Source: Clostridia bacterium (lineage in GTDB: Bacteria > Bacillota > Peptococcia > DRI-13 > SM3-B62). From it: a stretch of 64,000 bases of DNA. The translations under genes and the position numbers were made by a program. Within the stretch, counting starts at the first letter, position 1. Each line of letters starts with the position of its first letter. The DNA lies in assembly GCA_018433675.1 (NCBI GenBank), contig JAHDQS010000001.1:42232-106231 (forward strand). Direction: 5' to 3'. A model generated the notes under the pieces. That model was not told the DNA's origin and did no database searches. It saw nothing but the letters and a program-made list of their open reading frames with translations. Positions 1 to 64,000 of this stretch are shown here, one piece after another.

Positions 1-566
1 AGCTGGCCGCGGGGATGATGTTCTTTTCCCCTTATGTTCCTCTGCTCTTTATGGGAGAAGAATATGGAGAAAAGAACCCCTTCTTGTTTTTCACCGATTA
101 TCAGGACCCTGCTCTCAGGGAAGCTGTTTTTACCGGACGAAAAGACGAATTTAAGAACTTCACTTGGACAAAACCTCCCAACCCCCAGTCCCCCTCCAGC
201 TTCTACTCATCGCGTCTTTCCCCTCTCTCCTTATGGAGTGAACAGAACAAGGCCCTCTTTAATTTTTACCGTGATTTTATCAAACTGCGCCGGTCACATC
301 CGGTACTGGCTGCTTTAAATAAATTCGCTTTGGATGTCTCCATTTCTCCTACCACAAAGCTTGTTACTATCCAAAGATGGAACAAACAATCATCTCTCAT
401 CGGCCTTTTCAACCTGACACAAGAAGAAATCAGGCTGGAACACCCCCCCTCAAGACAATTGATTAACTCGGAATGGGAGCCCTACAAAGGAAGACAGCCC
501 GGTTCTTCTCCTTTTCTGCTCCCGGGCCAGGTAATAGTATACGAACACCAATCGGATGAACCTTAG
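1..566 (+). CDS. treZ: Malto-oligosyltrehalose trehalohydrolase (GH13), C-terminal fragment; the 5' end lies outside the window
   Basis: The frame is open from the window edge to the stop at 566. The translation LLFMGEEYGEKNPFLFFTDYQDPALREAVFTGRKDEF matches the conserved TreZ C-terminal region as I recall it. Confidence 0.7.
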   Translation, partial: LAAGMMFFSPYVPLLFMGEEYGEKNPFLFFTDYQDPALREAVFTGRKDEFKNFTWTKPPNPQSPSSFYSSRLSPLSLWSEQNKALFNFYRDFIKLRRSHPVLAALNKFALDVSISPTTKLVTIQRWNKQSSLIGLFNLTQEEIRLEHPPSRQLINSEWEPYKGRQPGSSPFLLPGQVIVYEHQSDEP

Positions 567-2494
567 TCGGCAAAATACCCTCTGATCTCATTGGCACCCA
601 TATTATCTATCATCTCTACCATGCCCGGAAACAGCGGAGGATAAATTTCATATAGGTAATGATACATCTTGGCCACTAGATATTCGCTATCAGGCCCCTC
701 GCCCCAAACCTTTTGCAGTTGGTCTGTGGCCAGATAAACTGCCGATAGGTATTCCTGTGTATGTTTAATGAAGCCGGATAAATCCATTTCACCTGTCGAA
801 GAATTGATCTCATACATGGCACAAGCCGCTTTTAAGGCCTTCTTTTGCCACTCTCGAACGGACTCAAAAATTTTGTACGCCCCGGTATAGTCACCACCGT
901 TTTCCCGTATATATTCATCAATTCCATACTTTAAATAATTTATTCTCCCCTCAATGAAAACACGCAAGGTCTCGCAAATACCCACAAGGTTTTTTCCGTC
1001 GATCCGTTTGATATTCTTTTTTAAAGCTAATTCCTGCGGTTTGCCTGCCAAAATCTTGCACAATACTTCACAAAGCAAAAACCCTAACAAGCAAGGTCTT
1101 TTTTGCCTACCCTCGGTAGGACGCCACCCCCAATTGCAGGCCCTTTTCATCAATCTCAAATACAATACGACCTGGGCATCCAAACTTTCTCCACGAATGT
1201 CATATTCCCTTTCTCCCAGTCCTCCTATGTCCACGGGAACATTCGTGGAAACAGCGAAATTGTCAAGCAAGGCATCAAATATCCCGCATAGGTATTTGCC
1301 GTTTTCCCAGAAAATATGAGGATACTTGTATATTCCCGTTTTCTCTGTGTCATAGGGCCCTACGCCGGTAACCCCCAAGGGGGGATAATGTCCGTCGGTT
1401 CTGAGAATCAACCGTATTTCAGGGGCCCATGTTATTTTATCAAATTCCACGGTAGGCAAATTCCCCAAACCTTTTTCACACAGAATATCGATATAGGCAT
1501 CGGGAGATAGGAAATGGACCCGGAACTCACCCTTCTCCTTTTCCAGGATATCCTGCCAGGCTTTTTCCATAATCTCCAGGGCAATATCACCAAAATCCAT
1601 CAACTCTAAATCTTGCACATACAGCAAAAGTCCCCCCTCGGGTGCTTTTCTTAGTTCCTCCATAAGAACAGCCCGGTAAATTGCAACCCCCTCTTCCATA
1701 CTAATGGGATACTTTTCCCTTTCGCTGCTCAAATACTCATTGTCAAAAACCGCAAAATCACCCAGCATATAACCCTGGGCTTTGACGTCCTCCCTGCGCA
1801 TCTTAGTGATGGGACGCCATATTTCCTGGGAGACCGGAAAATTCCGAGGCAAGGCCAGAATCCTCTTATCGGGGGTCTCTAGCCAAAATGCCCCATACTC
1901 ACAGTCACCTTCCCCTTTAATCTCATAGGCAACCTTCCCTTCCCCTAAATGAGGGAAAATGACATATTCAATGTTGGCATCCTCAATAGCAGATAGTTTG
2001 TCGCTACAAAGTGAATCTTCGGTGGGAAACAGGCCGTTATATTTGGGGTATGGGGCTTGCAGCACGTTGTGCAAGTAGCTCCTGTTCCAGGCTATTTCCT
2101 GGGAAATCTCCCGAGGCTGAAGAAGCGAGACATGGGTATGGTGCGCGTGTCCATAGAGAGGATACAACCTTCCCCGGGCGTAATCCTTCTTCATGCGTTC
2201 AAAGGCTTCCGGAAGTATGGATTTTATCTGGACCAACAGTTCATTGCTGTATTCCACGCTCAGCGGAGCATCAAGCTTATCGCCGAATTCACTGCAAAGG
2301 GAATAAATGTCCCGGCCTTCCTCCTTCCTCTTTTTAAGATAATTCTCCGTCAGCAGTCCTTCCCTCATCGGATTCTTTTCATCCAGGTATGAAAGAAGCC
2401 TCTCCGGCAAATCCCACAGCATTTCGTGGGCATGAAACGCTAAAATCACATAAACATCCTTCAATCCAAGGTACCCCTTCCCATATTTATTCAC
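563..2494 (-). CDS. Putative alpha-glucan-processing glycoside hydrolase (GH57-like suspected), 643 aa
   Basis: Long uninterrupted ORF with a 4-nt overlap with the upstream GH13 gene, sitting between alpha-glucan enzymes. The N-terminal VILAFHAHEMLWD motif resembles GH57-type N-termini. The family call is from recollection only. Confidence 0.4.
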   Translation of the reverse strand: MNKYGKGYLGLKDVYVILAFHAHEMLWDLPERLLSYLDEKNPMREGLLTENYLKKRKEEGRDIYSLCSEFGDKLDAPLSVEYSNELLVQIKSILPEAFERMKKDYARGRLYPLYGHAHHTHVSLLQPREISQEIAWNRSYLHNVLQAPYPKYNGLFPTEDSLCSDKLSAIEDANIEYVIFPHLGEGKVAYEIKGEGDCEYGAFWLETPDKRILALPRNFPVSQEIWRPITKMRREDVKAQGYMLGDFAVFDNEYLSSEREKYPISMEEGVAIYRAVLMEELRKAPEGGLLLYVQDLELMDFGDIALEIMEKAWQDILEKEKGEFRVHFLSPDAYIDILCEKGLGNLPTVEFDKITWAPEIRLILRTDGHYPPLGVTGVGPYDTEKTGIYKYPHIFWENGKYLCGIFDALLDNFAVSTNVPVDIGGLGEREYDIRGESLDAQVVLYLRLMKRACNWGWRPTEGRQKRPCLLGFLLCEVLCKILAGKPQELALKKNIKRIDGKNLVGICETLRVFIEGRINYLKYGIDEYIRENGGDYTGAYKIFESVREWQKKALKAACAMYEINSSTGEMDLSGFIKHTQEYLSAVYLATDQLQKVWGEGPDSEYLVAKMYHYLYEIYPPLFPGMVEMIDNMGANEIRGYFAD

Positions 2495-4740
2495 TCTCCC
2501 ACCGTTTGTGGTTCAAACCGGTAAATGAACGCACCGTAAGGCGGAAGAACGAATTCTTCCGGCTGCTCTTCTTGAATTTCCGTTTCAAGATACTGCTTTT
2601 CGTCATTTACAGAGACAGCAGGCAGGTCATAGATTTTTTCAATATCAGCCAGTTTGACCAACCTCTCTTGACTGATAAATTCAGTATTAAGCGGAACATC
2701 GTGTCCTTCAAAATTCAGCAGCACCATTATTCCATCCTGAGCATCCCCGCTTTTCTTGACCCGCCAGCCAACAACTTTTTGTCCCCCACCTTTATCGTCT
2801 TCCAGCCATGGTGCCGCCACCCAGGAAAACAGCCCCTCATCAATTGGATTGTAACCGCTTATCCTCAACTCTTCATATTGTTTTCTCAAATTAATCAAAC
2901 CGCATGTCCATTGATAAAACCGGTCTGTTCCCTCCGCAGCTGTATTCCAGGGAACCTTGATCCTATTCCTCTCTCTTTCAATGCCAAACTCCTGTCCCAT
3001 ATAGATCATGGGTTGTCCCAGTGCCACCATCGTGGAGAATAATCCCAAGCGGGCTTTTCTCTCCTTTATTTCCGGTGTCTGTAAATGGGCACCGCCGGTA
3101 GCTACCTCAAATTGGACGCTGTTCTCGTCGTGGCTTTCGCAATAGTTAATCACGTTATTGGTATGGGCGGCAAAGCTGTCTTTCCCAAAATAGAACATGG
3201 AGCCTAACTGTTTGGTATCATTGGGCATGTTCTCAAACTCTCCCTCCCGCAGCAGGGCTTTGACCTTATCATGGAACACATTGCACCACTGGGCGTAGCC
3301 GTTATATCCATCGAGGTTGATATCCTTTTCATTGGGCAGATTCTCAGCTATTAAGATCGTGTCGGATTTAAACCCTTTATCCTTGATTTCGTGGGCAATC
3401 CTCAACAGTAATTTATGATTCAAGAAATAACTGTGGGTTGCATCAAATCTGAAGCCATCGATATGGTATTCCTTGATAAACAGCTTGCAAGAATCGATAA
3501 GCATATTGTCAACTTCGTCCTTGCCTGTGGCCACCTTATTGCCCCACATAGTCTCCCCGGCAAAGTAGAACCCTCCGGTCCCTGAACCGTCATCAATCAA
3601 ATTCCAAAGGGGATTATATTCGTTTGAAGTATGATTAAAAACCTGATCAATAATTACCGCGAGCCGGTGTTTATGGGCTTCGTTAACCATCTGTCGAAAA
3701 TCATCGGGTGTTCCAAAATCCTTTTCCACTGCCATAAAGGTACAAGGTTCATACCCCAACCCACGTTTCACGGGCACTTCTGCCGTAGGCATCAAAGCCA
3801 GTACGTTTACGCCCAGTCTTTCAAAATACCCTTCTTGTATCCTCTTGGTAACGCCTTTAAACGTTCCCTGGATTTCATCGGGAATGTCCGCATCATTATC
3901 GGTAAACCCGTAGATGTTCAACTCATAGAGTATTAAATCCTTAATGTCGGGCGTTTTCCAATCTTGATCGGTCCAAGAAAATTCTCTTGGGTTTACCACT
4001 ACCGCATTCCGATATTTGTAATCCTCGCTGAAAACCCTGGTATAAGGGTCAACCACATATTTGTCCATCTCGGTCGATCCGCCCTGCAGATAGAACTTAT
4101 ATTCTATTACCATGTCCTTGTCAAGGGGTTCAATCCGTGCCAGCCAAATATTAGGCTGGTAATAATAGCCTCGATATAAGTCCATTTCGATAAAGCTCTT
4201 TTTCCTGGGCTTGGCATGTCCCGGACACTGCCAATCATTAATGGTTCCTGTTAAAAAGACCCGGGCAGCCCGGGGATGGAAAAACCCGAACAGGATAGAA
4301 CCGTCAGTGAGGAGATTGGCACCCAGCAGAGAAGGTATGCCCAATCCGGAAACATCCGTATCGGGAATATAGTGGTTCTCAGTAGGAAGCAGGTGCCGGA
4401 TTTTTTCATAGTATTCCTTTAAATCGCCCACCGGCTCGGCGGGACGAACATGATAAATGTTATGCCTGTCGGCCCTTACCCAGATCTCGTCTCCCATCTC
4501 CCGGTGAAAGACCCTGTTGACATCAGCAGGCTCCCAGCGAACATCCTGCCCTTTCCCATCCTTGAATAACAGATTGAAACTGCTGCGGTTATACTTCATG
4601 TCATAAAACACACCGAAATCATCCTGTCCGCTGACGGAGACCTCCCTTTCCAAAGTAGCTCCGTCGCTGACCCAAACCCACATGACAGGCTCCAGAAAAC
4701 CGTTGCCGTTATCGTAATGAACTCTGATACTGTGCGTCAT
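2491..4740 (-). CDS. GH13 alpha-amylase-family enzyme with an N-terminal CBM48-like domain (pullulanase / debranching / branching type), 749 aa
   Basis: All four GH13 conserved regions are readable: DQVFNH (I), GFRFDATH (II), LIAENL (III) and YCESHDE (IV). Confidence 0.8.
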   Translation of the reverse strand: MTHSIRVHYDNGNGFLEPVMWVWVSDGATLEREVSVSGQDDFGVFYDMKYNRSSFNLLFKDGKGQDVRWEPADVNRVFHREMGDEIWVRADRHNIYHVRPAEPVGDLKEYYEKIRHLLPTENHYIPDTDVSGLGIPSLLGANLLTDGSILFGFFHPRAARVFLTGTINDWQCPGHAKPRKKSFIEMDLYRGYYYQPNIWLARIEPLDKDMVIEYKFYLQGGSTEMDKYVVDPYTRVFSEDYKYRNAVVVNPREFSWTDQDWKTPDIKDLILYELNIYGFTDNDADIPDEIQGTFKGVTKRIQEGYFERLGVNVLALMPTAEVPVKRGLGYEPCTFMAVEKDFGTPDDFRQMVNEAHKHRLAVIIDQVFNHTSNEYNPLWNLIDDGSGTGGFYFAGETMWGNKVATGKDEVDNMLIDSCKLFIKEYHIDGFRFDATHSYFLNHKLLLRIAHEIKDKGFKSDTILIAENLPNEKDINLDGYNGYAQWCNVFHDKVKALLREGEFENMPNDTKQLGSMFYFGKDSFAAHTNNVINYCESHDENSVQFEVATGGAHLQTPEIKERKARLGLFSTMVALGQPMIYMGQEFGIERERNRIKVPWNTAAEGTDRFYQWTCGLINLRKQYEELRISGYNPIDEGLFSWVAAPWLEDDKGGGQKVVGWRVKKSGDAQDGIMVLLNFEGHDVPLNTEFISQERLVKLADIEKIYDLPAVSVNDEKQYLETEIQEEQPEEFVLPPYGAFIYRFEPQTVGE

Positions 4741-4841
4741 TTCATCTACCCCCGTATGTGCGCAGAAAATTAGTTATTAACCCTATTTTTTGCTGCATTG
4801 GCTTTTTTATTCGTGCCAACCAAATGCTTTCATCACCACAT

Positions 4842-4865
4842 AAAGAAAACTTGGCTTGCGCCAAG
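4842..4865 (-). terminator. Candidate intrinsic terminator
   Basis: Minus-strand RNA reads CUUGGC-GCAA-GCCAAG (6-bp stem, GNRA loop) followed by UUUUCUUU. It lies downstream of the res cassette and upstream of the GH13 start. Confidence 0.5.
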
Positions 4866-4916
4866 CCTTAAGGCGCAGGCGGAAGCCTTAGTTGCACTTA
4901 TACTTTCTGAAAGTAC

Positions 4917-4941
4917 AAAAAAGCCCGGGAAAATTCCCCGG
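4917..4941 (-). terminator. Candidate intrinsic terminator downstream of res
   Basis: Minus-strand RNA reads CCGGG-GAAUUUU-CCCGG followed by GCUUUUUU. The GC stem is short (5 bp). Confidence 0.45.
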
Positions 4942-5116
4942 TTTGAACTGAATTATGAATACTAATTGACAAATGTTATCATATAAATCCAACATATCCC
5001 GTTTTGAAAGCGGAGCTTATAACCCTTCACTGGATTTTGTCACTAAAATCGTCCGTAGCCTTGGCAAGGAAATCCATATTACAATTAACTGAATCGGGCA
5101 GTAGACAAACACGGTT

Positions 5117-8100
5117 TCAACACATTACCTTATCCAATAACGCCGCATAGCCGTCCACCACGTCATACACAACCGAATCTGTACTGATGGCTTTAAAATG
5201 TTCGCGGGCACAATGGACTTTTGCTTCTTCGACCATACGCAGTTGCATAGTGGACATGGAGCCTTTTGTCTCTGCAACAAAGTAGATATGCTTCACTTTA
5301 CCCTCATGAAAGGCTATCGCCCAATCCGGGTTATATTTCCCTACCGGAGTACTGATAAAAAAACCGCTTGGCAGCTTCACATATACCGCAACTTCGTTGC
5401 TGGTATCAACGCTTTCCGCAAAGGTTCTCTCCTTTGCGGAGTCATAGATGATGTGGTCATAGAGATGCTTTTTTGCCGCCATTGCGTTTACTCCAAGCTC
5501 TCCTTTTAGTGTCGGCTCAGTGAAAATAATAGTGTCATATACTGCATCCAGCTTATTATAAGTAATATGCTGGATTATTGTCGTCGCTTTTTGCTCGTTT
5601 ATAATCTGTGCTGCTTTGATTATAAATTCCTCAGGATTCGTAGCAAATTGATGGAATACTGTCTTTTCGATACCACGCAGGATACTCACAACCGCTTTTC
5701 GGGTAAGCCCGGTTTCGGTGACTGCTTTATCGATAAGATCATATTTTACTGCGCTATTTGCGGAGACTTTAGCTTTGTAAACCTCATTTTCCTCCCTCAC
5801 AAAGGCAGTTCCCTCCCGCAGTTGTTCACGTGATTGAATGTCTGTCATCGTGCCGGTTTCAACCTTGAAAAATATTTTGGAAACACGAAGCTCACGATTC
5901 AGTGCCGCTATCGCTTTCCGAATTAATTCGTTCTGATCAAACTCCACCACATATGCAGATTTGACGTTAATATTTGCCCATAATTTTTGGAATTCAGGCA
6001 AGCCCAGTTTGGATTTGTCGATCTTTAATTCAACATTGTTTTTCCGCGCATTCTCAGGCTGCATAGCTCGACTGTCATAAATAGAATCGAGAATCGCTAT
6101 TATGGAATCTTTGCAATCCACAGCTTCTTCCGCGATTTCTATCTTACCATTTGTTTTATCCTCATAATATTTATCTGTAAGGATTCCTTTCTTTACATAT
6201 CCGCAAGTAATAAGCCCCTCGTAAATACTCTGCGCAAGATCGATATCTACGACCTGCTCAACTCCATTAATATCTTTAATGACCTTGTTCTTGAATAAAT
6301 CTACCGTCACCATACGAGGCCGGTCGGCTACTGCCTCAGCAAGCTCGCTCTGGAGACCCTTGGCAAAGCTGTCATAACTTTCATTGGCAACAACAGTTAG
6401 GACATTCACGTTATGAACATCCTGGCCCAGCAAGTTCGAATCCATGCGTTCTCCGCTTTGGTTTACAGATAACCGCAATCCACGCCCGACTTCCTGACGT
6501 CTGCGAACATCACTGCCACTCTGCTTAAGGGTACATATCTGAAACACGTTGGGATTATCCCAGCCTTCGCGCAGAGCAGAGTGAGAGAAAACAAACCTCA
6601 CCGGCTCACGCCGATCCAACAGGCGCTCTTTGTTTTTCATTATCAGATCGTAAGCGTTCACATCGTCGGAGGTGCGCTCCCGTCTATCGCCTAATTTGCT
6701 ATCTATCATACGCTGGCTTTTTTTATCTATGGAAAAATAGCCTGTATGTGTTTCCTCCTGTCTTATTCTGTCAAGATATTTCAGATATCCATCGCTATCG
6801 CCGATTGCAAGCTGAAGATTGCCAATAACTTGCTTGTATTCTTCCTCGAACATATCTGCATACAAGCCGTTAAAAGCTTGCCCGGTGTCATCATATTGCC
6901 TGTATTTTGCGACCTCGTCAATAAAAAATAATGATAGTACCTTAATGCCTTTATAGAACAACTGCCGTTCCCGCTCAAGGTGAGAGAGGATGGTCTCGCG
7001 CATTTGGATGCGCCTAAGTTGATCCTCGCTGACCGCCCCGATTACTTCACCTGCAAAAACCTTGATGCCGTTAGTGAACTCGATGGAACTGTCTCTTCCG
7101 TCAATCTTCAACACGGTATAACCGTTTTTATATTCTGCCAGTTCACCGGAATTGGGGAACAAGTTATATCCCTCTCCAACTATCCGTGTTGCTTTGCGGA
7201 CACCGTTCGCTCCCTTCACGTCAAACTCGATGGTGGCAGTAGGATTGCCCTTGGAGAGATTGATTCCTTCAAGGTACACATATCCTTCGGTTGCTGTAGT
7301 ACCCGTAACGGAAATTCCTTTAACGGCAATCTTTTTGACCAGCTTTTTGTTATATGCCTCCATCGCGTCAAGGCGGTAAACCATATTGTATACGCTGTCT
7401 TTCTTGTGTGTCGCGGAATAGCGCAAAGTGAATAACGGATTAAACTCTTTTAAGCGCTCCTTGGTGGCAGCACCTTCTACCGACTGAGGCTCATCAATAA
7501 TCAAAATGGGATTCGTTTTCGCCAGAATATCTATAGGCTTGCGGCTTCTGAATTCATCCAGCTTCATGTAAATGCGGCGGGCATCCTTGCCACGGGCGTT
7601 AAATGCCTGCGAATTGATAATCATTACATTGATGGAACTATCGGAAGCAAAGCGATCTATCTCAGTCAGCTGCGCCGAATTATAGATGAAATAGCGGATT
7701 TTCTTTCCATATTCCTCTGCAAAATGTTCCTCTGTAATCTGAAACGACTTATACACGCCCTCGCGTATGGCGACACTAGGCACAACGACAATGAACTTGC
7801 TCCAGCCATACCGCTTGTTGAGTTCATACATGGTCTTGATATATGTATATGTTTTCCCAACACCGGTTTCCATTTCCACAGTCAGATTATACCGACCCTC
7901 CATTTGCTTGGAAGGCTCAATTTGATTGCTGCGCTGGATTTTGTTGATGTTTTCAAGAATAACTCCATCGTTCAATTCCGGCACAATCCTGAAATTACCA
8001 AAACCAGTAAAGCGCTCCGCTTCATCAAGTGTCATCTGTTCGTTTCTTATATAGCCCTTGTCCATCATATAGCTGGGCGTAAGATAAGGCTGTCCGGCAA

Positions 8101-8164
8101 AAACATCGCATACGGCTTTTGCCGCATCCGCCTGGAATTTTTGGTGCTTGAACTGCAGCTTCAT
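5117..8164 (-). CDS. Type III restriction Res-like helicase-nuclease (SF2 helicase plus C-terminal PD-(D/E)xK-like nuclease), 1015 aa
   Basis: Readable motifs: METGVGKTYTY (motif I), IIDEPQ (motif II), REGWDNPNVF..QEVGRGLRL (helicase C / motif VI) and a C-terminal YNPDW..FVAETKG nuclease-like motif. Its ATG overlaps the rhuM stop (ATGA at 8161-8164). Confidence 0.85.
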   Translation of the reverse strand: MKLQFKHQKFQADAAKAVCDVFAGQPYLTPSYMMDKGYIRNEQMTLDEAERFTGFGNFRIVPELNDGVILENINKIQRSNQIEPSKQMEGRYNLTVEMETGVGKTYTYIKTMYELNKRYGWSKFIVVVPSVAIREGVYKSFQITEEHFAEEYGKKIRYFIYNSAQLTEIDRFASDSSINVMIINSQAFNARGKDARRIYMKLDEFRSRKPIDILAKTNPILIIDEPQSVEGAATKERLKEFNPLFTLRYSATHKKDSVYNMVYRLDAMEAYNKKLVKKIAVKGISVTGTTATEGYVYLEGINLSKGNPTATIEFDVKGANGVRKATRIVGEGYNLFPNSGELAEYKNGYTVLKIDGRDSSIEFTNGIKVFAGEVIGAVSEDQLRRIQMRETILSHLERERQLFYKGIKVLSLFFIDEVAKYRQYDDTGQAFNGLYADMFEEEYKQVIGNLQLAIGDSDGYLKYLDRIRQEETHTGYFSIDKKSQRMIDSKLGDRRERTSDDVNAYDLIMKNKERLLDRREPVRFVFSHSALREGWDNPNVFQICTLKQSGSDVRRRQEVGRGLRLSVNQSGERMDSNLLGQDVHNVNVLTVVANESYDSFAKGLQSELAEAVADRPRMVTVDLFKNKVIKDINGVEQVVDIDLAQSIYEGLITCGYVKKGILTDKYYEDKTNGKIEIAEEAVDCKDSIIAILDSIYDSRAMQPENARKNNVELKIDKSKLGLPEFQKLWANINVKSAYVVEFDQNELIRKAIAALNRELRVSKIFFKVETGTMTDIQSREQLREGTAFVREENEVYKAKVSANSAVKYDLIDKAVTETGLTRKAVVSILRGIEKTVFHQFATNPEEFIIKAAQIINEQKATTIIQHITYNKLDAVYDTIIFTEPTLKGELGVNAMAAKKHLYDHIIYDSAKERTFAESVDTSNEVAVYVKLPSGFFISTPVGKYNPDWAIAFHEGKVKHIYFVAETKGSMSTMQLRMVEEAKVHCAREHFKAISTDSVVYDVVDGYAALLDKVMC

Positions 8165-9216
8165 TTATCATCACCTGTCTTCTTGGCTTGCTCTTCGAGC
8201 TCTGTTAAATATTTGTCGTAATCGGACATAAAGAGCCTGTCCTGAACAATACGGTACTTCTCAAATTCGCTTTCAGCATGAGATTTGGCAATCTCTGCGG
8301 TAATTTGCCCCGTTTTCTTCAGAATTGCATGGTCATCAGCTTGTAAGAATATATCGAGTCGCTTTGCCCAATCTTCCATTGTCATCGGGATACGCCGTCT
8401 GGCTCTGTTCTCCGCAAGGTCAAGATACGCTGATACAATCAGTTGAAGGGAGCGCATCTCATCTTCGGAAAGATAGTTTTTAGCTATTGAAACATCGCTC
8501 CTGATGATTTTACCGTCCGGTGCATCTTTCCAAGTAGTAAGCCCCATATAAGGCTTTTTAGCATCGGCACGTTTGTATATTACTTCTGCCGCTGTATTGC
8601 CATGAACAGCAAAGTGCATCTTATTTTGTACTTTTGCAAAAAATTCTTTTGTCGTCTTGGCTGATTTATCATAATCGAGGGCAGTAGCGTAAATATCGGT
8701 AATTTTTTGATAGAATTTCCGTTCGCTAAGACGTATCTCACGAATTTTTTCAAGCTGTTCCTCAAAATATTTGTCAGTGAGGATACTGCCACCATTTTTA
8801 AGACGTTCGGAATCCATAACCCAGCCTTTTATCGTATATTGCTCTACGATCTGGTTTGCCCAAACACGAAAGCGAACAGCCCGTTGATTGTTGACCTTAA
8901 ACCCAACGGCAATAATCATTTGCAGATTATAATGGTTTGTATCATACTGCTTACCATCAGCAGCAGTTATTAAGTATTTCTTAATAACTGCATCCGGCTC
9001 CAATTCACCGTCATCAAAAACCTTTTTGATATGCTGGTTGATAGCGGAAACAGACACATCGTACAACGTAGCCATCATCTTTTGCGTCAGCCAGATATTT
9101 TCTTCCTCATACCGCATTTCAAAGCTATCCTGACTGTCGCCTGTTGATGCTACAAAAGTCAGGTATTCGGCGGCGGAACTTCTGATTGTTATTTCGTTTT
9201 TCCTTTTCTTTGCCAT
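8161..9216 (-). CDS. RhuM-family protein, 351 aa
   Basis: The translation (IRSSAAEYLTF..ENIWLTQKMMATLYDVSVSAINQHIKKVF..NLQMIIAVGFKVNNQRAVRFRVWANQ) matches the RhuM family as I recall it. An AAGGGGG RBS precedes the ATG. Confidence 0.8.
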   Translation of the reverse strand: MAKKRKNEITIRSSAAEYLTFVASTGDSQDSFEMRYEEENIWLTQKMMATLYDVSVSAINQHIKKVFDDGELEPDAVIKKYLITAADGKQYDTNHYNLQMIIAVGFKVNNQRAVRFRVWANQIVEQYTIKGWVMDSERLKNGGSILTDKYFEEQLEKIREIRLSERKFYQKITDIYATALDYDKSAKTTKEFFAKVQNKMHFAVHGNTAAEVIYKRADAKKPYMGLTTWKDAPDGKIIRSDVSIAKNYLSEDEMRSLQLIVSAYLDLAENRARRRIPMTMEDWAKRLDIFLQADDHAILKKTGQITAEIAKSHAESEFEKYRIVQDRLFMSDYDKYLTELEEQAKKTGDDK

Positions 9217-9282
9217 ATCGCCTAACCCCCTTTACAGCACTTTCGCGCTCGTATTCAGTGCAAACAGCTTAAACCCCATCCT

Positions 9283-10896
9283 TCAATAAGGCGCATACTT
9301 TCCCATGACCTTTTCTGCCGCTTTAAGTCCGTCAACCGCAGAAGACATAATGCCACCGGCATAGCCTGCCCCTTCTCCCACAGGATATATCCCCTGTATG
9401 TTGGTTAAACCTTGTTCGTCCCTGTTTATCCTCACCGGAGAAGAACTCCTGGTCTCAACACCTGTCAGGACAGCATCCGGGGCGGCAAAGCCCTTTATTT
9501 TAGCATCAAAATGCCTTAAGGCTTCTTTGATTGTCGCGACAGCATAATCAGGCAGACATTCCTTCAGCGGAGCAAAGGTAACCCCGGGCTTATAGGTAGG
9601 TATAACACTGCCCCATTGGGTACTAGGTCTGTCTCTGAGAAAATCCTCAACCAATTGAACCGGGGCCTGATAATCTTCTCCCCCTATCTCATAAGCCAAC
9701 CGCTCCCACTTTCTCTGGAATTCGATGCCTGCCAAAGGATGCCGGCTGGGATAATCGGCAGGTGTAACCCCCACTAACAAGGCCGCATTGGCATTCCTGC
9801 CATCCCTCCTATATTCACTCATCCCATTTGTGACAACACATCTTTCTTCCGAGGTAGCACCAACGACATAACCGCCGGGACACATACAAAAGGTATAAGC
9901 TGATCTGCCCTTTTTCGCATGATAAGCAAGCTTATAATCAGCCGCTCCCAACCCGGGTTCTCCGGCAGCAATTCCGTACTGCCCCTTATCAATAGTTTCC
10001 TGTAAATGCTCAATCCTAACTCCAATGGAGAAGGCTTTCTGACTCATAACAACGCCTCTGTTGTACAGCACCTCAAAAGTATCCCGGGCGCTGTGCCCGA
10101 TTGCCAACAGTACGACTCTACAAGGTAGCCTCTCTTTATCATTGATTACTACAGCTTCAATCCTGTCATCCTTGATGATAAAATCGGTTGCTTTGGCTTG
10201 AAACCTAACCTCGCCCCCGCAAGCGATGATTTCTTCCCTGATATTCTTAACCGCAGACCTGAGCAAATCCGTACCGATATGGGCTTTGCTCCTATATAAT
10301 ATTTCCGGAGGTGCCCCGGCCTTGATAAACTCTTTTAATATCATGCGGCACCTTCCGTCGTTTATCCCGGTGGTAAGCTTTCCATCGGAAAACGTACCTG
10401 CACCACCCTCGCCAAATTGCACATTGCTGTCGGTATCAAGCAGACCGTTTTCCCAGAACTTACTTATTCTAACTGTTCTATCCTCCACCGCTTCTCCTCT
10501 TTCCAGGAGGATAGGTCTGTAGCCATTCTTAGCCAGCATCAATCCGGCAAAAAGACCTGCCGGTCCCGTACCTATCACCACAGGTCTTTCAGGCATTTCT
10601 TCAGTTCCCGGTTGAATACGGTACTCAGACATAACCGGGGTTTGCGTTATACTGCTTTTTGAACGGTCCTTATCAAGAATTACTTTTTCATTTCCAACAC
10701 TGACATCTACCGTATAGACAAAGGAAATATTTCCTTTTTTTCTGGCGTCAATTGACTTTTTAAATATTTCAAATCCCAGCAGTTCCTGCTTATTAATCCT
10801 AAGCTTACTGAGGATAGCTTTTTTTAAGGCTTGCCTTTCCATCTCAGTATTTGCGGCTTCTTTTACCCTTATTTTAATATCTGTAAGCCTAACCAT
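9283..10896 (-). CDS. FAD-dependent protein (COG2509-type uncharacterised dehydrogenase), 537 aa
   Basis: Dinucleotide-binding motif VVIGTGPAGLFAG and a C-terminal YPVGEGAGYAGGIMSSAVDG motif. It is a paralogue of the gene at 58068-59474. Confidence 0.7.
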   Translation of the reverse strand: MVRLTDIKIRVKEAANTEMERQALKKAILSKLRINKQELLGFEIFKKSIDARKKGNISFVYTVDVSVGNEKVILDKDRSKSSITQTPVMSEYRIQPGTEEMPERPVVIGTGPAGLFAGLMLAKNGYRPILLERGEAVEDRTVRISKFWENGLLDTDSNVQFGEGGAGTFSDGKLTTGINDGRCRMILKEFIKAGAPPEILYRSKAHIGTDLLRSAVKNIREEIIACGGEVRFQAKATDFIIKDDRIEAVVINDKERLPCRVVLLAIGHSARDTFEVLYNRGVVMSQKAFSIGVRIEHLQETIDKGQYGIAAGEPGLGAADYKLAYHAKKGRSAYTFCMCPGGYVVGATSEERCVVTNGMSEYRRDGRNANAALLVGVTPADYPSRHPLAGIEFQRKWERLAYEIGGEDYQAPVQLVEDFLRDRPSTQWGSVIPTYKPGVTFAPLKECLPDYAVATIKEALRHFDAKIKGFAAPDAVLTGVETRSSSPVRINRDEQGLTNIQGIYPVGEGAGYAGGIMSSAVDGLKAAEKVMGKYAPY

Positions 10897-10962
10897 GACA
10901 ACCTCCTGCCGTCTTTCAACATCTGCACTTTTTCAACATCCGGACAAAAAACCTTGCGGTAC

Positions 10963-12207
10963 TCAATATCCGTTTAGAGCCGCACTCCGCCCCGCAACAA
11001 ATCCGGATGACCATGCCCACTGAAGATTAAAGCCTCCGCACTGACCGTCGATATCTAATATCTCCCCGGCATAGAACAAGCCTTTGACTAACATGGATTC
11101 CATTGTCTGGGGATTGATTTCCTTTGTATCGACACCACCTGCGGTAACTTGTGCACCGGACCACCCTTTGGTCCTTTTTATTTTAAACCGCCAATCAGTC
11201 AGGATATCTCTAATACCATCCTTCTCTTGGGCGGTCAAATCGGCGACGGAACGTTTTAGATCACTGATACCCGCTTCTTGTAACACCACAGGAATCAATC
11301 TTTTATTGATAAGGCCGACTAAGCTGAAGTCAATTGGTTTTCCGGGAGCCATTTGGAACCGTTTATTAAGAAGCTTTTCCAACTCTTCTTTAGTCATCAT
11401 ATCCATGATGATGATTTTCAGATAAGCTTCTTCCCCCGCCTTGATCAACTCTCCGGCTTTCCTGCTTATTTGCAGAATAGGCGGGCCTGATATTCCGTAA
11501 TCCGCAAAAAGGATATCTCCCCTGTCTTGAACAATAGCCTTATTTTTGTGTATAACTTCAGCAGTACCCACAAATTTTACTCCGGAGATACGTTTAAAAA
11601 AAGAGCCCTCCAGCATCAATTGCACCAGGGCAGGAAAAACCTCTACAATACTATGTCCCAGTTTTTCGGCCAAATCATAGCCGCATCCGTCAGAACCGCT
11701 GGCAGGCATAGCTTTGCCGCCTGTCGTCAGAATAACCCTGTCCCCCCGGTATGAGTTCCCCTTTTCCAATACAAATATAAATTCATCTTTCTCCCTGATA
11801 ATATCCTTTACACAGGCATCACAAACGATATTTACTCCCAGGTCATTTAATTCATATAAAAGGACATCCAGAATACTTGAAGCCTGATCTGACATCGGGA
11901 AGACCTTGCCCAGTTCCTCCACCTTATGTGCAATCCCTAATTTCTCAAAAAATCTGATAGTATCATCAACAGTAAAATCTCCCAGCACAATGTGGGCAAA
12001 TCCCGGATCACTGCCATGATAGTAAGTAATATCCGTCTTGATATTCGTAAAGTTGCACCGTCCGTTTCCCGTAGCCAATATTTTTTTGCCAACTCGCGGA
12101 TTTCTCTCAAGTATCGTTACGTCGGCACCCATTCTGCGTGCAGAAATAGCGGCAATCATCCCGGCTGCTCCTCCGCCTACCACTACGACACGTCTTTTTA
12201 TTTTCAT
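10963..12207 (-). CDS. HI0933/BaiN-family NAD(P)/FAD-dependent flavoprotein
   Basis: VVVVGGGAAGMIAA Rossmann motif and a C-terminal LFYAGEILDIDGQCGGFNLQWAWSSG motif typical of the HI0933 family. I chose the start at MKIKRR (12207) because a GGGGG RBS precedes it; the ORF track extends to 12225. Confidence 0.8.
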   Translation of the reverse strand: MKIKRRVVVVGGGAAGMIAAISARRMGADVTILERNPRVGKKILATGNGRCNFTNIKTDITYYHGSDPGFAHIVLGDFTVDDTIRFFEKLGIAHKVEELGKVFPMSDQASSILDVLLYELNDLGVNIVCDACVKDIIREKDEFIFVLEKGNSYRGDRVILTTGGKAMPASGSDGCGYDLAEKLGHSIVEVFPALVQLMLEGSFFKRISGVKFVGTAEVIHKNKAIVQDRGDILFADYGISGPPILQISRKAGELIKAGEEAYLKIIIMDMMTKEELEKLLNKRFQMAPGKPIDFSLVGLINKRLIPVVLQEAGISDLKRSVADLTAQEKDGIRDILTDWRFKIKRTKGWSGAQVTAGGVDTKEINPQTMESMLVKGLFYAGEILDIDGQCGGFNLQWAWSSGFVAGRSAALNGY

Positions 12208-12229
12208 AACTGACCCCCAGTCCAACTAA

Positions 12230-12499
12230 TCAACCCTTGTCAATGTCTTCCTTTTCGCTACTCTTTCCATCACTTCCGCCCTTATCATTGCCTATCGCTT
12301 CATCCTGCGTCTTTTTTGCATACTCCTCGGCCATATTGACAAAATCGTCCTTTGCCTTATTCATCTTATCGTAGGTCCTTTTTAGTTCACCAAAAAGCCT
12401 CCCCGTTTTGCGAAAAAATACAGGAATGTCTTCCGGTTTCACAAAAATAAGGATTACTACCGCTATTATTATTATCTCCGATATTCCTATCCCGAACAT
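12230..12499 (-). CDS. TatA/TatB-family protein (TatB-like), 89 aa
   Basis: MFGIGISEIIIIAVVILIFV TM helix, then an amphipathic KPEDIPVFFRKTGRLFGELKR segment and an acidic tail. It lies immediately downstream of tatC. Confidence 0.65.
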   Translation of the reverse strand: MFGIGISEIIIIAVVILIFVKPEDIPVFFRKTGRLFGELKRTYDKMNKAKDDFVNMAEEYAKKTQDEAIGNDKGGSDGKSSEKEDIDKG

Positions 12500-12501
12500 A
12501 C

Positions 12502-13245
12502 TTATTCACCAAGCCTCAATATTCTCGCCAGCAAGATAGCCAGAAAATATAAAAGCACTAAAGGAAGTGCTACAGCCAATTGACTGATAAAATCCGGCGG
12601 TGTGATGGCGGCAGCCACTACAAAGATTCCCACAATAACGTACCTGCTCAACCGAAAAACAGTTTTGCGCTTAACCAGACCCAAGGCCATTAAAACCATT
12701 AAAACAATAGGGCTTTGGAAGGCTACTACCGACCAGAGAATAAACGAGAAAACATAAAAGATGTTCCGACCATAATTCAATAACAAGCCGACATCACCGG
12801 GGATGAAAGACTTGTTGGTAAGAAAAGATATTGAGAAGGGTATTAGCTTAAAATATGAAAAGTATGCACTGACCGCAATCAGAATAAAGCTGGCAAACAA
12901 AGAAACGACAAATATTCTTTTTTCCCGGGGAAGCAGTCCCGGAAAGATAAAACGAACGGCATTGTAAAAATGTACCGGCAGTGAAAATATCAGTCCTGCC
13001 AAAAAGGACAGCTTTACTCTGACGGAAAAACCCTCAAAGATAGTAGTCATATAGAGATTAGCTCCCCCGGCGCTGGGAATTCCTGCATACTGCTTTAAAA
13101 ATACCTCCACAATACCCTCAAAGGCAAAAAAGGCCGCAAAAGAACAGACCGCAAAAAAAACCAGTGAAATAAGCAATCTGCGCCTCAACTCACGGATATG
13201 TTCCAGCAGCGGCATATTGGTATCCGCAAAATCCTTCTTACTCAT
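12502..13245 (-). CDS. tatC: Twin-arginine translocase subunit TatC
   Basis: PLLEHIRELRRRL N-terminus and a six-TM profile typical of TatC. Its ATG overlaps the tatA stop (ATGA). Confidence 0.9.
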   Translation of the reverse strand: MSKKDFADTNMPLLEHIRELRRRLLISLVFFAVCSFAAFFAFEGIVEVFLKQYAGIPSAGGANLYMTTIFEGFSVRVKLSFLAGLIFSLPVHFYNAVRFIFPGLLPREKRIFVVSLFASFILIAVSAYFSYFKLIPFSISFLTNKSFIPGDVGLLLNYGRNIFYVFSFILWSVVAFQSPIVLMVLMALGLVKRKTVFRLSRYVIVGIFVVAAAITPPDFISQLAVALPLVLLYFLAILLARILRLGE

Positions 13246-13409
13246 TCCTTTGTTGTTTCCTCTTTTTCAGTATCTTCCACCTCTTCAGACGCTTGATTAA
13301 ACTCCTTTTTTGCCTCGCCTAAGGAACGGGCCAGCTTGGGAATAGCGGAAGCGCCAAAAAGCAGCACAACGATCAAAAGAATCACTAAAAGCTCAGTAGA
13401 ACCAAACAT
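13242..13409 (-). CDS. tatA: Twin-arginine translocase subunit TatA (55 aa; below the ORF-track cut-off, found by manual translation)
   Basis: The manual minus-strand translation is MFGSTELLVILLIVVLLFGASAIPKLARSLGEAKKEFNQASEEVEDTEKEETTKE. A GGGGG RBS lies 9 nt upstream, and the stop overlaps the tatC ATG. Confidence 0.8.
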   Translation of the reverse strand: MFGSTELLVILLIVVLLFGASAIPKLARSLGEAKKEFNQASEEVEDTEKEETTKE

Positions 13410-13496
13410 GATAGCTTACCCCCTTTGATGTAAATTATACTGTTACCTGTTCTTCTTGTCCATTTCCCATTTTTCCTGATTGCTTCTTTTCTCCAT

Positions 13497-13536
13497 AAGA
13501 TAACTGAAGGGAACTTTCGCTCCCTTCAGTTATCTT
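13497..13536 (-). terminator. Hairpin H1 (16-bp perfect arms) overlapping the abiEii stop codon; member of the island hairpin family
   Basis: AAGATAACTGAAGGGA-ACTTTCGC-TCCCTTCAGTTATCTT. The core GAAGGGAACTTTCGCTCCCTTC (13506-13527) is 20/22 identical to the core of the hairpin at 20307-20328. Confidence 0.6.
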
Positions 13537-14437
13537 ATGTCCTAAAACAATCAGATATAATTACTTTTTGTATGCCCGTTATTGCTTCATCATATTTAAC
13601 ATTGACGAATAATAACTTTTCAGTAAGATCCGAATAATCTTGTTCGTAATAGCCTGAGGAAATAATATCTTCCAAGAGTTGATTAATATCAAATATGTCG
13701 AGGGCTGACGAACATATTTTTTGGCTTTTCCTTAATTCGCGTACTTTTACAATAAGTTTCTTAAGCTCATCATCTATGGGAACCACTGACAGAAGCATGT
13801 ATATATCATAAATGTGTCTGGAGTGCTTGGGTTTTTTGTTATTTAAATAATAGTCGCAAAGAGCAAATACTTTGTCAATAAGAGTTCTGCGCAAATCTTG
13901 CACACACATTTCAAACGGTGTTAACTGGTATCTTTCGGCAATATCTTCTCTTCTGATCTTTTTAAGAAACTGGTAAATATAATTGTCCACAAGCCTATTC
14001 TCTGTAGGCAAGTATTCTACCCCTGTATACGTTTCGATAATTATTTCTGGACTAATCCCCTCTTCATAAAGGGGCTCATACTCCACAACATAGCGATTAT
14101 AATCAAGCCCGCTACGGATTTCATCGGCGTTTTTTATCGCCAATCCCAATCCTTCTACTGCAACAAAAACAGCCTTCTTCAGTTTGCTTTTCTGTCCTTG
14201 GGTTACCTTGCCACGAACGGAAATGTCAATATCCTCGGAAAAACGTTTAATAACATGAAAACATTTAGAGAGTGAAGTTCCGCCTCTAAATATCAAATTC
14301 TCATGAGCTTTATTCAATTCATGCAAAGCAGCCGAAACATAGCAGTCTTTTTCAATAATTTCCGGAGGGATGCTGTATTCTTCACTTGTAGCAACAATTA
14401 AATCTCGGAAATCTTCTGGGTTTTTATACAAATACAT
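13535..14437 (-). CDS. AbiEii/AbiGii-family nucleotidyltransferase toxin (type IV TA / abortive infection)
   Basis: EKDCYVS..LIFRGGTSLSKCF..RFSEDIDI motifs characteristic of the AbiEii (DUF1814) family. There is a 14-nt overlap with the upstream antitoxin gene, and the region is visibly AT-rich. Confidence 0.85.
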   Translation of the reverse strand: MYLYKNPEDFRDLIVATSEEYSIPPEIIEKDCYVSAALHELNKAHENLIFRGGTSLSKCFHVIKRFSEDIDISVRGKVTQGQKSKLKKAVFVAVEGLGLAIKNADEIRSGLDYNRYVVEYEPLYEEGISPEIIIETYTGVEYLPTENRLVDNYIYQFLKKIRREDIAERYQLTPFEMCVQDLRRTLIDKVFALCDYYLNNKKPKHSRHIYDIYMLLSVVPIDDELKKLIVKVRELRKSQKICSSALDIFDINQLLEDIISSGYYEQDYSDLTEKLLFVNVKYDEAITGIQKVIISDCFRT

Positions 14438-15059
14438 TCAATAACCCGCTTTCAACTATTTTCTTTGAAACCTTAGACGGATAGAAACGCAAGTAATCAA
14501 GCACCGCAAGTTTATGGAGATCGCTTGAAATTATATAATTTTTTATGATGTCGTATGTTTTGTCTGTATCATACTCCGACCATTTTTCGCATTCATTTAT
14601 TGCGTCCAACAATTGGAGGATTTTATAATTTCCTTTTTTGACTGTGGCTCGTGAACATCTTAAACGAATTGTATTGTTTTTAACCTTAACGTTTCTACCT
14701 CTACTGGCCTCTCTATTCGTAGCAATTTCCTTGACAGATGGGACCTGTGTAGTAAGGCCAATTTGATTCGCAAAAGTCAGTCCCGTGTAATAACCGTACA
14801 CATCATTGTCATCCCTTATATATTTTTTAACGATTACTTTGTTTGCATCAAGAAACGCTTTGCCTAATAAAGAAGATTTTTTGGGTATATAATAAACCCC
14901 TGCATCAAAGCGACTCAGTTTTCCGTCATCCACTAAACGTTTTAATAATTGGCGAAGATAATTGTACTTCAAATTATTAAAGTTGAGTTCTTCTAGTAAT
15001 ATGGGTTCATTTGGTTTATATTTATTTTGCAATGCCGCGTATACCATTTTTTTGTTCAC
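14424..15059 (-). CDS. AbiEi-family antitoxin / transcriptional autoregulator
   Basis: N-terminal winged-helix-like LRQLLKRLVDDGKLSRFDAGVYYIPKK, positioned directly upstream of and overlapping abiEii. The start is either GTG at 15059 or the ATG 21 nt downstream. Confidence 0.75.
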   Translation of the reverse strand: MNKKMVYAALQNKYKPNEPILLEELNFNNLKYNYLRQLLKRLVDDGKLSRFDAGVYYIPKKSSLLGKAFLDANKVIVKKYIRDDNDVYGYYTGLTFANQIGLTTQVPSVKEIATNREASRGRNVKVKNNTIRLRCSRATVKKGNYKILQLLDAINECEKWSEYDTDKTYDIIKNYIISSDLHKLAVLDYLRFYPSKVSKKIVESGLLNVFV

Positions 15060-15071
15060 TTCCCTTCGCTC

Positions 15072-15118
15072 CTATTGTAACTAATTCATACTTGTTTTGT
15101 CAACATATGTTACAATAG
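15072..15118 (-). promoter_or_regulatory. Candidate abiE promoter flanked by a 10-bp perfect inverted repeat (putative AbiEi operator)
   Basis: The minus strand reads TTGACA (15098-15103), an 18-nt spacer, then TACAAT (15074-15079). The inverted repeat CTATTGTAAC (15072-15081) / GTTACAATAG (15109-15118) brackets the -35 and covers the -10. Confidence 0.6.
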
Positions 15119-15148
15119 TATACGCTTAATATCCGTTTTTATTCGCTG

Positions 15149-16057
15149 TTATTCCTCCCTAGTTAACCCGGCCAAAAGATTAATCCCGACCTCCGAGGCT
15201 TTTGCGTAGACCGGTTCGAGGGTTTTTAATATATTTTCTTCCCCGCGCCAGAAAGGAAAGTCGCCCAGTTGTTTTAATAGTGTCGCCCGTGAAGATGATG
15301 GCTTTGTCTCTATCAGAAAATCTGCAGGCAGCGGTCCTCCTTCCCAAAAATCCTTAGGATCGCTTGAAATTCCGCCTGCTTGAATATCCTCATACCCGCT
15401 GTCAAATGTTTGTGTTTCTGAATCCCCCCTCTTTTTAGCGGGAACCGCTTCCTCTCCACCGGATAATTTCTTTATCATTTCCGCACGTTCCATCCCGCGC
15501 AGCTTAAAAATCAGAAAGGGGTCGCGGTCAAACTCCTCACCTATGATATAGTACACTGCGGCAATATGTTTGCAAGGATTAGACCAGTCCGGGCAGGAAC
15601 AATCGGTTTCAATGTCGTCAATTCGGTTGGGGAAAAGCGAAACCCCCGCCCCGGAAAAAACCTCTTCAATGTCAAGCGGCATCTCCCCGGCTAGTAACCG
15701 CGCAGCAAAAATAGCTTCCTGAGACAGCTTTGCCATTACCTTGTCCCATTCAGCGGCAGACAACACCCTGACCTTGATGTCAACTTTATAAGGTTTAATC
15801 CGGGAACCTTGGACCTTGGCCTTTACACTTCCACCCTTTATATCCACGGACAGAACCTGCCCGCTTCTGGCATAGGAGCGCCCTCTGGTGAGCCTGGCCC
15901 CTAGGTTAAACCCTTCCAGCGTTTGGTTCCAGCGTTTTGCCCACCAGTTTTTGCCGAAAGTTCTTCCCTTACCTTTGGCTTTAATCCCGTTTTTCGCCTC
16001 ACGGGGCTTGGACGGGGTATATTTCCTGTAGTAATCAAAATCATCCCATTGCCCCAT
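15149..16057 (-). CDS. SWIM zinc-finger protein (COG4279-like), 302 aa
   Basis: CSCPDWSNPCKH is a SWIM CxC..CxH signature. The start lies 2 nt after the SNF2 stop. Confidence 0.85.
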   Translation of the reverse strand: MGQWDDFDYYRKYTPSKPREAKNGIKAKGKGRTFGKNWWAKRWNQTLEGFNLGARLTRGRSYARSGQVLSVDIKGGSVKAKVQGSRIKPYKVDIKVRVLSAAEWDKVMAKLSQEAIFAARLLAGEMPLDIEEVFSGAGVSLFPNRIDDIETDCSCPDWSNPCKHIAAVYYIIGEEFDRDPFLIFKLRGMERAEMIKKLSGGEEAVPAKKRGDSETQTFDSGYEDIQAGGISSDPKDFWEGGPLPADFLIETKPSSSRATLLKQLGDFPFWRGEENILKTLEPVYAKASEVGINLLAGLTREE

Positions 16058-16059
16058 TC

Positions 16060-19000
16060 TTAATCACCTACCATTTCCCGGCGCAAGGCCCAAATTTCCC
16101 GAAGCTCGGTAGTCGAAAGCTCGGTCAACCAGCTGTCCCCGCTGCCCACTATTTTGTCCGCTACGTCCTTCTTTTTCTCGATCATCTCGTCAATTCGTTC
16201 TTCCACCGTACCGGCCACTACGAATTTATGAACCTGTACATTTTTTGTCTGCCCGATTCGGAAGGCTCGATCCGTGGCTTGGTCTTCCACCGCCGGATTC
16301 CACCAGCGATCAAAATGGAAAACATGATTAGCCTGGGTTAGGTTGAGCCCGGTTCCTCCGGCTTTCAGTGAAAGAATAAAAAAAGGCGGACCGGCTTCAT
16401 CCTGAAACAGTTCAACCATTTGGTTTCTCTCTTTAGAAGAAACGCCTCCGTGCAGAAAAAGAACCTGGCAGCCAAATGTTTCTGCGAAATGACGATGCAG
16501 GATATCGCCCATTTCAGTAAACTGAGTAAAGATCAAAGCCCGTTCGCCCATCTCCAGTATTTCTTCGCACATTTCCGTCAGACGCTGCATTTTCCCGGAC
16601 CGTCCCGCCATAGTGGATTTATCCTTCAGGAACTGGGCCGGATGATTACAAACCTGTTTTAACCTGGATAAGGCTGAAAGAATCAAGCCCTTGCGCTCAA
16701 TACCCTCCGCTCCCTCCAGTCCTGCTTCTACTTCTTTGACAACAGCGGCATAAAGGGAGGCCTGTTCTCTGGTCAGAGTACAAAACACCTTCATTTCCAT
16801 CTTATCCGGGAGATCGTCGATAATTGACTTGTCCGTTTTCATCCTTCTTAAGACAAATGCTCCGGTAATCTTTTTTAATCTTTGAGCCGCATCATTATTG
16901 CCGCTAACCTGAATCGGAATCAAAAACTCTCTTCTGAAGTCTGTTTGCCCCCCCAGTAAACCGGGATTCATAAACTGCATCAGGGACCACAAATCACCAA
17001 CATTATTCTCCACCGGGGTTCCTGTCAACGCCAGCCTATATCCGGCTTGAATATTACAGGCAGCCTGAGCCTGCTTGGTGCCGGCGTTTTTAATATTCTG
17101 GGCCTCATCCAGGATGATTCCTGACCACTGTATCCCTCGGAAGAGCTCCTGATCACGGTACAATAATCCATAACTGGTCAAAACCACCGCATTTTCTTCC
17201 GTTTTCTTTTGAAATTCCTCTATGTCTTTAATCCGTTCGGCTCCGTGATGCACCCAGAGGGAAAGTTCCGGCGTGAACCGGGCCGCTTCCTTCTGCCAGT
17301 TTCCTACCAATGAAGTGGGACACACTAAAAGCGCCGGGCGTTTTTCGCCCCTTTCCCTATTGTGCTGCAGTAAGGCTAAAGTCTGAATCGTCTTACCCAA
17401 ACCCATATCGTCCGCCAGACAAGCACCAAAACCCCATTGACACAAGAAATGTAACCAAGAATAGCCTCGCAACTGGTAGTCCCGCATCTGTCCCTTAAAC
17501 CCTCCGGGTTGCGCTATCTCCTGCCAAGGGCTATGACCTTCCATCTTCTCAAGAAGATCTTTTACCCAGCCTTCGGCCTGTAACCCTGCAAAAGCCAGTC
17601 CGCCCGGCGCGCGAACCGCTCCCAACGCCAGGCGCACAGCCTCACCGATAGTAAGGAGTTTCTCGCCTTTTTGCCTTTCGGCTAAGAATCCCTTGATGCT
17701 CGCTGCTTCGAATGCCACCCAACGGCCACGCAATTTGACCAGCCCTGACTTCATTTTGGTCAACAGTTCCAGTTCCTGTTCAGTCAGCGTCTCATCGCCC
17801 AAAGCCATCTCCCAGTTAAAGCTAATGACCCGATCGGCTGTAAGTCCTGCCGATATTTGCATTTTGGACGGATTTAAACGCACCTTGGCACTGAGTCCCT
17901 TTTGAGCTTTTTTCTTGGTCCACCAGCCCGGTACCTGTATAATAAATCCGCTCTGTTCCAAGAGTGGTGCTTTCTCTGTCAAGAATTCGTAGGCTCCGGC
18001 ATTATCCAACAAGTATCCTTGAGGAACCGGGGTCCGAAGGCTTTCTTGTATATGGGAACACAGCCCGGCAACCTGTCCTAAGGCCGTTAGCACAAGTTCT
18101 CGCACTGAAACATTCCTGTCCTTAAAAATTTTAGCTTTTTTGCCACGTGCCCGCCAGGCTTCCTCTACAGGAATCTGCAGGCTGGGATCATCAACAGCTT
18201 GCAGCAAATAGCATAGGGACCAATCGTCGGATGTAGTTGGTTCTTCCAGACGAAAACAAAACCTGAAAGGGGCATTCGACAGGTAATAGACCTTGCGCTG
18301 CCAATCCTTAACCTGCGCAACAAACTCGGTCAGCTTGTCCTCTTTGTCATGCAGCAGCCCTGTAGCATCCCGGAGGGCTGCAAGCCACCTGTCATGCAGA
18401 CTTTGATGACTTGCCGGTTCAGCATACGTTTCGCCCCTGTCCAAGTCTGCCCGCACAACTGCGTTCACGAAACCACCGACAGCCTCCGTCACAACCGACA
18501 GAGGACCGGTTGCCGGCTCTATCCCCTTTTCCGCTGTAGCCCGGCATACCGCAGGCATTATTTCACTTAACACCCTAAGCCTGTCCAAATCATGGCCGGT
18601 AAAAACCGGGTCCCAGCAAGCATAATACTTTTTAGCTGTCATGGATATCCCCGGTATAAATCTTTCCCGCGCCACCAAACTTCCGGCCAGGCGCAATACC
18701 TGAGTCCAAAAGGCCACATCCCGGCTCACCACCACGCCGGGCGCTACAACCCGTCGTCCCATACAAACCGTCAATAAAGAAACGGCTTGTCTTGCATTAA
18801 GATTTAAGGTTGTTACCTTCCAGGGCTGTAATTTTATTTCTTCCTGAGATTCTAATTGCTCCGATACTAGCCTTCTTGAGGCAAGCGGCCTTCCGGAAAT
18901 AGTGGGAAGCCATATTTCCATTTTGTGGGTCTTTGTCTCGGCAATTTCTTCTTCAATGCCATCCACCGCCAGGGCATTTTTTAACAACTTAGCGGATACG

Positions 19001-19146
19001 TCAAAGGGAAAGGGAAAGGGTTCAGTCTCCCCCTCCTTCTTTTTTCGTTTGCGCCCCCGCCCGGTCGACATTCCTTCATCGGGAAGCATTTCCCCCCAAA
19101 TAAACCAATTTCCGCTATAATAGCTTAAATGTAAAATAATAATCAT
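16060..19146 (-). CDS. SNF2-family helicase with a long bacterial SNF2-associated N-terminal region, 1028 aa
   Basis: [10 protein letters not shown] (motif I), [10 protein letters not shown] (motif II), LTGTPVEN (motif III), and helicase-C [28 protein letters not shown]. Confidence 0.9.
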   Translation of the reverse strand: [1028 protein letters not shown]

Positions 19147-19272
19147 TTCTCACTCTCATTTCACCACAACATTATGTCCTCTGTTAAATCCTCGCGAAAT
19201 TCATTCTATCACAATCTTAATATTCCGGCACTGTTAAGCAGTTCTTCATTAAATAAAGTTCAATACTACCCA

Positions 19273-19310
19273 GAAATAAAGAAGGAAGCTTTCGCCCCCT
19301 TTGTTATTTC
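19273..19310 (-). terminator. Hairpin H3, candidate terminator of the MNT-HEPN operon; degenerate member of the island hairpin family
   Basis: Minus-strand RNA reads AAGGGGGC-GAAA-GCUUCCUU (two G.U pairs) followed by CUUUAUUUCU. The core at 19281-19302 matches 18/22 to each of the H1 and H2 cores. Confidence 0.55.
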
Positions 19311-19332
19311 TTGTCTCAAACTGTTTACTAAT

Positions 19333-19725
19333 CTATATCGAGCCTGTCTTATCCCTGGCTATTGCAAGCAATTCTTCAGCTATTGTACTCGCACGTAATA
19401 CCTCTTCCTTATTTATCTCATTCGGAATATCAGGAGGATATCTTGTTTCAATATAATAATCGTCTATTGTCATGCAATCGTCTTGATATTCTTCGAATAA
19501 TCGGTCGTGTTTTATACATAAACCGAGCAAATTTCCGATTGAATGGCCTTTTACTATATTCCCTGTCTTGTGCAACAAATACGCCTTCAACACTTTCTCA
19601 ATTGCTTGTTGAAGCAAAAACGCTGCAACATTGACCGGCCCCTCATTATTTAGAACTATTTCAGCCGCAATGTAATCCTGCTTCGCTTTTTCGATCCAAT
19701 CGAGACTATTTGTACTATCTACCAT
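19333..19725 (-). CDS. HEPN-domain protein (toxin of an MNT-HEPN pair)
   Basis: AIEKVLKAYLL..GHSI and ETRYP (Rx4-6H-type region) typical of HEPN. I chose the start at MVDSTN (19725), which overlaps the MNT stop by 11 nt; the track ORF extends to 19791. Confidence 0.8.
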   Translation of the reverse strand: MVDSTNSLDWIEKAKQDYIAAEIVLNNEGPVNVAAFLLQQAIEKVLKAYLLHKTGNIVKGHSIGNLLGLCIKHDRLFEEYQDDCMTIDDYYIETRYPPDIPNEINKEEVLRASTIAEELLAIARDKTGSI

Positions 19726-20044
19726 GTAATACCACACCTTCTTTAGCAATAATACTGGCCATCGTTCCAGCCTTTTTTGAAATCCGCTCAAACTGCTGAG
19801 GTGTGTATAATATAATATCTACCGGTTTATCAAGGTAATTAAGACCATCCGTTTTATAAATATAACCCCGTATGTTCCTTCTCAATAATCTAACATTTCC
19901 TTCTTCAATGTCTGCAATAATACAAATATCAATATCACTATCTTCTGTTGCATCTTCTCGCGCATGCGAACCGAATAGTATTATTTTTTGCGGACTAAAT
20001 TTATCAATTATACCGTTGGTTAGTTTTTTAATATCATTTTTCAT
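19715..20044 (-). CDS. Minimal nucleotidyltransferase (MNT) antitoxin
   Basis: ILFGSHAREDATEDSDIDICII is the GS..D.D nucleotidyltransferase signature. I chose the start at MKNDIKK (20044) because a GGTTTGGAG RBS precedes it. Confidence 0.85.
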   Translation of the reverse strand: MKNDIKKLTNGIIDKFSPQKIILFGSHAREDATEDSDIDICIIADIEEGNVRLLRRNIRGYIYKTDGLNYLDKPVDIILYTPQQFERISKKAGTMASIIAKEGVVLHGR

Positions 20045-20296
20045 AATCTCCAAACCACCTTTAAACATATTATAACACAATCCCATGATTTGGAACCACT
20101 AAGCCTTGTATAACTCTAAATGGGAGTACGTCACCTCTTCCATATTATTATATGATGCGTTTATTATACGTTTTCCATTTTCTAAATAACATTATGCTTC
20201 GTTCCATTATCGTTGTAATTTTTGTTATAATATGCGGGCGGTATGGTGGTGCCGCGAATCAGAATGCTTTGGAAAAGCATTCCAGCCCAACTCATC

Positions 20297-20339
20297 AAAC
20301 TGTAAAGAAGGGAGCTTCCGCTCCCTTCTTATACAGTTT
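20297..20339 (-). terminator. Hairpin H2, candidate cotJ operon terminator; member of the island hairpin family
   Basis: AAACTGTAAAGAAGGGAGC-TTCC-GCTCCCTTCTTATACAGTTT is a 19-bp stem with one bulge, lying 5 nt downstream of the cotJC stop. Confidence 0.6.
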
Positions 20340-20343
20340 GACT

Positions 20344-20916
20344 CTAATAAAACTTCTTCTCGTTCAGGAAACATTGTACGTCGTTCAACGCCTCGCCGAA
20401 GCGTTGGAAGTGAACCACTTCACGCTCTCTCAAGAACCTCAGTGCATCAATAACACCCGGGTCGTCGCTCAGGTTAATTAAGTAGTCATAGGTTACCCGC
20501 GCTTTTTGCTCTGCCGCCATATCTTCCGTAAGATCGGCTATCGGTTCGCCCTTAGTCTGAATGTAAGTCGCCGTCCAAGGATTACCTGAGGCATCCATGT
20601 AGAAGGGAGCTCTATCGTGATCGGCATAATGGCTTCCCAAACCTTCCTTTTTCAGTTGTTCCACGGTGGCATCCTTGAGAAGCTTGTAAACCATCGTGGC
20701 AATAATCTCCAAATGGGCAAATTCCTCGGTACCAATATCCGTCAGCAGAGCCTTTGTTTTCCCCGTCGGCATGGTATAACGCTGATTCAGATAACGCAGT
20801 GCTGCACCCAATTCACCATCCGGACCGCCGTACTGGGTAATCAGGTATTTTGCTAATTTGACATTACAACCATCTACTCGTACGGGGTATTGCAGTTTTT
20901 TCTCATAAATCCACAT
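20344..20916 (-). CDS. cotJC: Manganese-catalase-family spore coat protein CotJC
   Basis: MWIYEKKLQYPVRV..QYGGPDGELGAALRYLNQRY..EEFAHLE. I chose the start at 20916 because a GGGGGGGAAG RBS precedes it; the track ORF extends to 21024. Confidence 0.9.
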   Translation of the reverse strand: MWIYEKKLQYPVRVDGCNVKLAKYLITQYGGPDGELGAALRYLNQRYTMPTGKTKALLTDIGTEEFAHLEIIATMVYKLLKDATVEQLKKEGLGSHYADHDRAPFYMDASGNPWTATYIQTKGEPIADLTEDMAAEQKARVTYDYLINLSDDPGVIDALRFLREREVVHFQRFGEALNDVQCFLNEKKFY

Positions 20917-20933
20917 AACTCTTCCCCCCCTTC

Positions 20934-21209
20934 CTACATTTCCCAGGGCCAGGGTTCTTCGACCCAACGCCAGTGAGAGCTGAAACCACCCGAAAAACCG
21001 TAATTTAAAAGCGGTCCGTAGCATTCTACATATTTTTCGACCTTCTTAGCGAGCTCACAGCTCACTTGGTTAAATTGCTCCAATGCCCTGTTGTCTCCCG
21101 GATGGGTGTCAAGATATAGGTTTAAATCTAAGGCAGTAAATTCATATTCTTGTATCTCCTTCAACATATCCATCCGTCTCCTATCTGTATGCATAGGGGG
21201 CACCTCCAT
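20934..21209 (-). CDS. cotJB: Spore coat protein CotJB
   Basis: LKEIQEYEFTALDLNLYLDTHP signature. The start codon is uncertain (21209, 21194 or 21173). Confidence 0.8.
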   Translation of the reverse strand: MEVPPMHTDRRRMDMLKEIQEYEFTALDLNLYLDTHPGDNRALEQFNQVSCELAKKVEKYVECYGPLLNYGFSGGFSSHWRWVEEPWPWEM

Positions 21210-21606
21210 ATCCGTAAACTCCCTTGGGCATAAATAGTTCGGGGAATATTGTTCCCTTTTCCAAGCCTTCGCCGGGAGAATAAACTACGTTGTAGTATTG
21301 CCAGGGTACATAAGCATGGGCCAACCTTTCCGGACACATCGGACATTCCGGCATATACGGATACCCCATATATGGTTGGTAGGGAATAGGACTCGGCTGA
21401 TAATACGGCATTTCCGGACACGGAATCTGTGGAGGGTCTGGACACGGATGATGCGGAGGGTCCGGTTTCGGCATGACGGGCTTGGGCGGGCAAGGCCCGC
21501 CAAAAGGAACTTGCATTGGCCCCTGCGGTCCGGCTTCTTCTTTTACTTCTTTATTTTTCTCTGGTTTTTCAGGCCTGGGTCTTACCTTAAACGTGTAATT
21601 TCGCAT
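21181..21606 (-). CDS. cotJA: Spore coat-associated protein CotJA with a Pro/Cys-rich N-terminal extension
   Basis: C-terminal AYVPWQYYNVVYSPGEGLEKGTIFPELFMP matches CotJA. I chose the start at MRNYTF (21606) because a TAGGAGG RBS precedes it. Confidence 0.75.
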   Translation of the reverse strand: MRNYTFKVRPRPEKPEKNKEVKEEAGPQGPMQVPFGGPCPPKPVMPKPDPPHHPCPDPPQIPCPEMPYYQPSPIPYQPYMGYPYMPECPMCPERLAHAYVPWQYYNVVYSPGEGLEKGTIFPELFMPKGVYGYGGAPYAYR

Positions 21607-21683
21607 TGGCTTTCCTCCTAAAAACAAGGTTCACTCTAATATATGCAGCCAACAGACATGCCGTCACTATTCTTAAAAAACAC

Positions 21684-21710
21684 AAAAAAAAAAGAAGACC
21701 TTTAAGGTCT
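21684..21710 (-). terminator. Intrinsic terminator downstream of the OYE gene
   Basis: Minus-strand RNA reads AGACCU-UAA-AGGUCU followed by a run of about ten U. Confidence 0.55.
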
Positions 21711-21744
21711 CCTAAGATCAATGTCTCAACAATTTATCCACAAA

Positions 21745-22800
21745 CTACCCGCCGTTTATATTTCTGGGGCATTTATCACCGTCTACATACCATTGGCATC
21801 TTCGACAGTGAAGACAAGTTTTTATCTCCCCTCCGTTGAAGGCTTTGTGGGCCCATTCAGGATCTGCCAAGTGCGCCCTTGCTAAGGCCACAAAATCTGC
21901 CAGATTGTTTTCTATCAGGTAGCTTGCTTCTTTTGGTGTCCTGATCCCGTTTACCACTATAACGGGAATCCCAACCTCTTTTTTTATTTCAGTTCCAAGG
22001 TAAACAATCCAGTTATATTGAAAGTCTGCGGGAACTTCTGTTGTTATCTCATCAAAGATACCCCAAGATACATGCAAAAGGTCGACTCCCTTGTTTTCCA
22101 AAACCTTGGCTATAATTTTACCTTCTTCAAGGGTTGGAGCATTGCCCCCAAAACGATAGCCGATAATGAATTCCGGCGAGACTGCTTCTTTAATTCCTGC
22201 AATAACTTCCAGGGCAAATCTCATTCTGTTTTCTAATGACCCGCCGTATTCATCTTCTCTCTTGTTGGTAATCGGCGACATGAACTGATCAAGCAGGTAA
22301 TTATGAGCTCCATGTATTTCAATCCCGCTGAATCCGGCCTTTTCGGCTCTCTTCGCCGCTTCAATAAAACGATTTTTAATCTCATATATTTCTTCCTTGG
22401 TCAAAGCCCTTGCCGTTACTCCCTTCCGAGTTATGTCGGAAGGGCCGACTATATCTTCGGTAACACCCTGGGCTGTCTTCATTCCGGCATCATGAATCTG
22501 AATAAGCACCTCTGCTTTATACTTGCGGCAAACCGCAACAATTTTGCTTAGACCTTCGATTTGTTCATCGGACCAGATGCCAAGTTGTGAACGCGCAAGT
22601 CTACCTTCTTTTCTGATAGCGGTTGCCTCGAGAATAATAAGCCCCGTGCCGCTTTTTGCTATTTTTTCGTAATGCGCAAGATGCCTCTCACTTACAAAAC
22701 CATCATCGTCACTCCAACCAAAACGGACAACCGGCGGTAGAACTATTCTGTTTTTAATCACCCGATCCTTGACTTTTATCTCCGAATTTAAATATGCCAT
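21745..22800 (-). CDS. Old-yellow-enzyme-family NADH:flavin oxidoreductase with a C-terminal Cys cluster
   Basis: HGAHNYLLDQFMSP OYE motif and C-terminal CLHCRRCQ..C (a 4Fe-4S-type motif as in the dienoyl-CoA reductase N-domain). I chose the start at MAYLN (22800) because a GGGAGGG RBS precedes it. Confidence 0.8.
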   Translation of the reverse strand: MAYLNSEIKVKDRVIKNRIVLPPVVRFGWSDDDGFVSERHLAHYEKIAKSGTGLIILEATAIRKEGRLARSQLGIWSDEQIEGLSKIVAVCRKYKAEVLIQIHDAGMKTAQGVTEDIVGPSDITRKGVTARALTKEEIYEIKNRFIEAAKRAEKAGFSGIEIHGAHNYLLDQFMSPITNKREDEYGGSLENRMRFALEVIAGIKEAVSPEFIIGYRFGGNAPTLEEGKIIAKVLENKGVDLLHVSWGIFDEITTEVPADFQYNWIVYLGTEIKKEVGIPVIVVNGIRTPKEASYLIENNLADFVALARAHLADPEWAHKAFNGGEIKTCLHCRRCQWYVDGDKCPRNINGG

Positions 22801-22850
22801 ATATGCATCCCTCCCTTTCATGCCTTAAATACTATGCCTGGTTAGCCGGT

Positions 22851-23408
22851 TCAAAACTCAACAAGTATATCCTCGAGCTTGAAAACCATCCTATTCTCAT
22901 CAACCCCAAAAAGATTTTGCTGCTTACCGATCTTTTCCGCCATATAAAGCGCAGGAAAGGTCGGTAAAGAGAATCGTCCCAGCTTAAATGATTCCACCTC
23001 TAAAAGAAGTTCTTTTTGTGTCGCGTCATAATGGGGCTTCAAACCCAGTAATATTGCCTTTTTCCAGCTTTTCACGCTAACGTTGACCTTGAAAATTACC
23101 TTGTCGTCCTCATTATCAACGCTTAACCCCTTGATAAGAACAGCAAAATCCGCATTGCTTTTTACCAGATGCTTCAATATCTCTTCGTATTCCTTGTCGG
23201 ACAGATTCACGTCCGAGGACTCTAATGAGCCGTCGGCAAGTCCGGCAACAGTCACTTGCATTATCTCTTCATAGTGATCGGCATTATTCTTTGTCTCCAG
23301 CGAAATCCCTTCATGCCAGGAATCAAGATAAAACGCAGCCCACACGTACAATGATACAATAATCGCTACCACGGCTAAAACTATCGCTAGGCCTTTCAAA
23401 TAACGCAT
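22851..23408 (-). CDS. Membrane-anchored hypothetical protein (possibly YpmS/DUF2140-like), 185 aa
   Basis: A single N-terminal TM helix (LAIVLAVVAIIVSLYVWAAF) followed by a soluble domain. The family guess is weak. Confidence 0.35.
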   Translation of the reverse strand: MRYLKGLAIVLAVVAIIVSLYVWAAFYLDSWHEGISLETKNNADHYEEIMQVTVAGLADGSLESSDVNLSDKEYEEILKHLVKSNADFAVLIKGLSVDNEDDKVIFKVNVSVKSWKKAILLGLKPHYDATQKELLLEVESFKLGRFSLPTFPALYMAEKIGKQQNLFGVDENRMVFKLEDILVEF

Positions 23409-23440
23409 TCTATCTCCACCTCATCCCTTCATTCCATGAC

Positions 23441-23899
23441 CTACTCTTCACTGACGGCCGCTTTTTCAGCCGCTTCTACCGCCAGCCTGTCACAACGATT
23501 GTTGTTTTCGTTATCGGCATGCCCCTTTACCTTTATCCATTCAATCCGGTGGATACCCGATAATTCCAGGAGTTTCTGCCAGAGATCCTGGTTCTCCACT
23601 GGCTCCTTTTTTGAGGTTTTCCAACCATTCATTTGCCACTTTTTAAGCCAGCCCTTTTGAAAGGCGTTGACCAAATAAGCACTATCGCTAAAAAGCTGTA
23701 CACCGCACGGATATTTGAGGGCTTCTAGCCCCTTGATGGCCGCTTGCAATTCCATCCTGTTATTAGTGGTCAGCTTCTCACCGCCGGAAATTTCCTTCTC
23801 TTTTCCCTTGAACAAAAGAATTGTTCCCCAACCCCCAGGTCCCGGGTTCCCTTTACACGCACCGTCGGTATATATTTGCACCTGTGTCGCTTCGCTCAT
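23441..23899 (-). CDS. rnhA: Ribonuclease HI
   Basis: IYTDGACKGNPGPGGWG..TNNRMEL..SDSAY..W..VKGHADNENNNRCDRLA shows the full RNase H catalytic motif set. The ATG overlaps the upstream gene's stop. Confidence 0.9.
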   Translation of the reverse strand: MSEATQVQIYTDGACKGNPGPGGWGTILLFKGKEKEISGGEKLTTNNRMELQAAIKGLEALKYPCGVQLFSDSAYLVNAFQKGWLKKWQMNGWKTSKKEPVENQDLWQKLLELSGIHRIEWIKVKGHADNENNNRCDRLAVEAAEKAAVSEE

Positions 23900-24954
23900 T
23901 TTGACTCACCCCTACTGACCTTACCCCAGTCCGAAACAACCTGTATCCAGGTCTGCCCGGGCTTGAAGTAAGCTTTTTCTCCCTGTTCATCATAGAAGAC
24001 GATGTTTGAAGAGGCTGAAGTCTTTTCCCAGTTACCCGTCGATAACACCTCACCGTTGTAATAACGAACCTCGCCCGCCCCGATGATATCAATTTCCGAC
24101 AGCGGCACCCCATCCACCACCTTTGTCTTGGTCTTAGCAGTAATAATTAATAGATTATCTGCAGTGATAGTTATATTATCTGCCGTCTCATACTTCTTCC
24201 CGTTTACATATCTTTCATATTCTTGTCCGTTGTACTGCCAACTGACCACATTTTTGTATTGGGCAGTCGAATAATCCAGGGTGATTTCTGCCCCTTGGTC
24301 CAGCTTTTCCCCTCTGAAATCTTCGCCCAGCGGCAGAGCTTCTAACGGTACCAATTCATAGCCTTTCGCTTTAGCCCCTCTAATCAATTCGTCTGTACTG
24401 GTATAGAGATTATGCGGCATCTTCCGCGACTTGTCTCGCCAAAAATAACTACCGGCATTGTATATTTCATCTAAGTCTTTAATGCGCAATTCATAGGCTA
24501 ATGTCAACGCTTCCTGACTGCCGCCGGCATGTGCCAAAGGCGCATCATAGCCCTTGGCCAGCTCAACAAAGTAATAACGAGCACTGCGAATAGGTCCGAT
24601 CTTATCTGCCCCTTTGCTGTTGAATATGGCCATATATCTCGTAATCCCGCCTTCCGCCATCATTTCATAAACAATATCGGCTTTATCCAGCCCGATTTGC
24701 GGACGGGCTTTGGAAAAATTATCAATCATGACTATCACGGCTCCGGGAAGCTCCGGCGGCGGCAATTCTTTTTCTTCCTTCTTATCTTTGTTTTCGTCCC
24801 CTGTTCCTTCTTGCGGTGCTTCCTTTTTTCCGTCATTTATCTGTGTCTGGGAGAAAGGTTCTTCTTTTTGCTCTTCCTTTGCACAGCTGACAAACACCAG
24901 CAACATCAGCACAATACATACAATCGACATTACTACCCTTTTCATCAGGCTCAA
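23896..24954 (-). CDS. DUF3048-family lipoprotein (YerB-like)
   Basis: Lipobox LLVFVSC, a low-complexity linker, then IDNFSKARPQIGLDKADIVYEMMAEGGITRYMAIF, which is typical of DUF3048. Confidence 0.7.
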   Translation of the reverse strand: MSLMKRVVMSIVCIVLMLLVFVSCAKEEQKEEPFSQTQINDGKKEAPQEGTGDENKDKKEEKELPPPELPGAVIVMIDNFSKARPQIGLDKADIVYEMMAEGGITRYMAIFNSKGADKIGPIRSARYYFVELAKGYDAPLAHAGGSQEALTLAYELRIKDLDEIYNAGSYFWRDKSRKMPHNLYTSTDELIRGAKAKGYELVPLEALPLGEDFRGEKLDQGAEITLDYSTAQYKNVVSWQYNGQEYERYVNGKKYETADNITITADNLLIITAKTKTKVVDGVPLSEIDIIGAGEVRYYNGEVLSTGNWEKTSASSNIVFYDEQGEKAYFKPGQTWIQVVSDWGKVSRGESK

Positions 24955-25149
24955 CCTCCGAACTCAGGTTTTCCACTCCATGCTAATAATAACCCTCCTG
25001 TGATGCACAGGCAACCCTTCTTATCAATAAGTATTAATTACTCCTTTTCCAATAACGAAAAGCCCCGCATATTTAACTCATCTCCCCGTCACAAAAGCTT
25101 CGGAAAGAATGAACCAGCAGGGCGCAATACACTCATTAATCGCTAGACA

Positions 25150-26886
25150 CTAAACCCAAATGTATGCCGCTGTTACGACAAACATTACCACCGTCAACAA
25201 AACAGTCAAGCCCACCGGAAAGCGATACTTATCCTCCTGGTACACCGCAGGCGCCGGGCTTTGAGCCTCCGGTTCCACACCGTGCTGGTAAGCCCATTTA
25301 AGCGGATTAGCAAACAGAGGCGTCATCTTATGAAGAGTATCCCAACCCCTTTCGCCGAACCAATCCCTGATAGCACAAACCAATTTGACCGTGGCATCGA
25401 CAAACACCGCAAAGGGCTTCCTGTAAAACCAATCGGTATCAATTGAAATAACATCATGCGTATGCAACTTGGGAAGGAGCACCCAAAACACCACGAACGC
25501 CCCCAACATGAGCTGTAACGTGGAAATTACATGGTCCAAGGTATATGGTGCGTAATCGACCGCAAAGGGCAGTCTTGAATAGAGAAGGTTCGGCAACACT
25601 CCGTAGAGGATACAAAGGAAAGCTCCACCGGCCATGGCTACATACATGTTTTTGGGAATTTCCTTTACTTCAATTCCGTTATCCGGTCCGTAGAACATCA
25701 GATAATTGAGTTTAAAGGCTATCGAAAGAAAAGTACCTATCCCGGCCAAATAAAGGAGAAGCTCTACAGTGGGCATCCCATTGGCAGCAGCAGCATTGAG
25801 TTCCAACGCCTTGCTGACAAATCCGGCTGTAAATGGCACGCCGGAAATGGAAAATGCTCCGATTCCGAAAAACATCGCAACTAAGGGCATTTTACGGTAA
25901 AGCCCCCCCAACTGCGTAAGCTTCCTACGCCCGGTAGCATCAATAACAGCCCCCGCTCCCATAAAAAGAAGCGATTTATATATGATATTGCTAAAAGCAA
26001 GCGCCACGGCCCCGTTGATGGCCATTTCAGTCCCTATCCCGGCACCGGCTACCATAAAGCCGACCTGACTGATGATATGGTAAGAGAGTAAACGCCTGAT
26101 ATCGTTTTCCAACACCGCAAAAATAACGCCATATATGGCCATAATGACACCGACCCATATCAAAAGCTGGCTTCCGGGGAAAAGCCTAATCAAGGCATAT
26201 ACGGCAACTTTGCTCGTATATGAACACATGAAAACGCTCCCGGTTATTGTTGCTTCAGGATAAGCATCGGTCAACCAAGCGTGCAACGGGGGAATAGCCG
26301 CGTTTATTGACACACCCAGTAAAATGAGCCAATAGGCTGTATCCGGAACCGCAGTCGTCAAAGCGGCAACGGTAAAGCTTCCGCCCGATATTTTCAGGAA
26401 GATGCCAGCCAGAAGCAAATTACCACCCATCATGTGCACCAATATATACCTAAACCCGGCGGCAATTGCTCTCGCATCCTTCTTGTTCCAAATCAGGAAA
26501 ACAGATGATATCGCTAATGACTCCCAAAAGAAAATGAGGGTTAGCCAGTCTCCGGCCAAAACAGCCCCGATTGAGCCTCCGGCGTAAAACATCGCTGCGG
26601 CACTTTCCCCCGCATGATTGATATGCAGAGAATAGACGTTGCCCAATAAGGCCATTACGCTAAAGATAAAAGCAAATCCCAATGAGAGCGCATCCGCCTT
26701 TAACCAGACCAATTCCATCCCGTTAATGAAGGGAAGGGTTCGCATCATTCCAGACTCTATGCTTAAGGCCGCCGCGATTGCCAGTAAAGGTGCTACAACC
26801 ATAACCACTTGGCGGGGACGATTCGGCAAAAAACTGACCAATAATCCACCTAAAATCAGAATCAAACCCGGATGAAACTCAATCAT
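25150..26886 (-). CDS. MrpD/NuoL-like proton-conducting antiporter subunit (third paralogue)
   Basis: Polytopic membrane protein with antiporter-like motifs (WLTDAYPEA.., LLSYHIISQVGFM). I chose the start at MIEFHPG (26886) because a GGAGGTG RBS precedes it and it overlaps the upstream stop. Confidence 0.75.
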   Translation of the reverse strand: MIEFHPGLILILGGLLVSFLPNRPRQVVMVVAPLLAIAAALSIESGMMRTLPFINGMELVWLKADALSLGFAFIFSVMALLGNVYSLHINHAGESAAAMFYAGGSIGAVLAGDWLTLIFFWESLAISSVFLIWNKKDARAIAAGFRYILVHMMGGNLLLAGIFLKISGGSFTVAALTTAVPDTAYWLILLGVSINAAIPPLHAWLTDAYPEATITGSVFMCSYTSKVAVYALIRLFPGSQLLIWVGVIMAIYGVIFAVLENDIRRLLSYHIISQVGFMVAGAGIGTEMAINGAVALAFSNIIYKSLLFMGAGAVIDATGRRKLTQLGGLYRKMPLVAMFFGIGAFSISGVPFTAGFVSKALELNAAAANGMPTVELLLYLAGIGTFLSIAFKLNYLMFYGPDNGIEVKEIPKNMYVAMAGGAFLCILYGVLPNLLYSRLPFAVDYAPYTLDHVISTLQLMLGAFVVFWVLLPKLHTHDVISIDTDWFYRKPFAVFVDATVKLVCAIRDWFGERGWDTLHKMTPLFANPLKWAYQHGVEPEAQSPAPAVYQEDKYRFPVGLTVLLTVVMFVVTAAYIWV

Positions 26887-27121
26887 TGCCGTTCTCACCT
26901 CCGCCATAATAATCCTCGTCCCTCTCAACAAGAGATCTTACAGGTATCTTTGCGACCAAGATGAGAACAAGACAGCCGATAAAGCCAAAAAATGCATCAA
27001 AACTAAGAAAGGTATGGTACCAATAGTGTCCGTGCGGATGGACAAATAACGCCTCCAGGAGGACAGAAAGCACAATTATTACGACACTGACAATTAAGAC
27101 CCTCTTGTTTTTTTCTGTCAT
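26879..27121 (-). CDS. Small two-TM membrane protein of unknown function inside the mrp cluster (about 80 aa)
   Basis: Two hydrophobic helices and an HPHGHYWYH segment. The ATG lies 1 nt after the upstream stop and is preceded by GGAGGTGGA. Confidence 0.5.
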   Translation of the reverse strand: MTEKNKRVLIVSVVIIVLSVLLEALFVHPHGHYWYHTFLSFDAFFGFIGCLVLILVAKIPVRSLVERDEDYYGGGENGND

Positions 27122-27122
27122 A

Positions 27123-28667
27123 TTACCATCCACCTCCTATAACTTGTCCTTCAACCATGCTTTGAACTGCCATAGCTGCCAAATCATATAAATGTGCGCC
27201 GGCGTTAGGATAGACGCCTAACACTATTGACACAGCCGCTGTTATTAAAAGCGGAATCAGCATACCCTTATTTGCTTCTCCATGTTCTTTAGGCCCGCTA
27301 TGTTCTTCTGGGAAAGACCCCTCATGCTGTGAAGAAACCGGCTTCTTAAAAAACGCCTTATATACTATCGGCAACAGATACGCGGAACTCAGCATCGCAC
27401 TAATAATCAGAGCCGCCACATAGATTGGTTTTCCTGCTGCCAGAGCACCTAAAGCTAAATTCCATTTACCTATAAACCCGGCTATAAAAGGCATTCCCAC
27501 TATACCAAGCGAGCCCACGGCAAAGGCCCCCATGGTAAAGGGCATTTTTCGCCCTATCCCGTCAAGCTCGCTGACATTATCAAGGTGGGCCGTGGCATGA
27601 AGTGCCCCGGCACAGAAGAACAGCGTAATCTTCATACAAGCATGAGCAACTATCTGAAACATTCCTCCCAATAAACCCAGTGGCGTTAAGAGGGCTGCTC
27701 CCAAAACCACATAAGACAACTGTCCAATCGTTGAAAAAGCCAGCCTTCTTTTTAGATTATCCTGATTCATGGCAATTATCGAGGAACAGACTATTGTAAA
27801 ACCTGCTACAGCGGCAAGGACCGAAGCAACACCCAGTTCGTTCAACAACTGCGGTCCGAACACAAATCCGATAACCCTAATTACACCGAAAGCCCCTGCC
27901 TTGACAACCGCAACCGCGTGCAACAGTGCACTAACCGGCGTCGGCGCAATCATAGCGGTAGGTAGCCAGCCGTGCAACGGCATAACACCCGCTTTAACCA
28001 CAGTTCCCAGTATCATTAACACGAAAATCACTTTTAGAGCCGTATCGGAAGCCGCCACGCCGGCAAGAAAACCTCCCGCTTGAAAATCACCCGTACCGGC
28101 AAGAACGTACGTCCACACAATACCAACCAGAAACAATTGCCCGGCAATAAGGGTATAGGCCAAATATTTTCTGCCCGCATTAACCGCTTCGTCACTGCGC
28201 TTGTGGATAACCAAAGGATAGGTAGCAATTGTCAAGATTTCGTAAAACACAAAGAAGGTCAAAAGGTTTGCCGCAAAAGCAATCCCCATCGTCGCCGAGA
28301 GGCAAACAGCAAAGCTGGCAAAATATCCTGTCTGGTGTTTTTCCTCCAACTTGCGCACGTATCCTATTGAATAGAAGGAGGTCAATATCCACAAAAACGA
28401 GGCCAATACCGCAAACACCATTCCTGTAGGATCCGCCTGTAAATGCAATGTTATGCCTTTGGCTATCTGAATTGGCTCGATCTCCAGGACTTTACCCGCA
28501 AGAACCGCAGGAATCATAGAAAAAACAATGATCGCCTTTCCGAAAGCAGCCATAATAGTCCAAGCTTCCCGCAGATTAGGCCTTCTGCCATGCAGCATTA
28601 TCAGACCCGCGGCAATTAGAGATATCAGCACTGCCCATAAGGGCCGGTAATCCACAACATACTCCAT
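27123..28667 (-). CDS. mrpD: MrpD/NuoM-N-like antiporter subunit (second paralogue)
   Basis: HGWLPTAMIAPTPVSALLHA and SQLSYVVLG motifs of the NuoL/M/N-MrpA/D family. Confidence 0.8.
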   Translation of the reverse strand: MEYVVDYRPLWAVLISLIAAGLIMLHGRRPNLREAWTIMAAFGKAIIVFSMIPAVLAGKVLEIEPIQIAKGITLHLQADPTGMVFAVLASFLWILTSFYSIGYVRKLEEKHQTGYFASFAVCLSATMGIAFAANLLTFFVFYEILTIATYPLVIHKRSDEAVNAGRKYLAYTLIAGQLFLVGIVWTYVLAGTGDFQAGGFLAGVAASDTALKVIFVLMILGTVVKAGVMPLHGWLPTAMIAPTPVSALLHAVAVVKAGAFGVIRVIGFVFGPQLLNELGVASVLAAVAGFTIVCSSIIAMNQDNLKRRLAFSTIGQLSYVVLGAALLTPLGLLGGMFQIVAHACMKITLFFCAGALHATAHLDNVSELDGIGRKMPFTMGAFAVGSLGIVGMPFIAGFIGKWNLALGALAAGKPIYVAALIISAMLSSAYLLPIVYKAFFKKPVSSQHEGSFPEEHSGPKEHGEANKGMLIPLLITAAVSIVLGVYPNAGAHLYDLAAMAVQSMVEGQVIGGGW

Positions 28668-28669
28668 AA

Positions 28670-30160
28670 TTAAAACCCACCCCCCGGCAGCGCATATTGC
28701 AAAATATTGGTTACGATTTGTTCATTAAAAACGCCAAACACGACAATACTTACACCTAATACCAAAATCGGGAGAAGCATCGTCAAAGGAAGTTCCGCAC
28801 TGATTTTCCATGCAGATTTCCCTGTATCTTCGGGTTTTTTACTCCTTCTCATGTAGACCTGTTCTATGACACGGAAAAAGTATACCGCGTTGAGAAGACT
28901 GCTTACTGCTATTACCACAACGAAAACCCACATGCCCTTATCTATCGCTCCCAAGGCTAAATACCACTTACTGAAGAATCCTGCCGTCGGTGGGATACCA
29001 ACCATTGAAAGGGCCGCTATCATAAAAGTGCCCATGGTCAACGGCATCTTTTCGTACAATTCGGCATATTTTTCAATCCCATGTTCACCCGTTTTATATT
29101 TCACACCGCCGGCAACAAGAAAGAGGCAGCTCTTCATAATGGCATGGTTCAAAATGTGTAGCATAGCACCAATCAGCCCGTAGACATTACCTATCGCAAG
29201 TCCCAGCGTAACATAGCTGACTTGAGCAACACTGGAGTAGGCCAGCATACGCCTGAAATCCGACTGAGCTATAGCCATTACAGAGCCGAGTATTATGCCA
29301 AGGCACGCTGCAACCCCCAATACCTGCAAAGCCCCCGGTATAGGACCATTCATAGCTCCAATGATATAAAAGAAAAACCTAAAGAGGACATAAGCGGAGA
29401 CCTTAGTCATTACTCCCGAAATAAAAGCTGCCGCAGGTGGCGGTGCGTACGTATAGGAATCGGGCAGCCAGCCATGTAACGGAAACATAGCCATTTTAAT
29501 ACCCATCCCCAACATAATCATCACTACAGCAATGAGAACCGCCTGCGAATCTGCGATTAACAGTATTTTCTGTGCCAAATCGGCCATATTGAGCGAACCG
29601 GTAACCGAATAGAGATAACCAATTCCCAACAGGTACAACGATGCTCCGACAGTACCAATAAGCAAATACCTGAAAGCCGCCGCTACCGCCTTATAACCGC
29701 CTGCGGCTATTAATCCGTACGCCGATAACGAAGAAATTTCAAGAAAAACATAGAGATTGAAAACGTCGCCCGTTACCACCATACCCATCAAACCCGTTGC
29801 AAGTAAGAGGTATAGAGCATGAAACGTGCCTATCCTAAGCCCATTTTCCTCTTTAAGATATGGCCCGGAATACACCAATACCAAAAACCCGATTATCGCA
29901 ATTAAGACTGCCATTCCGCCGCCCAAGGGATCAACAACGTATTCAATTCCCCAAGGAGGTTCCCATCCTCCAAAGCTATAATGCCAAGTCCCTTCCGCCA
30001 ATACGCGAATCAACGTGCCGATTGCACAGCATGCCGCTGCAAACATGGCCGCAAGCGCCGTCCAGCGCACTATACGCCCTGAGATATAAGAAAGAAAAGG
30101 ACTTGCCAGAGCTGTTAATAGGAGAATCAGAATTAACAGTGCCGGGAGTTGTTCCATCAT
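28670..30160 (-). CDS. mrpD: MrpD/NuoN-like antiporter subunit (first paralogue)
   Basis: HGWLPDSYTYAPPPAAAFISG and AYSSVAQVSYV motifs. It overlaps mrpC by 1 nt. Confidence 0.8.
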   Translation of the reverse strand: MMEQLPALLILILLLTALASPFLSYISGRIVRWTALAAMFAAACCAIGTLIRVLAEGTWHYSFGGWEPPWGIEYVVDPLGGGMAVLIAIIGFLVLVYSGPYLKEENGLRIGTFHALYLLLATGLMGMVVTGDVFNLYVFLEISSLSAYGLIAAGGYKAVAAAFRYLLIGTVGASLYLLGIGYLYSVTGSLNMADLAQKILLIADSQAVLIAVVMIMLGMGIKMAMFPLHGWLPDSYTYAPPPAAAFISGVMTKVSAYVLFRFFFYIIGAMNGPIPGALQVLGVAACLGIILGSVMAIAQSDFRRMLAYSSVAQVSYVTLGLAIGNVYGLIGAMLHILNHAIMKSCLFLVAGGVKYKTGEHGIEKYAELYEKMPLTMGTFMIAALSMVGIPPTAGFFSKWYLALGAIDKGMWVFVVVIAVSSLLNAVYFFRVIEQVYMRRSKKPEDTGKSAWKISAELPLTMLLPILVLGVSIVVFGVFNEQIVTNILQYALPGGGF

Positions 30161-30525
30161 TAATTCATCCTCCGTAACAATTCATCTTCTTCGAGTACCC
30201 CATACTTCTTCTGTAATAGTAACAAGAGTGCCAACGCCACACCTGTTGTACTAAGGCTCACAACAATAGCAGTAAGCATAAGGGCATGAGGCAAAGGATT
30301 GATATAATTGGCCGCACCAGTCAGTCCATGAATCTCAATCGGTAATGTTGCCCCCTCCTTCTGTCCAAGAACCAGGAAAAAGATTATTACGGCCACCTGC
30401 ATGATATTCATTGCCATAAGCTTCTTTACAAGGTTTTTCTGGAGGATTATACCAAAAGGCCCCAACATAAACAAAATAATAATAAGCCAATAGACAAGAT
30501 GGCTTGCTAATAGTTCCTTAATCAT
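30160..30525 (-). CDS. mrpC: MrpC/NuoK-like subunit
   Basis: 121-aa three-TM protein containing MAMNIMQVAVIIFFL and ALMLTAIVVSLSTTGVALALL. Confidence 0.75.
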   Translation of the reverse strand: MIKELLASHLVYWLIIILFMLGPFGIILQKNLVKKLMAMNIMQVAVIIFFLVLGQKEGATLPIEIHGLTGAANYINPLPHALMLTAIVVSLSTTGVALALLLLLQKKYGVLEEDELLRRMN

Positions 30526-30956
30526 AATAAATCTTCCCTTCCGGTAAGAGCATTAAAAATAGCAACAATTGTAGCCATGACACAGATAGTAACGCCTATC
30601 TCTATACCAAGTATCCCTAAAACATGCCTTTCTACAACATCTTGCATCAGAGGCAGCATACCATATTGAAGCATATTTCCTCCTGATAGGATACAGAATA
30701 GGCCGATTAGACCATAAAACAATGCTCCTCCTCCGGCCACAGCAACCGCCCAGGTACCGGGTATTTTTAAAAAGGCCTTATCTCCATGTACCAAATGTTC
30801 CAGTACTATTGCTATTCCAAAAAGCGCCCCTGCTTGGAACCCACCACCGGGACTATCTTCTCCATGGATAAGGACATAAACCGCATAGACCAAAATAAAC
30901 GGAACAAGATATCTAAAGGCCGTATCCAGCACTACACTGCCAAAGCGTCTGTTCAT
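30522..30956 (-). CDS. mrpB: MrpB/MbhF-like subunit
   Basis: 144-aa membrane protein with SPGGGFQAGA, characteristic of the MnhB domain. Confidence 0.7.
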   Translation of the reverse strand: MNRRFGSVVLDTAFRYLVPFILVYAVYVLIHGEDSPGGGFQAGALFGIAIVLEHLVHGDKAFLKIPGTWAVAVAGGGALFYGLIGLFCILSGGNMLQYGMLPLMQDVVERHVLGILGIEIGVTICVMATIVAIFNALTGREDLL

Positions 30957-31267
30957 TCTCCGTCCACCCCGCTATCGTCACCATTTTTTCTACCGGTACG
31001 AAGAAGCAAGACGGCAGCCACTCCAGCGGTAAAAATTACTGTCGTCTCTCCCAAAGTATCATATCCCCTGTAGTCGGCCAGCACCGCGGTCACAAAATTG
31101 GGCGAGCCCGTCTCCCTATGGCTTTCTTCAATGTAACGGGGCGATACATTAACGGCTGCCGGCGAATTCTTATCAAACAGCACAGGAAGTCCACCGGCTG
31201 TAGCAAAAAGCACGACAACCATTAGTCCCAAACTCAAATATGAAAAAAGCTTCATCACTTCGAACAC
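30953..31267 (-). CDS. MbhE-like small subunit (MnhB-domain fragment)
   Basis: NFVTAVLADYRGYDTLGETTVIFTAGVAA motif. Confidence 0.65.
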   Translation of the reverse strand: MFEVMKLFSYLSLGLMVVVLFATAGGLPVLFDKNSPAAVNVSPRYIEESHRETGSPNFVTAVLADYRGYDTLGETTVIFTAGVAAVLLLRTGRKNGDDSGVDGE

Positions 31268-31500
31268 CTCCTACGCAAGCCGTTCAACGCTATGATAAAG
31301 AATGTCGTTGAAACCACGCCTACCACTGCCTCAGTAAAAGCCACATCCGGAGCTCCTAATGTTAAATAAATCAAAACCGCAAAAAAACTAAAGGCACTGA
31401 ACAAGATTATTGCCGCCAACAGGTCGTCAACCAATAAAGCCGCAACACCTGTAATTACCATCAAAATTAATATCCCCGTTTGCAAATACAACTGTATCAA
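31255..31500 (-). CDS. MbhD-like/DUF4040 small subunit
   Basis: 81-aa three-TM protein containing LGAPDVAFTEAVVG. Confidence 0.6.
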   Translation of the reverse strand: MIQLYLQTGILILMVITGVAALLVDDLLAAIILFSAFSFFAVLIYLTLGAPDVAFTEAVVGVVSTTFFIIALNGLRRRCSK

Positions 31501-31502
31501 AT

Positions 31503-31814
31503 CTATTCCCCCCCCCTAGTCCATGGCTTTAAGCCGCACCTGTAGGCTGCTCGGCAAATGGCATGAGTACCAATGGGGTTAGCCAGAAAAATAAAAACCA
31601 CAATAAACAATAGCTTTACACTAGTAAATGTAAATCCATCCTCAATGGCAAGATAAAAGATCAAGCCAATAATAGACAAAGCAACACCGAGCGTGTCCCC
31701 TTTACCGGAGGCATGCATGCGGGTATAAAAATCGGGGAAGCGGATTACGCCCAGGGCTGCAACAAAAGTGAAAAAGAATCCGCCTAGAAGGAACAGTAGA
31801 GCGAGATACTTCAT
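31503..31814 (-). CDS. mrpG: MrpG subunit
   Basis: LGVIRFPDFYTRMHASGKGDTLG is the MnhG signature. Confidence 0.8.
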   Translation of the reverse strand: MKYLALLFLLGGFFFTFVAALGVIRFPDFYTRMHASGKGDTLGVALSIIGLIFYLAIEDGFTFTSVKLLFIVVFIFLANPIGTHAICRAAYRCGLKPWTRGGE

Positions 31815-32089
31815 ACGTCAGCATCTCCTTTCCCCTCGAGGTATTTCGCAAATATTACCATACTGATAAACCCTAAGATGGAGTAAGCAATGGCCACATC
31901 TACAAACATATCGACTCGTCCGCTAAGGACACCGAGCAAAACTAACAGTAAAATCGCATCCGTCCCGATAACCGCAAGTCCGTTCAAACGGTCAAACACT
32001 GTAGGTCCGTGCAGCACCCTATAAAGCATTAAAACAGCAATTACCGCTAAGCCGATAATAAGAGCCATAAAAACATAAGTGAAATCCAT
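31811..32089 (-). CDS. mrpF: MrpF subunit
   Basis: 92-aa three-TM protein with LHGPTVFDRLNGL, typical of MrpF. Confidence 0.7.
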   Translation of the reverse strand: MDFTYVFMALIIGLAVIAVLMLYRVLHGPTVFDRLNGLAVIGTDAILLLVLLGVLSGRVDMFVDVAIAYSILGFISMVIFAKYLEGKGDADV

Positions 32090-32092
32090 TTG

Positions 32093-32677
32093 CTAATCAC
32101 CCCTTCCCTCGACCTCATTCTCCTGAAAAAGGCGGGCTACCTTTTCAGGCATTATACCTTCTCCTTCGTCCGGAGTCAGCGCCTTTTCCGCATCCTCGTC
32201 AAGCGCATGGACAATATAAACATTATCCTGTAAATCAACTGTAATCGTACCTGGTGTCAATGTTATCGAATTTGCCAGAAATACGTGGGCAATAGGGCTG
32301 TCCATTTTCTTCTTAAACGCGAAAACTTTAGGTTCAATCGGCATTTTCGGATTGAGTACTATCAGCGCAACATGAACATTGGCCTTAACAACCTCCCATA
32401 TAAGCCAAGGCACATACGCCAAAAGCCTTCGAATAGGAATATCGAAGGCTAGATAATATTCATCCTTATTTTCCCCCGACGGCAAACGCAATAAAGAAAG
32501 TGTCACCCAAACAACAACCAGAGAAGTAACCGCTCCAATAGTTAAATGTTTAACATCCAGTTTGCCGGAAAGAGTTGTCCAAAAAAGAAATAAAATCAAA
32601 AATAAAGTGCTAAAATGTTTGAAATAAGAATACCGTTTGGTTTTTGTTTTACCAGCAGAAGTTGTATTCATAACCAT
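32093..32677 (-). CDS. mrpE: MrpE subunit
   Basis: First gene of the cluster. It has TM helices followed by VVKANVHVALIVLNP..ITLTPGT, typical of MnhE. Confidence 0.7.
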   Translation of the reverse strand: MVMNTTSAGKTKTKRYSYFKHFSTLFLILFLFWTTLSGKLDVKHLTIGAVTSLVVVWVTLSLLRLPSGENKDEYYLAFDIPIRRLLAYVPWLIWEVVKANVHVALIVLNPKMPIEPKVFAFKKKMDSPIAHVFLANSITLTPGTITVDLQDNVYIVHALDEDAEKALTPDEGEGIMPEKVARLFQENEVEGRGD

Positions 32678-32929
32678 ACCACCTATTTACTTTGGAGTAT
32701 AATTATTCCCTATATCCCTCCGTCTCTACATTAATGATTGCCTTACCGTCTTATCCGAAAGCATACTCATTCCCCTCAAACACTCATAAAAACCCGCCTG
32801 GACACATGTCCCTCTTCACAACAGTTATATTCTATCATACTTTAAATGTTTTTTTCTATGCTAATTGATATTTTACCACATATTTAGCACATATTTTTCT
32901 GCATCTATTTTTACGATATGAACTTTCAA

Positions 32930-33679
32930 TCAATGCATGGCGTATCCACCGTCCACAGTTATTACCGCACCTGTAATAAACTGAGCACTTTCTGAAGCAA
33001 GAAAAGCCACCAACTCCCCCAATTTTTCCGGATCACCACAAGCCTTGAGTGGTAACTGAGTTTTAATCAGCTCAATTTTTTCAGTGGGCGTACCACCTGT
33101 TAAAGGGGTTAAATGTAATCCCGGAGCAACGGCATTAACATTTATGCCGTACTCCCCCACCTCCCGCGCCAACGCTTTGGTTAAACCCAATACACCGGCC
33201 TTGGCTGTAGCATATGCGCCCTTCCCTAATAAACCTCCGCCCCGCAACCCGGCAACGGAGGAAACATTAATGATTTTTCCGCTCCTTTGTTTAATCATCT
33301 GTTCCAGCACCATTTTACAACAATAAAACATACTGTTTAAATTTAAGTTTATTTGCTTGTTCCACGTTATTTCATCCAACTCTCTGAAGCCAAGCAAAAA
33401 CTCCTTCCCGCCGCCGGCACAATTAACCAAGACATCAATTCGCCCACGATCACTGACGATTCTCTTTCCGGCTTCTTGTACCTTCTCATAGTCTGTCACA
33501 TCAACTTCATACGTTAAAACCTTCTGCGAGTGCAACTCGCTTTTGATTTGCCGCAGTCCCTCCATATTTATATCTAGTAGTGCGAGTTCAGCTTTATTTG
33601 TGGCAAATACCTTAGTGATTGCTCTTCCCAAGCCGCTTGCGGCCCCCGTAATAACAACACTTTTCCCACAAAAATCCAT
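32930..33679 (-). CDS. Short-chain dehydrogenase/reductase (FabG-like)
   Basis: TGAASGLG cofactor motif and the YATAK (YxxxK) catalytic motif. I prefer the ATG at 33679 over the GTG at 33694. Confidence 0.85.
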   Translation of the reverse strand: MDFCGKSVVITGAASGLGRAITKVFATNKAELALLDINMEGLRQIKSELHSQKVLTYEVDVTDYEKVQEAGKRIVSDRGRIDVLVNCAGGGKEFLLGFRELDEITWNKQINLNLNSMFYCCKMVLEQMIKQRSGKIINVSSVAGLRGGGLLGKGAYATAKAGVLGLTKALAREVGEYGINVNAVAPGLHLTPLTGGTPTEKIELIKTQLPLKACGDPEKLGELVAFLASESAQFITGAVITVDGGYAMH

Positions 33680-33706
33680 AAATTTATCCCTCACCCCTTA
33701 AGTATC

Positions 33707-35383
33707 CTAGCGTGCACCCATCACGTACTGAGCAATATTGACCGAATGATCCCCAATACGCTCCAAATTGCTCAGAATGTCTATATAGATGGCTCCGGCA
33801 TCACCACTGCAAGTACCTGCATTTAGCCTGTCAATGTGGCCTCTGCGGAAATCTCTCTCCATTTCGTCAATACTATCATCGTTTTCAACAACCTTTTGCG
33901 CCAGCTTCAAGTCCCTCTTTTCCAAACTCTCCAGGGCCCACTGGTAAGTTTCCATAGTCTTGTCAATCATTTTCCTCATATCGGCCATGGCCTCAATGGA
34001 AAAACGAACCCCACGTTCTTTCCTGGCATGAGTCAATTCAACAATATTCTCAACGTGGTCCCCGACCCTTTCTATATCATTTACCGCCTGAATGTACATA
34101 TAGGCATAGTTTGACTCTTCTATCGACAACTGCTTCTCCGATAATTTTACTATATAATCTGTAATCCTATTCTGCAAATTATCAACTACCTCTTCCAAAC
34201 TATCCGTTTGTTCTGCCTCATTTTCCAGACCTGTGAAGAAATAGGTAATGGCATGCTCAAAAGATTGTCTGGCCACGTCACCCATCCTCAGGACCTCTCT
34301 ACCGGCTTGACCCAAAGCAACCGAGGGATTGTCCAAGAATCTCGGTTCCAAGTACTTTGGTTCAAATTCAACAATGATATCCTCTCCTGTGATAATCTTA
34401 CTCACAATGGCTGTTAATACTGCTACAAAGGGTAACTGTATCAATGCATTGCTGATATTGAAGACACCGTGGGTCTGCGCCAGCTGCATTTTTATGTTTA
34501 ACGTCTGCCAGGTTCCTTCAGCACCAGGCAACAGTACGTATATATAGTCTGTAAATAATCGCACTATCTCCGGAAAAATTCCTAAAACAAAAAGCGGCAA
34601 AAAGATAAGAGTTCCCAGTAAATTGAATATACAATGGGATAAGGCTGTCCTTTTTGCCGCCACTGATGTCCCGATTGAAGCCAGCAGGGCAGTAATGGTC
34701 GTTCCGATGTTATCGCCAAACAAGATAGGCACGGCCTGAGTGTATGTAATAGCTCCCTGGTAAGCAAGTTCCTGCAAAACACCGATAGTTGCACTACTGC
34801 TTTGTACTATCCCGGTAAAAGCCGTTCCAACCAGTACCCCCATCAAGGCATGGGACTCAATCCCTGTCATGGCGTTAACGAAGAATGGCATGTTCCGCAA
34901 GGGCTTCAACCCACTTCCCATGGTCTGCATTCCATGAAAAAGCATCCCAAAACCGAATAAAACCTTACCGAATGTACTGACTTTTTTATTCTTGCTAAAC
35001 AGCATCAGCAGAGCACCCGTCGCCAGTATTGGCAAAGCATAATATTCCAATTTAAATCCAATCAAATAAGCGGTGATGGTTGTCCCTATATTGGCTCCCA
35101 TGACAATACCGACCGCCTGTCGCAGTGTAAGCAGCCCTGAGTTTACCAGACCAACGGTTAATACGGTAGTTCCCGAGCTGCTCTGGATTAACGCCGTTAC
35201 CAGCATTCCGGTAATAACTCCCCTCAGCGGTGTTCTTGTACCTTTTTCCAGCAACGCTCGTAATTTATCACCTGCCAAGCCTTTTAAACCGTCTGACATC
35301 TGCCTTATCCCAAACAAGAAAAATGCCAATCCGCCTGAAAAGTAAAAAATGATTTGTTGAGCCGTTATTTCCATGATTGCCAT
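33707..35383 (-). CDS. Na/Pi cotransporter-family protein with a C-terminal PhoU-like domain pair
   Basis: Duplicated QSSSGTT / QSSSATIG transport repeats. The C-terminal half carries two ERVGDH / ERIGDH PhoU-type repeats. Confidence 0.85.
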   Translation of the reverse strand: MAIMEITAQQIIFYFSGGLAFFLFGIRQMSDGLKGLAGDKLRALLEKGTRTPLRGVITGMLVTALIQSSSGTTVLTVGLVNSGLLTLRQAVGIVMGANIGTTITAYLIGFKLEYYALPILATGALLMLFSKNKKVSTFGKVLFGFGMLFHGMQTMGSGLKPLRNMPFFVNAMTGIESHALMGVLVGTAFTGIVQSSSATIGVLQELAYQGAITYTQAVPILFGDNIGTTITALLASIGTSVAAKRTALSHCIFNLLGTLIFLPLFVLGIFPEIVRLFTDYIYVLLPGAEGTWQTLNIKMQLAQTHGVFNISNALIQLPFVAVLTAIVSKIITGEDIIVEFEPKYLEPRFLDNPSVALGQAGREVLRMGDVARQSFEHAITYFFTGLENEAEQTDSLEEVVDNLQNRITDYIVKLSEKQLSIEESNYAYMYIQAVNDIERVGDHVENIVELTHARKERGVRFSIEAMADMRKMIDKTMETYQWALESLEKRDLKLAQKVVENDDSIDEMERDFRRGHIDRLNAGTCSGDAGAIYIDILSNLERIGDHSVNIAQYVMGAR

Positions 35384-35450
35384 TTCCTTTCATTATGCCT
35401 GTGCTTTATGTTTGTACCTACGCTGATATACTACTCTTTTTTCAATAAAT

Positions 35451-35500
35451 TTAACAGGTGATTAAGCATCTCTTAACAATTTCTTAACATGCCCTTAACA
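35451..35500 (+). promoter_or_regulatory. Array of five Pho-box-like direct repeats at exact 11-bp spacing
   Basis: TTAACA at 35451, TTAAGC at 35462, and TTAACA at 35473, 35484 and 35495. The array lies in the divergent region between the Na/Pi transporter and the L,D-transpeptidase. Confidence 0.6.
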
Positions 35501-35561
35501 ATTAGTTTTAAACTCTTTTGACTCAGCATATCATTTATAAATTAGTCATTGTTCAGAAAGG

Positions 35562-36086
35562 ATGTTGGAATTGTCGTCAGGTGGAATGTCGATAAAAATC
35601 GATCTCAGCAGCCGATATTTACACTTATACAAAGGAAGCGGCTTATACGGCACTTATAGAATAGCCATCGGCAAGCCCGCTACACCATCGCCCATCGGAA
35701 ATTGGAAAATCATTGATAAAAAAATACTTACAAAGGGCACCGTCTTCGGTACCCGTTGGATGGGTCTAAACAATGACGCTTACGGAATACATGGCAACAA
35801 CAACCCCAACGCTATCGGTAAAGCCGTATCCCTGGGATGTATCAGAATGTATAATAACGACATCGAAGGGATTTTCCCTCTCATCCCTATGGGAACAGGC
35901 GTTGAAATCTCAAGGGGAGCCCAGGGGCAACAGCTCGGCGGAAAAAGCTATACCGTAAAAAAAGGTGATACCCTGTGGACAATAGCACGCATACACGGCA
36001 CAAGCACAAGCGAAATCATCAGACTAAATCCACATATTGATCCGCATTTAATCTTTCCCGGAGACATCATCTACCTGCCAGTTTGA
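35562..36086 (+). CDS. L,D-transpeptidase (YkuD domain) with a C-terminal LysM domain
   Basis: YGIHGNNNPNAIGKAVSLGCIRM catalytic His/Cys motif. LysM region YTVKKGDTLWTIARIHGTS..IFPGDIIYLP. The start codon is uncertain and no clear signal peptide is seen. Confidence 0.8.
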   Translation: MLELSSGGMSIKIDLSSRYLHLYKGSGLYGTYRIAIGKPATPSPIGNWKIIDKKILTKGTVFGTRWMGLNNDAYGIHGNNNPNAIGKAVSLGCIRMYNNDIEGIFPLIPMGTGVEISRGAQGQQLGGKSYTVKKGDTLWTIARIHGTSTSEIIRLNPHIDPHLIFPGDIIYLPV

Positions 36087-37461
36087 TTCCGTCAATGATT
36101 ACATCTTCCTCACCGGGTAAAATGGTACGCAAATCCATGATATATCGTTCACGCTCAATATAGCCGATAATGGGGACCAAAAGACTGCGAAAATGCCCTT
36201 CCATCTCCATAGGGGTCTTCCCTTCACAGCTTATAACCAGCCCGTACGAGGGGAACTCCTGCCCGGGAAGACTTCCTCCTCCCATTTGCGCCTTTGTCGG
36301 GACGGGCTTGACCTTAACCCGTTCCTGCCCCCGATTCACTTCCGCAGCTATAGCCTCCGCCTTTTCGCGGAGCATCTCAACCGGGGCGTTCAGCATTCTG
36401 TAAAGAGGAACATTCTCCATCGCCTTTTCAGGAGACAAGTATTCCAAAAGGGTTGCTTCCAAAGCTGCAAGAGTGAATTTATCAACGCGCAGAGCCCTTG
36501 CCAGTTGATTCTTTTTCATAGCCTCAATATATTCTTTCTTCCCCAGCAAAATACCGGCTTGCGGACCACCCAACAGCTTATCACCGCTAAAGGTGACTAC
36601 ATCAACACCTGCGGCAATCACCTCAACAACGGTTGCTTCCTCCTGGGAAAAATCCAAGAACGATCCACTCCCTAGATCTTCAATCAAGGGAAGCCCCTTA
36701 CCATGTGCAAGCTCGAGCAAGTCCTTTCTTTCAACTGACTTTGAAAAACCTACGATGCGGAAATTACTGGTGTGTACCTTGAGAATAGCCGCCGTATCTT
36801 CACTGATCGCTTGCTTGTAATCGGACAAATGCGTCCTATTCGTAGTACCTACCTCAACCAGCTTTGCCCCTCCCAGCTTCATAACCTCAGGAACTCGAAA
36901 GGACCCCCCTATTTCCACCAACTCACCTCTGGATACTATAGCCTCCCGCCCCTTGGCAAGGGTATTAATTGCCAACAAGACCGCGCCGGCATTGTTGTTT
37001 ACCACTAACGCGCTTTCTGCTTTGGTTAAACGAAGCAAAAGTTTTTCAACATGTTCATAGCGCGAGCCCCTTTTCCCCTGTTTCAAGTCATATTCGAGAT
37101 TAGTATAGCCGCTTGCAGCTACAAGCAAGGCATCCTGTGCCTTCTTGCTCAGAACTGCTCTTCCCAGATTGGTATGCAAAAGCACCCCCGTCGCGTTAAT
37201 TACTCTCATCAGGGACGTCTTAGCTACTCCCGCCAAATGATTTTCAACTCTATCAAGCACCATGTCTAAAGAAATACCGGTCTTTTCTTTATTTCCAAGA
37301 GATAAGAAACCTTTTCTTAGTTCATCAAGCACCTCGTCAACAGCCGTCAATACCATTTCACGACCGTACTGTTCTGCTAAATCCCTTCCCTTCTCAGCAT
37401 TCAAAATCTTATGCATCGCAGGAAGCCTTCGCAATGACTCATTCGATTTTTTATCCGACAT
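36067..37461 (-). CDS. selA: L-seryl-tRNA(Sec) selenium transferase
   Basis: LRRLPAMHKIL N-terminus, NNNAGAVLL, and FSGDKLLGGPQAG (PLP lysine), all typical of SelA. Confidence 0.9.
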   Translation of the reverse strand: MSDKKSNESLRRLPAMHKILNAEKGRDLAEQYGREMVLTAVDEVLDELRKGFLSLGNKEKTGISLDMVLDRVENHLAGVAKTSLMRVINATGVLLHTNLGRAVLSKKAQDALLVAASGYTNLEYDLKQGKRGSRYEHVEKLLLRLTKAESALVVNNNAGAVLLAINTLAKGREAIVSRGELVEIGGSFRVPEVMKLGGAKLVEVGTTNRTHLSDYKQAISEDTAAILKVHTSNFRIVGFSKSVERKDLLELAHGKGLPLIEDLGSGSFLDFSQEEATVVEVIAAGVDVVTFSGDKLLGGPQAGILLGKKEYIEAMKKNQLARALRVDKFTLAALEATLLEYLSPEKAMENVPLYRMLNAPVEMLREKAEAIAAEVNRGQERVKVKPVPTKAQMGGGSLPGQEFPSYGLVISCEGKTPMEMEGHFRSLLVPIIGYIERERYIMDLRTILPGEEDVIIDGIKLAGR

Positions 37462-37651
37462 CGCACACTCTCCCCCACCCCATCTATCTATCCGCTAACA
37501 TTTACTGCTTACATGCATCCTTAACCGCTGCATGCATCCTTCAACCCTATTGTATGTTCTATCAAAAAATAAAACAAGGAATACCAATGCTGCTTTTAAC
37601 AACAATGTGTACTCCTCTTTTACAAAGACCTGCGGCAAAAATATCGGGTAA

Positions 37652-38266
37652 TCATGTGTCTGAAGGATCCGGCTTGATTTTTTCCCATAATTCAACAACC
37701 TTAAGTGCTGGCTTTATTTTAACTTCCTTCCCAACGTTCAGTGCTTCTTCGATTTTTTGCGAAACCTCCTCCTCTTCACCCTCCACACTTGTCTGTCCAT
37801 CAACAAAACAGAGGGGAGGAAACAACACACACCACCAATTTGCTCCCTGGCCTTCGCCTATTACTAATCTAACCGCCTCATACCTGCCTGCAGGCAAAGA
37901 AAATGTCCTGTAATACCTGACAGGAAAACTATATTCACCATAATATGCTTTAACATCGGCAGTACATCCCAGTTCCCGTAACTCTTGCTCTGCCAAATCC
38001 TCTAGTACATTGAGCTTGTTAAGAAGAATCATACGCGACTCCTCCAAACTGCGTGAATTAGCAAACTCCTCTCGTACTGCCTGTACCACCTTATCTCTCA
38101 CCCTATACTTCATGTCTTGATCATAAGCTTCATCACTGTTAGCAAGTATGTGGAGTCTAATCAAAGAAGGAACCCTTTCTTGAATGCTAATGCATTGAAA
38201 AAGAAACATTAATAATAGACCGACTAATATGAAGGATAAGACTTGCTTTTTGATTATCACACTCAA
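37652..38266 (-). CDS. spoIIR: Stage II sporulation protein R
   Basis: LIRLHILANSD..YD..K..VRD and NWWCVLFPPLCF motifs. The start is TTG at 38266 or GTG at 38260. Confidence 0.85.
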   Translation of the reverse strand: MSVIIKKQVLSFILVGLLLMFLFQCISIQERVPSLIRLHILANSDEAYDQDMKYRVRDKVVQAVREEFANSRSLEESRMILLNKLNVLEDLAEQELRELGCTADVKAYYGEYSFPVRYYRTFSLPAGRYEAVRLVIGEGQGANWWCVLFPPLCFVDGQTSVEGEEEEVSQKIEEALNVGKEVKIKPALKVVELWEKIKPDPSDT

Positions 38267-38345
38267 AACCTCCCCCTGTTTCTACTAAAAGTATTAACAT
38301 TGAAAGGTTTTTTTAAACATTAATCATAAAAGCAATAACAAGAAA

Positions 38346-38382
38346 GGCTTGAAATATTCATAATAAGTGAATATTTCAAGCC
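38346..38382 (-). terminator. Intrinsic terminator downstream of the DUF3794-LysM gene
   Basis: GGCTTGAAATATTCA-TAATAAG-TGAATATTTCAAGCC has 15-bp perfect arms, followed on the minus strand by UUCUUGUUAUUGCUUUU. Confidence 0.65.
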
Positions 38383-38393
38383 TGACCCCATGT

Positions 38394-39941
38394 TTATCCC
38401 ATACCCTTGACGGTGCAGGGTATTTTTATTGTCATGCCGACAAAAATTATGTTAGGATCCTTGATTTGCGGATTCGCATCCAATATCGCCTGAAGCGGCT
38501 TGTTAAACCTGATTGCTATCGCCATAAGGGTGTCTCCTTTTTGAATAACGTAGTCGAAGGACTCCCCTGGCTTACAAAATTCAGCTTCTTTCACTGCTAT
38601 CACAACCGTAAGTTCCTCTGTCTGTGTTACTTTTGCAATAATTTCCAAAACCGCGGTCTGCCGCCAGTTGGTTGTAGGTGTCGGAGCTGCCGCTTCTACA
38701 TTGACATATTCTATACGGGCAGTGACATCAACCATGTCGTTTTCACGCACACCGTCAATATGGATAAATTCTGTAAAGGGCTCATTAAGGGATATTTCCC
38801 GCAGCTGATCATCCACTGCCGACACGTAGTATAGTTGTTTATGCAGTACTCCTTTAATGATAACTTTGTTGGGAATAGCCTTACCTTCCAGATCCCGCAC
38901 CTCGGCATCCACCTTAGCTACCTTCCGCGCCTCTGTAGGTGTAACAACACTCGCCAAAATATTAACCTGACGGCGCCCCTCACCAACGGCGTTTTCAATA
39001 CTCAGTGTCCTGGTTTCATATTCTGCTCCCGCAACCGCCGTGACAAGGCAGATAGTAATCGGTTCCGTCACTTTTGCACAAATCTGCAGCACAACAGTTT
39101 CCTTGACATACTTTCTCCCGTTTCTGACAACCAGCTCATTATCGATGTATTCAATACGCACATCTGTGGTTACCATAGCTCCCTTTTTAGCTCCCGGAAT
39201 ATGGACAAAAACGCTGAATGGTACATCCGCGTGGGTTTCCCTCACCTCATTGCCGGGTTCGACAACATAGTAAATCTGCTTATGAAGTTTCCCTTTGATG
39301 ATGACCTTGTCAGGCAAAATCGTCTCTTCCGTATCCTGAATCTCCGCATCTACAGACTTAATCTTGTAAGTACCGTCCGGCAGCTCAATATAACTGTCAC
39401 TTAGGTTATATTGCTCACAGGCGGCACCAATAACGTTGTCAATAACGACTGTCTGGTAAGTCGGGATAATACCTATACCCGAGACATCCGTAACTACTTC
39501 AAATTCCAGCATTTCAATAACCTTTACTTTTATCCTTACTATACAAGTCTGCTGGAATCTGGTATGACAGTTATTATTATTCTCTACCATATCAATGGCT
39601 TCGACATCGCAATACTCAATATCGACGACCGTCCTGACATCCATTCCCGGCTCAACACCAGGCAAATGAACAAACTCTGTGATTTTTTCGTCCGGTACTG
39701 TGTATTCCTGCACATCGCCGGTCACGCACTCCACATAATATATTTGCTTATGCAGAATCGCCTCAACAATTACTTTGTTCTCAATAACCTTGCTTTTCAC
39801 ATCTCGAATTTGAGTATCGATGCTTTCTATTTTTTTAGCCGGCACAGGTAGTGTAATGTCTCGAATAATGTTTGCCTGCTTCACCGCTTCACCGATAACG
39901 TTTTCCACCTTTATTCTTCTAGTGGTGACATTAATGGACAT
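38394..39941 (-). CDS. Three-fold repeated DUF3794 (SPOCS-like) protein with a C-terminal LysM domain (SipL/SafA-like morphogenetic candidate)
   Basis: Internal repeats: NKVIVEAILHKQIYYV, DKVIIKGKLHKQIYYV and NKVIIKGVLHKQLYYV. C-terminal LysM YVIQKGDTLMAIAIRFNKP..IFVGMTIKIP. Confidence 0.75.
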   Translation of the reverse strand: MSINVTTRRIKVENVIGEAVKQANIIRDITLPVPAKKIESIDTQIRDVKSKVIENKVIVEAILHKQIYYVECVTGDVQEYTVPDEKITEFVHLPGVEPGMDVRTVVDIEYCDVEAIDMVENNNNCHTRFQQTCIVRIKVKVIEMLEFEVVTDVSGIGIIPTYQTVVIDNVIGAACEQYNLSDSYIELPDGTYKIKSVDAEIQDTEETILPDKVIIKGKLHKQIYYVVEPGNEVRETHADVPFSVFVHIPGAKKGAMVTTDVRIEYIDNELVVRNGRKYVKETVVLQICAKVTEPITICLVTAVAGAEYETRTLSIENAVGEGRRQVNILASVVTPTEARKVAKVDAEVRDLEGKAIPNKVIIKGVLHKQLYYVSAVDDQLREISLNEPFTEFIHIDGVRENDMVDVTARIEYVNVEAAAPTPTTNWRQTAVLEIIAKVTQTEELTVVIAVKEAEFCKPGESFDYVIQKGDTLMAIAIRFNKPLQAILDANPQIKDPNIIFVGMTIKIPCTVKGMG

Positions 39942-40027
39942 GATCTACACTTCCTCCTCTCTAAGGCATATTAATTCATTTAAGTATATGCCGTTATGAG
40001 GATTTTGTGCCTAAAATATTTCCTCCT

Positions 40028-41047
40028 TCATCTGCCTACGAAGAGTTGTGTAAACATCTTACCATACGGCCCGCCGTCAACTATGCCTATGCCAATATGA
40101 GTGTAATTGGGATTAAGAATGTTTTTTCTGTGTCCCGGCGAATTCATGAGGGAGTTGTGTGCTAATTCCACGTCTGGACTGCCGCTTAAATTCTCTCCCG
40201 CATATCGATATTCAACGCCAAAACTGCTCATCATTCGAAAGGGGTCACCATACGTCGGTGAGGTATGAGCAAAATAGTTATTGTTTATCATATCCTGGGA
40301 TTTAAGGCGGGCAACTCCTACCAATTCGGGGTTCATTACCAGTTCGGATATTCCTGCCTTTACCCTTTCCTGGTTGATTAATTTCAACATTTCGCTTTCC
40401 TCGGCGCTTACCTTGGTGCCGATTGTACTCCCGTCTTGCTCTTGTTTTATCTCTTCTGCGGGTTCGTTTTCACTTTCATTTTCTATGTTAACATCTTCTG
40501 TGATTTCACCTGCTTGTCCGCCTTGTCCACTGTCCCCGTTTCCCTCGTTTGCGTTTTGCAAAGCTTCTTTTTCCCGTTCTTCAAGCGTCTTACGAATATT
40601 ATTCAACCATACACCGGCCAAACCTTCGCCGCTGGAATTGTTCGCCTTATAGTCGGCTTCGGTTATAGTTATTAAAAGATTTCTTCCTGCCATAATAACT
40701 GGGCTTCCGTTTATTTGACCCGCCGTAATATTTGCGGTTTGCAAAGTCCCCCCCAGCTTTTTAACCCGTTCCACTATTATCATAGCCCTTTCCCGGGCGC
40801 TGAAACCCATTTGCATAGTTCTATATCTAACAACTACGTTATCATTGATTAAAAGCTCGTAGGTATCCTCATTCTCATCCATGCTTCGTACTTGAAAGTT
40901 ATGTATAACGGTAGCGGTTGCGTTCTCTCCACTGTCTCCATCTGCCTGAGCATAGACCGGAATACAAATGCTTAAAAACAGAATAAACATCAATACCAGC
41001 CTCAATAATGGAGTCTTCCTTCTTCTCTTACCCCTAGACTCTTTCAT
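40028..41047 (-). CDS. Secreted CAP/SCP-domain protein (YkwD-like)
   Basis: Signal peptide, an acidic linker, then LINQERVKAGI..YFAHTSP..GENL..SPGHRKNILNPNYTHIGIG. Confidence 0.8.
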   Translation of the reverse strand: MKESRGKRRRKTPLLRLVLMFILFLSICIPVYAQADGDSGENATATVIHNFQVRSMDENEDTYELLINDNVVVRYRTMQMGFSARERAMIIVERVKKLGGTLQTANITAGQINGSPVIMAGRNLLITITEADYKANNSSGEGLAGVWLNNIRKTLEEREKEALQNANEGNGDSGQGGQAGEITEDVNIENESENEPAEEIKQEQDGSTIGTKVSAEESEMLKLINQERVKAGISELVMNPELVGVARLKSQDMINNNYFAHTSPTYGDPFRMMSSFGVEYRYAGENLSGSPDVELAHNSLMNSPGHRKNILNPNYTHIGIGIVDGGPYGKMFTQLFVGR

Positions 41048-41233
41048 AAACTCCCTCCTATTATATTACATTTGATACTAAGATTGTATCTTTTTGGTGT
41101 TATTACTACAAATCTGCTAATTCGCCCTTGACCCCTTTCTGGGCTTATGGTATTTATGGCATTTGATGTATTTCCCGATTATTTAATATTAAATGGAAAT
41201 GGTATTTTGTCCCAAAAAACGGGCAAAAAAAAT

Positions 41234-41256
41234 AAGCTGCTTTGTGCTAGCAGCTT
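41234..41256 (-). terminator. Intrinsic terminator of veg (overlaps the stop codon)
   Basis: AAGCTGCT-TTGTGCT-AGCAGCTT, followed on the minus strand by AUUUUUUUU. Confidence 0.6.
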
Positions 41257-41522
41257 CGTGCTGTAAATATTATATCTTGCTCGTCACGAAAGAAGGTAAG
41301 CTGAACCGCATCTGTTAAAATATCGGCGTAACTATAAGACACTCTCCGCTCAACTTGCTTTTCTTCAAGCCTCACTACAAAAATATTAGGGTAAGTGCTT
41401 TCAAGAATACCTGTTTTTTCGATGACTTTTTTTCTGCCTTTATTAGCTCTCAGCTTAATCTTGTATCCAACATAAGGTTCTAAATCTCGTTTTATATCGG
41501 CCAAAACTCTTTTCGCAGACAA
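41247..41522 (-). CDS. veg: Veg protein (DUF1021)
   Basis: IKRDLEPYVGYKIKLRANKGRKK..GILESTYPNIFVV..SYSYADILT. TTG start preceded by a GGAAGGAAGGTG RBS. Confidence 0.85.
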   Translation of the reverse strand: MSAKRVLADIKRDLEPYVGYKIKLRANKGRKKVIEKTGILESTYPNIFVVRLEEKQVERRVSYSYADILTDAVQLTFFRDEQDIIFTARSC

Positions 41523-41553
41523 CCAATCACCTTCCTTCCGGGATTACTATATC

Positions 41554-41583
41554 ATTATAGCACTTGGTGACCAGGCTTGTCAA
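41554..41583 (-). promoter_or_regulatory. Consensus sigma-A-type promoter of veg
   Basis: The minus strand reads TTGACA (41578-41583), an 18-nt spacer, then TATAAT (41554-41559). Confidence 0.7.
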
Positions 41584-41876
41584 ATATGAATATATATTAT
41601 ACTAGAATCAAAGCGATGCTGTCAATAATAAATTCAGCACCTGTGTTCAGCACCTATGTGTTTGTGTTTGGGTTGGTTGCCATCGATAACTAATACATTC
41701 TCCGTTATTTCAGCTTGGCATGATTCACCTATGAATTCTATAATACTATTTTTAATTATATTTGTTTGATTTTCTAAAATAGTACGTTTAACATTGTGAC
41801 AATATTTACATTAATAAAAGCAATATTTTGAGGCCTTTCATTTGCAATACTCATTTTCTCCTCCTTATAAATCAAC

Positions 41877-42659
41877 TTATGTTTTATCAACGTTATTCCA
41901 CCAGAAAAGTGTTAAATATACTCCGACGCCACTTGTTAGAAAAAGTATAATAAAACTTAGCATAGAAAGATGTTCATTTTCAGCTCCGGCTGCCCCTAGA
42001 TATAATGCTGGTATAGCCCAGGGGAAATAGGAGGCAAATCCAAGTGTGCTTACAAATTGAGCTATAATGATGACAACGATAATAAAACCAAAAGGAAGCA
42101 TATATCCTTGACCATAATTTGCGAAAAATGCAACTGGTGCACATAGTATGATTAATAATAAAGCAGTTATTTCAAATCTCAGGAATTCTGAGGCAATAGC
42201 TTGTAAGGACAACTCTCCAAGACCAATAGCCATTCCAACTGCTATTCCCATGAAAAATATAAGTAAGGCCAGAATAAGACACCATAGAAAAATTACCGCG
42301 AATTTTGCCAGGACAATTGTTGTCCGTGATACTGGTAACGCGAGCAGATCCTTTAACGTTCGTTCTGCATATTCACTGCCAAATACCCAGCTGGTTATAA
42401 AGCCAAAACCCAATATTCCGCCAACCGAAAAATTCTGTTTCAATAATAAAAACATAGTCGGCCAGTTCGCCTCACCAATTAAATTAGCTTTCGTTGACAT
42501 GATTCCAATTTTATCAGTAAGTTCAGGGTGTTTAATAATAATCATTAATATCCCCATCATCACCGATGTTAAGAGAAAAACAAAGGACGTAATCCAAATC
42601 GTTTTGGATTTCTTTATTTTAAGCCATTCTACTAAAAATGCAGCTATAGCCCTTTTCAT
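41877..42659 (-). CDS. ABC-2-type transporter permease
   Basis: 260-aa six-TM protein. It overlaps the upstream ATPase gene by 4 nt and is AT-rich. Confidence 0.7.
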   Translation of the reverse strand: MKRAIAAFLVEWLKIKKSKTIWITSFVFLLTSVMMGILMIIIKHPELTDKIGIMSTKANLIGEANWPTMFLLLKQNFSVGGILGFGFITSWVFGSEYAERTLKDLLALPVSRTTIVLAKFAVIFLWCLILALLIFFMGIAVGMAIGLGELSLQAIASEFLRFEITALLLIILCAPVAFFANYGQGYMLPFGFIIVVIIIAQFVSTLGFASYFPWAIPALYLGAAGAENEHLSMLSFIILFLTSGVGVYLTLFWWNNVDKT

Positions 42660-43582
42660 TCTGATCCACCTCCATCAATTCCAATAACTCTGAAAAAATA
42701 TGATTCCAAGTCTTCTTCTTTTTTCACCAGCAGTGTAGGTGGATACCCCCTTGAAGAAAGTAAAGCCGATATTAGTTCTGGTTTCATTAATGCTTTTTCA
42801 TCATATATAACCAAATCTCCCTGATCGCTAACGTTTACAGAGTATCCTTTTTCTTCTATTATCCTTTTTGCGAAATCTCGGTTATTAGCATTAACCAATA
42901 GACTTTTTCTTCTCAGTCGATCAATCTCTTTTATCTCTAATTCCTGTACCAAATTTCCTTTATGAATAATACCAATTTTACCGGCGATCTTTGATATTTC
43001 TCCAAGAATATGACTTGACAAAAAAATCGTCACCCCATGATTCAATGCCATATCAAGCAAAAGTTCCCGGATTTCTACTATTCCGGCAGGATCTAATCCA
43101 TTCGAGGGTTCATCCAATAGAAGAATATCCGGATTATGAATAAGCGCTTTTGCCAACCCAAGTCTTTGTGTATTTCCGAGGGAAAGATATTTAACCTTTC
43201 TATTTTTATAGCTGTCCAGTTGCAACTTTGAAATAATCTCATCTACTACCTTAGGGTTTTCAATTGAGCGTAAACGTCTTATAATTTCCAGATTCTCTTC
43301 TACTGTTAAATTAGGATAAGAATATGGTGTCTCTACTAGGTAACCCACTTTTTTCCATAAATCATGATCCCTAGAATTTATCTTTTTGCCATAAAAATAT
43401 GCTGTCCCTGACGTGGGGTTTATCATGCCCAGCAGCAATCGGATTGTAGTAGTTTTTCCGGCTCCGTTTAGACCCAAAAATCCATATATTTCTCCTTTCT
43501 TTACATGCAGACTAACTTTATTAACTGCACATATGTTACCAAATCTTTTTTCTAGCTTATCGGTATGGATAACCGTATCCAT
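42656..43582 (-). CDS. ABC transporter ATP-binding protein
   Basis: Walker A GLNGAGKTT, signature LSLGNTQRL and Walker B LLLDEP. Confidence 0.9.
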   Translation of the reverse strand: MDTVIHTDKLEKRFGNICAVNKVSLHVKKGEIYGFLGLNGAGKTTTIRLLLGMINPTSGTAYFYGKKINSRDHDLWKKVGYLVETPYSYPNLTVEENLEIIRRLRSIENPKVVDEIISKLQLDSYKNRKVKYLSLGNTQRLGLAKALIHNPDILLLDEPSNGLDPAGIVEIRELLLDMALNHGVTIFLSSHILGEISKIAGKIGIIHKGNLVQELEIKEIDRLRRKSLLVNANNRDFAKRIIEEKGYSVNVSDQGDLVIYDEKALMKPELISALLSSRGYPPTLLVKKEEDLESYFFRVIGIDGGGSE

Positions 43583-43586
43583 ATTT

Positions 43587-44189
43587 TTACCTCCTTGCTA
43601 AACCTTCGGCGATAAAATCAACTAATATCTCAATCGTCCGCTTATAATTAGATTCACCAATAACTTTCTTACTAAAGGGTAAAAGAAATAAGGTCCGAAA
43701 TAATCCGACAATCACTTCAGGATTTTCGGTAATAAGTATTTCATCTTTCTGCCATTTCTTAATTATTTCATTCATAAATTGGATATCGCTTTGTATGTGC
43801 AATTCTTCTGCTTCCTCGGGGATATTTTCCATAATAGTTTCCATCTCATTCGTAGAAAGTAGTTGCTGAATAAGTGTATTTTTTTCAATTATATCTAGTA
43901 TACAAAACATGAATTTTTTCAAATGTTCTTTAATACCAGAAGTCTCAAAATCTACTTCTTCTAATATCTTTTGTCTGATTCTATTTTCTTCTAATTTTAT
44001 AACGGCATAAAAAAGAGTTTCTTTTGATGGGTAAAAACTATAAAAAGCTCCTTGAGATATACCTACAGCTTTTGTTATATCTGCTATACTTGTTTTCTTT
44101 AAGCCATATTTGCTGAACAGCTTTTTTCCTTTTACCATAAGTTCATTATTTATTCTTTCTCTTTGTTTATCACTAAAAGCTTTAGGCAT
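43587..44189 (-). CDS. TetR/AcrR-family transcriptional regulator
   Basis: HTH region TSIADITKAVGISQGAFYSFYPSKE. I chose the start at MPKAFS (44189) because a GGAGG RBS precedes it; the track ORF extends to 44228. Confidence 0.85.
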   Translation of the reverse strand: MPKAFSDKQRERINNELMVKGKKLFSKYGLKKTSIADITKAVGISQGAFYSFYPSKETLFYAVIKLEENRIRQKILEEVDFETSGIKEHLKKFMFCILDIIEKNTLIQQLLSTNEMETIMENIPEEAEELHIQSDIQFMNEIIKKWQKDEILITENPEVIVGLFRTLFLLPFSKKVIGESNYKRTIEILVDFIAEGLARR

Positions 44190-44331
44190 AGGTATCCTCC
44201 TTTCCGTTTCTATGAACATATTGTTCATATATTCATAGAATACATTATTTAATCTTATTAGTCAATGTATCATTACCTACACGACGCAAATGATCATACG
44301 ACCACAATCCAGACTGTTTTTCTCTGCTGTT

Positions 44332-45525
44332 TTAATAGTTTTCCCGCATCTGCTCTATTCTTTTTACCGCCGACGGATGAGAGTAGCCAAACCACTCGAT
44401 AAAGGGTGCCGGCGCAAGGTCGGATAGGTTTTTCCGAGAAATGTTTACCTGTAAATCCACCGACGACTGGACATCTTCCGTAAGTATTACCGCAAACCTA
44501 TCTGCTTCTCTTTCCATGTAACGGGATATCCCATTTTGCAGCGGACTACTGATAAATGAACTCAGTATTAAAAACAGTACAACCATCCCCATAACTTCCG
44601 GTCCGTACCTAAAACCAAACGGAATCGTCCTGCTTAACATGATCCCGGCCAACCACCAAAGAATAAAACTTCCTAAGATACCAAGTCCCACCCCTTTGGT
44701 AATGTGCCCCAGTTTCCAATGCCCCATTTCATGTGCGACAACAGCTTTAACCTGTTCAGGAGGATAGTTTTGCAGAAGGGTATCGTACAATACGATCCGT
44801 TTTGTTCTTCCCAAACCGGTGAAATAGGCGTTCGCTTTAGTTGTACGACGCCCGGCATCCATCACGAGAACCTCGTCTACCTCTATGCCCGCTCTTTCGG
44901 CTAACTCTTCCACCATTTCGGTAATAGCCGGATTATGAACGGGTGTAAATTCATTAAAAAGCGGCGCAACTATGACAGGCCACAGGTAAGTCTGGATCAG
45001 AAGCCACAGGGAAAATAAACCCGCAATAATTACCCACCAAGTTTTTGACCAGTGTCCGATTACAAAATATAGAATCAGCAGCCCTGCCGTAAATAAAACC
45101 AGCTCGATTCCTGCTTCTAAAAAATAATCCTTCCACCAAGCAAAAAGCGACTGGGTCAAAAACCCCCACTTTTTTTGCCAGTAATAACCTCTAAAATACT
45201 GAACGGGTAGGCTTGTCAGTCTGAGCACAAGCCACAACAGTACAGCATACACCATATGGTTTCTCGCTCCACTGCCGATACCGTCTTTCCCTTTGCCAAA
45301 GACGAACCAAATAAGCACCCCTATTTGCAGGACAAAGCCAAGAATAGAAATAATCCGCGGTAAGCGTTGGTAATCCCTTCCCGCACTGACCTGTTTTGCA
45401 CTGAAATATTGGAACGTTTCAGGGGCTGCTTGCCCCGGAAAAATCGCAAACCAAAGATAGAGAAGACAAAAGACTCCGGCCATCAGCAACAAAAGAATCC
45501 ACAACCCATTAAATCTCGTTTCCAA
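44332..45525 (-). CDS. M48-family zinc metalloprotease (Ste24/HtpX-like), polytopic
   Basis: HEMGHWKLGH (HExxH) with multiple N-terminal TM helices. Confidence 0.85.
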   Translation of the reverse strand: METRFNGLWILLLLMAGVFCLLYLWFAIFPGQAAPETFQYFSAKQVSAGRDYQRLPRIISILGFVLQIGVLIWFVFGKGKDGIGSGARNHMVYAVLLWLVLRLTSLPVQYFRGYYWQKKWGFLTQSLFAWWKDYFLEAGIELVLFTAGLLILYFVIGHWSKTWWVIIAGLFSLWLLIQTYLWPVIVAPLFNEFTPVHNPAITEMVEELAERAGIEVDEVLVMDAGRRTTKANAYFTGLGRTKRIVLYDTLLQNYPPEQVKAVVAHEMGHWKLGHITKGVGLGILGSFILWWLAGIMLSRTIPFGFRYGPEVMGMVVLFLILSSFISSPLQNGISRYMEREADRFAVILTEDVQSSVDLQVNISRKNLSDLAPAPFIEWFGYSHPSAVKRIEQMRENY

Positions 45526-45611
45526 AAATTCACCCCGCTTCTTTACTTAGCTTTAGTTTCACGTGAAACCCGACGTGCAAGTCCCTTTTTTCACAAAACG
45601 GTTCTGCCTCA

Positions 45612-45641
45612 TTGACAACACTGCATTTTTAAATGTAATAT
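45612..45641 (+). promoter_or_regulatory. Candidate serC promoter
   Basis: TTGACA (45612-45617), an 18-nt spacer, then TAATAT (45636-45641), about 60 nt upstream of the serC ATG. Confidence 0.5.
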
Positions 45642-45699
45642 ATGTTTATTCTTAAATAAAATTATTATTATTATTTAATAGATGCTGGGAGTGATATTA

Positions 45700-46788
45700 A
45701 TGTCCTTAACACGTGCAAGAAACTTTAATGCCGGACCGTCTGCTCTTCCCCTTTCTGTATTGCAAAAGGCCGCAGAAGAACTCGTTAATTACCAAGGTTC
45801 AGGTATGTCCGTTATGGAAATGAGCCATCGCAGCAAGGAATATGAAGAAATTCATAACGACGCAAAATCCCTCTTGTTTGAACTGCTCAATATTCCCACG
45901 GAATATGATGTCCTTTTCCTTCAGGGCGGCGCAAGCCTGCAGTTCACCATGATTCCTATGAACCTTCTCAAAGAGGGGAAAAAGGCCGGCTACCTTATGA
46001 CCGGTGCTTGGTCGGAAAAAGCCTTGGCTGAAGCAAAAAAACTTGGGGAGGCTTACGAAGCGGCAAGCACAAAAAGCGAAAAATACCGCAGTATCCCTGA
46101 TATAAAAGGGTTAAAACTTTCTCCCGATACCGCTTATCTGCATGTTACCAGCAACAACACCATCTACGGCACACAATGGCATTCTTTTCCCGAAACCGGA
46201 AATGTTCCGCTTATTGCAGACATGTCAAGCGATATTCTATCCAGACCCGTTGACGTTAGTAAGTTTTCCATCATATACGCAGGTGCTCAAAAAAACCTCG
46301 GTCCTTCGGGAGTCACCGTTGTCATCATTCGTAAGGACTTGATCGAAGAAGCAAAGAAGGACATTCCCACCATGCTGCGTTATGATACACATGCCGACAA
46401 AAATTCCCTCTACAATACGCCTCCGACTTACGGGATTTATATGCTAAAAAATGTGCTTTCCTGGGCTAAGGACAACGGCGGCCTTAAAGGTCTGAAAGAG
46501 CTCAATGTCAAAAAAGCAGCTCTGATCTACGATGCAATCGACCAGAGCAATGGTTTTTATCAAGGCCACGCTGAAAAAGAAAGCCGTTCTTACATGAATA
46601 TCACCTTTCGTCTGACTAACGAGGAGCTGGAGAAAAAGTTTTTAGCAGAAGCCAAAAGCGCCGGTTTCGTCGGATTAAACGGCCACCGTTCGGTTGGAGG
46701 ATGCCGGGCTTCCGCTTATAACGCTGTGACTTACGAAAACTGCTTGGCTTTGCGCGATTTCATGCTTTCCTTCCAAAAAAATAATTGA
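45700..46788 (+). CDS. serC: Phosphoserine aminotransferase
   Basis: NFNAGPSALP, GSGMSVMEMSHRS and AGAQKNLGPSG (PLP lysine) motifs. I chose the start at MSLTRA (45700) because a GGGAG RBS precedes it. Confidence 0.9.
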   Translation: MSLTRARNFNAGPSALPLSVLQKAAEELVNYQGSGMSVMEMSHRSKEYEEIHNDAKSLLFELLNIPTEYDVLFLQGGASLQFTMIPMNLLKEGKKAGYLMTGAWSEKALAEAKKLGEAYEAASTKSEKYRSIPDIKGLKLSPDTAYLHVTSNNTIYGTQWHSFPETGNVPLIADMSSDILSRPVDVSKFSIIYAGAQKNLGPSGVTVVIIRKDLIEEAKKDIPTMLRYDTHADKNSLYNTPPTYGIYMLKNVLSWAKDNGGLKGLKELNVKKAALIYDAIDQSNGFYQGHAEKESRSYMNITFRLTNEELEKKFLAEAKSAGFVGLNGHRSVGGCRASAYNAVTYENCLALRDFMLSFQKNN

Positions 46789-46801
46789 TCTAGCGAAATA
46801 A

Positions 46802-47683
46802 TTAGTCCAGGAGTTCATAACTGCTTGTGATGACCGGGATATTGAGATTTCCCAGGACCCTCTCCAGCAGGATTCCTTCCCTTTCCGGGTATTTAAAGCC
46901 GTAACTGGCTCTGATTGCCGCGGTGATAAACTGTACCCCTCTGTCCAGGGCAATAGGCAAACTATCTCCCTGTAGCAGACTACCGACAATAACGCTTGTA
47001 AAACAATCGCCCGTTCCGGGGAAATGGGCCGGTATATAAACACAGCTGACCTTCCAGAAACGTTCGTCCTCTCGGTCATAAGCTATCACACTGGTTTTGT
47101 TTTTGCTTCCGGCCTCAGGAACACTGGTGATTATCACGATACGAGGACCCATCTCGGAAAGCCTTATCAGCCATTTTTTTGCGGTTTTTTCGCTAATACT
47201 GCCGCTGTACTTTTCATCCAGAAGGTAAGCCGCCTCCGTATAATTTGGGGTGATCACATCACCCTTTTTTATATACCCCTTCATGTTTTCAACCATTTCC
47301 TTGCCCATCGTCTGATATAGTTTACCGTTATCCCCCATCACCGGATCAATGACCACCAAGGGAGAATTTCCCGAAAAGGCATTGATAAAGCCGGTGATTA
47401 TTTCTATCTGCCGGGCTGATCCAAGAAAACCACTATAAATGCAATCAAATTCCAATCCCAGCTTGTGCCAGTGTGAAATAAATCCTTCCATGTAATCTGT
47501 GAGATCCACTAAGCTATATTCTTTGAAACCGCCTGTGTGCGTCGACAAGACAGCAGTAGGAACAGAACACACCTGAACTCCCATGGTCGATAGGATAGGA
47601 ATGACCACGGAAAGGGACGTCCTGCCAAAGCCGGATAAATCATGAATTGCCGCCACCCTGTTGACTGGTCTTTTCATTATCAT
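46802..47683 (-). CDS. pdxK: Pyridoxal/pyridoxamine kinase
   Basis: VAAIHDLSGFGRTSL..VLSTHTGGF..DPVMGD and C-terminal GTGD motifs. The start is at 47683 or 47677. Confidence 0.75.
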   Translation of the reverse strand: MIMKRPVNRVAAIHDLSGFGRTSLSVVIPILSTMGVQVCSVPTAVLSTHTGGFKEYSLVDLTDYMEGFISHWHKLGLEFDCIYSGFLGSARQIEIITGFINAFSGNSPLVVIDPVMGDNGKLYQTMGKEMVENMKGYIKKGDVITPNYTEAAYLLDEKYSGSISEKTAKKWLIRLSEMGPRIVIITSVPEAGSKNKTSVIAYDREDERFWKVSCVYIPAHFPGTGDCFTSVIVGSLLQGDSLPIALDRGVQFITAAIRASYGFKYPEREGILLERVLGNLNIPVITSSYELLD

Positions 47684-47698
47684 TAGCCTTCTTCCTTA

Positions 47699-48628
47699 TC
47701 AATATTTCAGCCTGAAGGTTTTGTATCCTTTGTAGTCTACAGTCTCTACACCGTCATCCTGTGCCAGGCTCTTAAATATTTCTTCTATATTATCACAACT
47801 TCGTGAGTTTAAGAAACTTCTGACTTCATGTTGATTCATAGGATGCCTGCCGATAATGCTTAACACCGCCTCATAATGATCCTCTACCCTGCTGGCAAAA
47901 CCCTCAGAGGCCAAAACATTTATGAGTGTTCCTCCCAGAAGTTCCCCAGCCTTGCGCATGGTCGCCTCTGACGACTGTTCTACCCATTTCTCCGCCGGAG
48001 GCCGAACCGGACTGTTGATAAATAGTCTGTCGTAAGAAACCTCCGCTAAAAGCTCCTTTATTTTTTGTAAACCCTCTTCACTGTCATTGATTCCTTTGAC
48101 CAGCATAGTTTCTATCCATAATTCACCTTCATACTCATGAGAGAACTCTTTGAGCCCCCGGAAAACATCTTTGAATCTAATTGTACCGTAGGGGCGGTTT
48201 ATTTTTCTAAAAGTCTCTTCATCATAAGCATCAAGCGAGGGCAAAACAAGGTCTGCTTCCTTTAGCCCGGCTTTTACCTCCTCTTCGTACAAAAGTGCAC
48301 CATTGGTAATCACTGCAATCGGTTTTGCGGTGTTTTTTTTGAGTTCCTTAATAAGATTGTGAATATCGGCAAATAAGGTTGGTTCTCCTTCGCCGACCAA
48401 CGTCACAATATCAAATACCCCGCCTTTCTTAATATAATCTCTGAATTCCTTAACGAGCGCCTCAACCTGATAAAAAGACCGCCGCTCATTAGTCATTCCC
48501 CGGGTTCTTCCTAACTGGCAATAAACACATGAGTAATTACATACCTTTTTGGGTATAGGACTAATGCCCAAAGAAAGCCCCATCCTCCTGGAAGGAACGG
48601 GCCCATAAACAAATTGATACGCTGACAT
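47699..48628 (-). CDS. Radical SAM protein (COG0731-like), function unknown
   Basis: YGPVPSRRMGLSLGI..CNYSCVYCQ is a CxxxCxxC cluster motif. I chose the start at MSAYQF (48628) because a GGAGGTG RBS precedes it. Confidence 0.8.
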   Translation of the reverse strand: MSAYQFVYGPVPSRRMGLSLGISPIPKKVCNYSCVYCQLGRTRGMTNERRSFYQVEALVKEFRDYIKKGGVFDIVTLVGEGEPTLFADIHNLIKELKKNTAKPIAVITNGALLYEEEVKAGLKEADLVLPSLDAYDEETFRKINRPYGTIRFKDVFRGLKEFSHEYEGELWIETMLVKGINDSEEGLQKIKELLAEVSYDRLFINSPVRPPAEKWVEQSSEATMRKAGELLGGTLINVLASEGFASRVEDHYEAVLSIIGRHPMNQHEVRSFLNSRSCDNIEEIFKSLAQDDGVETVDYKGYKTFRLKY

Positions 48629-48660
48629 AATTAGCACCTCCATTACTATTTAACAACCAG

Positions 48661-48978
48661 CTATGGGGAAGGCTTTTTTATCTCCATAAACTTCACAATA
48701 CCATAAGCGGCAAGAGCATAAACAGCCATGGCTATCAGCGTAGCCGGTTCAAATACCGCCTTGGCTTCTATCCCCTCCGTTGCCACCGATCTGAAAATAC
48801 CTTCAAAAGGTAATAAAAACACTCCGCTGAGAGAATAAATAAAGGAAACAAAGCCACTGCCCGGATTTGCTCCCAATAGTTTAAAAATAAAACGAAAGGC
48901 AAGCAGCAATTCCAGGACCCCTAGTATATAATACACCATTTTCCTGGCAATAAACAAATTACCGCTTAGCCTTTTCAC
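48661..48978 (-). CDS. YggT-family membrane protein
   Basis: LLAFRFIFKLLGANP..F..IYSLSGVFLLPF pattern, 105 aa. Confidence 0.65.
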   Translation of the reverse strand: MKRLSGNLFIARKMVYYILGVLELLLAFRFIFKLLGANPGSGFVSFIYSLSGVFLLPFEGIFRSVATEGIEAKAVFEPATLIAMAVYALAAYGIVKFMEIKKPSP

Positions 48979-49026
48979 TTAAAATCCTCCCTACTATTTT
49001 CTCAATAGTAGTTTACCCATTTCTCT

Positions 49027-49407
49027 CTAATCATATAGTTCTTCAATGTCCAAAGCCCAGGTAGCGACAAACAGCGTTCCCGGTATCGCAAAGAAAATGT
49101 ATTCAAATTCCCCGTTCCAGGTGCCTTCAACGATGTACTTGACCACGGTATACATCAAAGCACTGCCTACAGCAATAACCCCCCCTGGCATCTCCTTCCA
49201 CCATCCGAGCAACATGCCGAATATTAAAGCACCCGGTACAAGAAACAGCATAACCCACTGCCCGAAACTGTTACTAGCAAGATTTTTAATCTCTTCCCCG
49301 CGAGCAAACATCACCAGTATAGTTCCCATCGAAAGAATACTTGTTATTCTAGCCAGCCAGCGCATGGTCATGACAAAACGCCAATGCTTCAAAGCTTCTT
49401 TATTCAT
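49027..49407 (-). CDS. Hypothetical four-TM membrane protein
   Basis: Hydrophobic profile only. I chose the start at MNKEAL (49407); the track ORF extends to 49473. Confidence 0.4.
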   Translation of the reverse strand: MNKEALKHWRFVMTMRWLARITSILSMGTILVMFARGEEIKNLASNSFGQWVMLFLVPGALIFGMLLGWWKEMPGGVIAVGSALMYTVVKYIVEGTWNGEFEYIFFAIPGTLFVATWALDIEELYD

Positions 49408-49561
49408 TTCAGACTTGATTCCTCCTCTAAGGTATTTCAAACAAGATTTAACTCTTAATAGAAATAATACCATAAATCTGACGCTTGTTGTATTGTTTTG
49501 TTCTAAAATTTATAACTATGTATATTATTAAGTATTTTTGGCATAACTCTCGCTAAGAAAA

Positions 49562-49605
49562 AGCCCAAGGCGCAATTCCTCCGGCTCCTTAGGCTTTTCC
49601 CTGAC
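49562..49605 (-). terminator. Intrinsic terminator downstream of rubrerythrin
   Basis: Minus-strand RNA reads AAGCCUAAGG-loop-CCUUGGGCUU (one G.U pair) followed by UUUCUU. Confidence 0.55.
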
Positions 49606-49620
49606 TTATATTGTACAGTT

Positions 49621-50160
49621 TTAAATATTTTCCGCTTTAACCTCGAAAAAGGCTTGTGGATGGTCGCAAACAGGACAAACCTCCGGCGCCTCGTTCCCCT
49701 CGTGGATATGTCCACAGTTCCTGCATTTCCATTTAACCTGTGACTCCTTTTTGAAGACAACTCCCTTTTCAATGTTCTCCAGCAGCTTCTTATATCTTTC
49801 TTCGTGTTCCTTTTCTATCACTGCAATACCGTCAAAAATCTTGGCAATATCCTCAAAGCCCTCTTCGCGAGCGTCTTTTGCCATACGAGGATACATATCT
49901 GTCCATTCTTCGTTTTCTCCAGTAGCCGCATCTTTAAGGTTTTCTATTGTATTGCCTATTCCTTGAAGCAATTTAAAGTGGATTTTTGCGTGTTCTTTCT
50001 CATTATTAGCCGTTTCCTCAAATATTTCCGCTATTTGTTGGTATCCTTCTTTTTTAGCTACGGATGCAAAATATGTGTACTTGTTCCTGGCTTGCGATTC
50101 TCCCGCAAACGCTTCCCATAAGTTTTTTTCTGTTTTTGTTCCCTTGAGTTCTTTTCCCAT
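49621..50160 (-). CDS. Rubrerythrin (diiron domain plus C-terminal rubredoxin-like domain)
   Basis: EKEHAKIH and EKEHEERY ExxH motifs, plus CRNCG..CPVC. I chose the start at MGKELKG (50160) because an AAGGGGG RBS precedes it. Confidence 0.9.
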
Positions 50161-50317
50161 TTTTACAAGCCCCCTTTTCTTAGCTACTGTTTTAAGGTTT
50201 ATCACATCTTATTATATTTATCCCCGGATTGCAAGCCAACAGCGAATTCTTGTGTGTTTATTCCAATAAAAATATCACCGGGTCCCCAGGGCTTGGTTTT
50301 TAAACGGGAAGGAATAC

Positions 50318-51217
50318 TCAATCCATGGATCCATTATATTTGTTCACCAACAGCACTCCGAAAATAATAAAAACCCCGCCGATCAAAGAAGATAATAACA
50401 GCTTTTCTTCAAGAAACAGCACAGAGATAGCGGTCACAAAAAGAGGAATCAAATTCAAAAAAGCAGCAGCTTCCCCGGCCTTAACCTTTACAACTGCCGC
50501 ATTCCAGCAAACATATGAAAGAAGCGTCGGGAAAATATTCAGCATCAAAATCCAGAATAAGTGAGAAGGATTGAGTTTTGTCACCCAGTCCAAGCCGCTT
50601 ATCATGCCGTCGAAGAAAACCAGTATAAGATTTAACAGCAGACCACCGCAAATCAAAAAAGTAAAAAGGGGCCACTGATTGAATACTCCAGCCACTTTTT
50701 TATAAATCAAAGAATAGAGAGCCCAACTGAACACGCTTAACAACATAATGGCATCGCCGGGATTGACATTCATCTGGAACAAGCGACCCAATTGACCGTT
50801 GAAGATTATAGTTAGCACGCCAATCAGCGAAACAAATATACCGACAAACTGGATTTTATCCAATTTTTCCCGGTAGAGAACAAACGCAGACAACGTGAAA
50901 ACAATCGGACTAAAAGATTGAATAAAAGAAGCATTGATGGCCGTCGTATAATTAACCGCCAGATATGCGGTTACGCCATTAATACAATATCCTGTCAGAG
51001 CCAGAAAAAGCAAGATATGCATCTTGTCAAGATAAAACCGCAGGTTTGCTCTGATTTCCGTCCAAGTCAGCGGAAAAAACACCAAAAAAGCAACCAACCA
51101 GCGCATGAAGTTTAGCGCTATCGGCGGCACTATACCCGCCAAAATTTTCCCAATTATAAAGTTCAAAGAAAAGAAAGCGGCTGCCAAGACAAGAAGCAAA
51201 TAACGATTTATTTGCAT
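50318..51217 (-). CDS. DMT-superfamily (EamA) transporter
   Basis: 299-aa ten-TM profile with two EamA-like halves. Confidence 0.7.
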   Translation of the reverse strand: MQINRYLLLVLAAAFFSLNFIIGKILAGIVPPIALNFMRWLVAFLVFFPLTWTEIRANLRFYLDKMHILLFLALTGYCINGVTAYLAVNYTTAINASFIQSFSPIVFTLSAFVLYREKLDKIQFVGIFVSLIGVLTIIFNGQLGRLFQMNVNPGDAIMLLSVFSWALYSLIYKKVAGVFNQWPLFTFLICGGLLLNLILVFFDGMISGLDWVTKLNPSHLFWILMLNIFPTLLSYVCWNAAVVKVKAGEAAAFLNLIPLFVTAISVLFLEEKLLLSSLIGGVFIIFGVLLVNKYNGSMD

Positions 51218-51235
51218 GTACTATTCCTTTCAAAG

Positions 51236-51268
51236 GCGCCCGGAAGATATTTCTCCGGGCGCTTTTTT
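51236..51268 (+). terminator. Strong GC hairpin with a plus-strand U-tract, lying between two minus-strand genes
   Basis: GCGCCCGGA-AGATATTTC-TCCGGGCGC followed by TTTTTT on the plus strand. The minus-strand reading is followed only by CUUUGAAAGG. Confidence 0.5.
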
Positions 51269-51325
51269 GATATTATTCATCCCTTTTTTAACACTTTATC
51301 TCATTAACCAGCTTTAAGAGTCACT

Positions 51326-52171
51326 TCATTTTGTGTGTTCTTGCACCCATTCATCGAGTGTTACAACTTTATCCGGCCATTCCAAAATTTTATTATGCGG
51401 AGGAAGGGGAGGATTAGGTGCTAGCATATATCCAACCGGGAAAGAGTGCCCGGTCACATATGCTTTTTCCATGCCGGTAACCCATTCTTCAAAGAAATTG
51501 ATATTTAAGCCCACTGCAACCTCGCTATCCGTAAAGAAGCCCATCCTTCTTCCCCCATGGCAAGGGAGTCCGATAAACAAGTCATTATGAAGGTAAGCTT
51601 GAGCAGCACTAACCGCACATATACCGCACATATTAAAATACGTTATTATGTTAGGGTTGCCTGTATTCCACATCTGACCATCAAGCACTTTATTAATCAT
51701 TCCCGGACATACCGCAAAGAGAATAACATCAGGTTCAATCGTTAGATCCTGCAGTGGTCCAACTAGAATATCCTTCATCGTATTCGGGGTTATTTTCGGT
51801 ATATCCTTCTGAGCAATTCCAGCCGCCTCGGCAGTAGCAAAATGAACCCCGCCCATATGTTCACCCGTGGCAACAAAGCCATCCCATGGTTCAAAACCAA
51901 GAACACCTGCTGCGAAGGGACAATTGAAATCCCCGCTGTTTACAATGTAGTTCTTTCTAACGAGACATCTTTCATAGCGAGCAAAAGAAATATACTGACA
52001 GAACGTCCCTTTAAAATCAGGCCTTTCACCTACACCTTCAGGCACAGCTTCGCCGATCTTGTAAAACTTCAGTCCTACGGGCATGGTGGGAATTCTGAGG
52101 TGCGCCTCGATCAGCCTGGCCTTTTCAATGTTTTCTTTTAGTCCTCTTGGTCTGTCAAATTCAGTCTTCAT
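51326..52171 (-). CDS. DUF169-family protein (paralogue 2)
   Basis: Shares PVG(L/I)KF, FCQY(I/L)S(F/L)ARY, GxCG(I/V)C and VTGHS(F/Y)P blocks with the adjacent gene. I chose the start at MKTEFD (52171). Confidence 0.7.
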   Translation of the reverse strand: MKTEFDRPRGLKENIEKARLIEAHLRIPTMPVGLKFYKIGEAVPEGVGERPDFKGTFCQYISFARYERCLVRKNYIVNSGDFNCPFAAGVLGFEPWDGFVATGEHMGGVHFATAEAAGIAQKDIPKITPNTMKDILVGPLQDLTIEPDVILFAVCPGMINKVLDGQMWNTGNPNIITYFNMCGICAVSAAQAYLHNDLFIGLPCHGGRRMGFFTDSEVAVGLNINFFEEWVTGMEKAYVTGHSFPVGYMLAPNPPLPPHNKILEWPDKVVTLDEWVQEHTK

Positions 52172-52241
52172 ATTTTTACCCCTTTCAATTATCATTTTTA
52201 TTTATTTTCATAGCCTTTTCATTTCACCATAGGCAATAACG

Positions 52242-53039
52242 CTAGGCTCTTTCCACTTTATTTGGCCACTCTATGATGCGATAATGCGGTGCATGAGAAG
52301 GATTCGGATACATGCCAATCCCTATGGGATAAGAGTGTCCGGTAACATAGGTCTTTTCCAATCCATCTAAGAATTCATCCAGAATTTCTGATGAAATGCC
52401 TACAATCAACTCAATATCCTGATAGTTACCAAACCGTCTTGAGCCCTGACAGGGAAATCCTACAACCAAGGTTTTCTCTAAATATGCTTTTACAACCGTC
52501 CATCCGCAGACACCACAGATTCCTGAATACTTTACATTTAACCCCCCCGAATTGAACCACTGGTAGCCTTCCGATATTCTATTTAGTTGTCCGGGCAGGA
52601 TAGCTAAAAAAACCAGATCGGGGCGAACATCCATTTTCTCTAAAGGACCAATTATTAAACCGCTAAGTTCCCCCTTTGGCATTAAGGGAACAGATCTCAC
52701 AGACTCCTGGCTGTCTTCCAGGTTTTTGTGATGAATATTCAAGAACTTTTCGCCATTTGTCCAATCCTCAGGCCAATCATTGAATCCCAAGGCTACTAAC
52801 GCCATTGAACAAATAATATCTTCTTTTTTCACATAATACACATCCTGATGGCACCGATCGTAGCGCGCCAAAGAAAGGTATTGACATAAATTGTATTTTT
52901 CAGTCGGCTTGCAATATCTACCATCATCAACAGTCTCATTGTCTTTAATAAATTTAATTCCCACTGGAAAGGTCAATGGACGAATGTGCCATTCAATTTG
53001 TTTAGTTATATCAATGTTTTCTTTTAATATTTCGGCCAT
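52242..53039 (-). CDS. DUF169-family protein (paralogue 1)
   Basis: FPVGIKF..LCQYLSLARYDRC..GICGVCG..YVTGHSYP. A GAGGAGG RBS precedes the start, which lies 31 nt downstream of dctM. Confidence 0.7.
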   Translation of the reverse strand: MAEILKENIDITKQIEWHIRPLTFPVGIKFIKDNETVDDGRYCKPTEKYNLCQYLSLARYDRCHQDVYYVKKEDIICSMALVALGFNDWPEDWTNGEKFLNIHHKNLEDSQESVRSVPLMPKGELSGLIIGPLEKMDVRPDLVFLAILPGQLNRISEGYQWFNSGGLNVKYSGICGVCGWTVVKAYLEKTLVVGFPCQGSRRFGNYQDIELIVGISSEILDEFLDGLEKTYVTGHSYPIGIGMYPNPSHAPHYRIIEWPNKVERA

Positions 53040-53070
53040 TTTATTACCTCCTCGTCTTTTTGCGTTTTAC

Positions 53071-54393
53071 TCATCTCACCATTAAACTTGGCAACCAAAG
53101 AATAAACTGCGGAAAAGCGGCAAAAAGAATTACACCGATAATCTGAATAATAATAAAGGGAACAACTCCTTTGTATATATCCCATGTCGTAATCTCCGGA
53201 GGAGCTATGCCTTTCAGATAAAAAATGGAATAGGCAAACGGAGGTGTGAGAAATGACGTTTGCATAACAATCATAATCATCATCGCAAACCATATTTCAT
53301 TATAGCCCAGTGTAGCCGCAATAGGCGTAAACAGCGGAACAACTATCATGATAATCCCAATCCAGTCTATAAACATTCCCAATAGAAAAACGATCAAGAA
53401 CATACAAAATATTATGCCCCAGGACGGAAGAGGCAGACCCACAACCATGTTTTTTACTACCTCCGAGCATCCCAATCGCAAAAAGACTCCCGTATATACA
53501 GATGCTCCCACAATCACCAGATACACCATGCTGCATACCTTAACGGTTTGATGTATTATTGATTTGATATTTTCCCGATTTAAGGATTTATAGGCAACCG
53601 CAAGGATTAAAGCTCCCGCACATCCGATAGCTGCGGCCTCGGTGGCGGCTGCCAGCCCAAAAAATATTGATCCGAGCACACTTAATATCAATATCCCAAC
53701 GGGCAAAACCGAAGTGCAAAACAACTTAATCTTTTTCCAAGTGCCGATTTTAACCTCGTCCTCGGCCCTCATTCCCGGACCCAGCTCCGGATTTATCTTG
53801 CATCTGATTACTATATAAAGAATGTACATAGCCGAAAGCGTCAAGCCGGGAATAAAAGCACCCATGAACAGTTTTCCGACCGACAAACCGGCCATCGGAC
53901 CATATATTAAAATCAATACGCTCGGCGGTATCAGTATTCCCAACGTACCACCCGCACAAATAGTTCCGGTAGCCAGCGCTTTATCATATTTATACTTCAT
54001 CATTGTAGGCAGAGCCAAAAGTCCCATTGTTACAACCGAAGCCCCGATAACCCCCGTAGCGGCGGCAAAGATCGTGCAGGTAACCATCGTTGCAAGTGCC
54101 ATGCCCCCATTAAGACGTCCCAAAATAAGGTACATAGCATCAAATAATTTGCTTGCCAACCCGGATTTTTCAATTATAATTCCCATACAGATAAAAAGCG
54201 GAACCGCAACCAAAATATAATCCATGAAAGTTCCAAATGTTTTGAGGACAAATATCCCCGTATAAGCCGGCCCAACAAATATTAACCCAAACAGGGCACC
54301 CACGCCACCTAAAACTAAGGCAATGGGATAACCGAGAATAATTAAAACGATAAGCGAAGTAAGCATTAATAATGCTATCATACTTGCACTCAT
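53071..54393 (-). CDS. TRAP transporter large permease (DctM family)
   Basis: 440-aa polytopic protein with a typical DctM sequence (LALPTM..GTLGILIPPS). It overlaps dctQ by 4 nt. Confidence 0.85.
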   Translation of the reverse strand: MSASMIALLMLTSLIVLIILGYPIALVLGGVGALFGLIFVGPAYTGIFVLKTFGTFMDYILVAVPLFICMGIIIEKSGLASKLFDAMYLILGRLNGGMALATMVTCTIFAAATGVIGASVVTMGLLALPTMMKYKYDKALATGTICAGGTLGILIPPSVLILIYGPMAGLSVGKLFMGAFIPGLTLSAMYILYIVIRCKINPELGPGMRAEDEVKIGTWKKIKLFCTSVLPVGILILSVLGSIFFGLAAATEAAAIGCAGALILAVAYKSLNRENIKSIIHQTVKVCSMVYLVIVGASVYTGVFLRLGCSEVVKNMVVGLPLPSWGIIFCMFLIVFLLGMFIDWIGIIMIVVPLFTPIAATLGYNEIWFAMMIMIVMQTSFLTPPFAYSIFYLKGIAPPEITTWDIYKGVVPFIIIQIIGVILFAAFPQFILWLPSLMVR

Positions 54394-54905
54394 GGCCGCT
54401 CACCACCTGACAATTCTATAATATCTCTTATCCACTCTACAACTCCTTGAATCAATAAGAGGATCAGTGCAAACAGAATCCAGCTTTTAAAAGGATATAT
54501 CGGTGGTTTTATTGAACTGATTGAGGCTAGTTCGTGTATTCCCCACGAGTGTATAACATCTTGCAACATAGCATATAGTCCTACGCTCATGAACAGAAAA
54601 AAAAGGAGCGGAGTCAACAGAATATCAAGTAACAAACGTACCTTAGCCGGAAAAAGATTATAAACAACATCCACCCGTACATGCCCTTTTTCTCTATAAG
54701 TCCAGGCAAATCCCATTGTCACTACTACGCTGCTTAACATATAGGTTGCATCATAACTCCACAATGTAGGACTATGGAAAACATACCTGGAAATAACCTC
54801 ATAAACCATGGTTGCAATAAGCGCTAAAATAAACCAGCCAAACAGCTTCCCCACTTTCTCATTAAAAATATCAATCATATGAAAAACTTTGCGCAACTTT
54901 TTCAC
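54390..54905 (-). CDS. TRAP transporter small permease (DctQ family)
   Basis: 171-aa four-TM protein located between the dctP-like and dctM genes. Confidence 0.75.
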   Translation of the reverse strand: MKKLRKVFHMIDIFNEKVGKLFGWFILALIATMVYEVISRYVFHSPTLWSYDATYMLSSVVVTMGFAWTYREKGHVRVDVVYNLFPAKVRLLLDILLTPLLFFLFMSVGLYAMLQDVIHSWGIHELASISSIKPPIYPFKSWILFALILLLIQGVVEWIRDIIELSGGERP

Positions 54906-55004
54906 TCCCTTGATTTTAAAAGACTTTGCTTACATCTTCTGAGTCGTTTCTTTGGAGTTTAAATGCGAAACGTTGTTTTACCTGTAGTTCCCTTCCAAGT
55001 AAAC

Positions 55005-55073
55005 ATTACTGGCTTTCCGTACAAAAAATAATGCTTTATTCACAAATAGTAAATTGTACGGAAAACCAGTAAT
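55005..55073 (-). promoter_or_regulatory. Long intercistronic stem-loop between the dctP-like gene and dctQ
   Basis: ATTACTGGCTTTCCGTACAA (55005-55024) pairs with TTGTACGGAAAACCAGTAAT (55054-55073): 20-nt arms with one mismatch or wobble and a 29-nt loop. Confidence 0.6.
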
Positions 55074-55091
55074 TTCAATTAAAATATTTTC

Positions 55092-56216
55092 TTATTCATA
55101 TGTGCCGGGTTCCGGTTTAACTGGATGCATAAATTCTTCATAGTCCGAAAACCTGAGATAATATGCTCTTGCAGAATCCCATACTTCTTTTAAGAACTCA
55201 TCGTTTTTCGCCTGTTCATCAATAAATGCCCAGCCGAGTTCGCGAACTCTATGTTGCTCGCTTTCCTCCAGTTTGTTGCGTTGCACGCCTTCCTTATCGT
55301 AAAATTCCAAAGCCTCAATACTTGTATTATAGTCACTGCATAAAGCCCATAAGGTCACAGAACGGCAGGCGGTTTCAATCATAGCTTGATATTGGGCAGG
55401 CAGTTTATCCCATTCGTCTTTATTAATGCCTATCTCAGTAATCATGCTGGGCTGATGTACGCCAGGTCCTGCATAATAATCGGATACCTCATAAAATTTC
55501 AAATCATAGTCTGTCGTTGGGGAATCATATTCAACCGCATCGACAACTCCTCTTTCCATGGCCGAATATATCTCCGCACCGGGTACAGATACTACCGATA
55601 CGCCGATTGACTTTAGTATCTCACCCCACCAACTAATAGTTCTGAATTTCAGCCCCTTCCAGTCTTCCAGCTTATCAAGGGGTTTGTTTGTCCAGGCTAA
55701 TAAATCCGGTCCGTGCGCACCCGCGGGGAAGGAAATAACATTTAAACCCATTTCCTCTTGATACATTCTCTGCCATAATTCCAGCCCGCCGCCTTCGTAT
55801 ATCCATGTCAAATGAGCCAGCGGTTCAAAACACATGATGACAGAAGAGAAAAACCCTGATGCCGGGTGTTTTCCCATCCAATAATTTGCACATGAATGCA
55901 TGATTTCAACAGTACCCTTATCAACTGCATCAAGTGCCTCCATAGCGCCTACAATCGCTCCGCCCGGCTGCACGTCAATCGTAAACTTACCGCCACTCAT
56001 CTTCTCGATCTCTCCAGCAAATTCTTTGGCCCACTTTTGCAGGCTCATTCCTTCCGACCAAGAAGTCGTCATTGTCCAGTGAACTTCAGGCAAACCATCA
56101 TTGGTTTCAGCAACAGCAGGGGTTTTTTCACCTCCGCACCCGCTAAACATTGTCATAACAAGACATGCCAATACGACCAATGATAGAACCGCAATATACT
56201 TTTTTGGAATTAACAT
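55092..56216 (-). CDS. TRAP transporter substrate-binding lipoprotein (DctP family)
   Basis: Lipobox MFSGC. DctP-like FRTISWWGEILKSIGVSVVSVPGAEIYSAMERGVVDAVEY. I chose the start at MLIPKK (56216) because a GAAGGAGG RBS precedes it; the track ORF extends to 56261. Confidence 0.8.
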   Translation of the reverse strand: MLIPKKYIAVLSLVVLACLVMTMFSGCGGEKTPAVAETNDGLPEVHWTMTTSWSEGMSLQKWAKEFAGEIEKMSGGKFTIDVQPGGAIVGAMEALDAVDKGTVEIMHSCANYWMGKHPASGFFSSVIMCFEPLAHLTWIYEGGGLELWQRMYQEEMGLNVISFPAGAHGPDLLAWTNKPLDKLEDWKGLKFRTISWWGEILKSIGVSVVSVPGAEIYSAMERGVVDAVEYDSPTTDYDLKFYEVSDYYAGPGVHQPSMITEIGINKDEWDKLPAQYQAMIETACRSVTLWALCSDYNTSIEALEFYDKEGVQRNKLEESEQHRVRELGWAFIDEQAKNDEFLKEVWDSARAYYLRFSDYEEFMHPVKPEPGTYE

Positions 56217-56506
56217 TACCTTTCCTCCTTCAAAATAATAGTTTCTTTTCTTCCCAGACATAAATCAACCGGATTTCTTTTGAGAAACAACAATCTCTAA
56301 ATGTCCTGTTTATACTAATAAATATTCAATAACAACATACCCCCTCTATGTTCTGTATTGCCGAACGTCGTTCGGTTCTTTTCTCAAAAAAAATTATTGC
56401 CTCTTGTCCAATTTAATATCTGTCTCTTTTTTGTTATAGATTATAGCTGCTTATCTCCGAGACGATCGTTGTTCGTCATTGTCACACGCTGTTCGTTATT
56501 ATCTCA

Positions 56507-56536
56507 ATAGTACAGCTTTCGACATATATGTGTCAA
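56507..56536 (-). promoter_or_regulatory. Candidate promoter of the TRAP-DUF169 operon
   Basis: The minus strand reads TTGACA (56531-56536), an 18-nt spacer, then TACTAT (56507-56512). This implies a leader of roughly 290 nt. Confidence 0.4.
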
Positions 56537-56770
56537 TTGTTTGTTGTTGACAAATTGTAAACATTCTATAAAACAGCCTCCTCATGAATACAATGGTGTC
56601 ATAAATTATTGTTTCGAACGGCACCAAAATACAAAAATATAAAGCCCCTCAGTCCGCATAGTTGCTGGACTGTCAGAGCTCTATAACACATTCTCGCTAC
56701 AAAATTCAAGTTGCGAGTATTATATATGATTAATCAGGCGTTTATACACTTTGACCTTTACCGAACTCAA

Positions 56771-59474
<2,704 letters not shown>

Positions 59475-59678
59475 ACCCAACACTCCTTGCTGTCTTAGGC
59501 CACGAAAAACAAGACGCACAAAATAAACTCAAATAGTGCTACCGCTTACAACAGTTACTACTTGAGCTCATTATTACCTGACCATCGTGCGTCTCTTATT
59601 TTATCAGGATTTTTATGTAAAGTCAATAAAACACGAAGGCAATTAGGATTATTTGTTTTTTTATTCGTGTATTACGAA

Positions 59679-61028
59679 TTATTCCGGCGAATGTACTCTG
59701 TCAAGGTCAATAAATTTCGTAAATTCTTTCATGAATCCAAGTTCTACCACTCCGGTAGGCCCGTTGCGGTGTTTAGCAATGATAATTTCCGCAATGCCCG
59801 GCTTTTCAGTGTCCGGATGATAGTACTCATCACGATAAATAAACATAACCATATCCGCATCCTGCTCCAGCGCTCCTGACTCCCGGAGATGACTCAAAGC
59901 CGGCTTTTTCCCTTGTGTCTGCTCAACCGCCCGTGATAGCTGGGAAAGTGCCATAACGGGCACATCTAATTCCCTGGCCAAAGCTTTCAGCGAACGAGAT
60001 ATTTCGGAAATTTCTTGTTGCCGGTTCTCATTGCGTCTGCCCTGCTGCATCAGCTGAATGTAATCAAGGACAATCAATCCAAGCCCTTTTTCTGCCTTAA
60101 GCCGCCGGGCCTTAGCCCTAAGCTCTAAAACGGAAATGGCCGGTGTATCATCGATGAAAATATTCGCCGTTGACAGGGGTTGAGCCGCTTTAGTCAAACG
60201 CAGCCATTCTTCATCCTGCAGACGACCTGTCCGTAATTTGTGCTGATCGATCATCCCTTCAGAGCTCATAAGTCTTTGTACCAGCTGCTCCCGGGACATT
60301 TCCAGGCTAAAAATCGCTACCGGGACTTCGGCTTTTACCGCAGCGTTGAAGGCAATATTTAAACCAAAAGAGGTCTTCCCCATGGCCGGACGGGCAGCAA
60401 GAATAATCAAATCTGAGTGCTGCCAGCCGGAAGTCATACGATCCAGATCGGAATAACCGGACGGTATCCCTGTGATATTACCCTTCTGCTTTGCCAGTTC
60501 CTCAATTCGCTCCAGCGCATCACCGAGAACCTGTTTAATATGGACCAGCGAACCCGAATTGCGGTTTCCGGCGATTTCCAGAATCATTTTTTCGGCATTG
60601 TCAAGGAGTTGATAGGTATCTTCCTTATCCTCGTAACAACGATTGGCTATTGTTGTCGTCGACCTGATAAGCTTCCGCAGGATGGCTTTTTCCACCACAA
60701 TATCGGCATAATAGCGTACATTGGCAGCAGTAGGAACAGTGTTGGCAATCGTCGCGATATATCCTACCCCTCCGACTTTGTCAAGGTTGTTTTGTTGGCG
60801 CAGTTCTTCTGTCACCGTAATCATGTCAATGGGTTCTCCATTGGCATCAAGGTTGAGCAGCGCCTTATACATGAGCTGGTGTGACTCTTTATAAAAGTCT
60901 TCAGGAAGTAGAATTTCCATCACGGTGTATACCGCTTCTTTTTCCAGCATCATAGAGCCAAGCACCGCTTGTTCGGCTTCCTGATTATTCGGGGGTATTT
61001 TCTCCAATAAAACACTCATTCTTCTCAC
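59679..61028 (-). CDS. dnaB: Replicative DNA helicase
   Basis: PPNNQEAEQAVLGSM N-terminus, Walker A ARPAMGKTSF, Walker B LIVLDYIQLM and the RNGPTG motif. The start is at 61028 (GTG) or 61019 (ATG). Confidence 0.95.
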   Translation of the reverse strand: MRRMSVLLEKIPPNNQEAEQAVLGSMMLEKEAVYTVMEILLPEDFYKESHQLMYKALLNLDANGEPIDMITVTEELRQQNNLDKVGGVGYIATIANTVPTAANVRYYADIVVEKAILRKLIRSTTTIANRCYEDKEDTYQLLDNAEKMILEIAGNRNSGSLVHIKQVLGDALERIEELAKQKGNITGIPSGYSDLDRMTSGWQHSDLIILAARPAMGKTSFGLNIAFNAAVKAEVPVAIFSLEMSREQLVQRLMSSEGMIDQHKLRTGRLQDEEWLRLTKAAQPLSTANIFIDDTPAISVLELRAKARRLKAEKGLGLIVLDYIQLMQQGRRNENRQQEISEISRSLKALARELDVPVMALSQLSRAVEQTQGKKPALSHLRESGALEQDADMVMFIYRDEYYHPDTEKPGIAEIIIAKHRNGPTGVVELGFMKEFTKFIDLDRVHSPE

Positions 61029-61070
61029 CGCATTCCGGATGTTATCGGTAATTCAAATTATTACCAAGGC

Positions 61071-63002
61071 CTATTCTTTCTCCAGGATATATTCCAGAGC
61101 CTCCTCAATCGTCTTCACCGGTGCTATTTCTATTCCCCTTAAACTCATTGGCACATCTGTCTTGTTTTCCTCGGGAATAATGACACATTTAGCCCCTGAT
61201 TGTTTGGCTCCATATATTTTTTCAAAAATACCGCCTACCGGTTTGACACGTCCTTGAATAGACAGTTCACCTGTTACAGCAACGTCCTGTCGCAATCCCC
61301 TTCCGGTAACGGCACTGTAGATGCACAGGCAAATGGCCAAACCTGCCGACGGCCCGTCAATGCGCCCGCCGCCAACGATATTGACATGCAAATCATAATT
61401 AGCTAATTCTTCTCCTGTCAAACTCCTTAATACTGAAGAGGCGTTAAATACTGAATCTTTGGCCATCGAACCGGCCGTATCATTAAAGCGCAGCTTCCCT
61501 TTTCCTTCGGTTTTAGCCGGAAAGGCCACAGCCTCAATTTCCATTACCGAACCTAAATAGCCCGCAACCCCCAGACCCAAAACCCGACCTACTTCTCTCT
61601 TCTCGGAGCTTTTCACGGTAACGAAGGGCGAGAGCCGGGATACCTGTATAACTTCATAAACGTCTTCCTTGGTAATGAGTGGCTTCTCCTGCTTTGCACC
61701 GTTAGCATTATCCCGGAACAAGGCCAAGCCATAGGCATCGGCTAAAATGTTGTTGGCTTTGCGCCCCTCAATCGTATATTCGCTGATTATCTGCTTTACT
61801 CCTTCTTCCAGCTCAACAGCCAATCTCTTGGCGGCATTGGCGACTATTATTTCAATATCCGCCGGTGTCAGAGGTTCAAAATAAACCTCGACACAACGGG
61901 AACGAATGGCGGGATTTATCTCAGACGCATCGCAGGTGGTAGCACCGATGAGGATAAAGTCCGCTGGCGCACCTTCCTCAAACAGTTTCTTGATATAAAG
62001 AGGGATTCCGTTGTCATGCGGATTATAGTAAGCCGAATTAAAAAAGACCCTCTTGTCCTCCAACACCTTAAGCAACTTGTTTTGCATCATGGGATCCATT
62101 TCCCCTATTTCATCGATAAACAAAACACCGCCATGGGCATCAGTCACCAGCCCCAGTTTGGGCTCAGGAACTCCCGTATCGGCAAAATCTTTCCGGGCCC
62201 CCTGGTAAATCGGATCATGCACCGAACCCAGTAATGGATTGGTTACATCCCGCGGATCCCAACGCAGAGCTGCCCCGTCAACCTCAACAAAGGGAGCATC
62301 CTCCTTGAAAGGCGAATGAGACAACCGTTTCACCGTATCCAATACCAAACGGGCAGCGCTTGTTTTACCTACACCGGGCGGTCCGTAAATCAATACATGC
62401 TGCGGATAAGGACTGGACATTTTGGACAAAAGCGACCTTACCCCCTGACTCTGCCCAATAATTTCTTCTAAAGACTGAGGTCGCAGCACTTCCAAAGCCG
62501 AGCCGGCTAAGCCCAGACTATTCATTTTCTCTAAAATCGCCATGCGTTTGAGGGTTTGGGCATTTTCCGGGTTTGGATTGTATTCATTAACCACCTGTAA
62601 TCTGATTTGATTTGCATATTCTTCATGCTTTTCTTGCATTTTTTGGGCCACGAGCTGTTCCAATTGATCTTCAAAAGATCTCTTCGCTAAAAGATCCGCA
62701 ATCATCTCTTCCATATTTTTAAGATAAACTTCGTAATTCTGATCTTCATCGGTCATAACTACGGTTGGATCCTCATAAAGCAGCCTCTTTAAGGCCAAAG
62801 CCTTTTTCGAGACATCACCGGAACGCAGGTGCTTAATAACACCAAGTTTCGTTGCCTTTAAGACCATTTTATCCGCTCCGAGAATCCTCGCTACCAGTTC
62901 CAGCAGCCTGTCAATTTTCCGCCTTACAAGTTCATCCTTGCTGAACCTTTTTTTAAGCTTCTTGTATTCGACGAATTTATACGCCTTTACTCCGTTTTTC
63001 AT
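61071..63002 (-). CDS. lonC: Lon-family ATP-dependent protease (sporulation-associated LonC type)
   Basis: Walker A GPPGVGKTS, Walker B VLFIDEIGE, and the Lon protease serine motif DGPSAGLA. Its position between rplI and dnaB is as in other spore-formers; the subtype call is from recollection. Confidence 0.7.
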   Translation of the reverse strand: MKNGVKAYKFVEYKKLKKRFSKDELVRRKIDRLLELVARILGADKMVLKATKLGVIKHLRSGDVSKKALALKRLLYEDPTVVMTDEDQNYEVYLKNMEEMIADLLAKRSFEDQLEQLVAQKMQEKHEEYANQIRLQVVNEYNPNPENAQTLKRMAILEKMNSLGLAGSALEVLRPQSLEEIIGQSQGVRSLLSKMSSPYPQHVLIYGPPGVGKTSAARLVLDTVKRLSHSPFKEDAPFVEVDGAALRWDPRDVTNPLLGSVHDPIYQGARKDFADTGVPEPKLGLVTDAHGGVLFIDEIGEMDPMMQNKLLKVLEDKRVFFNSAYYNPHDNGIPLYIKKLFEEGAPADFILIGATTCDASEINPAIRSRCVEVYFEPLTPADIEIIVANAAKRLAVELEEGVKQIISEYTIEGRKANNILADAYGLALFRDNANGAKQEKPLITKEDVYEVIQVSRLSPFVTVKSSEKREVGRVLGLGVAGYLGSVMEIEAVAFPAKTEGKGKLRFNDTAGSMAKDSVFNASSVLRSLTGEELANYDLHVNIVGGGRIDGPSAGLAICLCIYSAVTGRGLRQDVAVTGELSIQGRVKPVGGIFEKIYGAKQSGAKCVIIPEENKTDVPMSLRGIEIAPVKTIEEALEYILEKE

Positions 63003-63021
63003 GACTTAAGGTTGTCCCCTT

Positions 63022-63471
63022 TCACTCCACTGCAGTTACGTCTATGTAAACGGTAGCCAAGACCTCGGGATGCAGCCTTACCACAACCGGATGTTCACCC
63101 AGGTCTTTGATTGGTGTCTTTAATTCAATCTTCCTTTTATCAATTACCAGTCCATGCTCTTTTTCTACAGCCTCGGCAATATCCTTAGTATTGATAGACC
63201 CGAAAAGACGTCCACCCTCCCCTGATTTGACTTGAATCTTGACCCTAACTCCATCCACGCGTTCCTTCAACTCTTTGGCCTTCTTTAACAACTCCTCTTT
63301 TTGTCTGGCAAAAGACTCTTGCTGACGTTCCAGCTCTTTGATATTGGCGGAAGTAGCTTCCTTCGCCAGTCCTTTGGGCAAAAGGAAGTTTCGGGCATAG
63401 CCTTCCGCTACTTTCACAATATCCCCTTTTTTGCCTGTTCCCTTCACATCGTTGCTCAGGATTACTTTCAT
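63022..63471 (-). CDS. rplI: 50S ribosomal protein L9
   Basis: [36 protein letters not shown]. Confidence 0.95.
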
Positions 63472-63484
63472 ATCTCTCTCCTCC

Positions 63485-64000
63485 TTAGCGAAACTCTTTT
63501 TCCAATACTTTCAAAAGCCTTTTTTCCACAATATTGGGAGGCTCCTTAATCTGGGCCGCAGCAACTGTCATGTGGCCACCTCCTCCCATTTTCTCAAGGA
63601 TAGATTGAACATTTATCTCGCCGTGAGACCGGGCGCTGACCACTGACCCTCCTTCATAAGGCCACAAGACGAACGAGGCATATACATCCTTAATGTCCAA
63701 CATCGTATCGGCTGCTTTCGCTGCCAGGGTCTGAGCCTCATCGCTAGTATCTCTGCCAACCGCAAGGGCGATATGTCCGTAAAGAATTCTCGCTCTGCTG
63801 ATGACCTCCGCTTTTTTTATGACAGCGGAGATCTCCTCACTTATTAAATCCCGCACTACAGCAGGGTCTGCCCCAACCCCCCGTAAAAATGCCGCCGCTT
63901 CGAAGGTTCTGACTCCAGTTTGCAACATAAAGTTCTTCGTATCAACGGTAATTCCTGCTAATAAAGCAATGGCCTCGTTCCTGCCCAGCTCTACCTGATC
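63485..64000 (-). CDS. gdpP: DHH/DHHA1-family phosphodiesterase (GdpP-like), C-terminal part; the 5' end lies outside the window
   Basis: The frame stays open to the window edge: ..[29 protein letters not shown] and the GGGGH DHHA1 motif. It lies upstream of rplI, the conserved Firmicute arrangement. Confidence 0.75.

Follow-up and report, generated by a model that had tools for sequence, protein, structure and literature searches.

A coupled rhuM–res gene pair is probably what remains of a truncated Type III restriction–modification operon

The coupled genes rhuM and res analyzed here are very probably the two last genes of a once longer Type III restriction–modification operon that has lost all but the end of its methyltransferase gene mod, and thus an ordinary remnant of a defence system. 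The whole stretch of DNA that we analyzed (64 kb, hereafter the window) contains no methyltransferase motif IV ([DNS]PP[YFW]) in open reading frames of at least 100 aa, and tblastn searches for a Type III Mod retrieved no match in it except a 13-codon remnant directly upstream of rhuM (Table 1); no Mod subunit is encoded together with res in the window. The original prediction, made from the same DNA, had stated that no Mod open reading frame exists in or beside the cassette. This holds, and extends to all 64 kb, but the remnant had gone unseen. Its codons, at 9273–9235, encode FKLFALNTSAKVL followed by a stop, and 11 of these 13 residues are identical to the conserved Mod C-terminus of the closest relative, IFKLFAPNTSVKVL, which likewise ends in a stop; the match corresponds to residues 633–645 of the Mod of locus L001, conservation having been assessed by comparing the Mod C-termini of about 60 loci. 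A six-frame search of the window gave no second site that reached 7 of 13 matches. The remnant lies in the exact place where mod ends in intact relatives, its register with the stop codon and with rhuM is kept, and the blastn alignment with locus L081, which is intact, extends to 9273.

Table 1. Features of the rhuM–res fragment and its surroundings (positions within the window)
Feature	Position	Strand	Description
GH13/PUD enzyme gene	2491-4740		Neighbour
Two terminator-like hairpins	4941-4925 and 4869-4846	minus	Host backbone upstream of the GH13 gene
HTH remnant	4985..5108	plus	Host-backbone gene (small, XRE/HTH_3) of which the 3' part is left
Downstream junction	5109..5116	minus	Homology to the sister genome picks up again no more than 8 nt past the res stop
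res	5117..8164	minus	Intact Type III restriction subunit, 1015 aa, ATG start
rhuM	8161..9216	minus	RhuM-family accessory 'rider' gene, 351 aa
mod 3' remnant	9232..9273	minus	End of a Type III methyltransferase gene: 13 codons (FKLFALNTSAKVL) and the TAA stop
Upstream junction	9274..9292	minus	Inside the last FAD-gene codons; blastn synteny with L087 ends at 9293
FAD-dependent protein gene	9283-10896		Neighbour

The edges of the fragment can be drawn from a sister locus (L087, 92% nucleotide identity), which does not have it and is collinear with the window to either side. In L087, the elements at this site follow in the order FAD gene, terminator, small HTH gene and GH13, and the FAD oxidoreductase and GH13 enzyme that had been named as neighbours of the cassette are indeed found beside it in the window. 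A fragment of 4.18 kb (5109–9292) stands there in place of about 90 bp of backbone, the FAD terminator included: the terminator-like hairpin located 3' of the FAD gene in L087 (11751–11766) falls in the replaced segment. The last six codons of the FAD gene have also been replaced, so that the protein, which ends in GKYAQLFRNT in the sister genome, ends in GKYAPY in the window, the frame staying open to a new stop. The 18 nt between this junction and the mod remnant (9274–9291) show no clear similarity to mod. On the other side, positions 5108–4985 are 96% identical to L087 11807–11930, within and beside an HTH_3 gene of L087 (11823–12107), while the adjoining 277 bp of L087 (11931–12207), comprising the 5' part of the HTH gene and its upstream region, have no counterpart in the window. 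The fragment therefore carries 39 nt of mod at its upstream end and at most 8 nt beyond res at its downstream end. Ends this tight might suggest that the pair was selected for; the module boundaries of intact relatives fall at the same points.

The two tandem terminators that had been described as following the cassette are present as hairpins, but they are part of the host backbone. Both are kept in L087 (12235–12251 and 12306–12329), which has no cassette, and this rules out their belonging to it; they would nonetheless stop read-through from res. The same comparison speaks to whether the absence of mod could be an artefact of assembly or binning in a chimeric or misjoined contig, a concern raised by the fact that most of the related records are metagenome-assembled genomes. 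Against it, long collinear backbone flanks both junctions and is 92–96% identical to the independent sister assembly, the FAD frame remains open across the upstream junction to its new stop, and clean junctions on both sides are not expected of a misjoin. We regard an artefact as exceedingly improbable.

The organization of related loci shows what the fragment has lost. Among close relatives (Res 87–91% identical), Mod is encoded immediately upstream of the rider and res in seven of the eight distinct loci with upstream DNA (L001, L037, L081, L082/083, L085, L096/097 and L098/099), and the gene order is HTH_26, HKD-SNF2 helicase, DUF4391, Mod, rider (RhuM, or Bro-N in one case) and Res. Genes for SNF2 and DUF4391 lie upstream in L081–L085, L096 and L098; of 44 wider loci, 29 have the SNF2 gene and 27 the DUF4391 gene. 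In the wider set, mod lies upstream on the same strand in 54 of the 58 loci for which 2.5 kb or more of upstream DNA was available. Homology among the Type III loci stops at the res stop codon. Neither the SNF2 gene of the operon (PADLOC C3a139 'HKD+Snf2') nor its DUF4391 gene was detected in the window by tblastn. An SNF2 gene at 16060–19146 was considered as the displaced helicase of the operon and rejected: its resemblance is confined to generic motifs (26% identity over 173 aa) and it, together with a SWIM partner, forms conserved backbone in the sister genome, so that it is unrelated to the operon.

The eighth close locus, L034, has lost mod too. In this locus residues 1–52 of SNF2 are fused to RhuM residue 31, and res is frameshifted and lacks residues 24–126; it shows an independent loss of mod and, in its decay, the expected fate of such remnants. 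L034 is the sole other mod-less RhuM–Res pair among the loci examined. Mod is also missing from L051, where res is truncated at its N-terminus, and from L066 and L068, where res is still full length; a search of the latter two for a mod scar like that of the window returned nothing convincing. Homologous loci that uniformly carry mod upstream of rhuM, together with a deletion scar at the present locus, had been named in advance as the pattern that would speak against a self-contained pair, and we judge this to be the pattern found. A decaying system, the other explanation that had been put forward, is supported by the mod scar and by the prevalence of Mod in both the close and the wider loci. 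The word 'decaying' fits the operon, however, and not the two retained genes, which are full length and have no clear excess of substitutions.

The Res open reading frame is intact, as had been predicted, and all of the listed motifs are present: TGVGKT (aa 100–105), DEPQ (224–227), QEVGRGLRL (557–565), PDW (946–948) and ETKG (965–968), the five being invariant or nearly so in 100 homologues. The protein has the SF2 helicase motifs and the C-terminal PD-(D/E)xK nuclease domain of a Type III Res subunit, with Pfam domains ResIII and RE_endonuc (PF19778, E 5.5e-34), a full-length match to PADLOC REase_III (PDLC03647, E 1e-285) and, in a sequence search of the PDB, a match to the EcoP15I Res chain 4zcf_C (E 4e-66). 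Its score for the NCBIfam equivalog PRK15483 is 358, below the cutoff of 564, and it therefore represents a distinct Res subfamily. Pairwise dN/dS of res against its relatives is 0.036–0.045, the same as among intact systems. Res carries five private substitutions at otherwise invariant columns (median 1, maximum 7), which are suggestive at most of relaxed selection, and RhuM has only one, a conservative change, in an alignment of 31 sequences. Neither dN/dS nor substitution counts gave a positive sign of relaxed selection on rhuM or res, although with dS >1 a recent loss is undetectable by these measures. That RhuM and Res are full length with every catalytic motif is a counterpoint to the fragmentary state of the locus. 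As both retained genes are undamaged, the loss of mod was probably recent.

Type III Res recognises and cuts DNA only in complex with Mod, as established for EcoP1I and EcoP15I. An orphan Res should thus have no restriction activity and pose no harm to its host. Res could still work if another part of the genome supplied a compatible Type III Mod in trans, and its intactness and a dN/dS as low as that of relatives with complete operons would agree with such an arrangement; our inspection, moreover, covered 64 kb of the genome, from a contig of 271 kb. Yet the window holds no Mod, the trans arrangement would be atypical given that Mod is encoded in cis directly upstream in 54 of the 58 relatives, and the fragment, absent from the sister genome, has arrived recently, so that a matching Mod already in place would be a coincidence. 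We consider a trans-acting Mod unlikely.

RhuM matches Pfam PF13310 over profile positions 1–248 of 252 (E 3e-106; 354.8 bits against a cutoff of 33.7) and the PADLOC PDC-S05 profile over its full length (PDLC04851, E 2.2e-148), and so belongs to both families. It is 93–94% identical to the RhuM of locus L001 (P0243). A sequence search of the PDB with RhuM gave no meaningful match, and an AlphaFold2 model built from the 31-sequence alignment, in which all homologues are at least 77% identical, reached a mean pLDDT of 39. A role as toxin or as abortive-infection type of effector has been proposed for RhuM, but we know of no established biochemical function for it. For PDC-S05, we found no experimental demonstration of anti-phage activity in the literature searched.

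The predicted overlap of the rhuM stop with the res start was confirmed as a shared 4-nt ATGA at 8164–8161, and the Shine–Dalgarno-like sequences GGTGA and AAGGGGG precede the two starts. A 4-nt overlap of rider and res occurs in every close locus with called genes (L081–L086 and L096–L099), including that with Bro-N as the rider, and translational coupling of RhuM to Res would have been kept in the fragment. We detected no sigma-70-like promoter in the 66 bp upstream of rhuM; rhuM–res has probably lost its own promoter and is likely to be transcribed by read-through from the FAD operon.

Could RhuM and Res nevertheless constitute a self-sufficient defence unit of two genes, with RhuM taking over from Mod in targeting or regulation? 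The ATGA coupling of rider and res in all close loci, the intactness of both genes and the status of RhuM families as PADLOC defence candidates (PDC-S05) are compatible with this, but the mod remnant indicates that the pair derives from a mod–rhuM–res operon, Bro-N shows the same coupling, and the pair without Mod recurs, where upstream DNA is readable, only in the decayed L034. What an autonomous RhuM–Res system would display, namely a recurrent mod-less pair with its own promoter and conserved boundaries, was not observed. Nor is RhuM specific to Res. One copy, 78% identical, is flanked by hsdM and hsdS within a Type I operon, another (89% identical) is solitary, and in other loci the slot between mod and res is taken by genes for DUF1016/YhcG nucleases, Bro-N/Fic or DUF2971. 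Moreover, dN is 0.5 for rhuM and 0.05 for res, indicating that RhuM alleles have been swapped among near-identical res genes. RhuM is a promiscuous, generic rider, because it is found both within Type I operons and as a solitary gene, shares its slot with other genes and follows a pattern known from the literature. The proposal that it supplies targeting to Res is therefore not supported, and a two-gene unit of this kind is very improbable. As an autonomous accessory gene that is also found solo, RhuM may still work by itself. It could also be argued that selection has kept the intact, coupled pair, expressed by read-through from the FAD operon and acting without Mod, for example with Res as a sequence-independent helicase–nuclease effector and the putative toxin RhuM as its gate or complement. 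If so, L066 and L068 would be further cases of Mod-independent use of Res. We assign such a role very little probability.

Under the preferred explanation, truncation of a Type III operon, the ancestral operon would have comprised HTH_26, HKD-SNF2, DUF4391, Mod, RhuM and Res, of which 13 codons of mod, rhuM and res would be the survivors. Its landing site appears to be a variable, defence-prone spot between the conserved FAD and GH13 genes. The whole operon may have been inserted there and its 5' part later deleted, or an already truncated piece may have been captured through illegitimate recombination; both histories fit and cannot be told apart.

The locus is thus a fragment of a defence operon of known type in a variable genomic spot. 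Its direct significance is small, and it does not warrant listing as a new methyltransferase-free system. It serves rather as a cautionary case, in which a 39-nt scar and the comparison with a sister genome can account for an intact-looking 'orphan' Res beside a defence-candidate gene. Of wider relevance, the Type III mod–res slot emerges as a swap site for interchangeable riders (RhuM, DUF1016/YhcG nuclease, Bro-N/Fic and DUF2971), and an HKD-SNF2 helicase and a DUF4391 protein as the usual companions of this Res clade; the literature searched held nothing relevant on the role of either companion in the operon.

Compared with the Type III systems EcoP15I and EcoP1I, Res likewise combines SF2 helicase motifs I, II and VI with a C-terminal PD-(D/E)xK nuclease, and the relatives of the window keep the canonical order of mod followed by res. 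Their operon differs in having additional HTH, HKD-SNF2 and DUF4391 genes as well as the rider between mod and res, and the window differs in that mod is down to 13 codons, leaving the system incomplete. RhuM-family genes (PF13310, COG3943) are carried by restriction–modification loci combined with PrrC-like proteins (Anantharaman et al., 2013; PMC3710099); RhuM genes embedded in Type I operons are described elsewhere (PMC9881135). The embedded position, in which DOC/Fic-type toxins also occur, is the same here, whereas the slot is that separating mod from res in a Type III operon, which in the window is truncated. The full-length match of RhuM to PADLOC PDC-S05 concerns a single-gene candidate defined by its context, which says nothing on partnership with Res. 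Finally, the locus resembles orphan restriction subunits in retaining res after loss of the methyltransferase, as L034, L051, L066 and L068 do in parallel, an orphan Type III Res being tolerated because its activity needs Mod; it differs in that res is fully intact and still coupled to an intact rider.

In the window, res and rhuM lie between genes for an FAD-dependent protein and a GH13/PUD enzyme, and both starts are preceded by Shine-Dalgarno-like sequences. The original prediction of an intact Res ORF with characteristic motifs, sharing an ATGA with rhuM and flanked by these neighbours, was borne out by the ORF list, the sequence and a comparison of 100 homologues, among which the five motifs TGVGKT, DEPQ, QEVGRGLRL, PDW and ETKG are invariant or nearly so. 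Res matches Pfam ResIII (residues 81-254) and RE_endonuc (PF19778, residues 898-1004, E 5.5e-34), and PADLOC's model for Type III restriction enzymes, PDLC03647, covers it end to end (E 1e-285). Its score against the NCBIfam equivalog PRK15483 (358 bits versus a cutoff of 564) places it in a distinct Res subfamily. RhuM is a full-length family member (PF13310, E 3e-106; PADLOC PDC-S05, E 2e-148). The reported lack of a Mod ORF also held, as methyltransferase motif IV was absent from all ORFs of at least 100 aa in the 64-kb window, and tblastn of the window with two Type III Mod proteins retrieved nothing beyond a short mod remnant.

Coordinates of features in the window and in loci from other genomes (L numbers; L087 is the sister-genome locus without the fragment)
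Feature	Position or loci	Strand	Description
res	5117-8164	minus	1015-aa ORF (ORF list)
rhuM	8161-9216	minus	351-aa ORF (ORF list)
ATGA overlap, rhuM/res	8164-8161	minus	read in sequence
mod remnant	9273-9235, TAA 9234-9232	minus	translates to FKLFALNTSAKVL, then stop
Res TGVGKT	residues 100-105		
Res DEPQ	residues 224-227		
Res QEVGRGLRL	residues 557-565		
Res PDW	residues 946-948		
Res ETKG	residues 965-968		
FAD-dependent protein	9283-10896		neighbour
GH13/PUD enzyme	2491-4740		neighbour
Upstream junction	between 9274 and 9292		
Downstream junction	at most 8 nt from res stop codon		
Collinear backbone	13465-9293 = L087 7557-11709		TatA-TatC-TatA, HI0933-like gene, FAD gene
Collinear backbone	5108-1 = L087 11807 onwards		GH13 and beyond
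AbiEii/DUF6088 pair	13466-15136; genes 13535-14437, 14424-15059	minus	
Backbone SNF2/DUF3670 helicase	16060-19146		one 1028-aa ORF
Sister SNF2/DUF3670 counterpart	L087 3702-6629		two called genes, 754 and 176 aa
HEPN-MNT module	19333-20086	minus	
CotJA-CotJB-CotJC operon	20344-21627	minus	
Methylase_S gene	L088 14239-15498		
Close-clade loci with mod	L001, L037, L081, L082/083, L085, L096/097, L098/099		
HTH_26/SNF2/DUF4391 part	L081 2495-6673; L082 611-4773; many of L001-L080		examples
Bro-N rider	L098 8099-9004		
DUF1016/YhcG riders	L009, L027-L030, L033, L074		
Bro-N+Fic rider	L010		
DUF2971 rider	L057		
Loci without mod	L034 5569-9963; L066 8618-13102; L068 8110-13105		

Homology between the window and L081, a close relative with mod, extended in blastn from the res stop to position 9273, around 40 nt past the rhuM start. 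This stretch ends in the last 13 codons of mod; they share the register of the stop codon, and their spacing from the rhuM start is the native one. The Mod C-terminus is strongly conserved over about 60 loci (...EKINVEEIFKLLAPNTSVKVL, then stop), and the remnant is identical at 11 of 13 positions to that of L001 (IFKLFAPNTSVKVL, then stop), the locus with the RhuM most similar to the window's (93-94% identity). Six-frame translation of the window found no other place reaching 7/13 matches to the Mod C-terminus. The remainder of mod, DUF4391, the operon SNF2 gene and the HTH gene are all absent from the window. These analyses show that rhuM-res is what remains, at the 3' end, of a mod-rhuM-res operon; the pair has no mod in cis and has lost its native upstream region.

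Scanning a single genome from each species retrieved 80 loci with Res relatives (46-89% identity). Upstream DNA reached 2.5 kb or more in 58 of them, and 54 of these encode a Type III Mod upstream of res in the same orientation; it abuts res in 28 loci, and 18 have a 0.7-1.4-kb insert between the two. In the close clade, whose Res are 87-91% identical to the window's, seven of the eight distinct loci with upstream DNA carried mod. The seven share the order HTH_26, SNF2 helicase (~1074-1080 aa; PADLOC 'HKD+Snf2' model C3a139), DUF4391, sometimes extra genes, Mod (PF01555; PADLOC MTase_III, E 6e-244), a rider gene of 300-350 aa and Res, as far as L037, whose DNA stops short of HTH_26-SNF2, L098/099, where HTH_26 is uncalled, and L001, where it is uncheckable, allow. 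In L085, L096/097 and L098/099 the SNF2/DUF4391 genes occur in shortened or split form. The rider is mostly RhuM, with a Bro-N protein in L098/099, and in all close loci that have gene calls (L081-L086, L096-L099) there is a 4-nt overlap between rider and res start, so the coupling belongs to the mod-rider-res operon and not to a special RhuM-Res pair. HTH_26, SNF2 and DUF4391 genes usually accompany this Res clade: of 44 loci whose upstream DNA extends to 7 kb or more, 29 have SNF2 upstream of mod and 27 have DUF4391. DUF4391 has no PADLOC model and a literature search on it gave nothing relevant; this extended Type III operon seems to be uncharacterised.

The closest homologue of the FAD protein (92% identity) pointed to L087, which is collinear with the window on both sides at 92-96% nucleotide identity. 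Downstream of its FAD gene, L087 has a terminator-like hairpin, then a small HTH_3 gene in the opposite orientation, then GH13. In the window, ~90 bp of this backbone, including the hairpin and the last six FAD codons (C-terminus ...GKYAQLFRNT in L087, ...GKYAPY in the window), has been swapped for the 4.18-kb fragment. Two such clean junctions in a backbone collinear with an independent assembly make it unlikely that the missing mod is a misassembly. A further 277 bp, which in L087 cover the 5' part of HTH_3 and the region upstream of it, are lost as well, indicating more than one deletion at this spot. The two candidate terminators predicted after the cassette were located as terminator-like hairpins, but as both occur in L087 they are backbone and were ruled out as cassette parts. 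At the orthologous site of a more distant genome, L088, the FAD gene (protein 74% identical) has a Type I specificity-subunit gene on its downstream side, which suggests that this position is a recurrent landing site for defence genes.

Other features of the window stand out as well. An AbiEii toxin (PF08843) and DUF6088 (AbiEi-like) pair, with a GC content of ~35-38% versus 44% for the window, was inserted relative to L087; there the SWIM and TatA genes that flank it stand side by side. A HEPN (PF05168) gene located between the CotJ genes and SNF2 overlaps a minimal nucleotidyltransferase (PF01909) gene, forming a HEPN-MNT toxin-antitoxin module; the sister genome has ParE and AAA_14/DUF4143 genes here instead, making this a second variable islet. 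The backbone SNF2/DUF3670 helicase, partner of the SWIM protein, is uninterrupted in the window and split in L087, suggesting a frameshift or sequencing error in the latter. The CotJA-CotJB-CotJC (Mn catalase) spore-coat operon points to a spore-forming Firmicute as host, and the FAD protein has its nearest homologues in Syntrophomonadaceae; the proline-rich N-terminal region of CotJA (PxPP repeats) gave the sole 'DPPH' match in the methyltransferase motif scan.

Neither motifs, private substitutions nor res dN/dS gave positive evidence of decay in rhuM or res. Res carries five private substitutions (L369V, D373E, I388M, D503N and G812D) at columns invariant in 99 other homologues (median 1, maximum 7), all outside the catalytic motifs; RhuM has one, conservative. 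Pairwise dN/dS of res against four intact-operon relatives was 0.036-0.045, the same as among those four (0.030-0.055), at dS >1, where a recent mod loss would leave no detectable trace. The later fate of mod-less loci is illustrated by L034 and L051. L034 is an independently decayed relative: SNF2 residues 1-52 run straight into RhuM residue 31, no mod is left, and res is frameshifted and missing residues 24-126; a second RhuM copy (40-44% identical) follows in fragments. L051 lacks mod and the first 100 Res residues. In L066 and L068 mod is absent and res is full length; L066 has a Schlafen/AlbA_2-HATPase_c_4 protein upstream, and L068 a truncated SNF2 (residues 1-599) immediately next to res.

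The operon may have been truncated in place or may have arrived already truncated. Because the 66 bp upstream of rhuM contain no promoter-like site and the FAD terminator is deleted, we propose that rhuM-res is probably transcribed by read-through, with translation of the two genes coupled. Type III Res, in the established model, works solely inside a Mod-containing complex. If that dependence holds, the window's Res would be inert for restriction and harmless, which would explain its intact persistence. RhuM may keep whatever autonomous activity it has. Our Mod search covered the 64-kb window; a Mod acting in trans with this Res could be encoded elsewhere in the genome, although we consider this improbable.

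RhuM is not tied to Res. One copy (78% identical) lies between Type I hsdM and hsdS on a mobilisable element (L092-L095) and another (89% identical) is solitary among metabolic genes (L090). In loci with ~90%-identical res, dN was ~0.5 for rhuM versus ~0.05 for res, a disparity that indicates cassette exchange. Ten other loci fill the mod-res slot with a DUF1016/YhcG PDDEXK nuclease (seven loci), Bro-N/Fic, DUF2971 or an unassigned ORF. Rider genes are interchangeable in the Type III mod-res gap, which is a swap slot; the highly conserved 3' end of mod and 5' end of res may anchor the recombination behind this exchange. With RhuM this promiscuous, a mod scar upstream of rhuM and a pair that does not recur, the proposed new two-gene unit is unsupported, and a genuine Mod-independent RhuM-Res system is very hard to credit. 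The alternative of a decaying system was right, given the scar and the mod-bearing relatives, with rhuM and res themselves free of decay signs: the locus is a Type III operon cut short, with a RhuM rider embedded in it, real but ordinary.

Compared with known systems, the window's Res shares homology with chain 4zcf_C, the Res of EcoP15I (E 4e-66). RhuM-like proteins have been found inside R-M loci in the position of DOC/Fic toxins and proposed as toxins within multilevel defence (Anantharaman et al. 2013, PMC3710099), and PMC9881135 notes DUF1016, RhuM and Fic genes between the core genes of Type I systems; the placement of RhuM and other riders seen here agrees with both descriptions.

Follow-up and report, generated by a model that had tools for sequence, protein, structure and literature searches.

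A two-slot accessory hotspot between cotJABC and tatAC carries three hairpins that are probably copies of one terminator

Introduction

Accessory and defence hotspots that turn over through homologous recombination in their flanks display conserved borders, toxin-antitoxin or defence cargo that differs between close relatives, raised divergence of the flank genes, relics of old cargo and no local integrase. These traits are shared by the interval between cotJABC and tatAC in the window, i.e. the whole 64-kb stretch of DNA of a Clostridia bacterium analysed here. However, this interval has two adjacent slots parted by conserved SNF2-SWIM genes, and every occupied unit of the window ends in a hairpin of the same terminator-type family (H1, H2 or H3). 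The three hairpins resemble Rho-independent terminators of the bidirectional type in their G+C-rich stem, stable tetraloop, A-rich 5' flank and U-rich 3' flank, in their location at an operon 3' end just before the next promoter, and in a pairing that is kept at the RNA level. In contrast to such terminators, three neighbours are mutually homologous here, two of them have near-perfect 21-bp stems, and H1 has a poor proximal U-tract.

The arrangement also recalls integron cassettes, which are co-directional, often of toxin-antitoxin type, and each terminated by an imperfect-palindrome hairpin of one family (attC). Unlike these, the locus lacks both an IntI gene and RYYYAAC/GTTRRRY core sites, its stems are perfect without extrahelical bases, its cassettes have their own promoters and its unoccupied sites are devoid of hairpin. 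A likeness to tandem island accretion by att (target-gene 3'-end) duplication and to skin/sigK-type elements comes from the interruption of cotJC by serine-recombinase elements in relatives and many prophage contigs, and from homologues of both cassettes that abut cotJC fragments. Here, however, cotJC is intact, the island contains neither a recombinase nor a cotJC fragment, and only a terminator-sized unit is repeated. Finally, REP/BIME elements too are short palindromes located outside genes, at their 3' ends, and can terminate or stabilise mRNA, whereas the copies seen here number just three, all within 7 kb, have variable outer arms and come with no RAYT gene in sight.

Results

The gene order given in the preliminary description is correct: cotJA/B/C, H2, MNT-HEPN, H3, SNF2(DUF3670)-SWIM-AbiEi-AbiEii, H1, the tatA promoter, tatA and tatC follow one another, with all island genes on the minus strand and each hairpin at the 3' end of a co-directional unit, just before the next promoter (Table 1). 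The true start of cotJC is MWIYEKK at 20916, and the HEPN protein (P0123) is 130 aa long. PADLOC matches of the SNF2 helicase to ZorD, DpdE and DrmD cover the helicase core only. As previously stated, no integrase is present: the 46 window ORFs scanned contain no integrase or transposase domain, and no RAYT-like gene was seen.

Table 1. Features of the cotJ-tatAC interval (all on the minus strand; positions in the window)
Feature	Position	Evidence or remark
cotJA	21181-21627 (start uncertain)	Pfam CotJA
cotJB	20934-21209	Pfam CotJB
cotJC	20344-20916	Pfam Mn_catalase
H2 hairpin	core 20307-20328; extended palindrome 20294-20342	begins 2 nt past cotJC stop codon
Relic of AAA_14/DUF4143 ATPase gene, 54 nt of gene interior	20246-20299	blastn to L082 3888-3941, 94%
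Relic of AAA_14 gene's upstream region	20135-20218	blastn to L082 4709-4790, 79%
MNT (toxin-antitoxin pair with HEPN)	19715-20086	Pfam NTP_transf_2/Polbeta
HEPN	19333-19725	Pfam HEPN
H3 hairpin	core 19281-19302; extended palindrome 19272-19311	followed by UUUAUUUCU
SNF2 helicase with DUF3670	16060-19146	Pfam
SWIM zinc-finger protein	15149-16057	Pfam
AbiE cassette	13535-15122	
AbiE's own promoter/operator	15070-15119	TTGACA-18-TACAAT within inverted repeat ACTATTGTAAC/GTTACAATAG; promoter scan, hairpin census
AbiEi	14424-15059	PADLOC 8.8e-73
AbiEii	13535-14437	PADLOC 2.1e-79
H1 hairpin	core 13506-13527; full palindrome 13494-13539, 46 nt	overlaps AbiEii stop codon
tatA promoter	13434-13462	TGGACA-17-TATAAT; promoter scan
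tatA	13242-13409	Pfam
tatC	12502-13245	Pfam

The lineage is represented in databases by three genomes only. The relatives L081 and L082 show ~92% nucleotide identity to the window and keep the frame of cotJ, SNF2-SWIM and tatAC. The 6.8-kb block is not conserved core synteny as a whole, as the cargo of both relatives differs at two slots. Slot 1 is occupied by MNT-HEPN in the window, a pair absent from L081 and L082, versus ParE and an AAA_14/DUF4143 ATPase in both relatives; remains of this alternative cargo persist in the window at 20135-20299. In slot 2, the window has AbiEi/AbiEii, L082 has AbiEi alone, its AbiEii being internally deleted, and L081 has nothing. SNF2-SWIM, formerly counted as part of a cassette, is instead conserved backbone between the two slots (90-97% nucleotide identity in L081 and L082). 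The interval is a two-slot accessory hotspot in the order cotJABC, slot 1, SNF2-SWIM, slot 2, tatAC, with cotJABC (20344-21627) as the conserved left flank of slot 1 and the tatA promoter with tatAC (12502-13462), kept in both relatives, as the conserved right flank of slot 2. Against a background of 92-96%, identity between the window and L082 drops to 78-88% across cotJB-cotJC and to 80-84% at the SWIM 3' end, a raised flank divergence as expected if cargo is exchanged by homologous recombination. The window also holds a second variable block (5109-9292), with a restriction-type enzyme and RhuM, and no member of the hairpin family lies at its borders.

H1 and H3 both lie within variable DNA, at its 3' end. 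H1 is identical in L082 over 46 of 46 positions, while ~150 nt of flanking intergenic DNA carry 11 substitutions and an indel (about 7%), and it is missing along with AbiE in L081, where the SWIM stop codon leads directly to the tatA promoter without any hairpin. By parsimony, this empty state is a secondary deletion, which ends within ~3 nt of the H1 3' foot. H3 belongs to DNA absent from both relatives: it sits inside an insertion of ~880 nt, ~20 nt from its right end, and no hairpin is found at the corresponding point of L081 and L082. Because AAA_14 relics separate this MNT-HEPN-H3 insertion from H2, its point of entry was not H2. The loop of H2 is where homology between the window and L082 ends, L082 retaining only the 5' arm; this arm, GAAGGGAGCG, follows cotJC at an unchanged distance in L082 (2766-2775) and L081.

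The core identities claimed earlier (20/22 between H1 and H2, 18/22 between H3 and each of them) and their positions proved accurate, and each 22-nt core lies in the middle of a longer palindrome. The common design is a 9-bp purine-rich/pyrimidine-rich stem with a GNRA tetraloop (GAAA or GGAA), lengthened by arms that are A-rich on the 5' side and U-rich on the 3' side. H1, which precedes the tatA promoter by ~32 nt, forms a 21-bp stem (-37.6 kcal/mol, z -9.5); it and H2 (-34.3 kcal/mol, z -7.2) exceed every other intergenic hairpin of the window in stability. The sense fold is more stable than the antisense one both for H1 (-37.6 versus -30.0 kcal/mol) and for H3 (-21.1 versus -13.5 kcal/mol). 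Sense-strand pairing is found in 26 of the 27 stem cells across the three hairpins, and all three one-sided stem changes produce G-U pairs, whose antisense equivalents are A-C mismatches. Since these G-C to G-U changes pair only in the sense RNA, the hairpins are most likely intrinsic terminators. Downstream of both H2 and H3 lie UUUA... tracts, and the terminator scan flags H3 as terminator-like; the proximal U-tract of H1 is weak (AGUUAUCUU). All three are in direct orientation, and similarity of their flanks beyond the core and self-complementary arms is not significant.

A consensus search of the 64 kb with up to three mismatches returned only H1, H2 and H3 (0.00 expected from shuffles), and a covariance model built from them and run with filters off scored the three at 47-51 bits and nothing else in the window above 14 bits. 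None of the best hairpins of 28 intergenic regions has the family stem. The window thus holds no further copy and its other terminators have unrelated stems, as had been reported. The cotJ neighbourhoods of 80 other Bacillota, 1.38 Mb in all, yielded one look-alike within four mismatches, the L020 cotJC terminator, and 0.86 Mb of prophage contigs yielded none, which sets the base rate in comparable DNA at about one per 2 Mb. Look-alikes being so rare in ~2.2 Mb, three copies in 7 kb are not due to chance. The non-orthologous parts of L081 and L082 contain no copy either. At least 120 metagenome stretches (29-67% GC) contain this hairpin design followed by a T-run, with one copy per locus, and the exact or idealised 22-mer occurs 64 times in IMG/VR (permuted-stem controls: 8, 23 and 57); none of these metagenome and IMG/VR sites adjoins homologues of island genes.

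Discussion

Our preferred reading, to which we give a probability of roughly 0.62, is that H1, H2 and H3 are homologous copies of one Rho-independent terminator within a two-slot hotspot, derived from cotJ and not serving as insertion sites. The constraint on H1, unchanged in L082 despite diverged flanks, speaks for a terminator. H2 appears to be the native cotJ terminator, since the nearest relatives end cotJC with terminators of this type (L003, AGAAGGGGGC-AAAAA-GCCCCTTC; L002, GGAGGGGAGC-CA-GCTCCCC; L020, AAAGGGAGC-ATAA-GCTCCCTTA). H1 and H3 would then be cotJ-type terminators attached to cassette 3' ends, probably while the cassettes lay in cotJC-linked settings. Elsewhere, both cassettes have their closest homologues, MNT-HEPN in L083 (80% nucleotide identity) and AbiEi-AbiEii in L204 (77%, with homology spanning 15122-13569), directly upstream of a 5'-truncated cotJC that starts near codon 27. 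Since these homologues have no hairpin, the hairpin is not simply each cassette's own terminator. Other points weigh against this reading: the proximal U-tract of H1 is weak, the 21-bp stems of H1 and H2 far exceed what a terminator needs, homologous terminators are not expected for unrelated cassettes, and the breakpoint in the H2 loop and the deletion end at the H1 foot leave room for a recombinational role.

An unlikely alternative, although the best placed after the terminator reading, sees the hairpins as fossil att duplications. Elements or circles with a cotJC 3' fragment and its terminator would have integrated serially at cotJC, by site-specific recombination or single-crossover homology, each event duplicating the cotJC 3' end and terminator; later deletion of the cotJC' fragments would have left cassette-plus-hairpin units, with H1 as the original terminator beside tatA. 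The truncated cotJC next to the L083 and L204 homologues fits this scheme, as do the direct orientation and cotJ terminator type of the hairpins and the unusual divergence of cotJC itself between the window and L082. In the same vein, serine-recombinase prophages frequently target cotJC, using two sites (YGGPDGE and residues 61-64), and L081 carries an element of this type at codon ~65. However, tblastn revealed no cotJC relic before H1 or H3, where flank similarity is not significant, the AAA_14 relics between MNT-HEPN-H3 and H2 mean that this insertion did not integrate at H2 or in cotJC, the raised divergence begins in cotJB and not at codon 27, the window has no recombinase, and two clean deletions of ~500 nt would be required.

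The preliminary description viewed the hairpin as an att-like or hotspot site of stepwise cassette capture or exchange, duplicated at each event. While the cargo of the interval does vary, such an active recombination site or fragile palindrome is improbable: unoccupied sites in L081 and L082 have no hairpin, neither a recombinase nor a flank duplication was found, H3 is internal to its insertion with no hairpin at the relatives' insertion point, the borders of block 5109-9292 lack the family, and the G-U substitutions suggest constraint on RNA rather than DNA. Besides the unusually long and perfect stems, what still fits is the L082 break in the H2 loop with its lone 5' arm, the L081 deletion end at the H1 foot, and the direct cotJ-type copies. 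Hairpins make up ~15% of the local intergenic DNA, so these two breakpoint coincidences are not significant. Copying of the cotJ 3' end in some form, along with cassette turnover, is nevertheless plausible.

Even less credible is a low-copy REP-like palindrome dispersed in trans by a transposase whose gene lies elsewhere in the genome and landing by chance after three neighbouring units. Its copies would be, as here, extragenic and at gene 3' ends, with only ~25-40 nt shared between differing flanks, and another AbiE cassette, that of L205, has a different palindromic repeat family on either side. Yet the remaining 57 kb of the window and the non-orthologous parts of L081 and L082 contain zero copies, the outer arms vary whereas the unit of REP families is fixed, the cotJ terminators of other genera are orthologous in type to H2, and no RAYT-like gene was seen. 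Finally, convergence of three unrelated terminators on a generic GGGAGC-GNRA-GCUCCC design is very improbable, for although the IMG/VR counts indicate that such hairpins arise repeatedly, three in 7 kb are extremely unlikely at the observed base rate and no other intergenic hairpin of the window has this stem.

If the three hairpins are terminators, as we favour, H2 would close the cotJABC unit, H3 the MNT-HEPN unit, and H1 abiEi-abiEii together with any read-through from SNF2-SWIM. All would act as sense-orientation RNA, with predicted termination at each insulating the promoter that follows. Toxin-antitoxin cassettes may be gained, swapped and eroded through homologous recombination in the conserved flanks, and illegitimate deletion or insertion may offer a second route of cargo turnover, which would not need recombination at the hairpins themselves.

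Results

The gene content of the interval is as the preliminary description had it: cotJA/B/C, MNT/HEPN, SNF2-SWIM, AbiEi-AbiEii and tatA/tatC, with housekeeping genes (Mrp antiporter, SelA, SipL, DnaB, PurA and others) in the remainder of the window. MNT precedes HEPN (130 aa) in overlapping genes (Pfam NTP_transf_2 3.1e-12, HEPN 7.7e-27), which makes them a predicted toxin-antitoxin pair of a minimal nucleotidyltransferase and a HEPN protein. An AbiEi antitoxin gene adjoins that of an AbiEii nucleotidyltransferase toxin with a 14-nt overlap (PADLOC 8.8e-73 and 2.1e-79; Pfam AbiEii 6e-28), which assigns the pair by homology to AbiE (type IV toxin-antitoxin/abortive infection). The SNF2 helicase carries DUF3670. 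The AbiE promoter (TTGACA-18-TACAAT) lies inside an inverted repeat whose conservation in L082, a contig from a close relative, and in L204, the distant locus with the closest AbiE homologues, makes it the probable AbiEi operator. TatC has its best homologues, besides two close relatives, at just 54-56% identity, and a Spirochaetota label (Rectinemataceae, Breznakiella), not a Bacillota one, is attached to several of them.

The three 22-nt hairpin cores were recovered at the positions and with the identities first reported (20/22 between H1 and H2, 18/22 between H3 and each of them), and each forms the middle of a longer palindrome. They have no further copy in the 64 kb, as had also been claimed: a consensus search allowing up to three mismatches returns these three only, and shuffles predict none. 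Among the best hairpins of 28 intergenic regions in the window, the top two in stability are H1 and H2, and none besides the three family members has the H1/H2/H3 stem. A covariance model of the three hairpins gives them 47-51 bits, with nothing else in the window above 14 bits (filters off), and no Rfam family matches positions 12500-22000 at E <= 1.

Features of the cotJ-tat interval and of related loci (slot 1, variable cargo site between cotJABC and SNF2-SWIM; slot 2, between SNF2-SWIM and tatAC)
Feature	Window position	Position in other locus	Description
H1 (minus strand)	13494-13539 (core 13506-13527)		core, gene sense: GAAGGGAGC-GAAA-GTTCCCTTC; sense fold -37.6 kcal/mol, z -9.5; 21-bp stem
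H2 (minus strand)	20294-20342 (core 20307-20328)	L082 2751-2780	core, gene sense: GAAGGGAGC-GGAA-GCTCCCTTC; sense fold -34.3 kcal/mol, z -7.2
H3 (minus strand)	19272-19311 (core 19281-19302)		core, gene sense: AAAGGGGGC-GAAA-GCTTCCTTC; sense fold -21.1 kcal/mol, z -3.5
AAA_14 relic, first	20299-20246	L082 3888-3941	94% identity
AAA_14 relic, second	20218-20135	L082 4709-4790	
MNT-HEPN-H3 insertion	about 20134-19253		~880 nt, in AAA_14/SNF2 intergenic region
Inverted repeat at AbiE promoter	15070-15119		ACTATTGTAAC ... GTTACAATAG
Diverged tract, cotJB-cotJC	20300-21200		78-88% identity to L082
Diverged tract, SWIM 3' end	15053-15446		80-84% identity to L082
tatC	12502-13245		
Block absent from both relatives	5109-9292		4.2 kb
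AbiEii remnant		L082 9600-9700	last ~50 nt; AbiEi antitoxin kept
SNF2 in two pieces		L081 5926-8853	called as 754 + 176 aa
Element at cotJC codon ~65		L081 1-3240; L083 690-830	right end in L081, left end in L083
Closest MNT-HEPN homologue		L083 278-805	80% nt identity
Closest AbiEi-AbiEii homologue		L204 207-1746	77% nt identity
Palindromic repeats at distant AbiE cassette		L205 2270-2350, 3950-4080	GACAGGGGGACGG...CCGTCCCCCTGTC
Layout, window			cotJABC-H2; slot 1: AAA_14 relics then MNT-HEPN-H3; SNF2-SWIM; slot 2: AbiEi-AbiEii-H1; tatAC
Layout, L082			cotJABC, H2 5' arm only; slot 1: ParE + AAA_14/DUF4143, opposite strand; SNF2-SWIM; slot 2: AbiEi, AbiEii internally deleted, H1; tatAC
Layout, L081 left part			cotJABC, H2 5' arm only, cotJC interrupted at codon ~65 by inserted element; slot 1 as L082
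Layout, L081 right part			SNF2 in two pieces, SWIM; slot 2 empty (SWIM stop to tatA promoter, without H1); tatAC

In their sense folds, H1, H2 and H3 all form the stable G+C-rich stem-loop of an intrinsic terminator. The 3' tracts of H3 (UUUAUUUCU) and H2 (UUUACAGUUUG) both read UUUA..., and H3 passes a terminator scan; the tract of H1 (AGUUAUCUU) is weak, with four U in the first eight positions. Each hairpin closes a co-directional unit directly before the next promoter: H2 starts 2 nt past the cotJC stop codon, H3 21 nt past that of HEPN, and H1 overlaps the AbiEii stop, with the tatA promoter (TGGACA-17-TATAAT) ~32 nt beyond. Across the three stems, 26 of 27 cells pair in the sense strand, and all three one-sided changes give G-U in sense, the antisense equivalent being an A-C mismatch. 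Sense folding is better than antisense by 7-8 kcal/mol for H1 and H3. Finally, H1 is identical between the window and L082 at 46/46 positions, within intergenic DNA that differs at ~7%. We infer that H1-H3 act at the RNA level as terminators and insulators and, given their long stems, possibly also as 3'-end stabilisers.

A CotJC scan of GTDB species representatives returned relatives at no more than 80% identity, too distant for comparison, and cotJ adjoins tatA, SNF2 or SWIM in none of them. The comparison was thus made with the contigs L081 and L082, which encode the two proteins that alone share a cluster with TatC in the protein collection; these contigs match the window at ~92% identity and each other at 99%. 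On a backbone 92-96% identical, cargo differs at both slots among the three genomes, so that the interval is truly variable and the 6.8-kb block is not conserved as a whole. The variable cargo of the preliminary description is hence borne out; the interval holds a conserved SNF2-SWIM pair with one slot on either side, rather than three stacked cassettes. Such shared flanks with different cargo among close relatives mark the interval as an accessory/defence hotspot. Both relatives show signs of decay: of the AbiEii gene, L082 retains just the last ~50 nt, and the split SNF2 of L081 may reflect a frameshift or an assembly error.

Another accessory insertion, the block absent from both relatives, lies only 3 kb past tatC. 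Its products are a ResIII helicase of 1015 aa, with RE_endonuc at the C-terminus, and a RhuM-family protein of 351 aa. A methyltransferase was not seen beside this block, and no member of the hairpin family stands at its borders.

Which copy of the hairpin is ancestral can be approached from cotJC. The 5' arm of H2 occurs at the same offset past cotJC in L081 and L082, and the cotJC terminators at the nearest relatives' loci (L003, L002, L020) are of the same type, which points to H2 as the native cotJ terminator. Directly upstream of each slot, window-L082 identity falls from its general 92-96% to the values of the two diverged tracts (see table). This drop suggests that both tracts came by recombination from a donor of greater divergence; slot cargo exchange thereby looks recombinational. 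The CotJC protein remains 93% identical to L082 despite this nucleotide divergence.

The outer arms of H2 have features of their own. In the 15 nt from the cotJC stop to the H2 core, only 5/15 positions match L082, despite an identical 5' core arm. The window version of this stretch is perfectly complementary to the H2 3' outer arm, which itself stops exactly where the first AAA_14 relic (a remnant of the alternative slot-1 ATPase gene) starts (TTTG). The outer arms look as if templated synthesis had extended or repaired the palindrome.

Both cassettes have links to cotJC elsewhere. Downstream of their closest homologues, in L083 and L204, a cotJC fragment starting at about codon 27 follows within 4-20 nt. 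The two contigs are short, which is what an assembly break at a repeated stretch of cotJC would produce. No hairpin of the H1/H2/H3 family is present in L083 or L204, and no relative of either cassette was found in IMG/VR. Plausibly, H1 and H3 are terminators of the cotJ type, acquired while the cassettes sat in such cotJC-linked contexts; alternatively, they could be leftovers of duplicated cotJC 3' ends. No cotJC relic precedes H1 or H3 (no extra cotJC fragment by tblastn), so a cotJC-linked origin of these two copies is something we infer. Going further, the hairpins would be fossils left by one integration after another at the 3' end of cotJ: cotJC-targeting elements, or circles with a cotJC 3' fragment, would each duplicate the cotJC tail and its terminator, and erosion would then leave a chain of cassette-plus-terminator units. 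We regard this scenario, or that of a palindrome serving as a short-homology anchor for cassette capture, as unlikely.

As a separate observation, at least 120 IMG/VR prophage contigs terminate in cotJC fragments (viral loci L358-L437), which start at YGGPDGE (residues ~20-30) or at residues 61-64 (before ELAHLE) and lie downstream of what look like serine-recombinase C-termini. Serine-recombinase elements thus appear to integrate often in cotJC, at two fixed positions. The codon ~65 site carries inverted terminal sequences in L081 and L083 (GATTGATAACAT(C/A)GTGG). In C. difficile, prophage phi027 is reported to adjoin a CotJC-like catalase gene (PMC11222575).

The background rate of the hairpin was also estimated. 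Within four mismatches, one look-alike occurs in 1.38 Mb around cotJC from 80 other Bacillota species and none in a further 0.86 Mb of prophage contigs; the covariance model exceeds 30 bits nowhere in either set. A degenerate version of the pattern matches at least 120 metagenome stretches (29-67% GC), each time one per locus, mostly as AAAGGGAGCGAAAGCTCCCTTT followed by a T-run. This exact 22-mer occurs 64 times in IMG/VR, compared with 8, 23 and 57 for permuted-stem controls, and a homologue of an island gene is encoded at 0 of the 184 metagenome or viral loci that carry the hairpin. As the generic design recurs once per locus across metagenomes, hairpins of this type arise again and again as ordinary terminators; a set of three within 7 kb of one genome still requires common descent or templated copying.

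Discussion

Our best reading is that of three paralogous intrinsic terminators, with the cotJ terminator as their putative source. They would lie in a toxin-antitoxin hotspot with two slots, whose turnover would proceed via flank recombination and illegitimate deletion. The earlier proposal of an att-like or hotspot site, duplicated with each insertion, is not supported, since unoccupied sites are devoid of the hairpin: it is absent from the empty slot 2 of L081 and, in both relatives, from the point where MNT-HEPN is inserted in the window, and the 41 kb of the relatives hold no copy besides the H1 orthologue. AbiEi and H1 occupy the same position in the window and L082, and L081 is sister to L082; the empty slot of L081 is therefore a secondary deletion. 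Nor did MNT-HEPN-H3 enter at H2, because AAA_14 relics lie between them; H3 sits ~20 nt inside the right end of this insertion. Some boundaries do fall at hairpins: the right end of the L081 AbiE deletion is within ~3 nt of the H1 3' foot, and window-L082 homology ends in the H2 loop (window 20315). As hairpins make up ~15% of the intergenic DNA here, the contact of two breakpoints with them is not significant. Flank similarity beyond the core and the self-complementary arms is not significant either (40-nt flanks, local alignment against shuffles, p 0.04-0.9), and inspection by eye of ATAAC and GAAGA at the cassette borders gave no consistent scheme of target-site duplication or crossover. 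The reported lack of an integrase holds: among the 46 scanned ORFs of the window and the called L081 and L082 genes around the island, none has a domain of an integrase, recombinase or transposase.

Two mobile-element models were rejected on structure: an IS200/IS605-type unit would need a hairpin at both ends and the insertion has one, and serine-recombinase attL/attR sites would be hybrid half-sites, whereas each copy is its own near-perfect palindrome. Integron attC sites differ in their R''/R' core sites (RYYYAAC ... GTTRRRY; here AAC...GTT beside the H1 core only, with YYY/RRR misfit), in their extrahelical bases (H1-H3 stems are perfect or have G-U only), in an adjacent intI and attI (a tyrosine recombinase was not found among the scanned window ORFs) and in promoterless cassettes (AbiE has its own promoter in an operator-like inverted repeat). 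For REP/RAYT palindromes, which form many dispersed fixed-unit copies across a genome, the comparison covered the other 57 kb of the window and 41 kb of the relatives, with zero copies besides the H1 orthologue. In L205, a more distant AbiE locus (51% AbiEii), a different long palindromic repeat stands on both sides of the cassette, near a DUF4143 fragment and an rve-type transposase-like ORF.

Slot turnover is illustrated at slot 2 by a natural series from full AbiE to antitoxin only to nothing, and at slot 1 by the replacement of one cargo by another with relics remaining. Two cassette types are tied to cotJC, a gene that appears interrupted by many serine-recombinase prophages at two fixed positions, and this tie hints at the places through which the cassettes move and at a reason why cotJ terminator copies may trail them. 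The double prophage target in cotJC, with toxin-antitoxin cargo at element ends, is a side observation that may have separate merit. The host belongs to a barely sampled lineage of spore-forming Bacillota, with three genomes in databases. If the hairpins are only terminators, this lineage would provide one more toxin-antitoxin/defence hotspot between conserved genes; if they were instead integration fossils or capture anchors, they would reveal an integrase-free, terminator-anchored route to toxin-antitoxin and defence islands beside a sporulation gene.

What the first reader, a model, noticed from the sequence alone, without database searches (positions are those of the whole stretch)
51326..56216. 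TRAP transporter operon ending in two tandem DUF169 paralogues of unknown function
**What the sequence shows.**
- dctP-like, dctQ and dctM are followed, after 31 nt and a strong RBS, by two DUF169 proteins of 265 and about 281 aa.
- The two share conserved blocks: PVG(I/L)KF, CQYxSxARY, GxCGxCG, a Cys-containing PCxG block and VTGHSxP.
- DUF169 has no established biochemical function.
- Co-transcription with a high-affinity solute uptake system suggests the pair acts on the imported, unknown substrate.
- The conserved cysteines hint at metal or redox chemistry.
- No pathway enzymes or regulator are encoded nearby.
Basis: partly seen in the sequence, partly recalled or inferred. Interest (0 to 1): 0.55.

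Follow-up and report, generated by a model that had tools for sequence, protein, structure and literature searches.

The report
Keto-acid importer operon with two DUF169 genes
A bacterial uptake system that probably imports small alpha-keto or alpha-hydroxy acids is followed in the same operon by two old paralogues of DUF169, a protein family with no known function and no structural relative in the PDB; this gives a concrete but unproven way to find out what that family does.

Summary
On the minus strand lie dctP (56216..55092), dctQ, dctM, DUF169-A (53039..52242, 265 aa) and DUF169-B (52171..51326, 281 aa). The gaps before A and B are 31 nt and 70 nt, each with a ribosome-binding site, and no convincing internal promoter or terminator was found. 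A and B are 38% identical and belong to two old, rare clades.

New findings:
- **Binding protein.** It falls in the TakP / lactate-binding class and keeps the carboxylate Arg and most cation-site residues. The cargo is probably a small 2-oxo or 2-hydroxy monocarboxylate.
- **Fold.** Both DUF169 models are confident (pLDDT about 91) but have no significant neighbour in the PDB.
- **Conserved residues.** Three Cys, two Arg, Gln, Asp and Glu are invariant across the 102 aligned family members.
- **TRAP linkage.** It is only partly conserved: 3 of 4 A-type loci and 4 of 15 B-type loci, involving three different TRAP lineages.
- **Other B-type neighbours.** B-type genes more often sit beside FAH-family hydratases with pyruvate aldolases (7 of 15) or Ior-type 2-oxoacid:ferredoxin oxidoreductases (5 of 15).

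Best reading: the two DUF169 proteins are cytoplasmic enzymes acting on the imported 2-oxo/2-hydroxy acid. The chemistry is unknown. Rival themes (CoA thioesters, sulfur or methyl chemistry, a transporter accessory role) are not excluded. Interest is moderate.

The parts
56507..56536 (-). Best sigma-70-like promoter candidate upstream of dctP (TTGACA, 18 nt, TACTAT). It lies about 290 nt before the dctP start.
   Evidence: (10 of 12 matches; the scan as a whole is at chance level, so this is only a candidate) and the sequence. A purA terminator-like hairpin with a T-run lies upstream, around 56672-56630.
56360..56376 (.). Perfect palindrome CCGAACGaCGTTCGG in the dctP leader. It may be an operator for a regulator encoded elsewhere.
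   Evidence: Sequence; picked up as a hairpin. The leader as a whole does not fold unusually (z = -0.81) and has no Rfam match.
55092..56216 (-). dctP: lipoprotein-anchored TRAP solute-binding protein of the TakP / lactate-binding class (374 aa, lipobox FSGC).
   Evidence: Pfam PF03480, E = 3e-45. Best PDB matches are 7ug8 'Ketoacid-binding protein' (8.6e-51), 2zzv (TTHA0766) and 2hzk/2hzl (TakP). Of the TakP ligand residues, R177, Y100 and E214 are kept, W215 becomes Y (a main-chain ligand), Q156 becomes D and E240 becomes Q.
55006..55072 (-). Stem-loop between dctP and dctQ: 18-bp stem (one G-U pair) and 31-nt loop. It may act as an mRNA stabiliser or partial terminator that raises the ratio of binding protein to membrane subunits.
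   Evidence: Sequence, read directly. Function is inferred.
54390..54905 (-). dctQ, the small TRAP membrane subunit. The exact start is uncertain: GTG 54905, TTG 54896 or ATG 54878.
   Evidence: Pfam PF04290, E = 1.6e-22; sequence.
53071..54393 (-). dctM, the large TRAP membrane subunit (440 aa).
   Evidence: Pfam PF06808, E = 2.8e-79. TIGR00786, 292 bits against a cut-off of 268. 70% identical to the DctM that precedes the A-type DUF169 in a Peptococcaceae MAG.
52242..53039 (-). DUF169-A (265 aa): cytoplasmic, member of a very rare clade.
   Evidence: PF02596, E = 4e-41. Only 4 orthologues among 5.8 billion clusters, and a single 50%-identity cluster in 1.84 billion representatives. AlphaFold2 pLDDT 91.8, pTM 0.90. 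No PDB neighbour.
51326..52171 (-). DUF169-B (281 aa): cytoplasmic paralogue, 38% identical to A.
   Evidence: PF02596, E = 5e-34. Paralogy. 23 relatives found. AlphaFold2 pLDDT 90.9, pTM 0.89. No significant PDB neighbour.
51236..51262 (-). GC-rich hairpin (GCGCCCGGA...UCCGGGCGC) after DUF169-B and 18 nt before the EamA start. The U-tract on this strand is weak; the T-run on the opposite strand is perfect. Probably a partial operon terminator.
   Evidence: Sequence. Fold of -26.3 kcal/mol, z = -2.65.
50318..51217 (-). EamA/DMT-family permease immediately downstream. It may be linked: an EamA gene also neighbours the B-type DUF169 in an unrelated Bacillota MAG.
   Evidence: Pfam PF00892, E = 9e-42. 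EamA fragments lie beside B-type genes in L004, L005 and L010 (30% identity over 150 aa). This is weak evidence.

Best explanation
The locus is a five-gene operon.

**Uptake.** A lipoprotein-anchored binding protein of the TakP class captures a small 2-oxo or 2-hydroxy monocarboxylate. An Arg forms a salt bridge to the carboxylate, and a bound cation bridges the carboxylate and the 2-oxo or 2-hydroxy oxygen. DctQM then import the acid.

**Processing.** The two cytoplasmic DUF169 paralogues act on that acid. Each keeps every residue that is invariant across the aligned family members.

**Likely place in metabolism.** In other genomes, orthologous B-type genes sit beside MhpD/HpcG-type hydratases with DmpFG, beside HpcE-like FAH enzymes with HpcH/HpaI aldolases, or beside Ior-type 2-oxoacid:ferredoxin oxidoreductases. 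From this I infer a non-redox elimination or isomerisation on the 2-oxo-acid skeleton. That step would feed a route of 2-oxo-enoate to 4-hydroxy-2-oxo-acid to pyruvate plus aldehyde, or an oxidative decarboxylation, encoded elsewhere in this genome.

**Proposed active site.** The two invariant Arg would hold the carboxylate. The three invariant Cys begin helices in the models (C52, C178) or sit just before one (C77). Together with D208 and E210 they would form a metal, Fe-S or thiol catalytic centre.

**Shown:** gene order, operon-like spacing, family membership, the class of the binding protein, the neighbourhood statistics, and the confident fold without a PDB neighbour.

**Inferred:** co-transcription, the identity of the substrate, any catalytic activity, the role of the Cys residues, and any A/B heteromer.
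For: **Operon anatomy**
-.

**Binding-protein class**
- 7ug8 ketoacid-binding protein (8.6e-51), TTHA0766 lactate-binding protein, TakP.
- four of the six TakP ligand or cation residues are kept (one, W215 to Y, as a main-chain ligand); the other two are replaced by residues that could still bind a cation.

**A-type DUF169 follows TRAP genes in 3 of 4 loci**
-.
- The TRAP binding proteins at these loci are only 22% identical to each other.

**B-type DUF169 beside TRAP genes**
- Seen in L003, L008 and L015.

**B-type DUF169 beside FAH-family enzymes**
- MhpD-like in L003, L008, L015 and L026.
- HpcE-like with an HpcH aldolase in L012, L013 and L016.
-.

**B-type DUF169 beside Ior-like oxidoreductases**
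- Seen in L006, L013, L015, L021 and L023.

**Other 2-oxo-acid enzymes beside DUF169 genes**
- A KARI and an IlvD/EDD enzyme flank the cluster in L008.
- An ApbA ketopantoate-reductase-like gene precedes a DUF169 of another clade.

**Conserved residues**
- C52, Q53, R59, C77, C178, R201, D208 and E210 are invariant in all 102 aligned sequences, and both A and B keep them.
- Helices begin at C52 and C178, and one residue after C77.

**Location**
- Neither DUF169 protein has a signal peptide (translations).
Against: - The window holds no hydratase, aldolase, oxidoreductase or regulator, so the pathway context is borrowed from orthologues that are 51-67% identical.
- TRAP linkage is absent from 11 of 15 B-type loci. 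One A-type gene instead follows an HpaB/AbfD-like gene.
- No similarity to any known enzyme was found by sequence, profile or fold, so catalytic activity is itself an assumption.
- Fusions and neighbours elsewhere in the family point to other themes: CoaE, MaoC, URO-D, an acyl-CoA ligase, UbiE-like methyltransferases, CoADR-rhodanese and TauE.
- A DUF169 gene occurs on a plasmid of Cupriavidus, a genus I know as aerobic, which argues mildly against an oxygen-labile cluster as a family-wide feature.
Confidence: 0.38

Rival explanations
1. DUF169 proteins act on coenzyme A or acyl-CoA thioesters, not on the free imported acid. In this operon they would handle the CoA ester formed from the imported 2-oxo acid by an oxidoreductase or ligase encoded elsewhere.
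For: - Fusions DUF169+CoaE occur in two separate 50%-identity clusters (P0200, P0234). P0234 was seen on contigs from two samples.
- One fusion has the order hot-dog domain, DUF169, MaoC enoyl-CoA hydratase domain (P0242).
- Neighbours elsewhere include a long-chain fatty-acid-CoA ligase in Cupriavidus, an acyl-CoA dehydrogenase and CoA-disulfide reductase-rhodanese, an HpaB/4-hydroxybutyryl-CoA-dehydratase-like gene, Ior-type oxidoreductases, which by established knowledge of the family yield acyl-CoA, and an acylating aldehyde dehydrogenase.
Against: - No CoA-related gene lies in the operon or within about 5 kb.
- The fusions are in distant DUF169 clades, about 26% identical to A.
- No nucleotide-binding or CoA-binding motif or fold was detected.
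Confidence: 0.17
2. The invariant cysteines serve thiol, persulfide, metalloid or methyl-group chemistry. Examples would be desulfuration of a sulfur-bearing 2-oxo acid, or handling of Se, As or Hg species, with the transporter supplying that compound.
For: - CoADR-rhodanese or CoADR-like genes lie next to B-type genes in L003, L006 and L009.
- TauE-type permeases neighbour DUF169 genes in L012 and in Desulfovibrio G20.
- UbiE-like methyltransferases are adjacent in L012 and L042/L043, and a DUF169 gene is listed with UbiE and MerR among the genes nearest a Nitrospina hgcA homologue.
- A URO-D-family domain is fused to DUF169 in P0191 and encoded nearby, with CobW, in Acetoanaerobium.
- A DUF169 gene is listed among genes co-occurring with the selenium-associated gene yedE.
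- ArsR, ArsP and HMA genes lie downstream of the A-type gene in L001.
Against: - The binding protein is of the plain alpha-keto/alpha-hydroxy acid class.
- None of these sulfur, metalloid or methyl genes is in the operon or its immediate flanks.
- Each association is seen in only 1-3 loci and in different clades, so they may reflect functional diversity or chance.
Confidence: 0.12
3. DUF169 proteins are not enzymes. They would be cytoplasmic ligand-binding accessory or regulatory proteins that sense the solute and tune the adjacent transporter, much as TeaD does in the TeaABC TRAP operon.
For: - DUF169 genes neighbour many unrelated transporter classes: TRAP (three lineages), ABC with an NMT1-type binding protein, TauE, MFS, SBF and EamA.
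- The A-type gene lies directly after the last TRAP gene in 3 of 4 loci.
- The only, and non-significant, fold resemblance for both models is to tandem ACT ligand-binding domains of the aspartokinase regulatory subunit (E = 0.07-0.4, TM 0.17-0.28).
Against: - The fold hits are insignificant.
- An invariant set of Cys, Arg, Asp and Glu in all 102 aligned sequences looks more like an active site.
- Most B-type genes sit inside catabolic enzyme clusters without a transporter.
- Fusions are to enzymes.
Confidence: 0.13
4. The adjacency carries no functional meaning. The DUF169 pair merely landed downstream of a TRAP operon, has an unrelated role and is expressed on its own.
For: - TRAP linkage is absent in most related loci.
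- The 70-nt A-B spacer and the 31-nt spacer could hide weak promoters that the scan missed.
Against: - A-type genes recur directly after TRAP genes of two unrelated lineages, and B-type genes beside three lineages. This is hard to explain by chance in clades this small.
- The spacing is tight with ribosome-binding sites, and no terminator lies between dctM and A.
Confidence: 0.1

Closest known systems
TakPQM alpha-keto-acid TRAP transporter of Rhodobacter sphaeroides (PDB 2HZK/2HZL), with its relatives TTHA0766 (lactate-binding, 2ZZV) and 7UG8 'Ketoacid-binding protein'
   Same: - Three-component DctP/Q/M architecture.
- The binding protein's best PDB matches are these proteins (E = 1e-40 to 9e-51).
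- The carboxylate Arg (TakP R177), Y100 and E214 are conserved, and the W215 main-chain position is aligned.
   Different: - Q156 becomes D and E240 becomes Q. The Q matches TTHA0766.
- The protein is lipoprotein-anchored, as expected in a Gram-positive host.
- The ligand is untested.
- To my knowledge none of those characterised systems is reported with DUF169 genes.
DUF169 / COG2043 (Pfam PF02596, 'Uncharacterised ArCR')
   Same: - Both proteins score far above the gathering threshold.
- Both keep every column that is invariant across the aligned family members.
   Different: - A and B form two old, rare clades, at most 9 clusters at E <= 1e-30 among 1.84 billion representatives.
- They carry extra Cys (C63, C175, C197) and a GHS[YF]P...PH..I.EWP C-terminal region that the commonest clade lacks.
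- The family itself has no known function or solved structure.
Lower meta-cleavage modules: MhpD/HpcG hydratase with DmpG or HpcH aldolase and DmpF
   Same: Orthologues of DUF169-B are the first gene of, or adjacent to, such modules in 7 of 15 loci.
   Different: - No such gene lies in this window.
- The relatives come from MAGs labelled Peptococcaceae, Desulfobacterales, Desulfarculaceae and Syntrophales, lineages I know as anaerobic, and no ring-cleavage dioxygenase was seen in the annotated flanks. The step that feeds the hydratase is unknown.
TeaD, the accessory protein encoded in the TeaABCD ectoine TRAP operon of Halomonas elongata (recalled from memory, not checked here)
   Same: A soluble cytoplasmic protein encoded as an extra gene of a TRAP operon.
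   Different: TeaD is a universal-stress-protein (USP) domain ATP-binding regulator. DUF169 shows no USP or nucleotide-binding similarity.

Membership tests
DUF169 (PF02596) | Match to the Pfam model above the gathering score | tested here: met
   A scores 141.6 bits and B 118.4 bits against a cut-off of 27.
DUF169 (PF02596) | Residues invariant across the aligned family (C52, Q53, R59, C77, C178, R201, D208, E210 in A numbering) | tested here: met
   All are present in both A and B and in all 102 aligned members.
TRAP transporter (DctPQM type) | Binding protein (PF03480) plus small (PF04290) and large (PF06808) membrane subunits encoded together | tested here: met
   dctM also passes TIGR00786 (292 bits against 268).
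TRAP transporter (DctPQM type) | Conserved Arg in the binding protein that forms a salt bridge to the substrate carboxylate | tested here: met
   TakP R177 aligns with the Arg in 'LKFRT' of the window protein.
TakP / lactate-binding binding-protein class (cation-bridged alpha-keto/alpha-hydroxy acid binding) | Closest solved relatives belong to this class | tested here: met
   7ug8 at 8.6e-51, 2zzv at 1.3e-40, 2hzk at 9.5e-40. Sialic-acid and C4-dicarboxylate binding proteins score only about 1e-7.
TakP / lactate-binding binding-protein class (cation-bridged alpha-keto/alpha-hydroxy acid binding) | The six sodium-pyruvate ligand residues of TakP (Y100, Q156, R177, E214, W215 main chain, E240) | tested here: inconclusive
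   Y100, R177 and E214 are identical. W215 becomes Y (a main-chain ligand). Q156 becomes D and E240 becomes Q, so oxygen ligands remain but differ. Actual ligand and cation binding is untested.
Fe-S (three-Cys [4Fe-4S]) hydro-lyase-like enzymes (considered as a working analogy) | Sequence or fold similarity to a known Fe-S hydro-lyase family | tested here: not met
   No Pfam family other than DUF169 at E <= 1. No PDB sequence or profile hit. No Foldseek hit with E < 0.07.
Fe-S (three-Cys [4Fe-4S]) hydro-lyase-like enzymes (considered as a working analogy) | Three Cys thiolates clustered in space and binding a cluster | not testable with these tools
   Three Cys are invariant and lie at or next to helix starts.
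Lower meta-cleavage catabolic cluster (hydratase, aldolase, acylating dehydrogenase) | Hydratase and aldolase genes encoded with the DUF169 gene | tested here: not met
   None in the 64-kb window. The feature is met only at orthologous loci L003, L008, L012, L013, L015, L016 and L026.
ACT-domain ligand-binding proteins | Significant structural match to ACT domains | tested here: not met
   The top Foldseek hits for both models are the aspartokinase regulatory subunit, but with E = 0.07-0.4, TM 0.17-0.28 and rmsd 11-13 A.

The most novel reading that the evidence does not exclude
DUF169 is a new enzyme fold. It would be a thiol-, metal- or Fe-S-dependent lyase or isomerase for 2-oxo/2-hydroxy acids. 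The A and B clades would work together, possibly as a heteromer, on the acid imported by the TakP-class transporter. That would define an unrecognised entry step, in lineages I take to be anaerobic, into the route from 2-oxo-enoate through hydratase and aldolase to pyruvate plus aldehyde.
Probability: 0.15. Interest if true: 0.75.

Novelty: new member of a known kind. Interest (0 to 1): 0.45.

Why it matters
PF02596 (DUF169) has one of the lowest DUF numbers in Pfam. It has no assigned function, no solved structure and, as shown here, no detectable structural relative in the PDB despite confident models.

This operon is a minimal system: one importer whose binding protein points to a short list of candidate ligands (small 2-oxo and 2-hydroxy acids), plus two DUF169 proteins. 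That makes a direct experiment possible: screen the binding protein for its ligand, then feed that ligand to the purified proteins.

The neighbourhood survey adds a second handle. B-type genes recur with vinylpyruvate-type hydratases and aldolases and with Ior-type oxidoreductases in MAGs from lineages known as anaerobic. If an activity is found, it would annotate several hundred protein clusters and might fill a missing step in anaerobic organic-acid catabolism. If nothing is found, the locus is simply an ordinary TRAP operon with two hypothetical genes.

Tried and rejected
**Structure and sequence searches that found nothing**
- PDB sequence searches with A alone and with a 102-sequence profile gave nothing below E = 0.05.
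- Foldseek against the PDB gave nothing significant for either model. The recurring weak ACT/aspartokinase hits were rejected as evidence (TM <= 0.28).
- Pfam at E <= 1 gave no second family for A or B. NCBIfam had no model for either.

**Literature**
- Searches for DUF169, COG2043 and PF02596 found only incidental mentions.
- Searches for PDB codes to confirm binding-protein ligands found nothing useful. The erythronate/pantoate ligands of 4PAK, 4P9K, 4PDH and 4NQ8 therefore rest on my memory only.

**RNA and regulatory elements**
- Rfam over the whole window gave 0 hits.
- The dctP leader fold is unremarkable (z = -0.81).
- Promoter and terminator scans were at chance level.

**Hypotheses dropped**
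- 'A-type DUF169 is always TRAP-linked' is rejected by L027, where it follows an HpaB-like gene.
- 'The 278-aa unknown gene next to B-type in L013 and L016 is a cryptic DUF169 paralogue' is rejected (hhalign probability 1.3%).
- 'Pathway genes are elsewhere in the window' is rejected.

**Searches that returned little**
- Genome and metagenome scans returned only 6 and 11 loci, many of them short. The statistics therefore rest on about 15 B-type and 4 A-type loci.
- The plasmid collection gave two distant DUF169 loci.
- The exact-match look-up for the window's own protein found no contig. The cluster look-up gave no name or accession, so the organism is not identified. The closest relative of A and DctM is a Peptococcaceae MAG.

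Full report

Yes. All genes in the region are on the minus strand. Pfam confirms each of them:

| Gene | Coordinates | Length | Pfam family | E-value |
|---|---|---|---|---|
| dctP | ORF 56261..55092 | 374 aa from ATG 56216 | PF03480 | 3e-45 |
| dctQ | 54905..54390 | 171 aa | PF04290 | 2e-22 |
| dctM | 54393..53071 | 440 aa | PF06808 | 3e-79 |
| DUF169-A | 53039..52242 | 265 aa | PF02596 | 4e-41 |
| DUF169-B | ORF 52195..51326 | 281 aa from ATG 52171 | PF02596 | 5e-34 |

- The preferred dctP start is ATG 56216, behind GAAGGAGGA. The mature N-terminus has a lipobox (FSGC), so the binding protein is lipid-anchored, as expected in a Gram-positive host.
- The preferred B start is ATG 52171, behind AAAGGGG. 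This gives the 281-aa protein found in the databases.
- The dctM-A spacer is 31 nt with GAGGAGG, and the A-B spacer is 70 nt.
- A and B are 38% identical, E = 2e-71.
One correction: GxCGxCG is exact only in A, and B reads CGICA.
- The flanks are mostly housekeeping genes. purA is confirmed upstream, together with two unscanned ORFs, one of which looks like dnaB by eye. EamA, rubrerythrin and a radical SAM gene lie downstream.
- No homologue of the pathway, regulator or CoADR proteins seen at related loci exists anywhere in the 64-kb window.

**2. Operon structure**

- Promoter and terminator scans are at chance level overall.
- The best promoter candidate is TTGACA-18-TACTAT at 56536..56507, downstream of a purA terminator-like hairpin. 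It would give a leader of about 290 nt.
- The leader contains a perfect palindrome, CCGAACGaCGTTCGG (56376-56360). It has no Rfam match and no unusual folding (z = -0.81).
- An 18-bp stem-loop lies between dctP and dctQ (55072..55006).
- A GC-rich hairpin follows DUF169-B (51262..51236; z = -2.65). Its U-tract on the coding strand is weak, so it is probably a partial terminator before EamA.
- Nothing suggests an independent promoter for the DUF169 genes, but co-transcription is inferred, not shown.

**3. The transporter**

- The binding protein's closest solved relatives are 7ug8 ('Ketoacid-binding protein', 8.6e-51), TTHA0766 (2zzv) and TakP (2hzk/2hzl). Sialic-acid and C4-dicarboxylate binders score only about 1e-7.
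- TTHA0766 is named a lactate-binding protein in the fusion-protein entries 7e9y and 8zmz of the same table.
- The TakP paper lists the sodium-pyruvate ligand residues as R177, Y100, Q156, E214, the W215 main chain and E240 (PMC1839085).
- In the HMMER alignment the window protein keeps R177, Y100 and E214. It has Y for W215, D for Q156 and Q for E240; the Q matches TTHA0766.
- The cargo is therefore most probably a small 2-oxo or 2-hydroxy monocarboxylate bound through a bridging cation.

**4. The DUF169 proteins**

- No function is reported in the literature. There are only incidental mentions:
  - a DUF169 gene next to a TauE-like permease in a Desulfovibrio nitrate-fitness cluster;
  - listing among genes co-occurring with yedE;
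  - listing among the genes nearest a Nitrospina hgcA homologue.
- AlphaFold2 gives confident models for A (pLDDT 91.8, pTM 0.90) and B (90.9 and 0.89). Both have the same order of secondary-structure elements.
- Neither model has a significant PDB neighbour by Foldseek. The best E-values are 0.39 and 0.069 with TM <= 0.28, and both weakly hit tandem ACT domains of aspartokinase.
- Sequence and profile searches of the PDB also find nothing.
- Across 102 aligned family members the invariant residues are C52, Q53, R59, C77, C178, R201, D208 and E210, plus structural Gly and Pro. A and B both keep all of them.
- Helices begin at C52 and C178, and one residue after C77.
- C63, C175 and C197 (the PCxG Cys) are specific to the A/B clades.
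- An exhaustive HMMER search of 1.84 billion representatives found 526 clusters at E <= 1e-3 but only 9 at E <= 1e-30. A-type is a single 50%-identity cluster.
- A neighbour-joining tree places A and B as separate old clades within one superclade. This is not a recent tandem duplication.

**5. Is the TRAP linkage conserved?**

Only partly.

A-type (4 loci):

| Locus | Context |
|---|---|
| Window | Directly after dctM |
| L001/L002 (Peptococcaceae MAG) | Directly after a 70%-identical dctM |
| L003 | Directly after dctP of a different TRAP lineage (binding proteins 22% identical) |
| L027 | After an HpaB/AbfD-like gene and a small ORF; 3-kb contig |

B-type (15 distinct loci). Several features can occur at the same locus:

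| Neighbouring feature | Loci | Count |
|---|---|---|
| TRAP genes (three lineages) | window, L003, L008, L015 | 4 |
| MhpD/HpcG-like FAH hydratase (with DmpF/DmpG in L003) | L003, L008, L015, L026 | 4 |
| HpcE-like FAH enzyme plus HpcH/HpaI aldolase | L012, L013, L016 | 3 |
| Ior-type 2-oxoacid:ferredoxin oxidoreductase, usually with an FrhB-like gene | L006, L013, L015, L021, L023 | 5 |
| CoADR-rhodanese or CoADR-like | L003, L006, L009 | 3 |
| UbiE-like methyltransferase | L012, L042/L043 | 2 |

- Regulators next to B-type genes are IclR (L003, L008, L015) or TetR (L006).
- A and B occur together only in the window and in L003.

**6. Context elsewhere in the family**

- An ApbA (ketopantoate-reductase-like) gene precedes a DUF169 of another clade.
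- A Cupriavidus plasmid has the order XRE regulator, DUF169, acyl-CoA ligase.
- Acetoanaerobium has DUF169, an ABC transporter with an NMT1-type binding protein, CobW and a URO-D-family gene.
- Fusions exist with URO-D, with CoaE (two clusters) and inside a MaoC double hot-dog protein.
- The family is therefore probably functionally diverse. CoA-linked and sulfur- or methyl-linked readings cannot be excluded.

**7. Explanation**

The best-supported reading (confidence about 0.38) has three parts:
- A TakP-class importer brings in a small 2-oxo or 2-hydroxy acid.
- The two cytoplasmic DUF169 paralogues transform it.
- The transformation is probably a non-redox elimination or isomerisation at a Cys/Arg/Asp/Glu centre, possibly with a metal or Fe-S cluster. 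It would feed a hydratase/aldolase route or an oxidative-decarboxylation route encoded elsewhere.

Rivals are a CoA-thioester role (0.17), a non-catalytic transporter accessory or sensor (0.13), sulfur, metalloid or methyl chemistry (0.12) and meaningless adjacency (0.10).

What is shown: gene order, family membership, binding-protein class, neighbourhood counts, and a confident fold without a solved neighbour. Catalysis, substrate, cofactor and any heteromer are inferred.

**8. Novelty and score**

- The TRAP system is an ordinary member of a known class.
- The DUF169 genes are true members of a catalogued family whose function is unknown. I therefore file the locus as a new member of a known kind.
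- The A/B clades are rare and carry clade-specific features.
- Its value is as a minimal, testable system for assigning a function to PF02596.
- Interest is 0.45. The finding is real and useful, but the linkage is partial and the mechanism is unproven.

Noticed in passing
window 55006-55072 (minus strand): A long stem-loop (18-bp stem, 31-nt loop) lies between dctP and dctQ. It may set the ratio of binding protein to membrane subunits.
   Followed up: partly
window 51236-51262: A GC-rich hairpin after DUF169-B has a perfect T-run on the plus strand but only CUUUG on the coding strand. It sits 18 nt before the EamA start, so EamA may be expressed by read-through.
   Followed up: partly
window 56360-56376 and 56440-56500: The dctP leader holds the perfect palindrome CCGAACGaCGTTCGG and several ACGAACA-like repeats. 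These may be an operator for a regulator not encoded in the window.
   Followed up: partly
window 50318-51217; L004, L005, L010: An EamA/DMT permease neighbours B-type DUF169 both here and in an unrelated Bacillota MAG (30% identity over 150 aa). This is a possible second transporter link.
   Followed up: partly
window 28670-32677: A run of small hydrophobic ORFs next to a 496-aa membrane protein looks by eye like an Mrp/Mnh-type multisubunit cation/proton antiporter cluster. It coincides with the positive AT-skew block at 26-32 kb.
   Followed up: no
whole window: 38 of the 41 ORFs of at least 200 aa are on the minus strand, and the three plus-strand ones include two that overlap longer minus-strand ORFs. 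GC skew is uniformly negative (-0.12 to -0.29). The window also holds purA and a dnaB-like ORF, which would fit one replichore arm near the origin. No tRNA, rRNA or riboswitch was found by Rfam in 64 kb.
   Followed up: no
L013 8875-9711; L016 1091-1927: A conserved 278-aa protein with no Pfam family lies between B-type DUF169 and the HpcE-like and HpcH genes. It is not a DUF169 relative (hhalign probability 1.3%).
   Followed up: partly
P0191, P0200, P0234, P0242 (distant DUF169 clusters): Domain fusions of DUF169 occur with URO-D, with dephospho-CoA kinase (CoaE) and inside a MaoC double hot-dog hydratase. These are possible clues to function in other clades.
   Followed up: partly
L041 (Acetoanaerobium noterae NZ_CP154629.1): A 2.6-Mb record is filed as a 'plasmid' with only 4 annotated features. 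It is probably a chromosome in the plasmid collection. It carries DUF169, an ABC transporter, CobW and a URO-D-family gene.
   Followed up: partly
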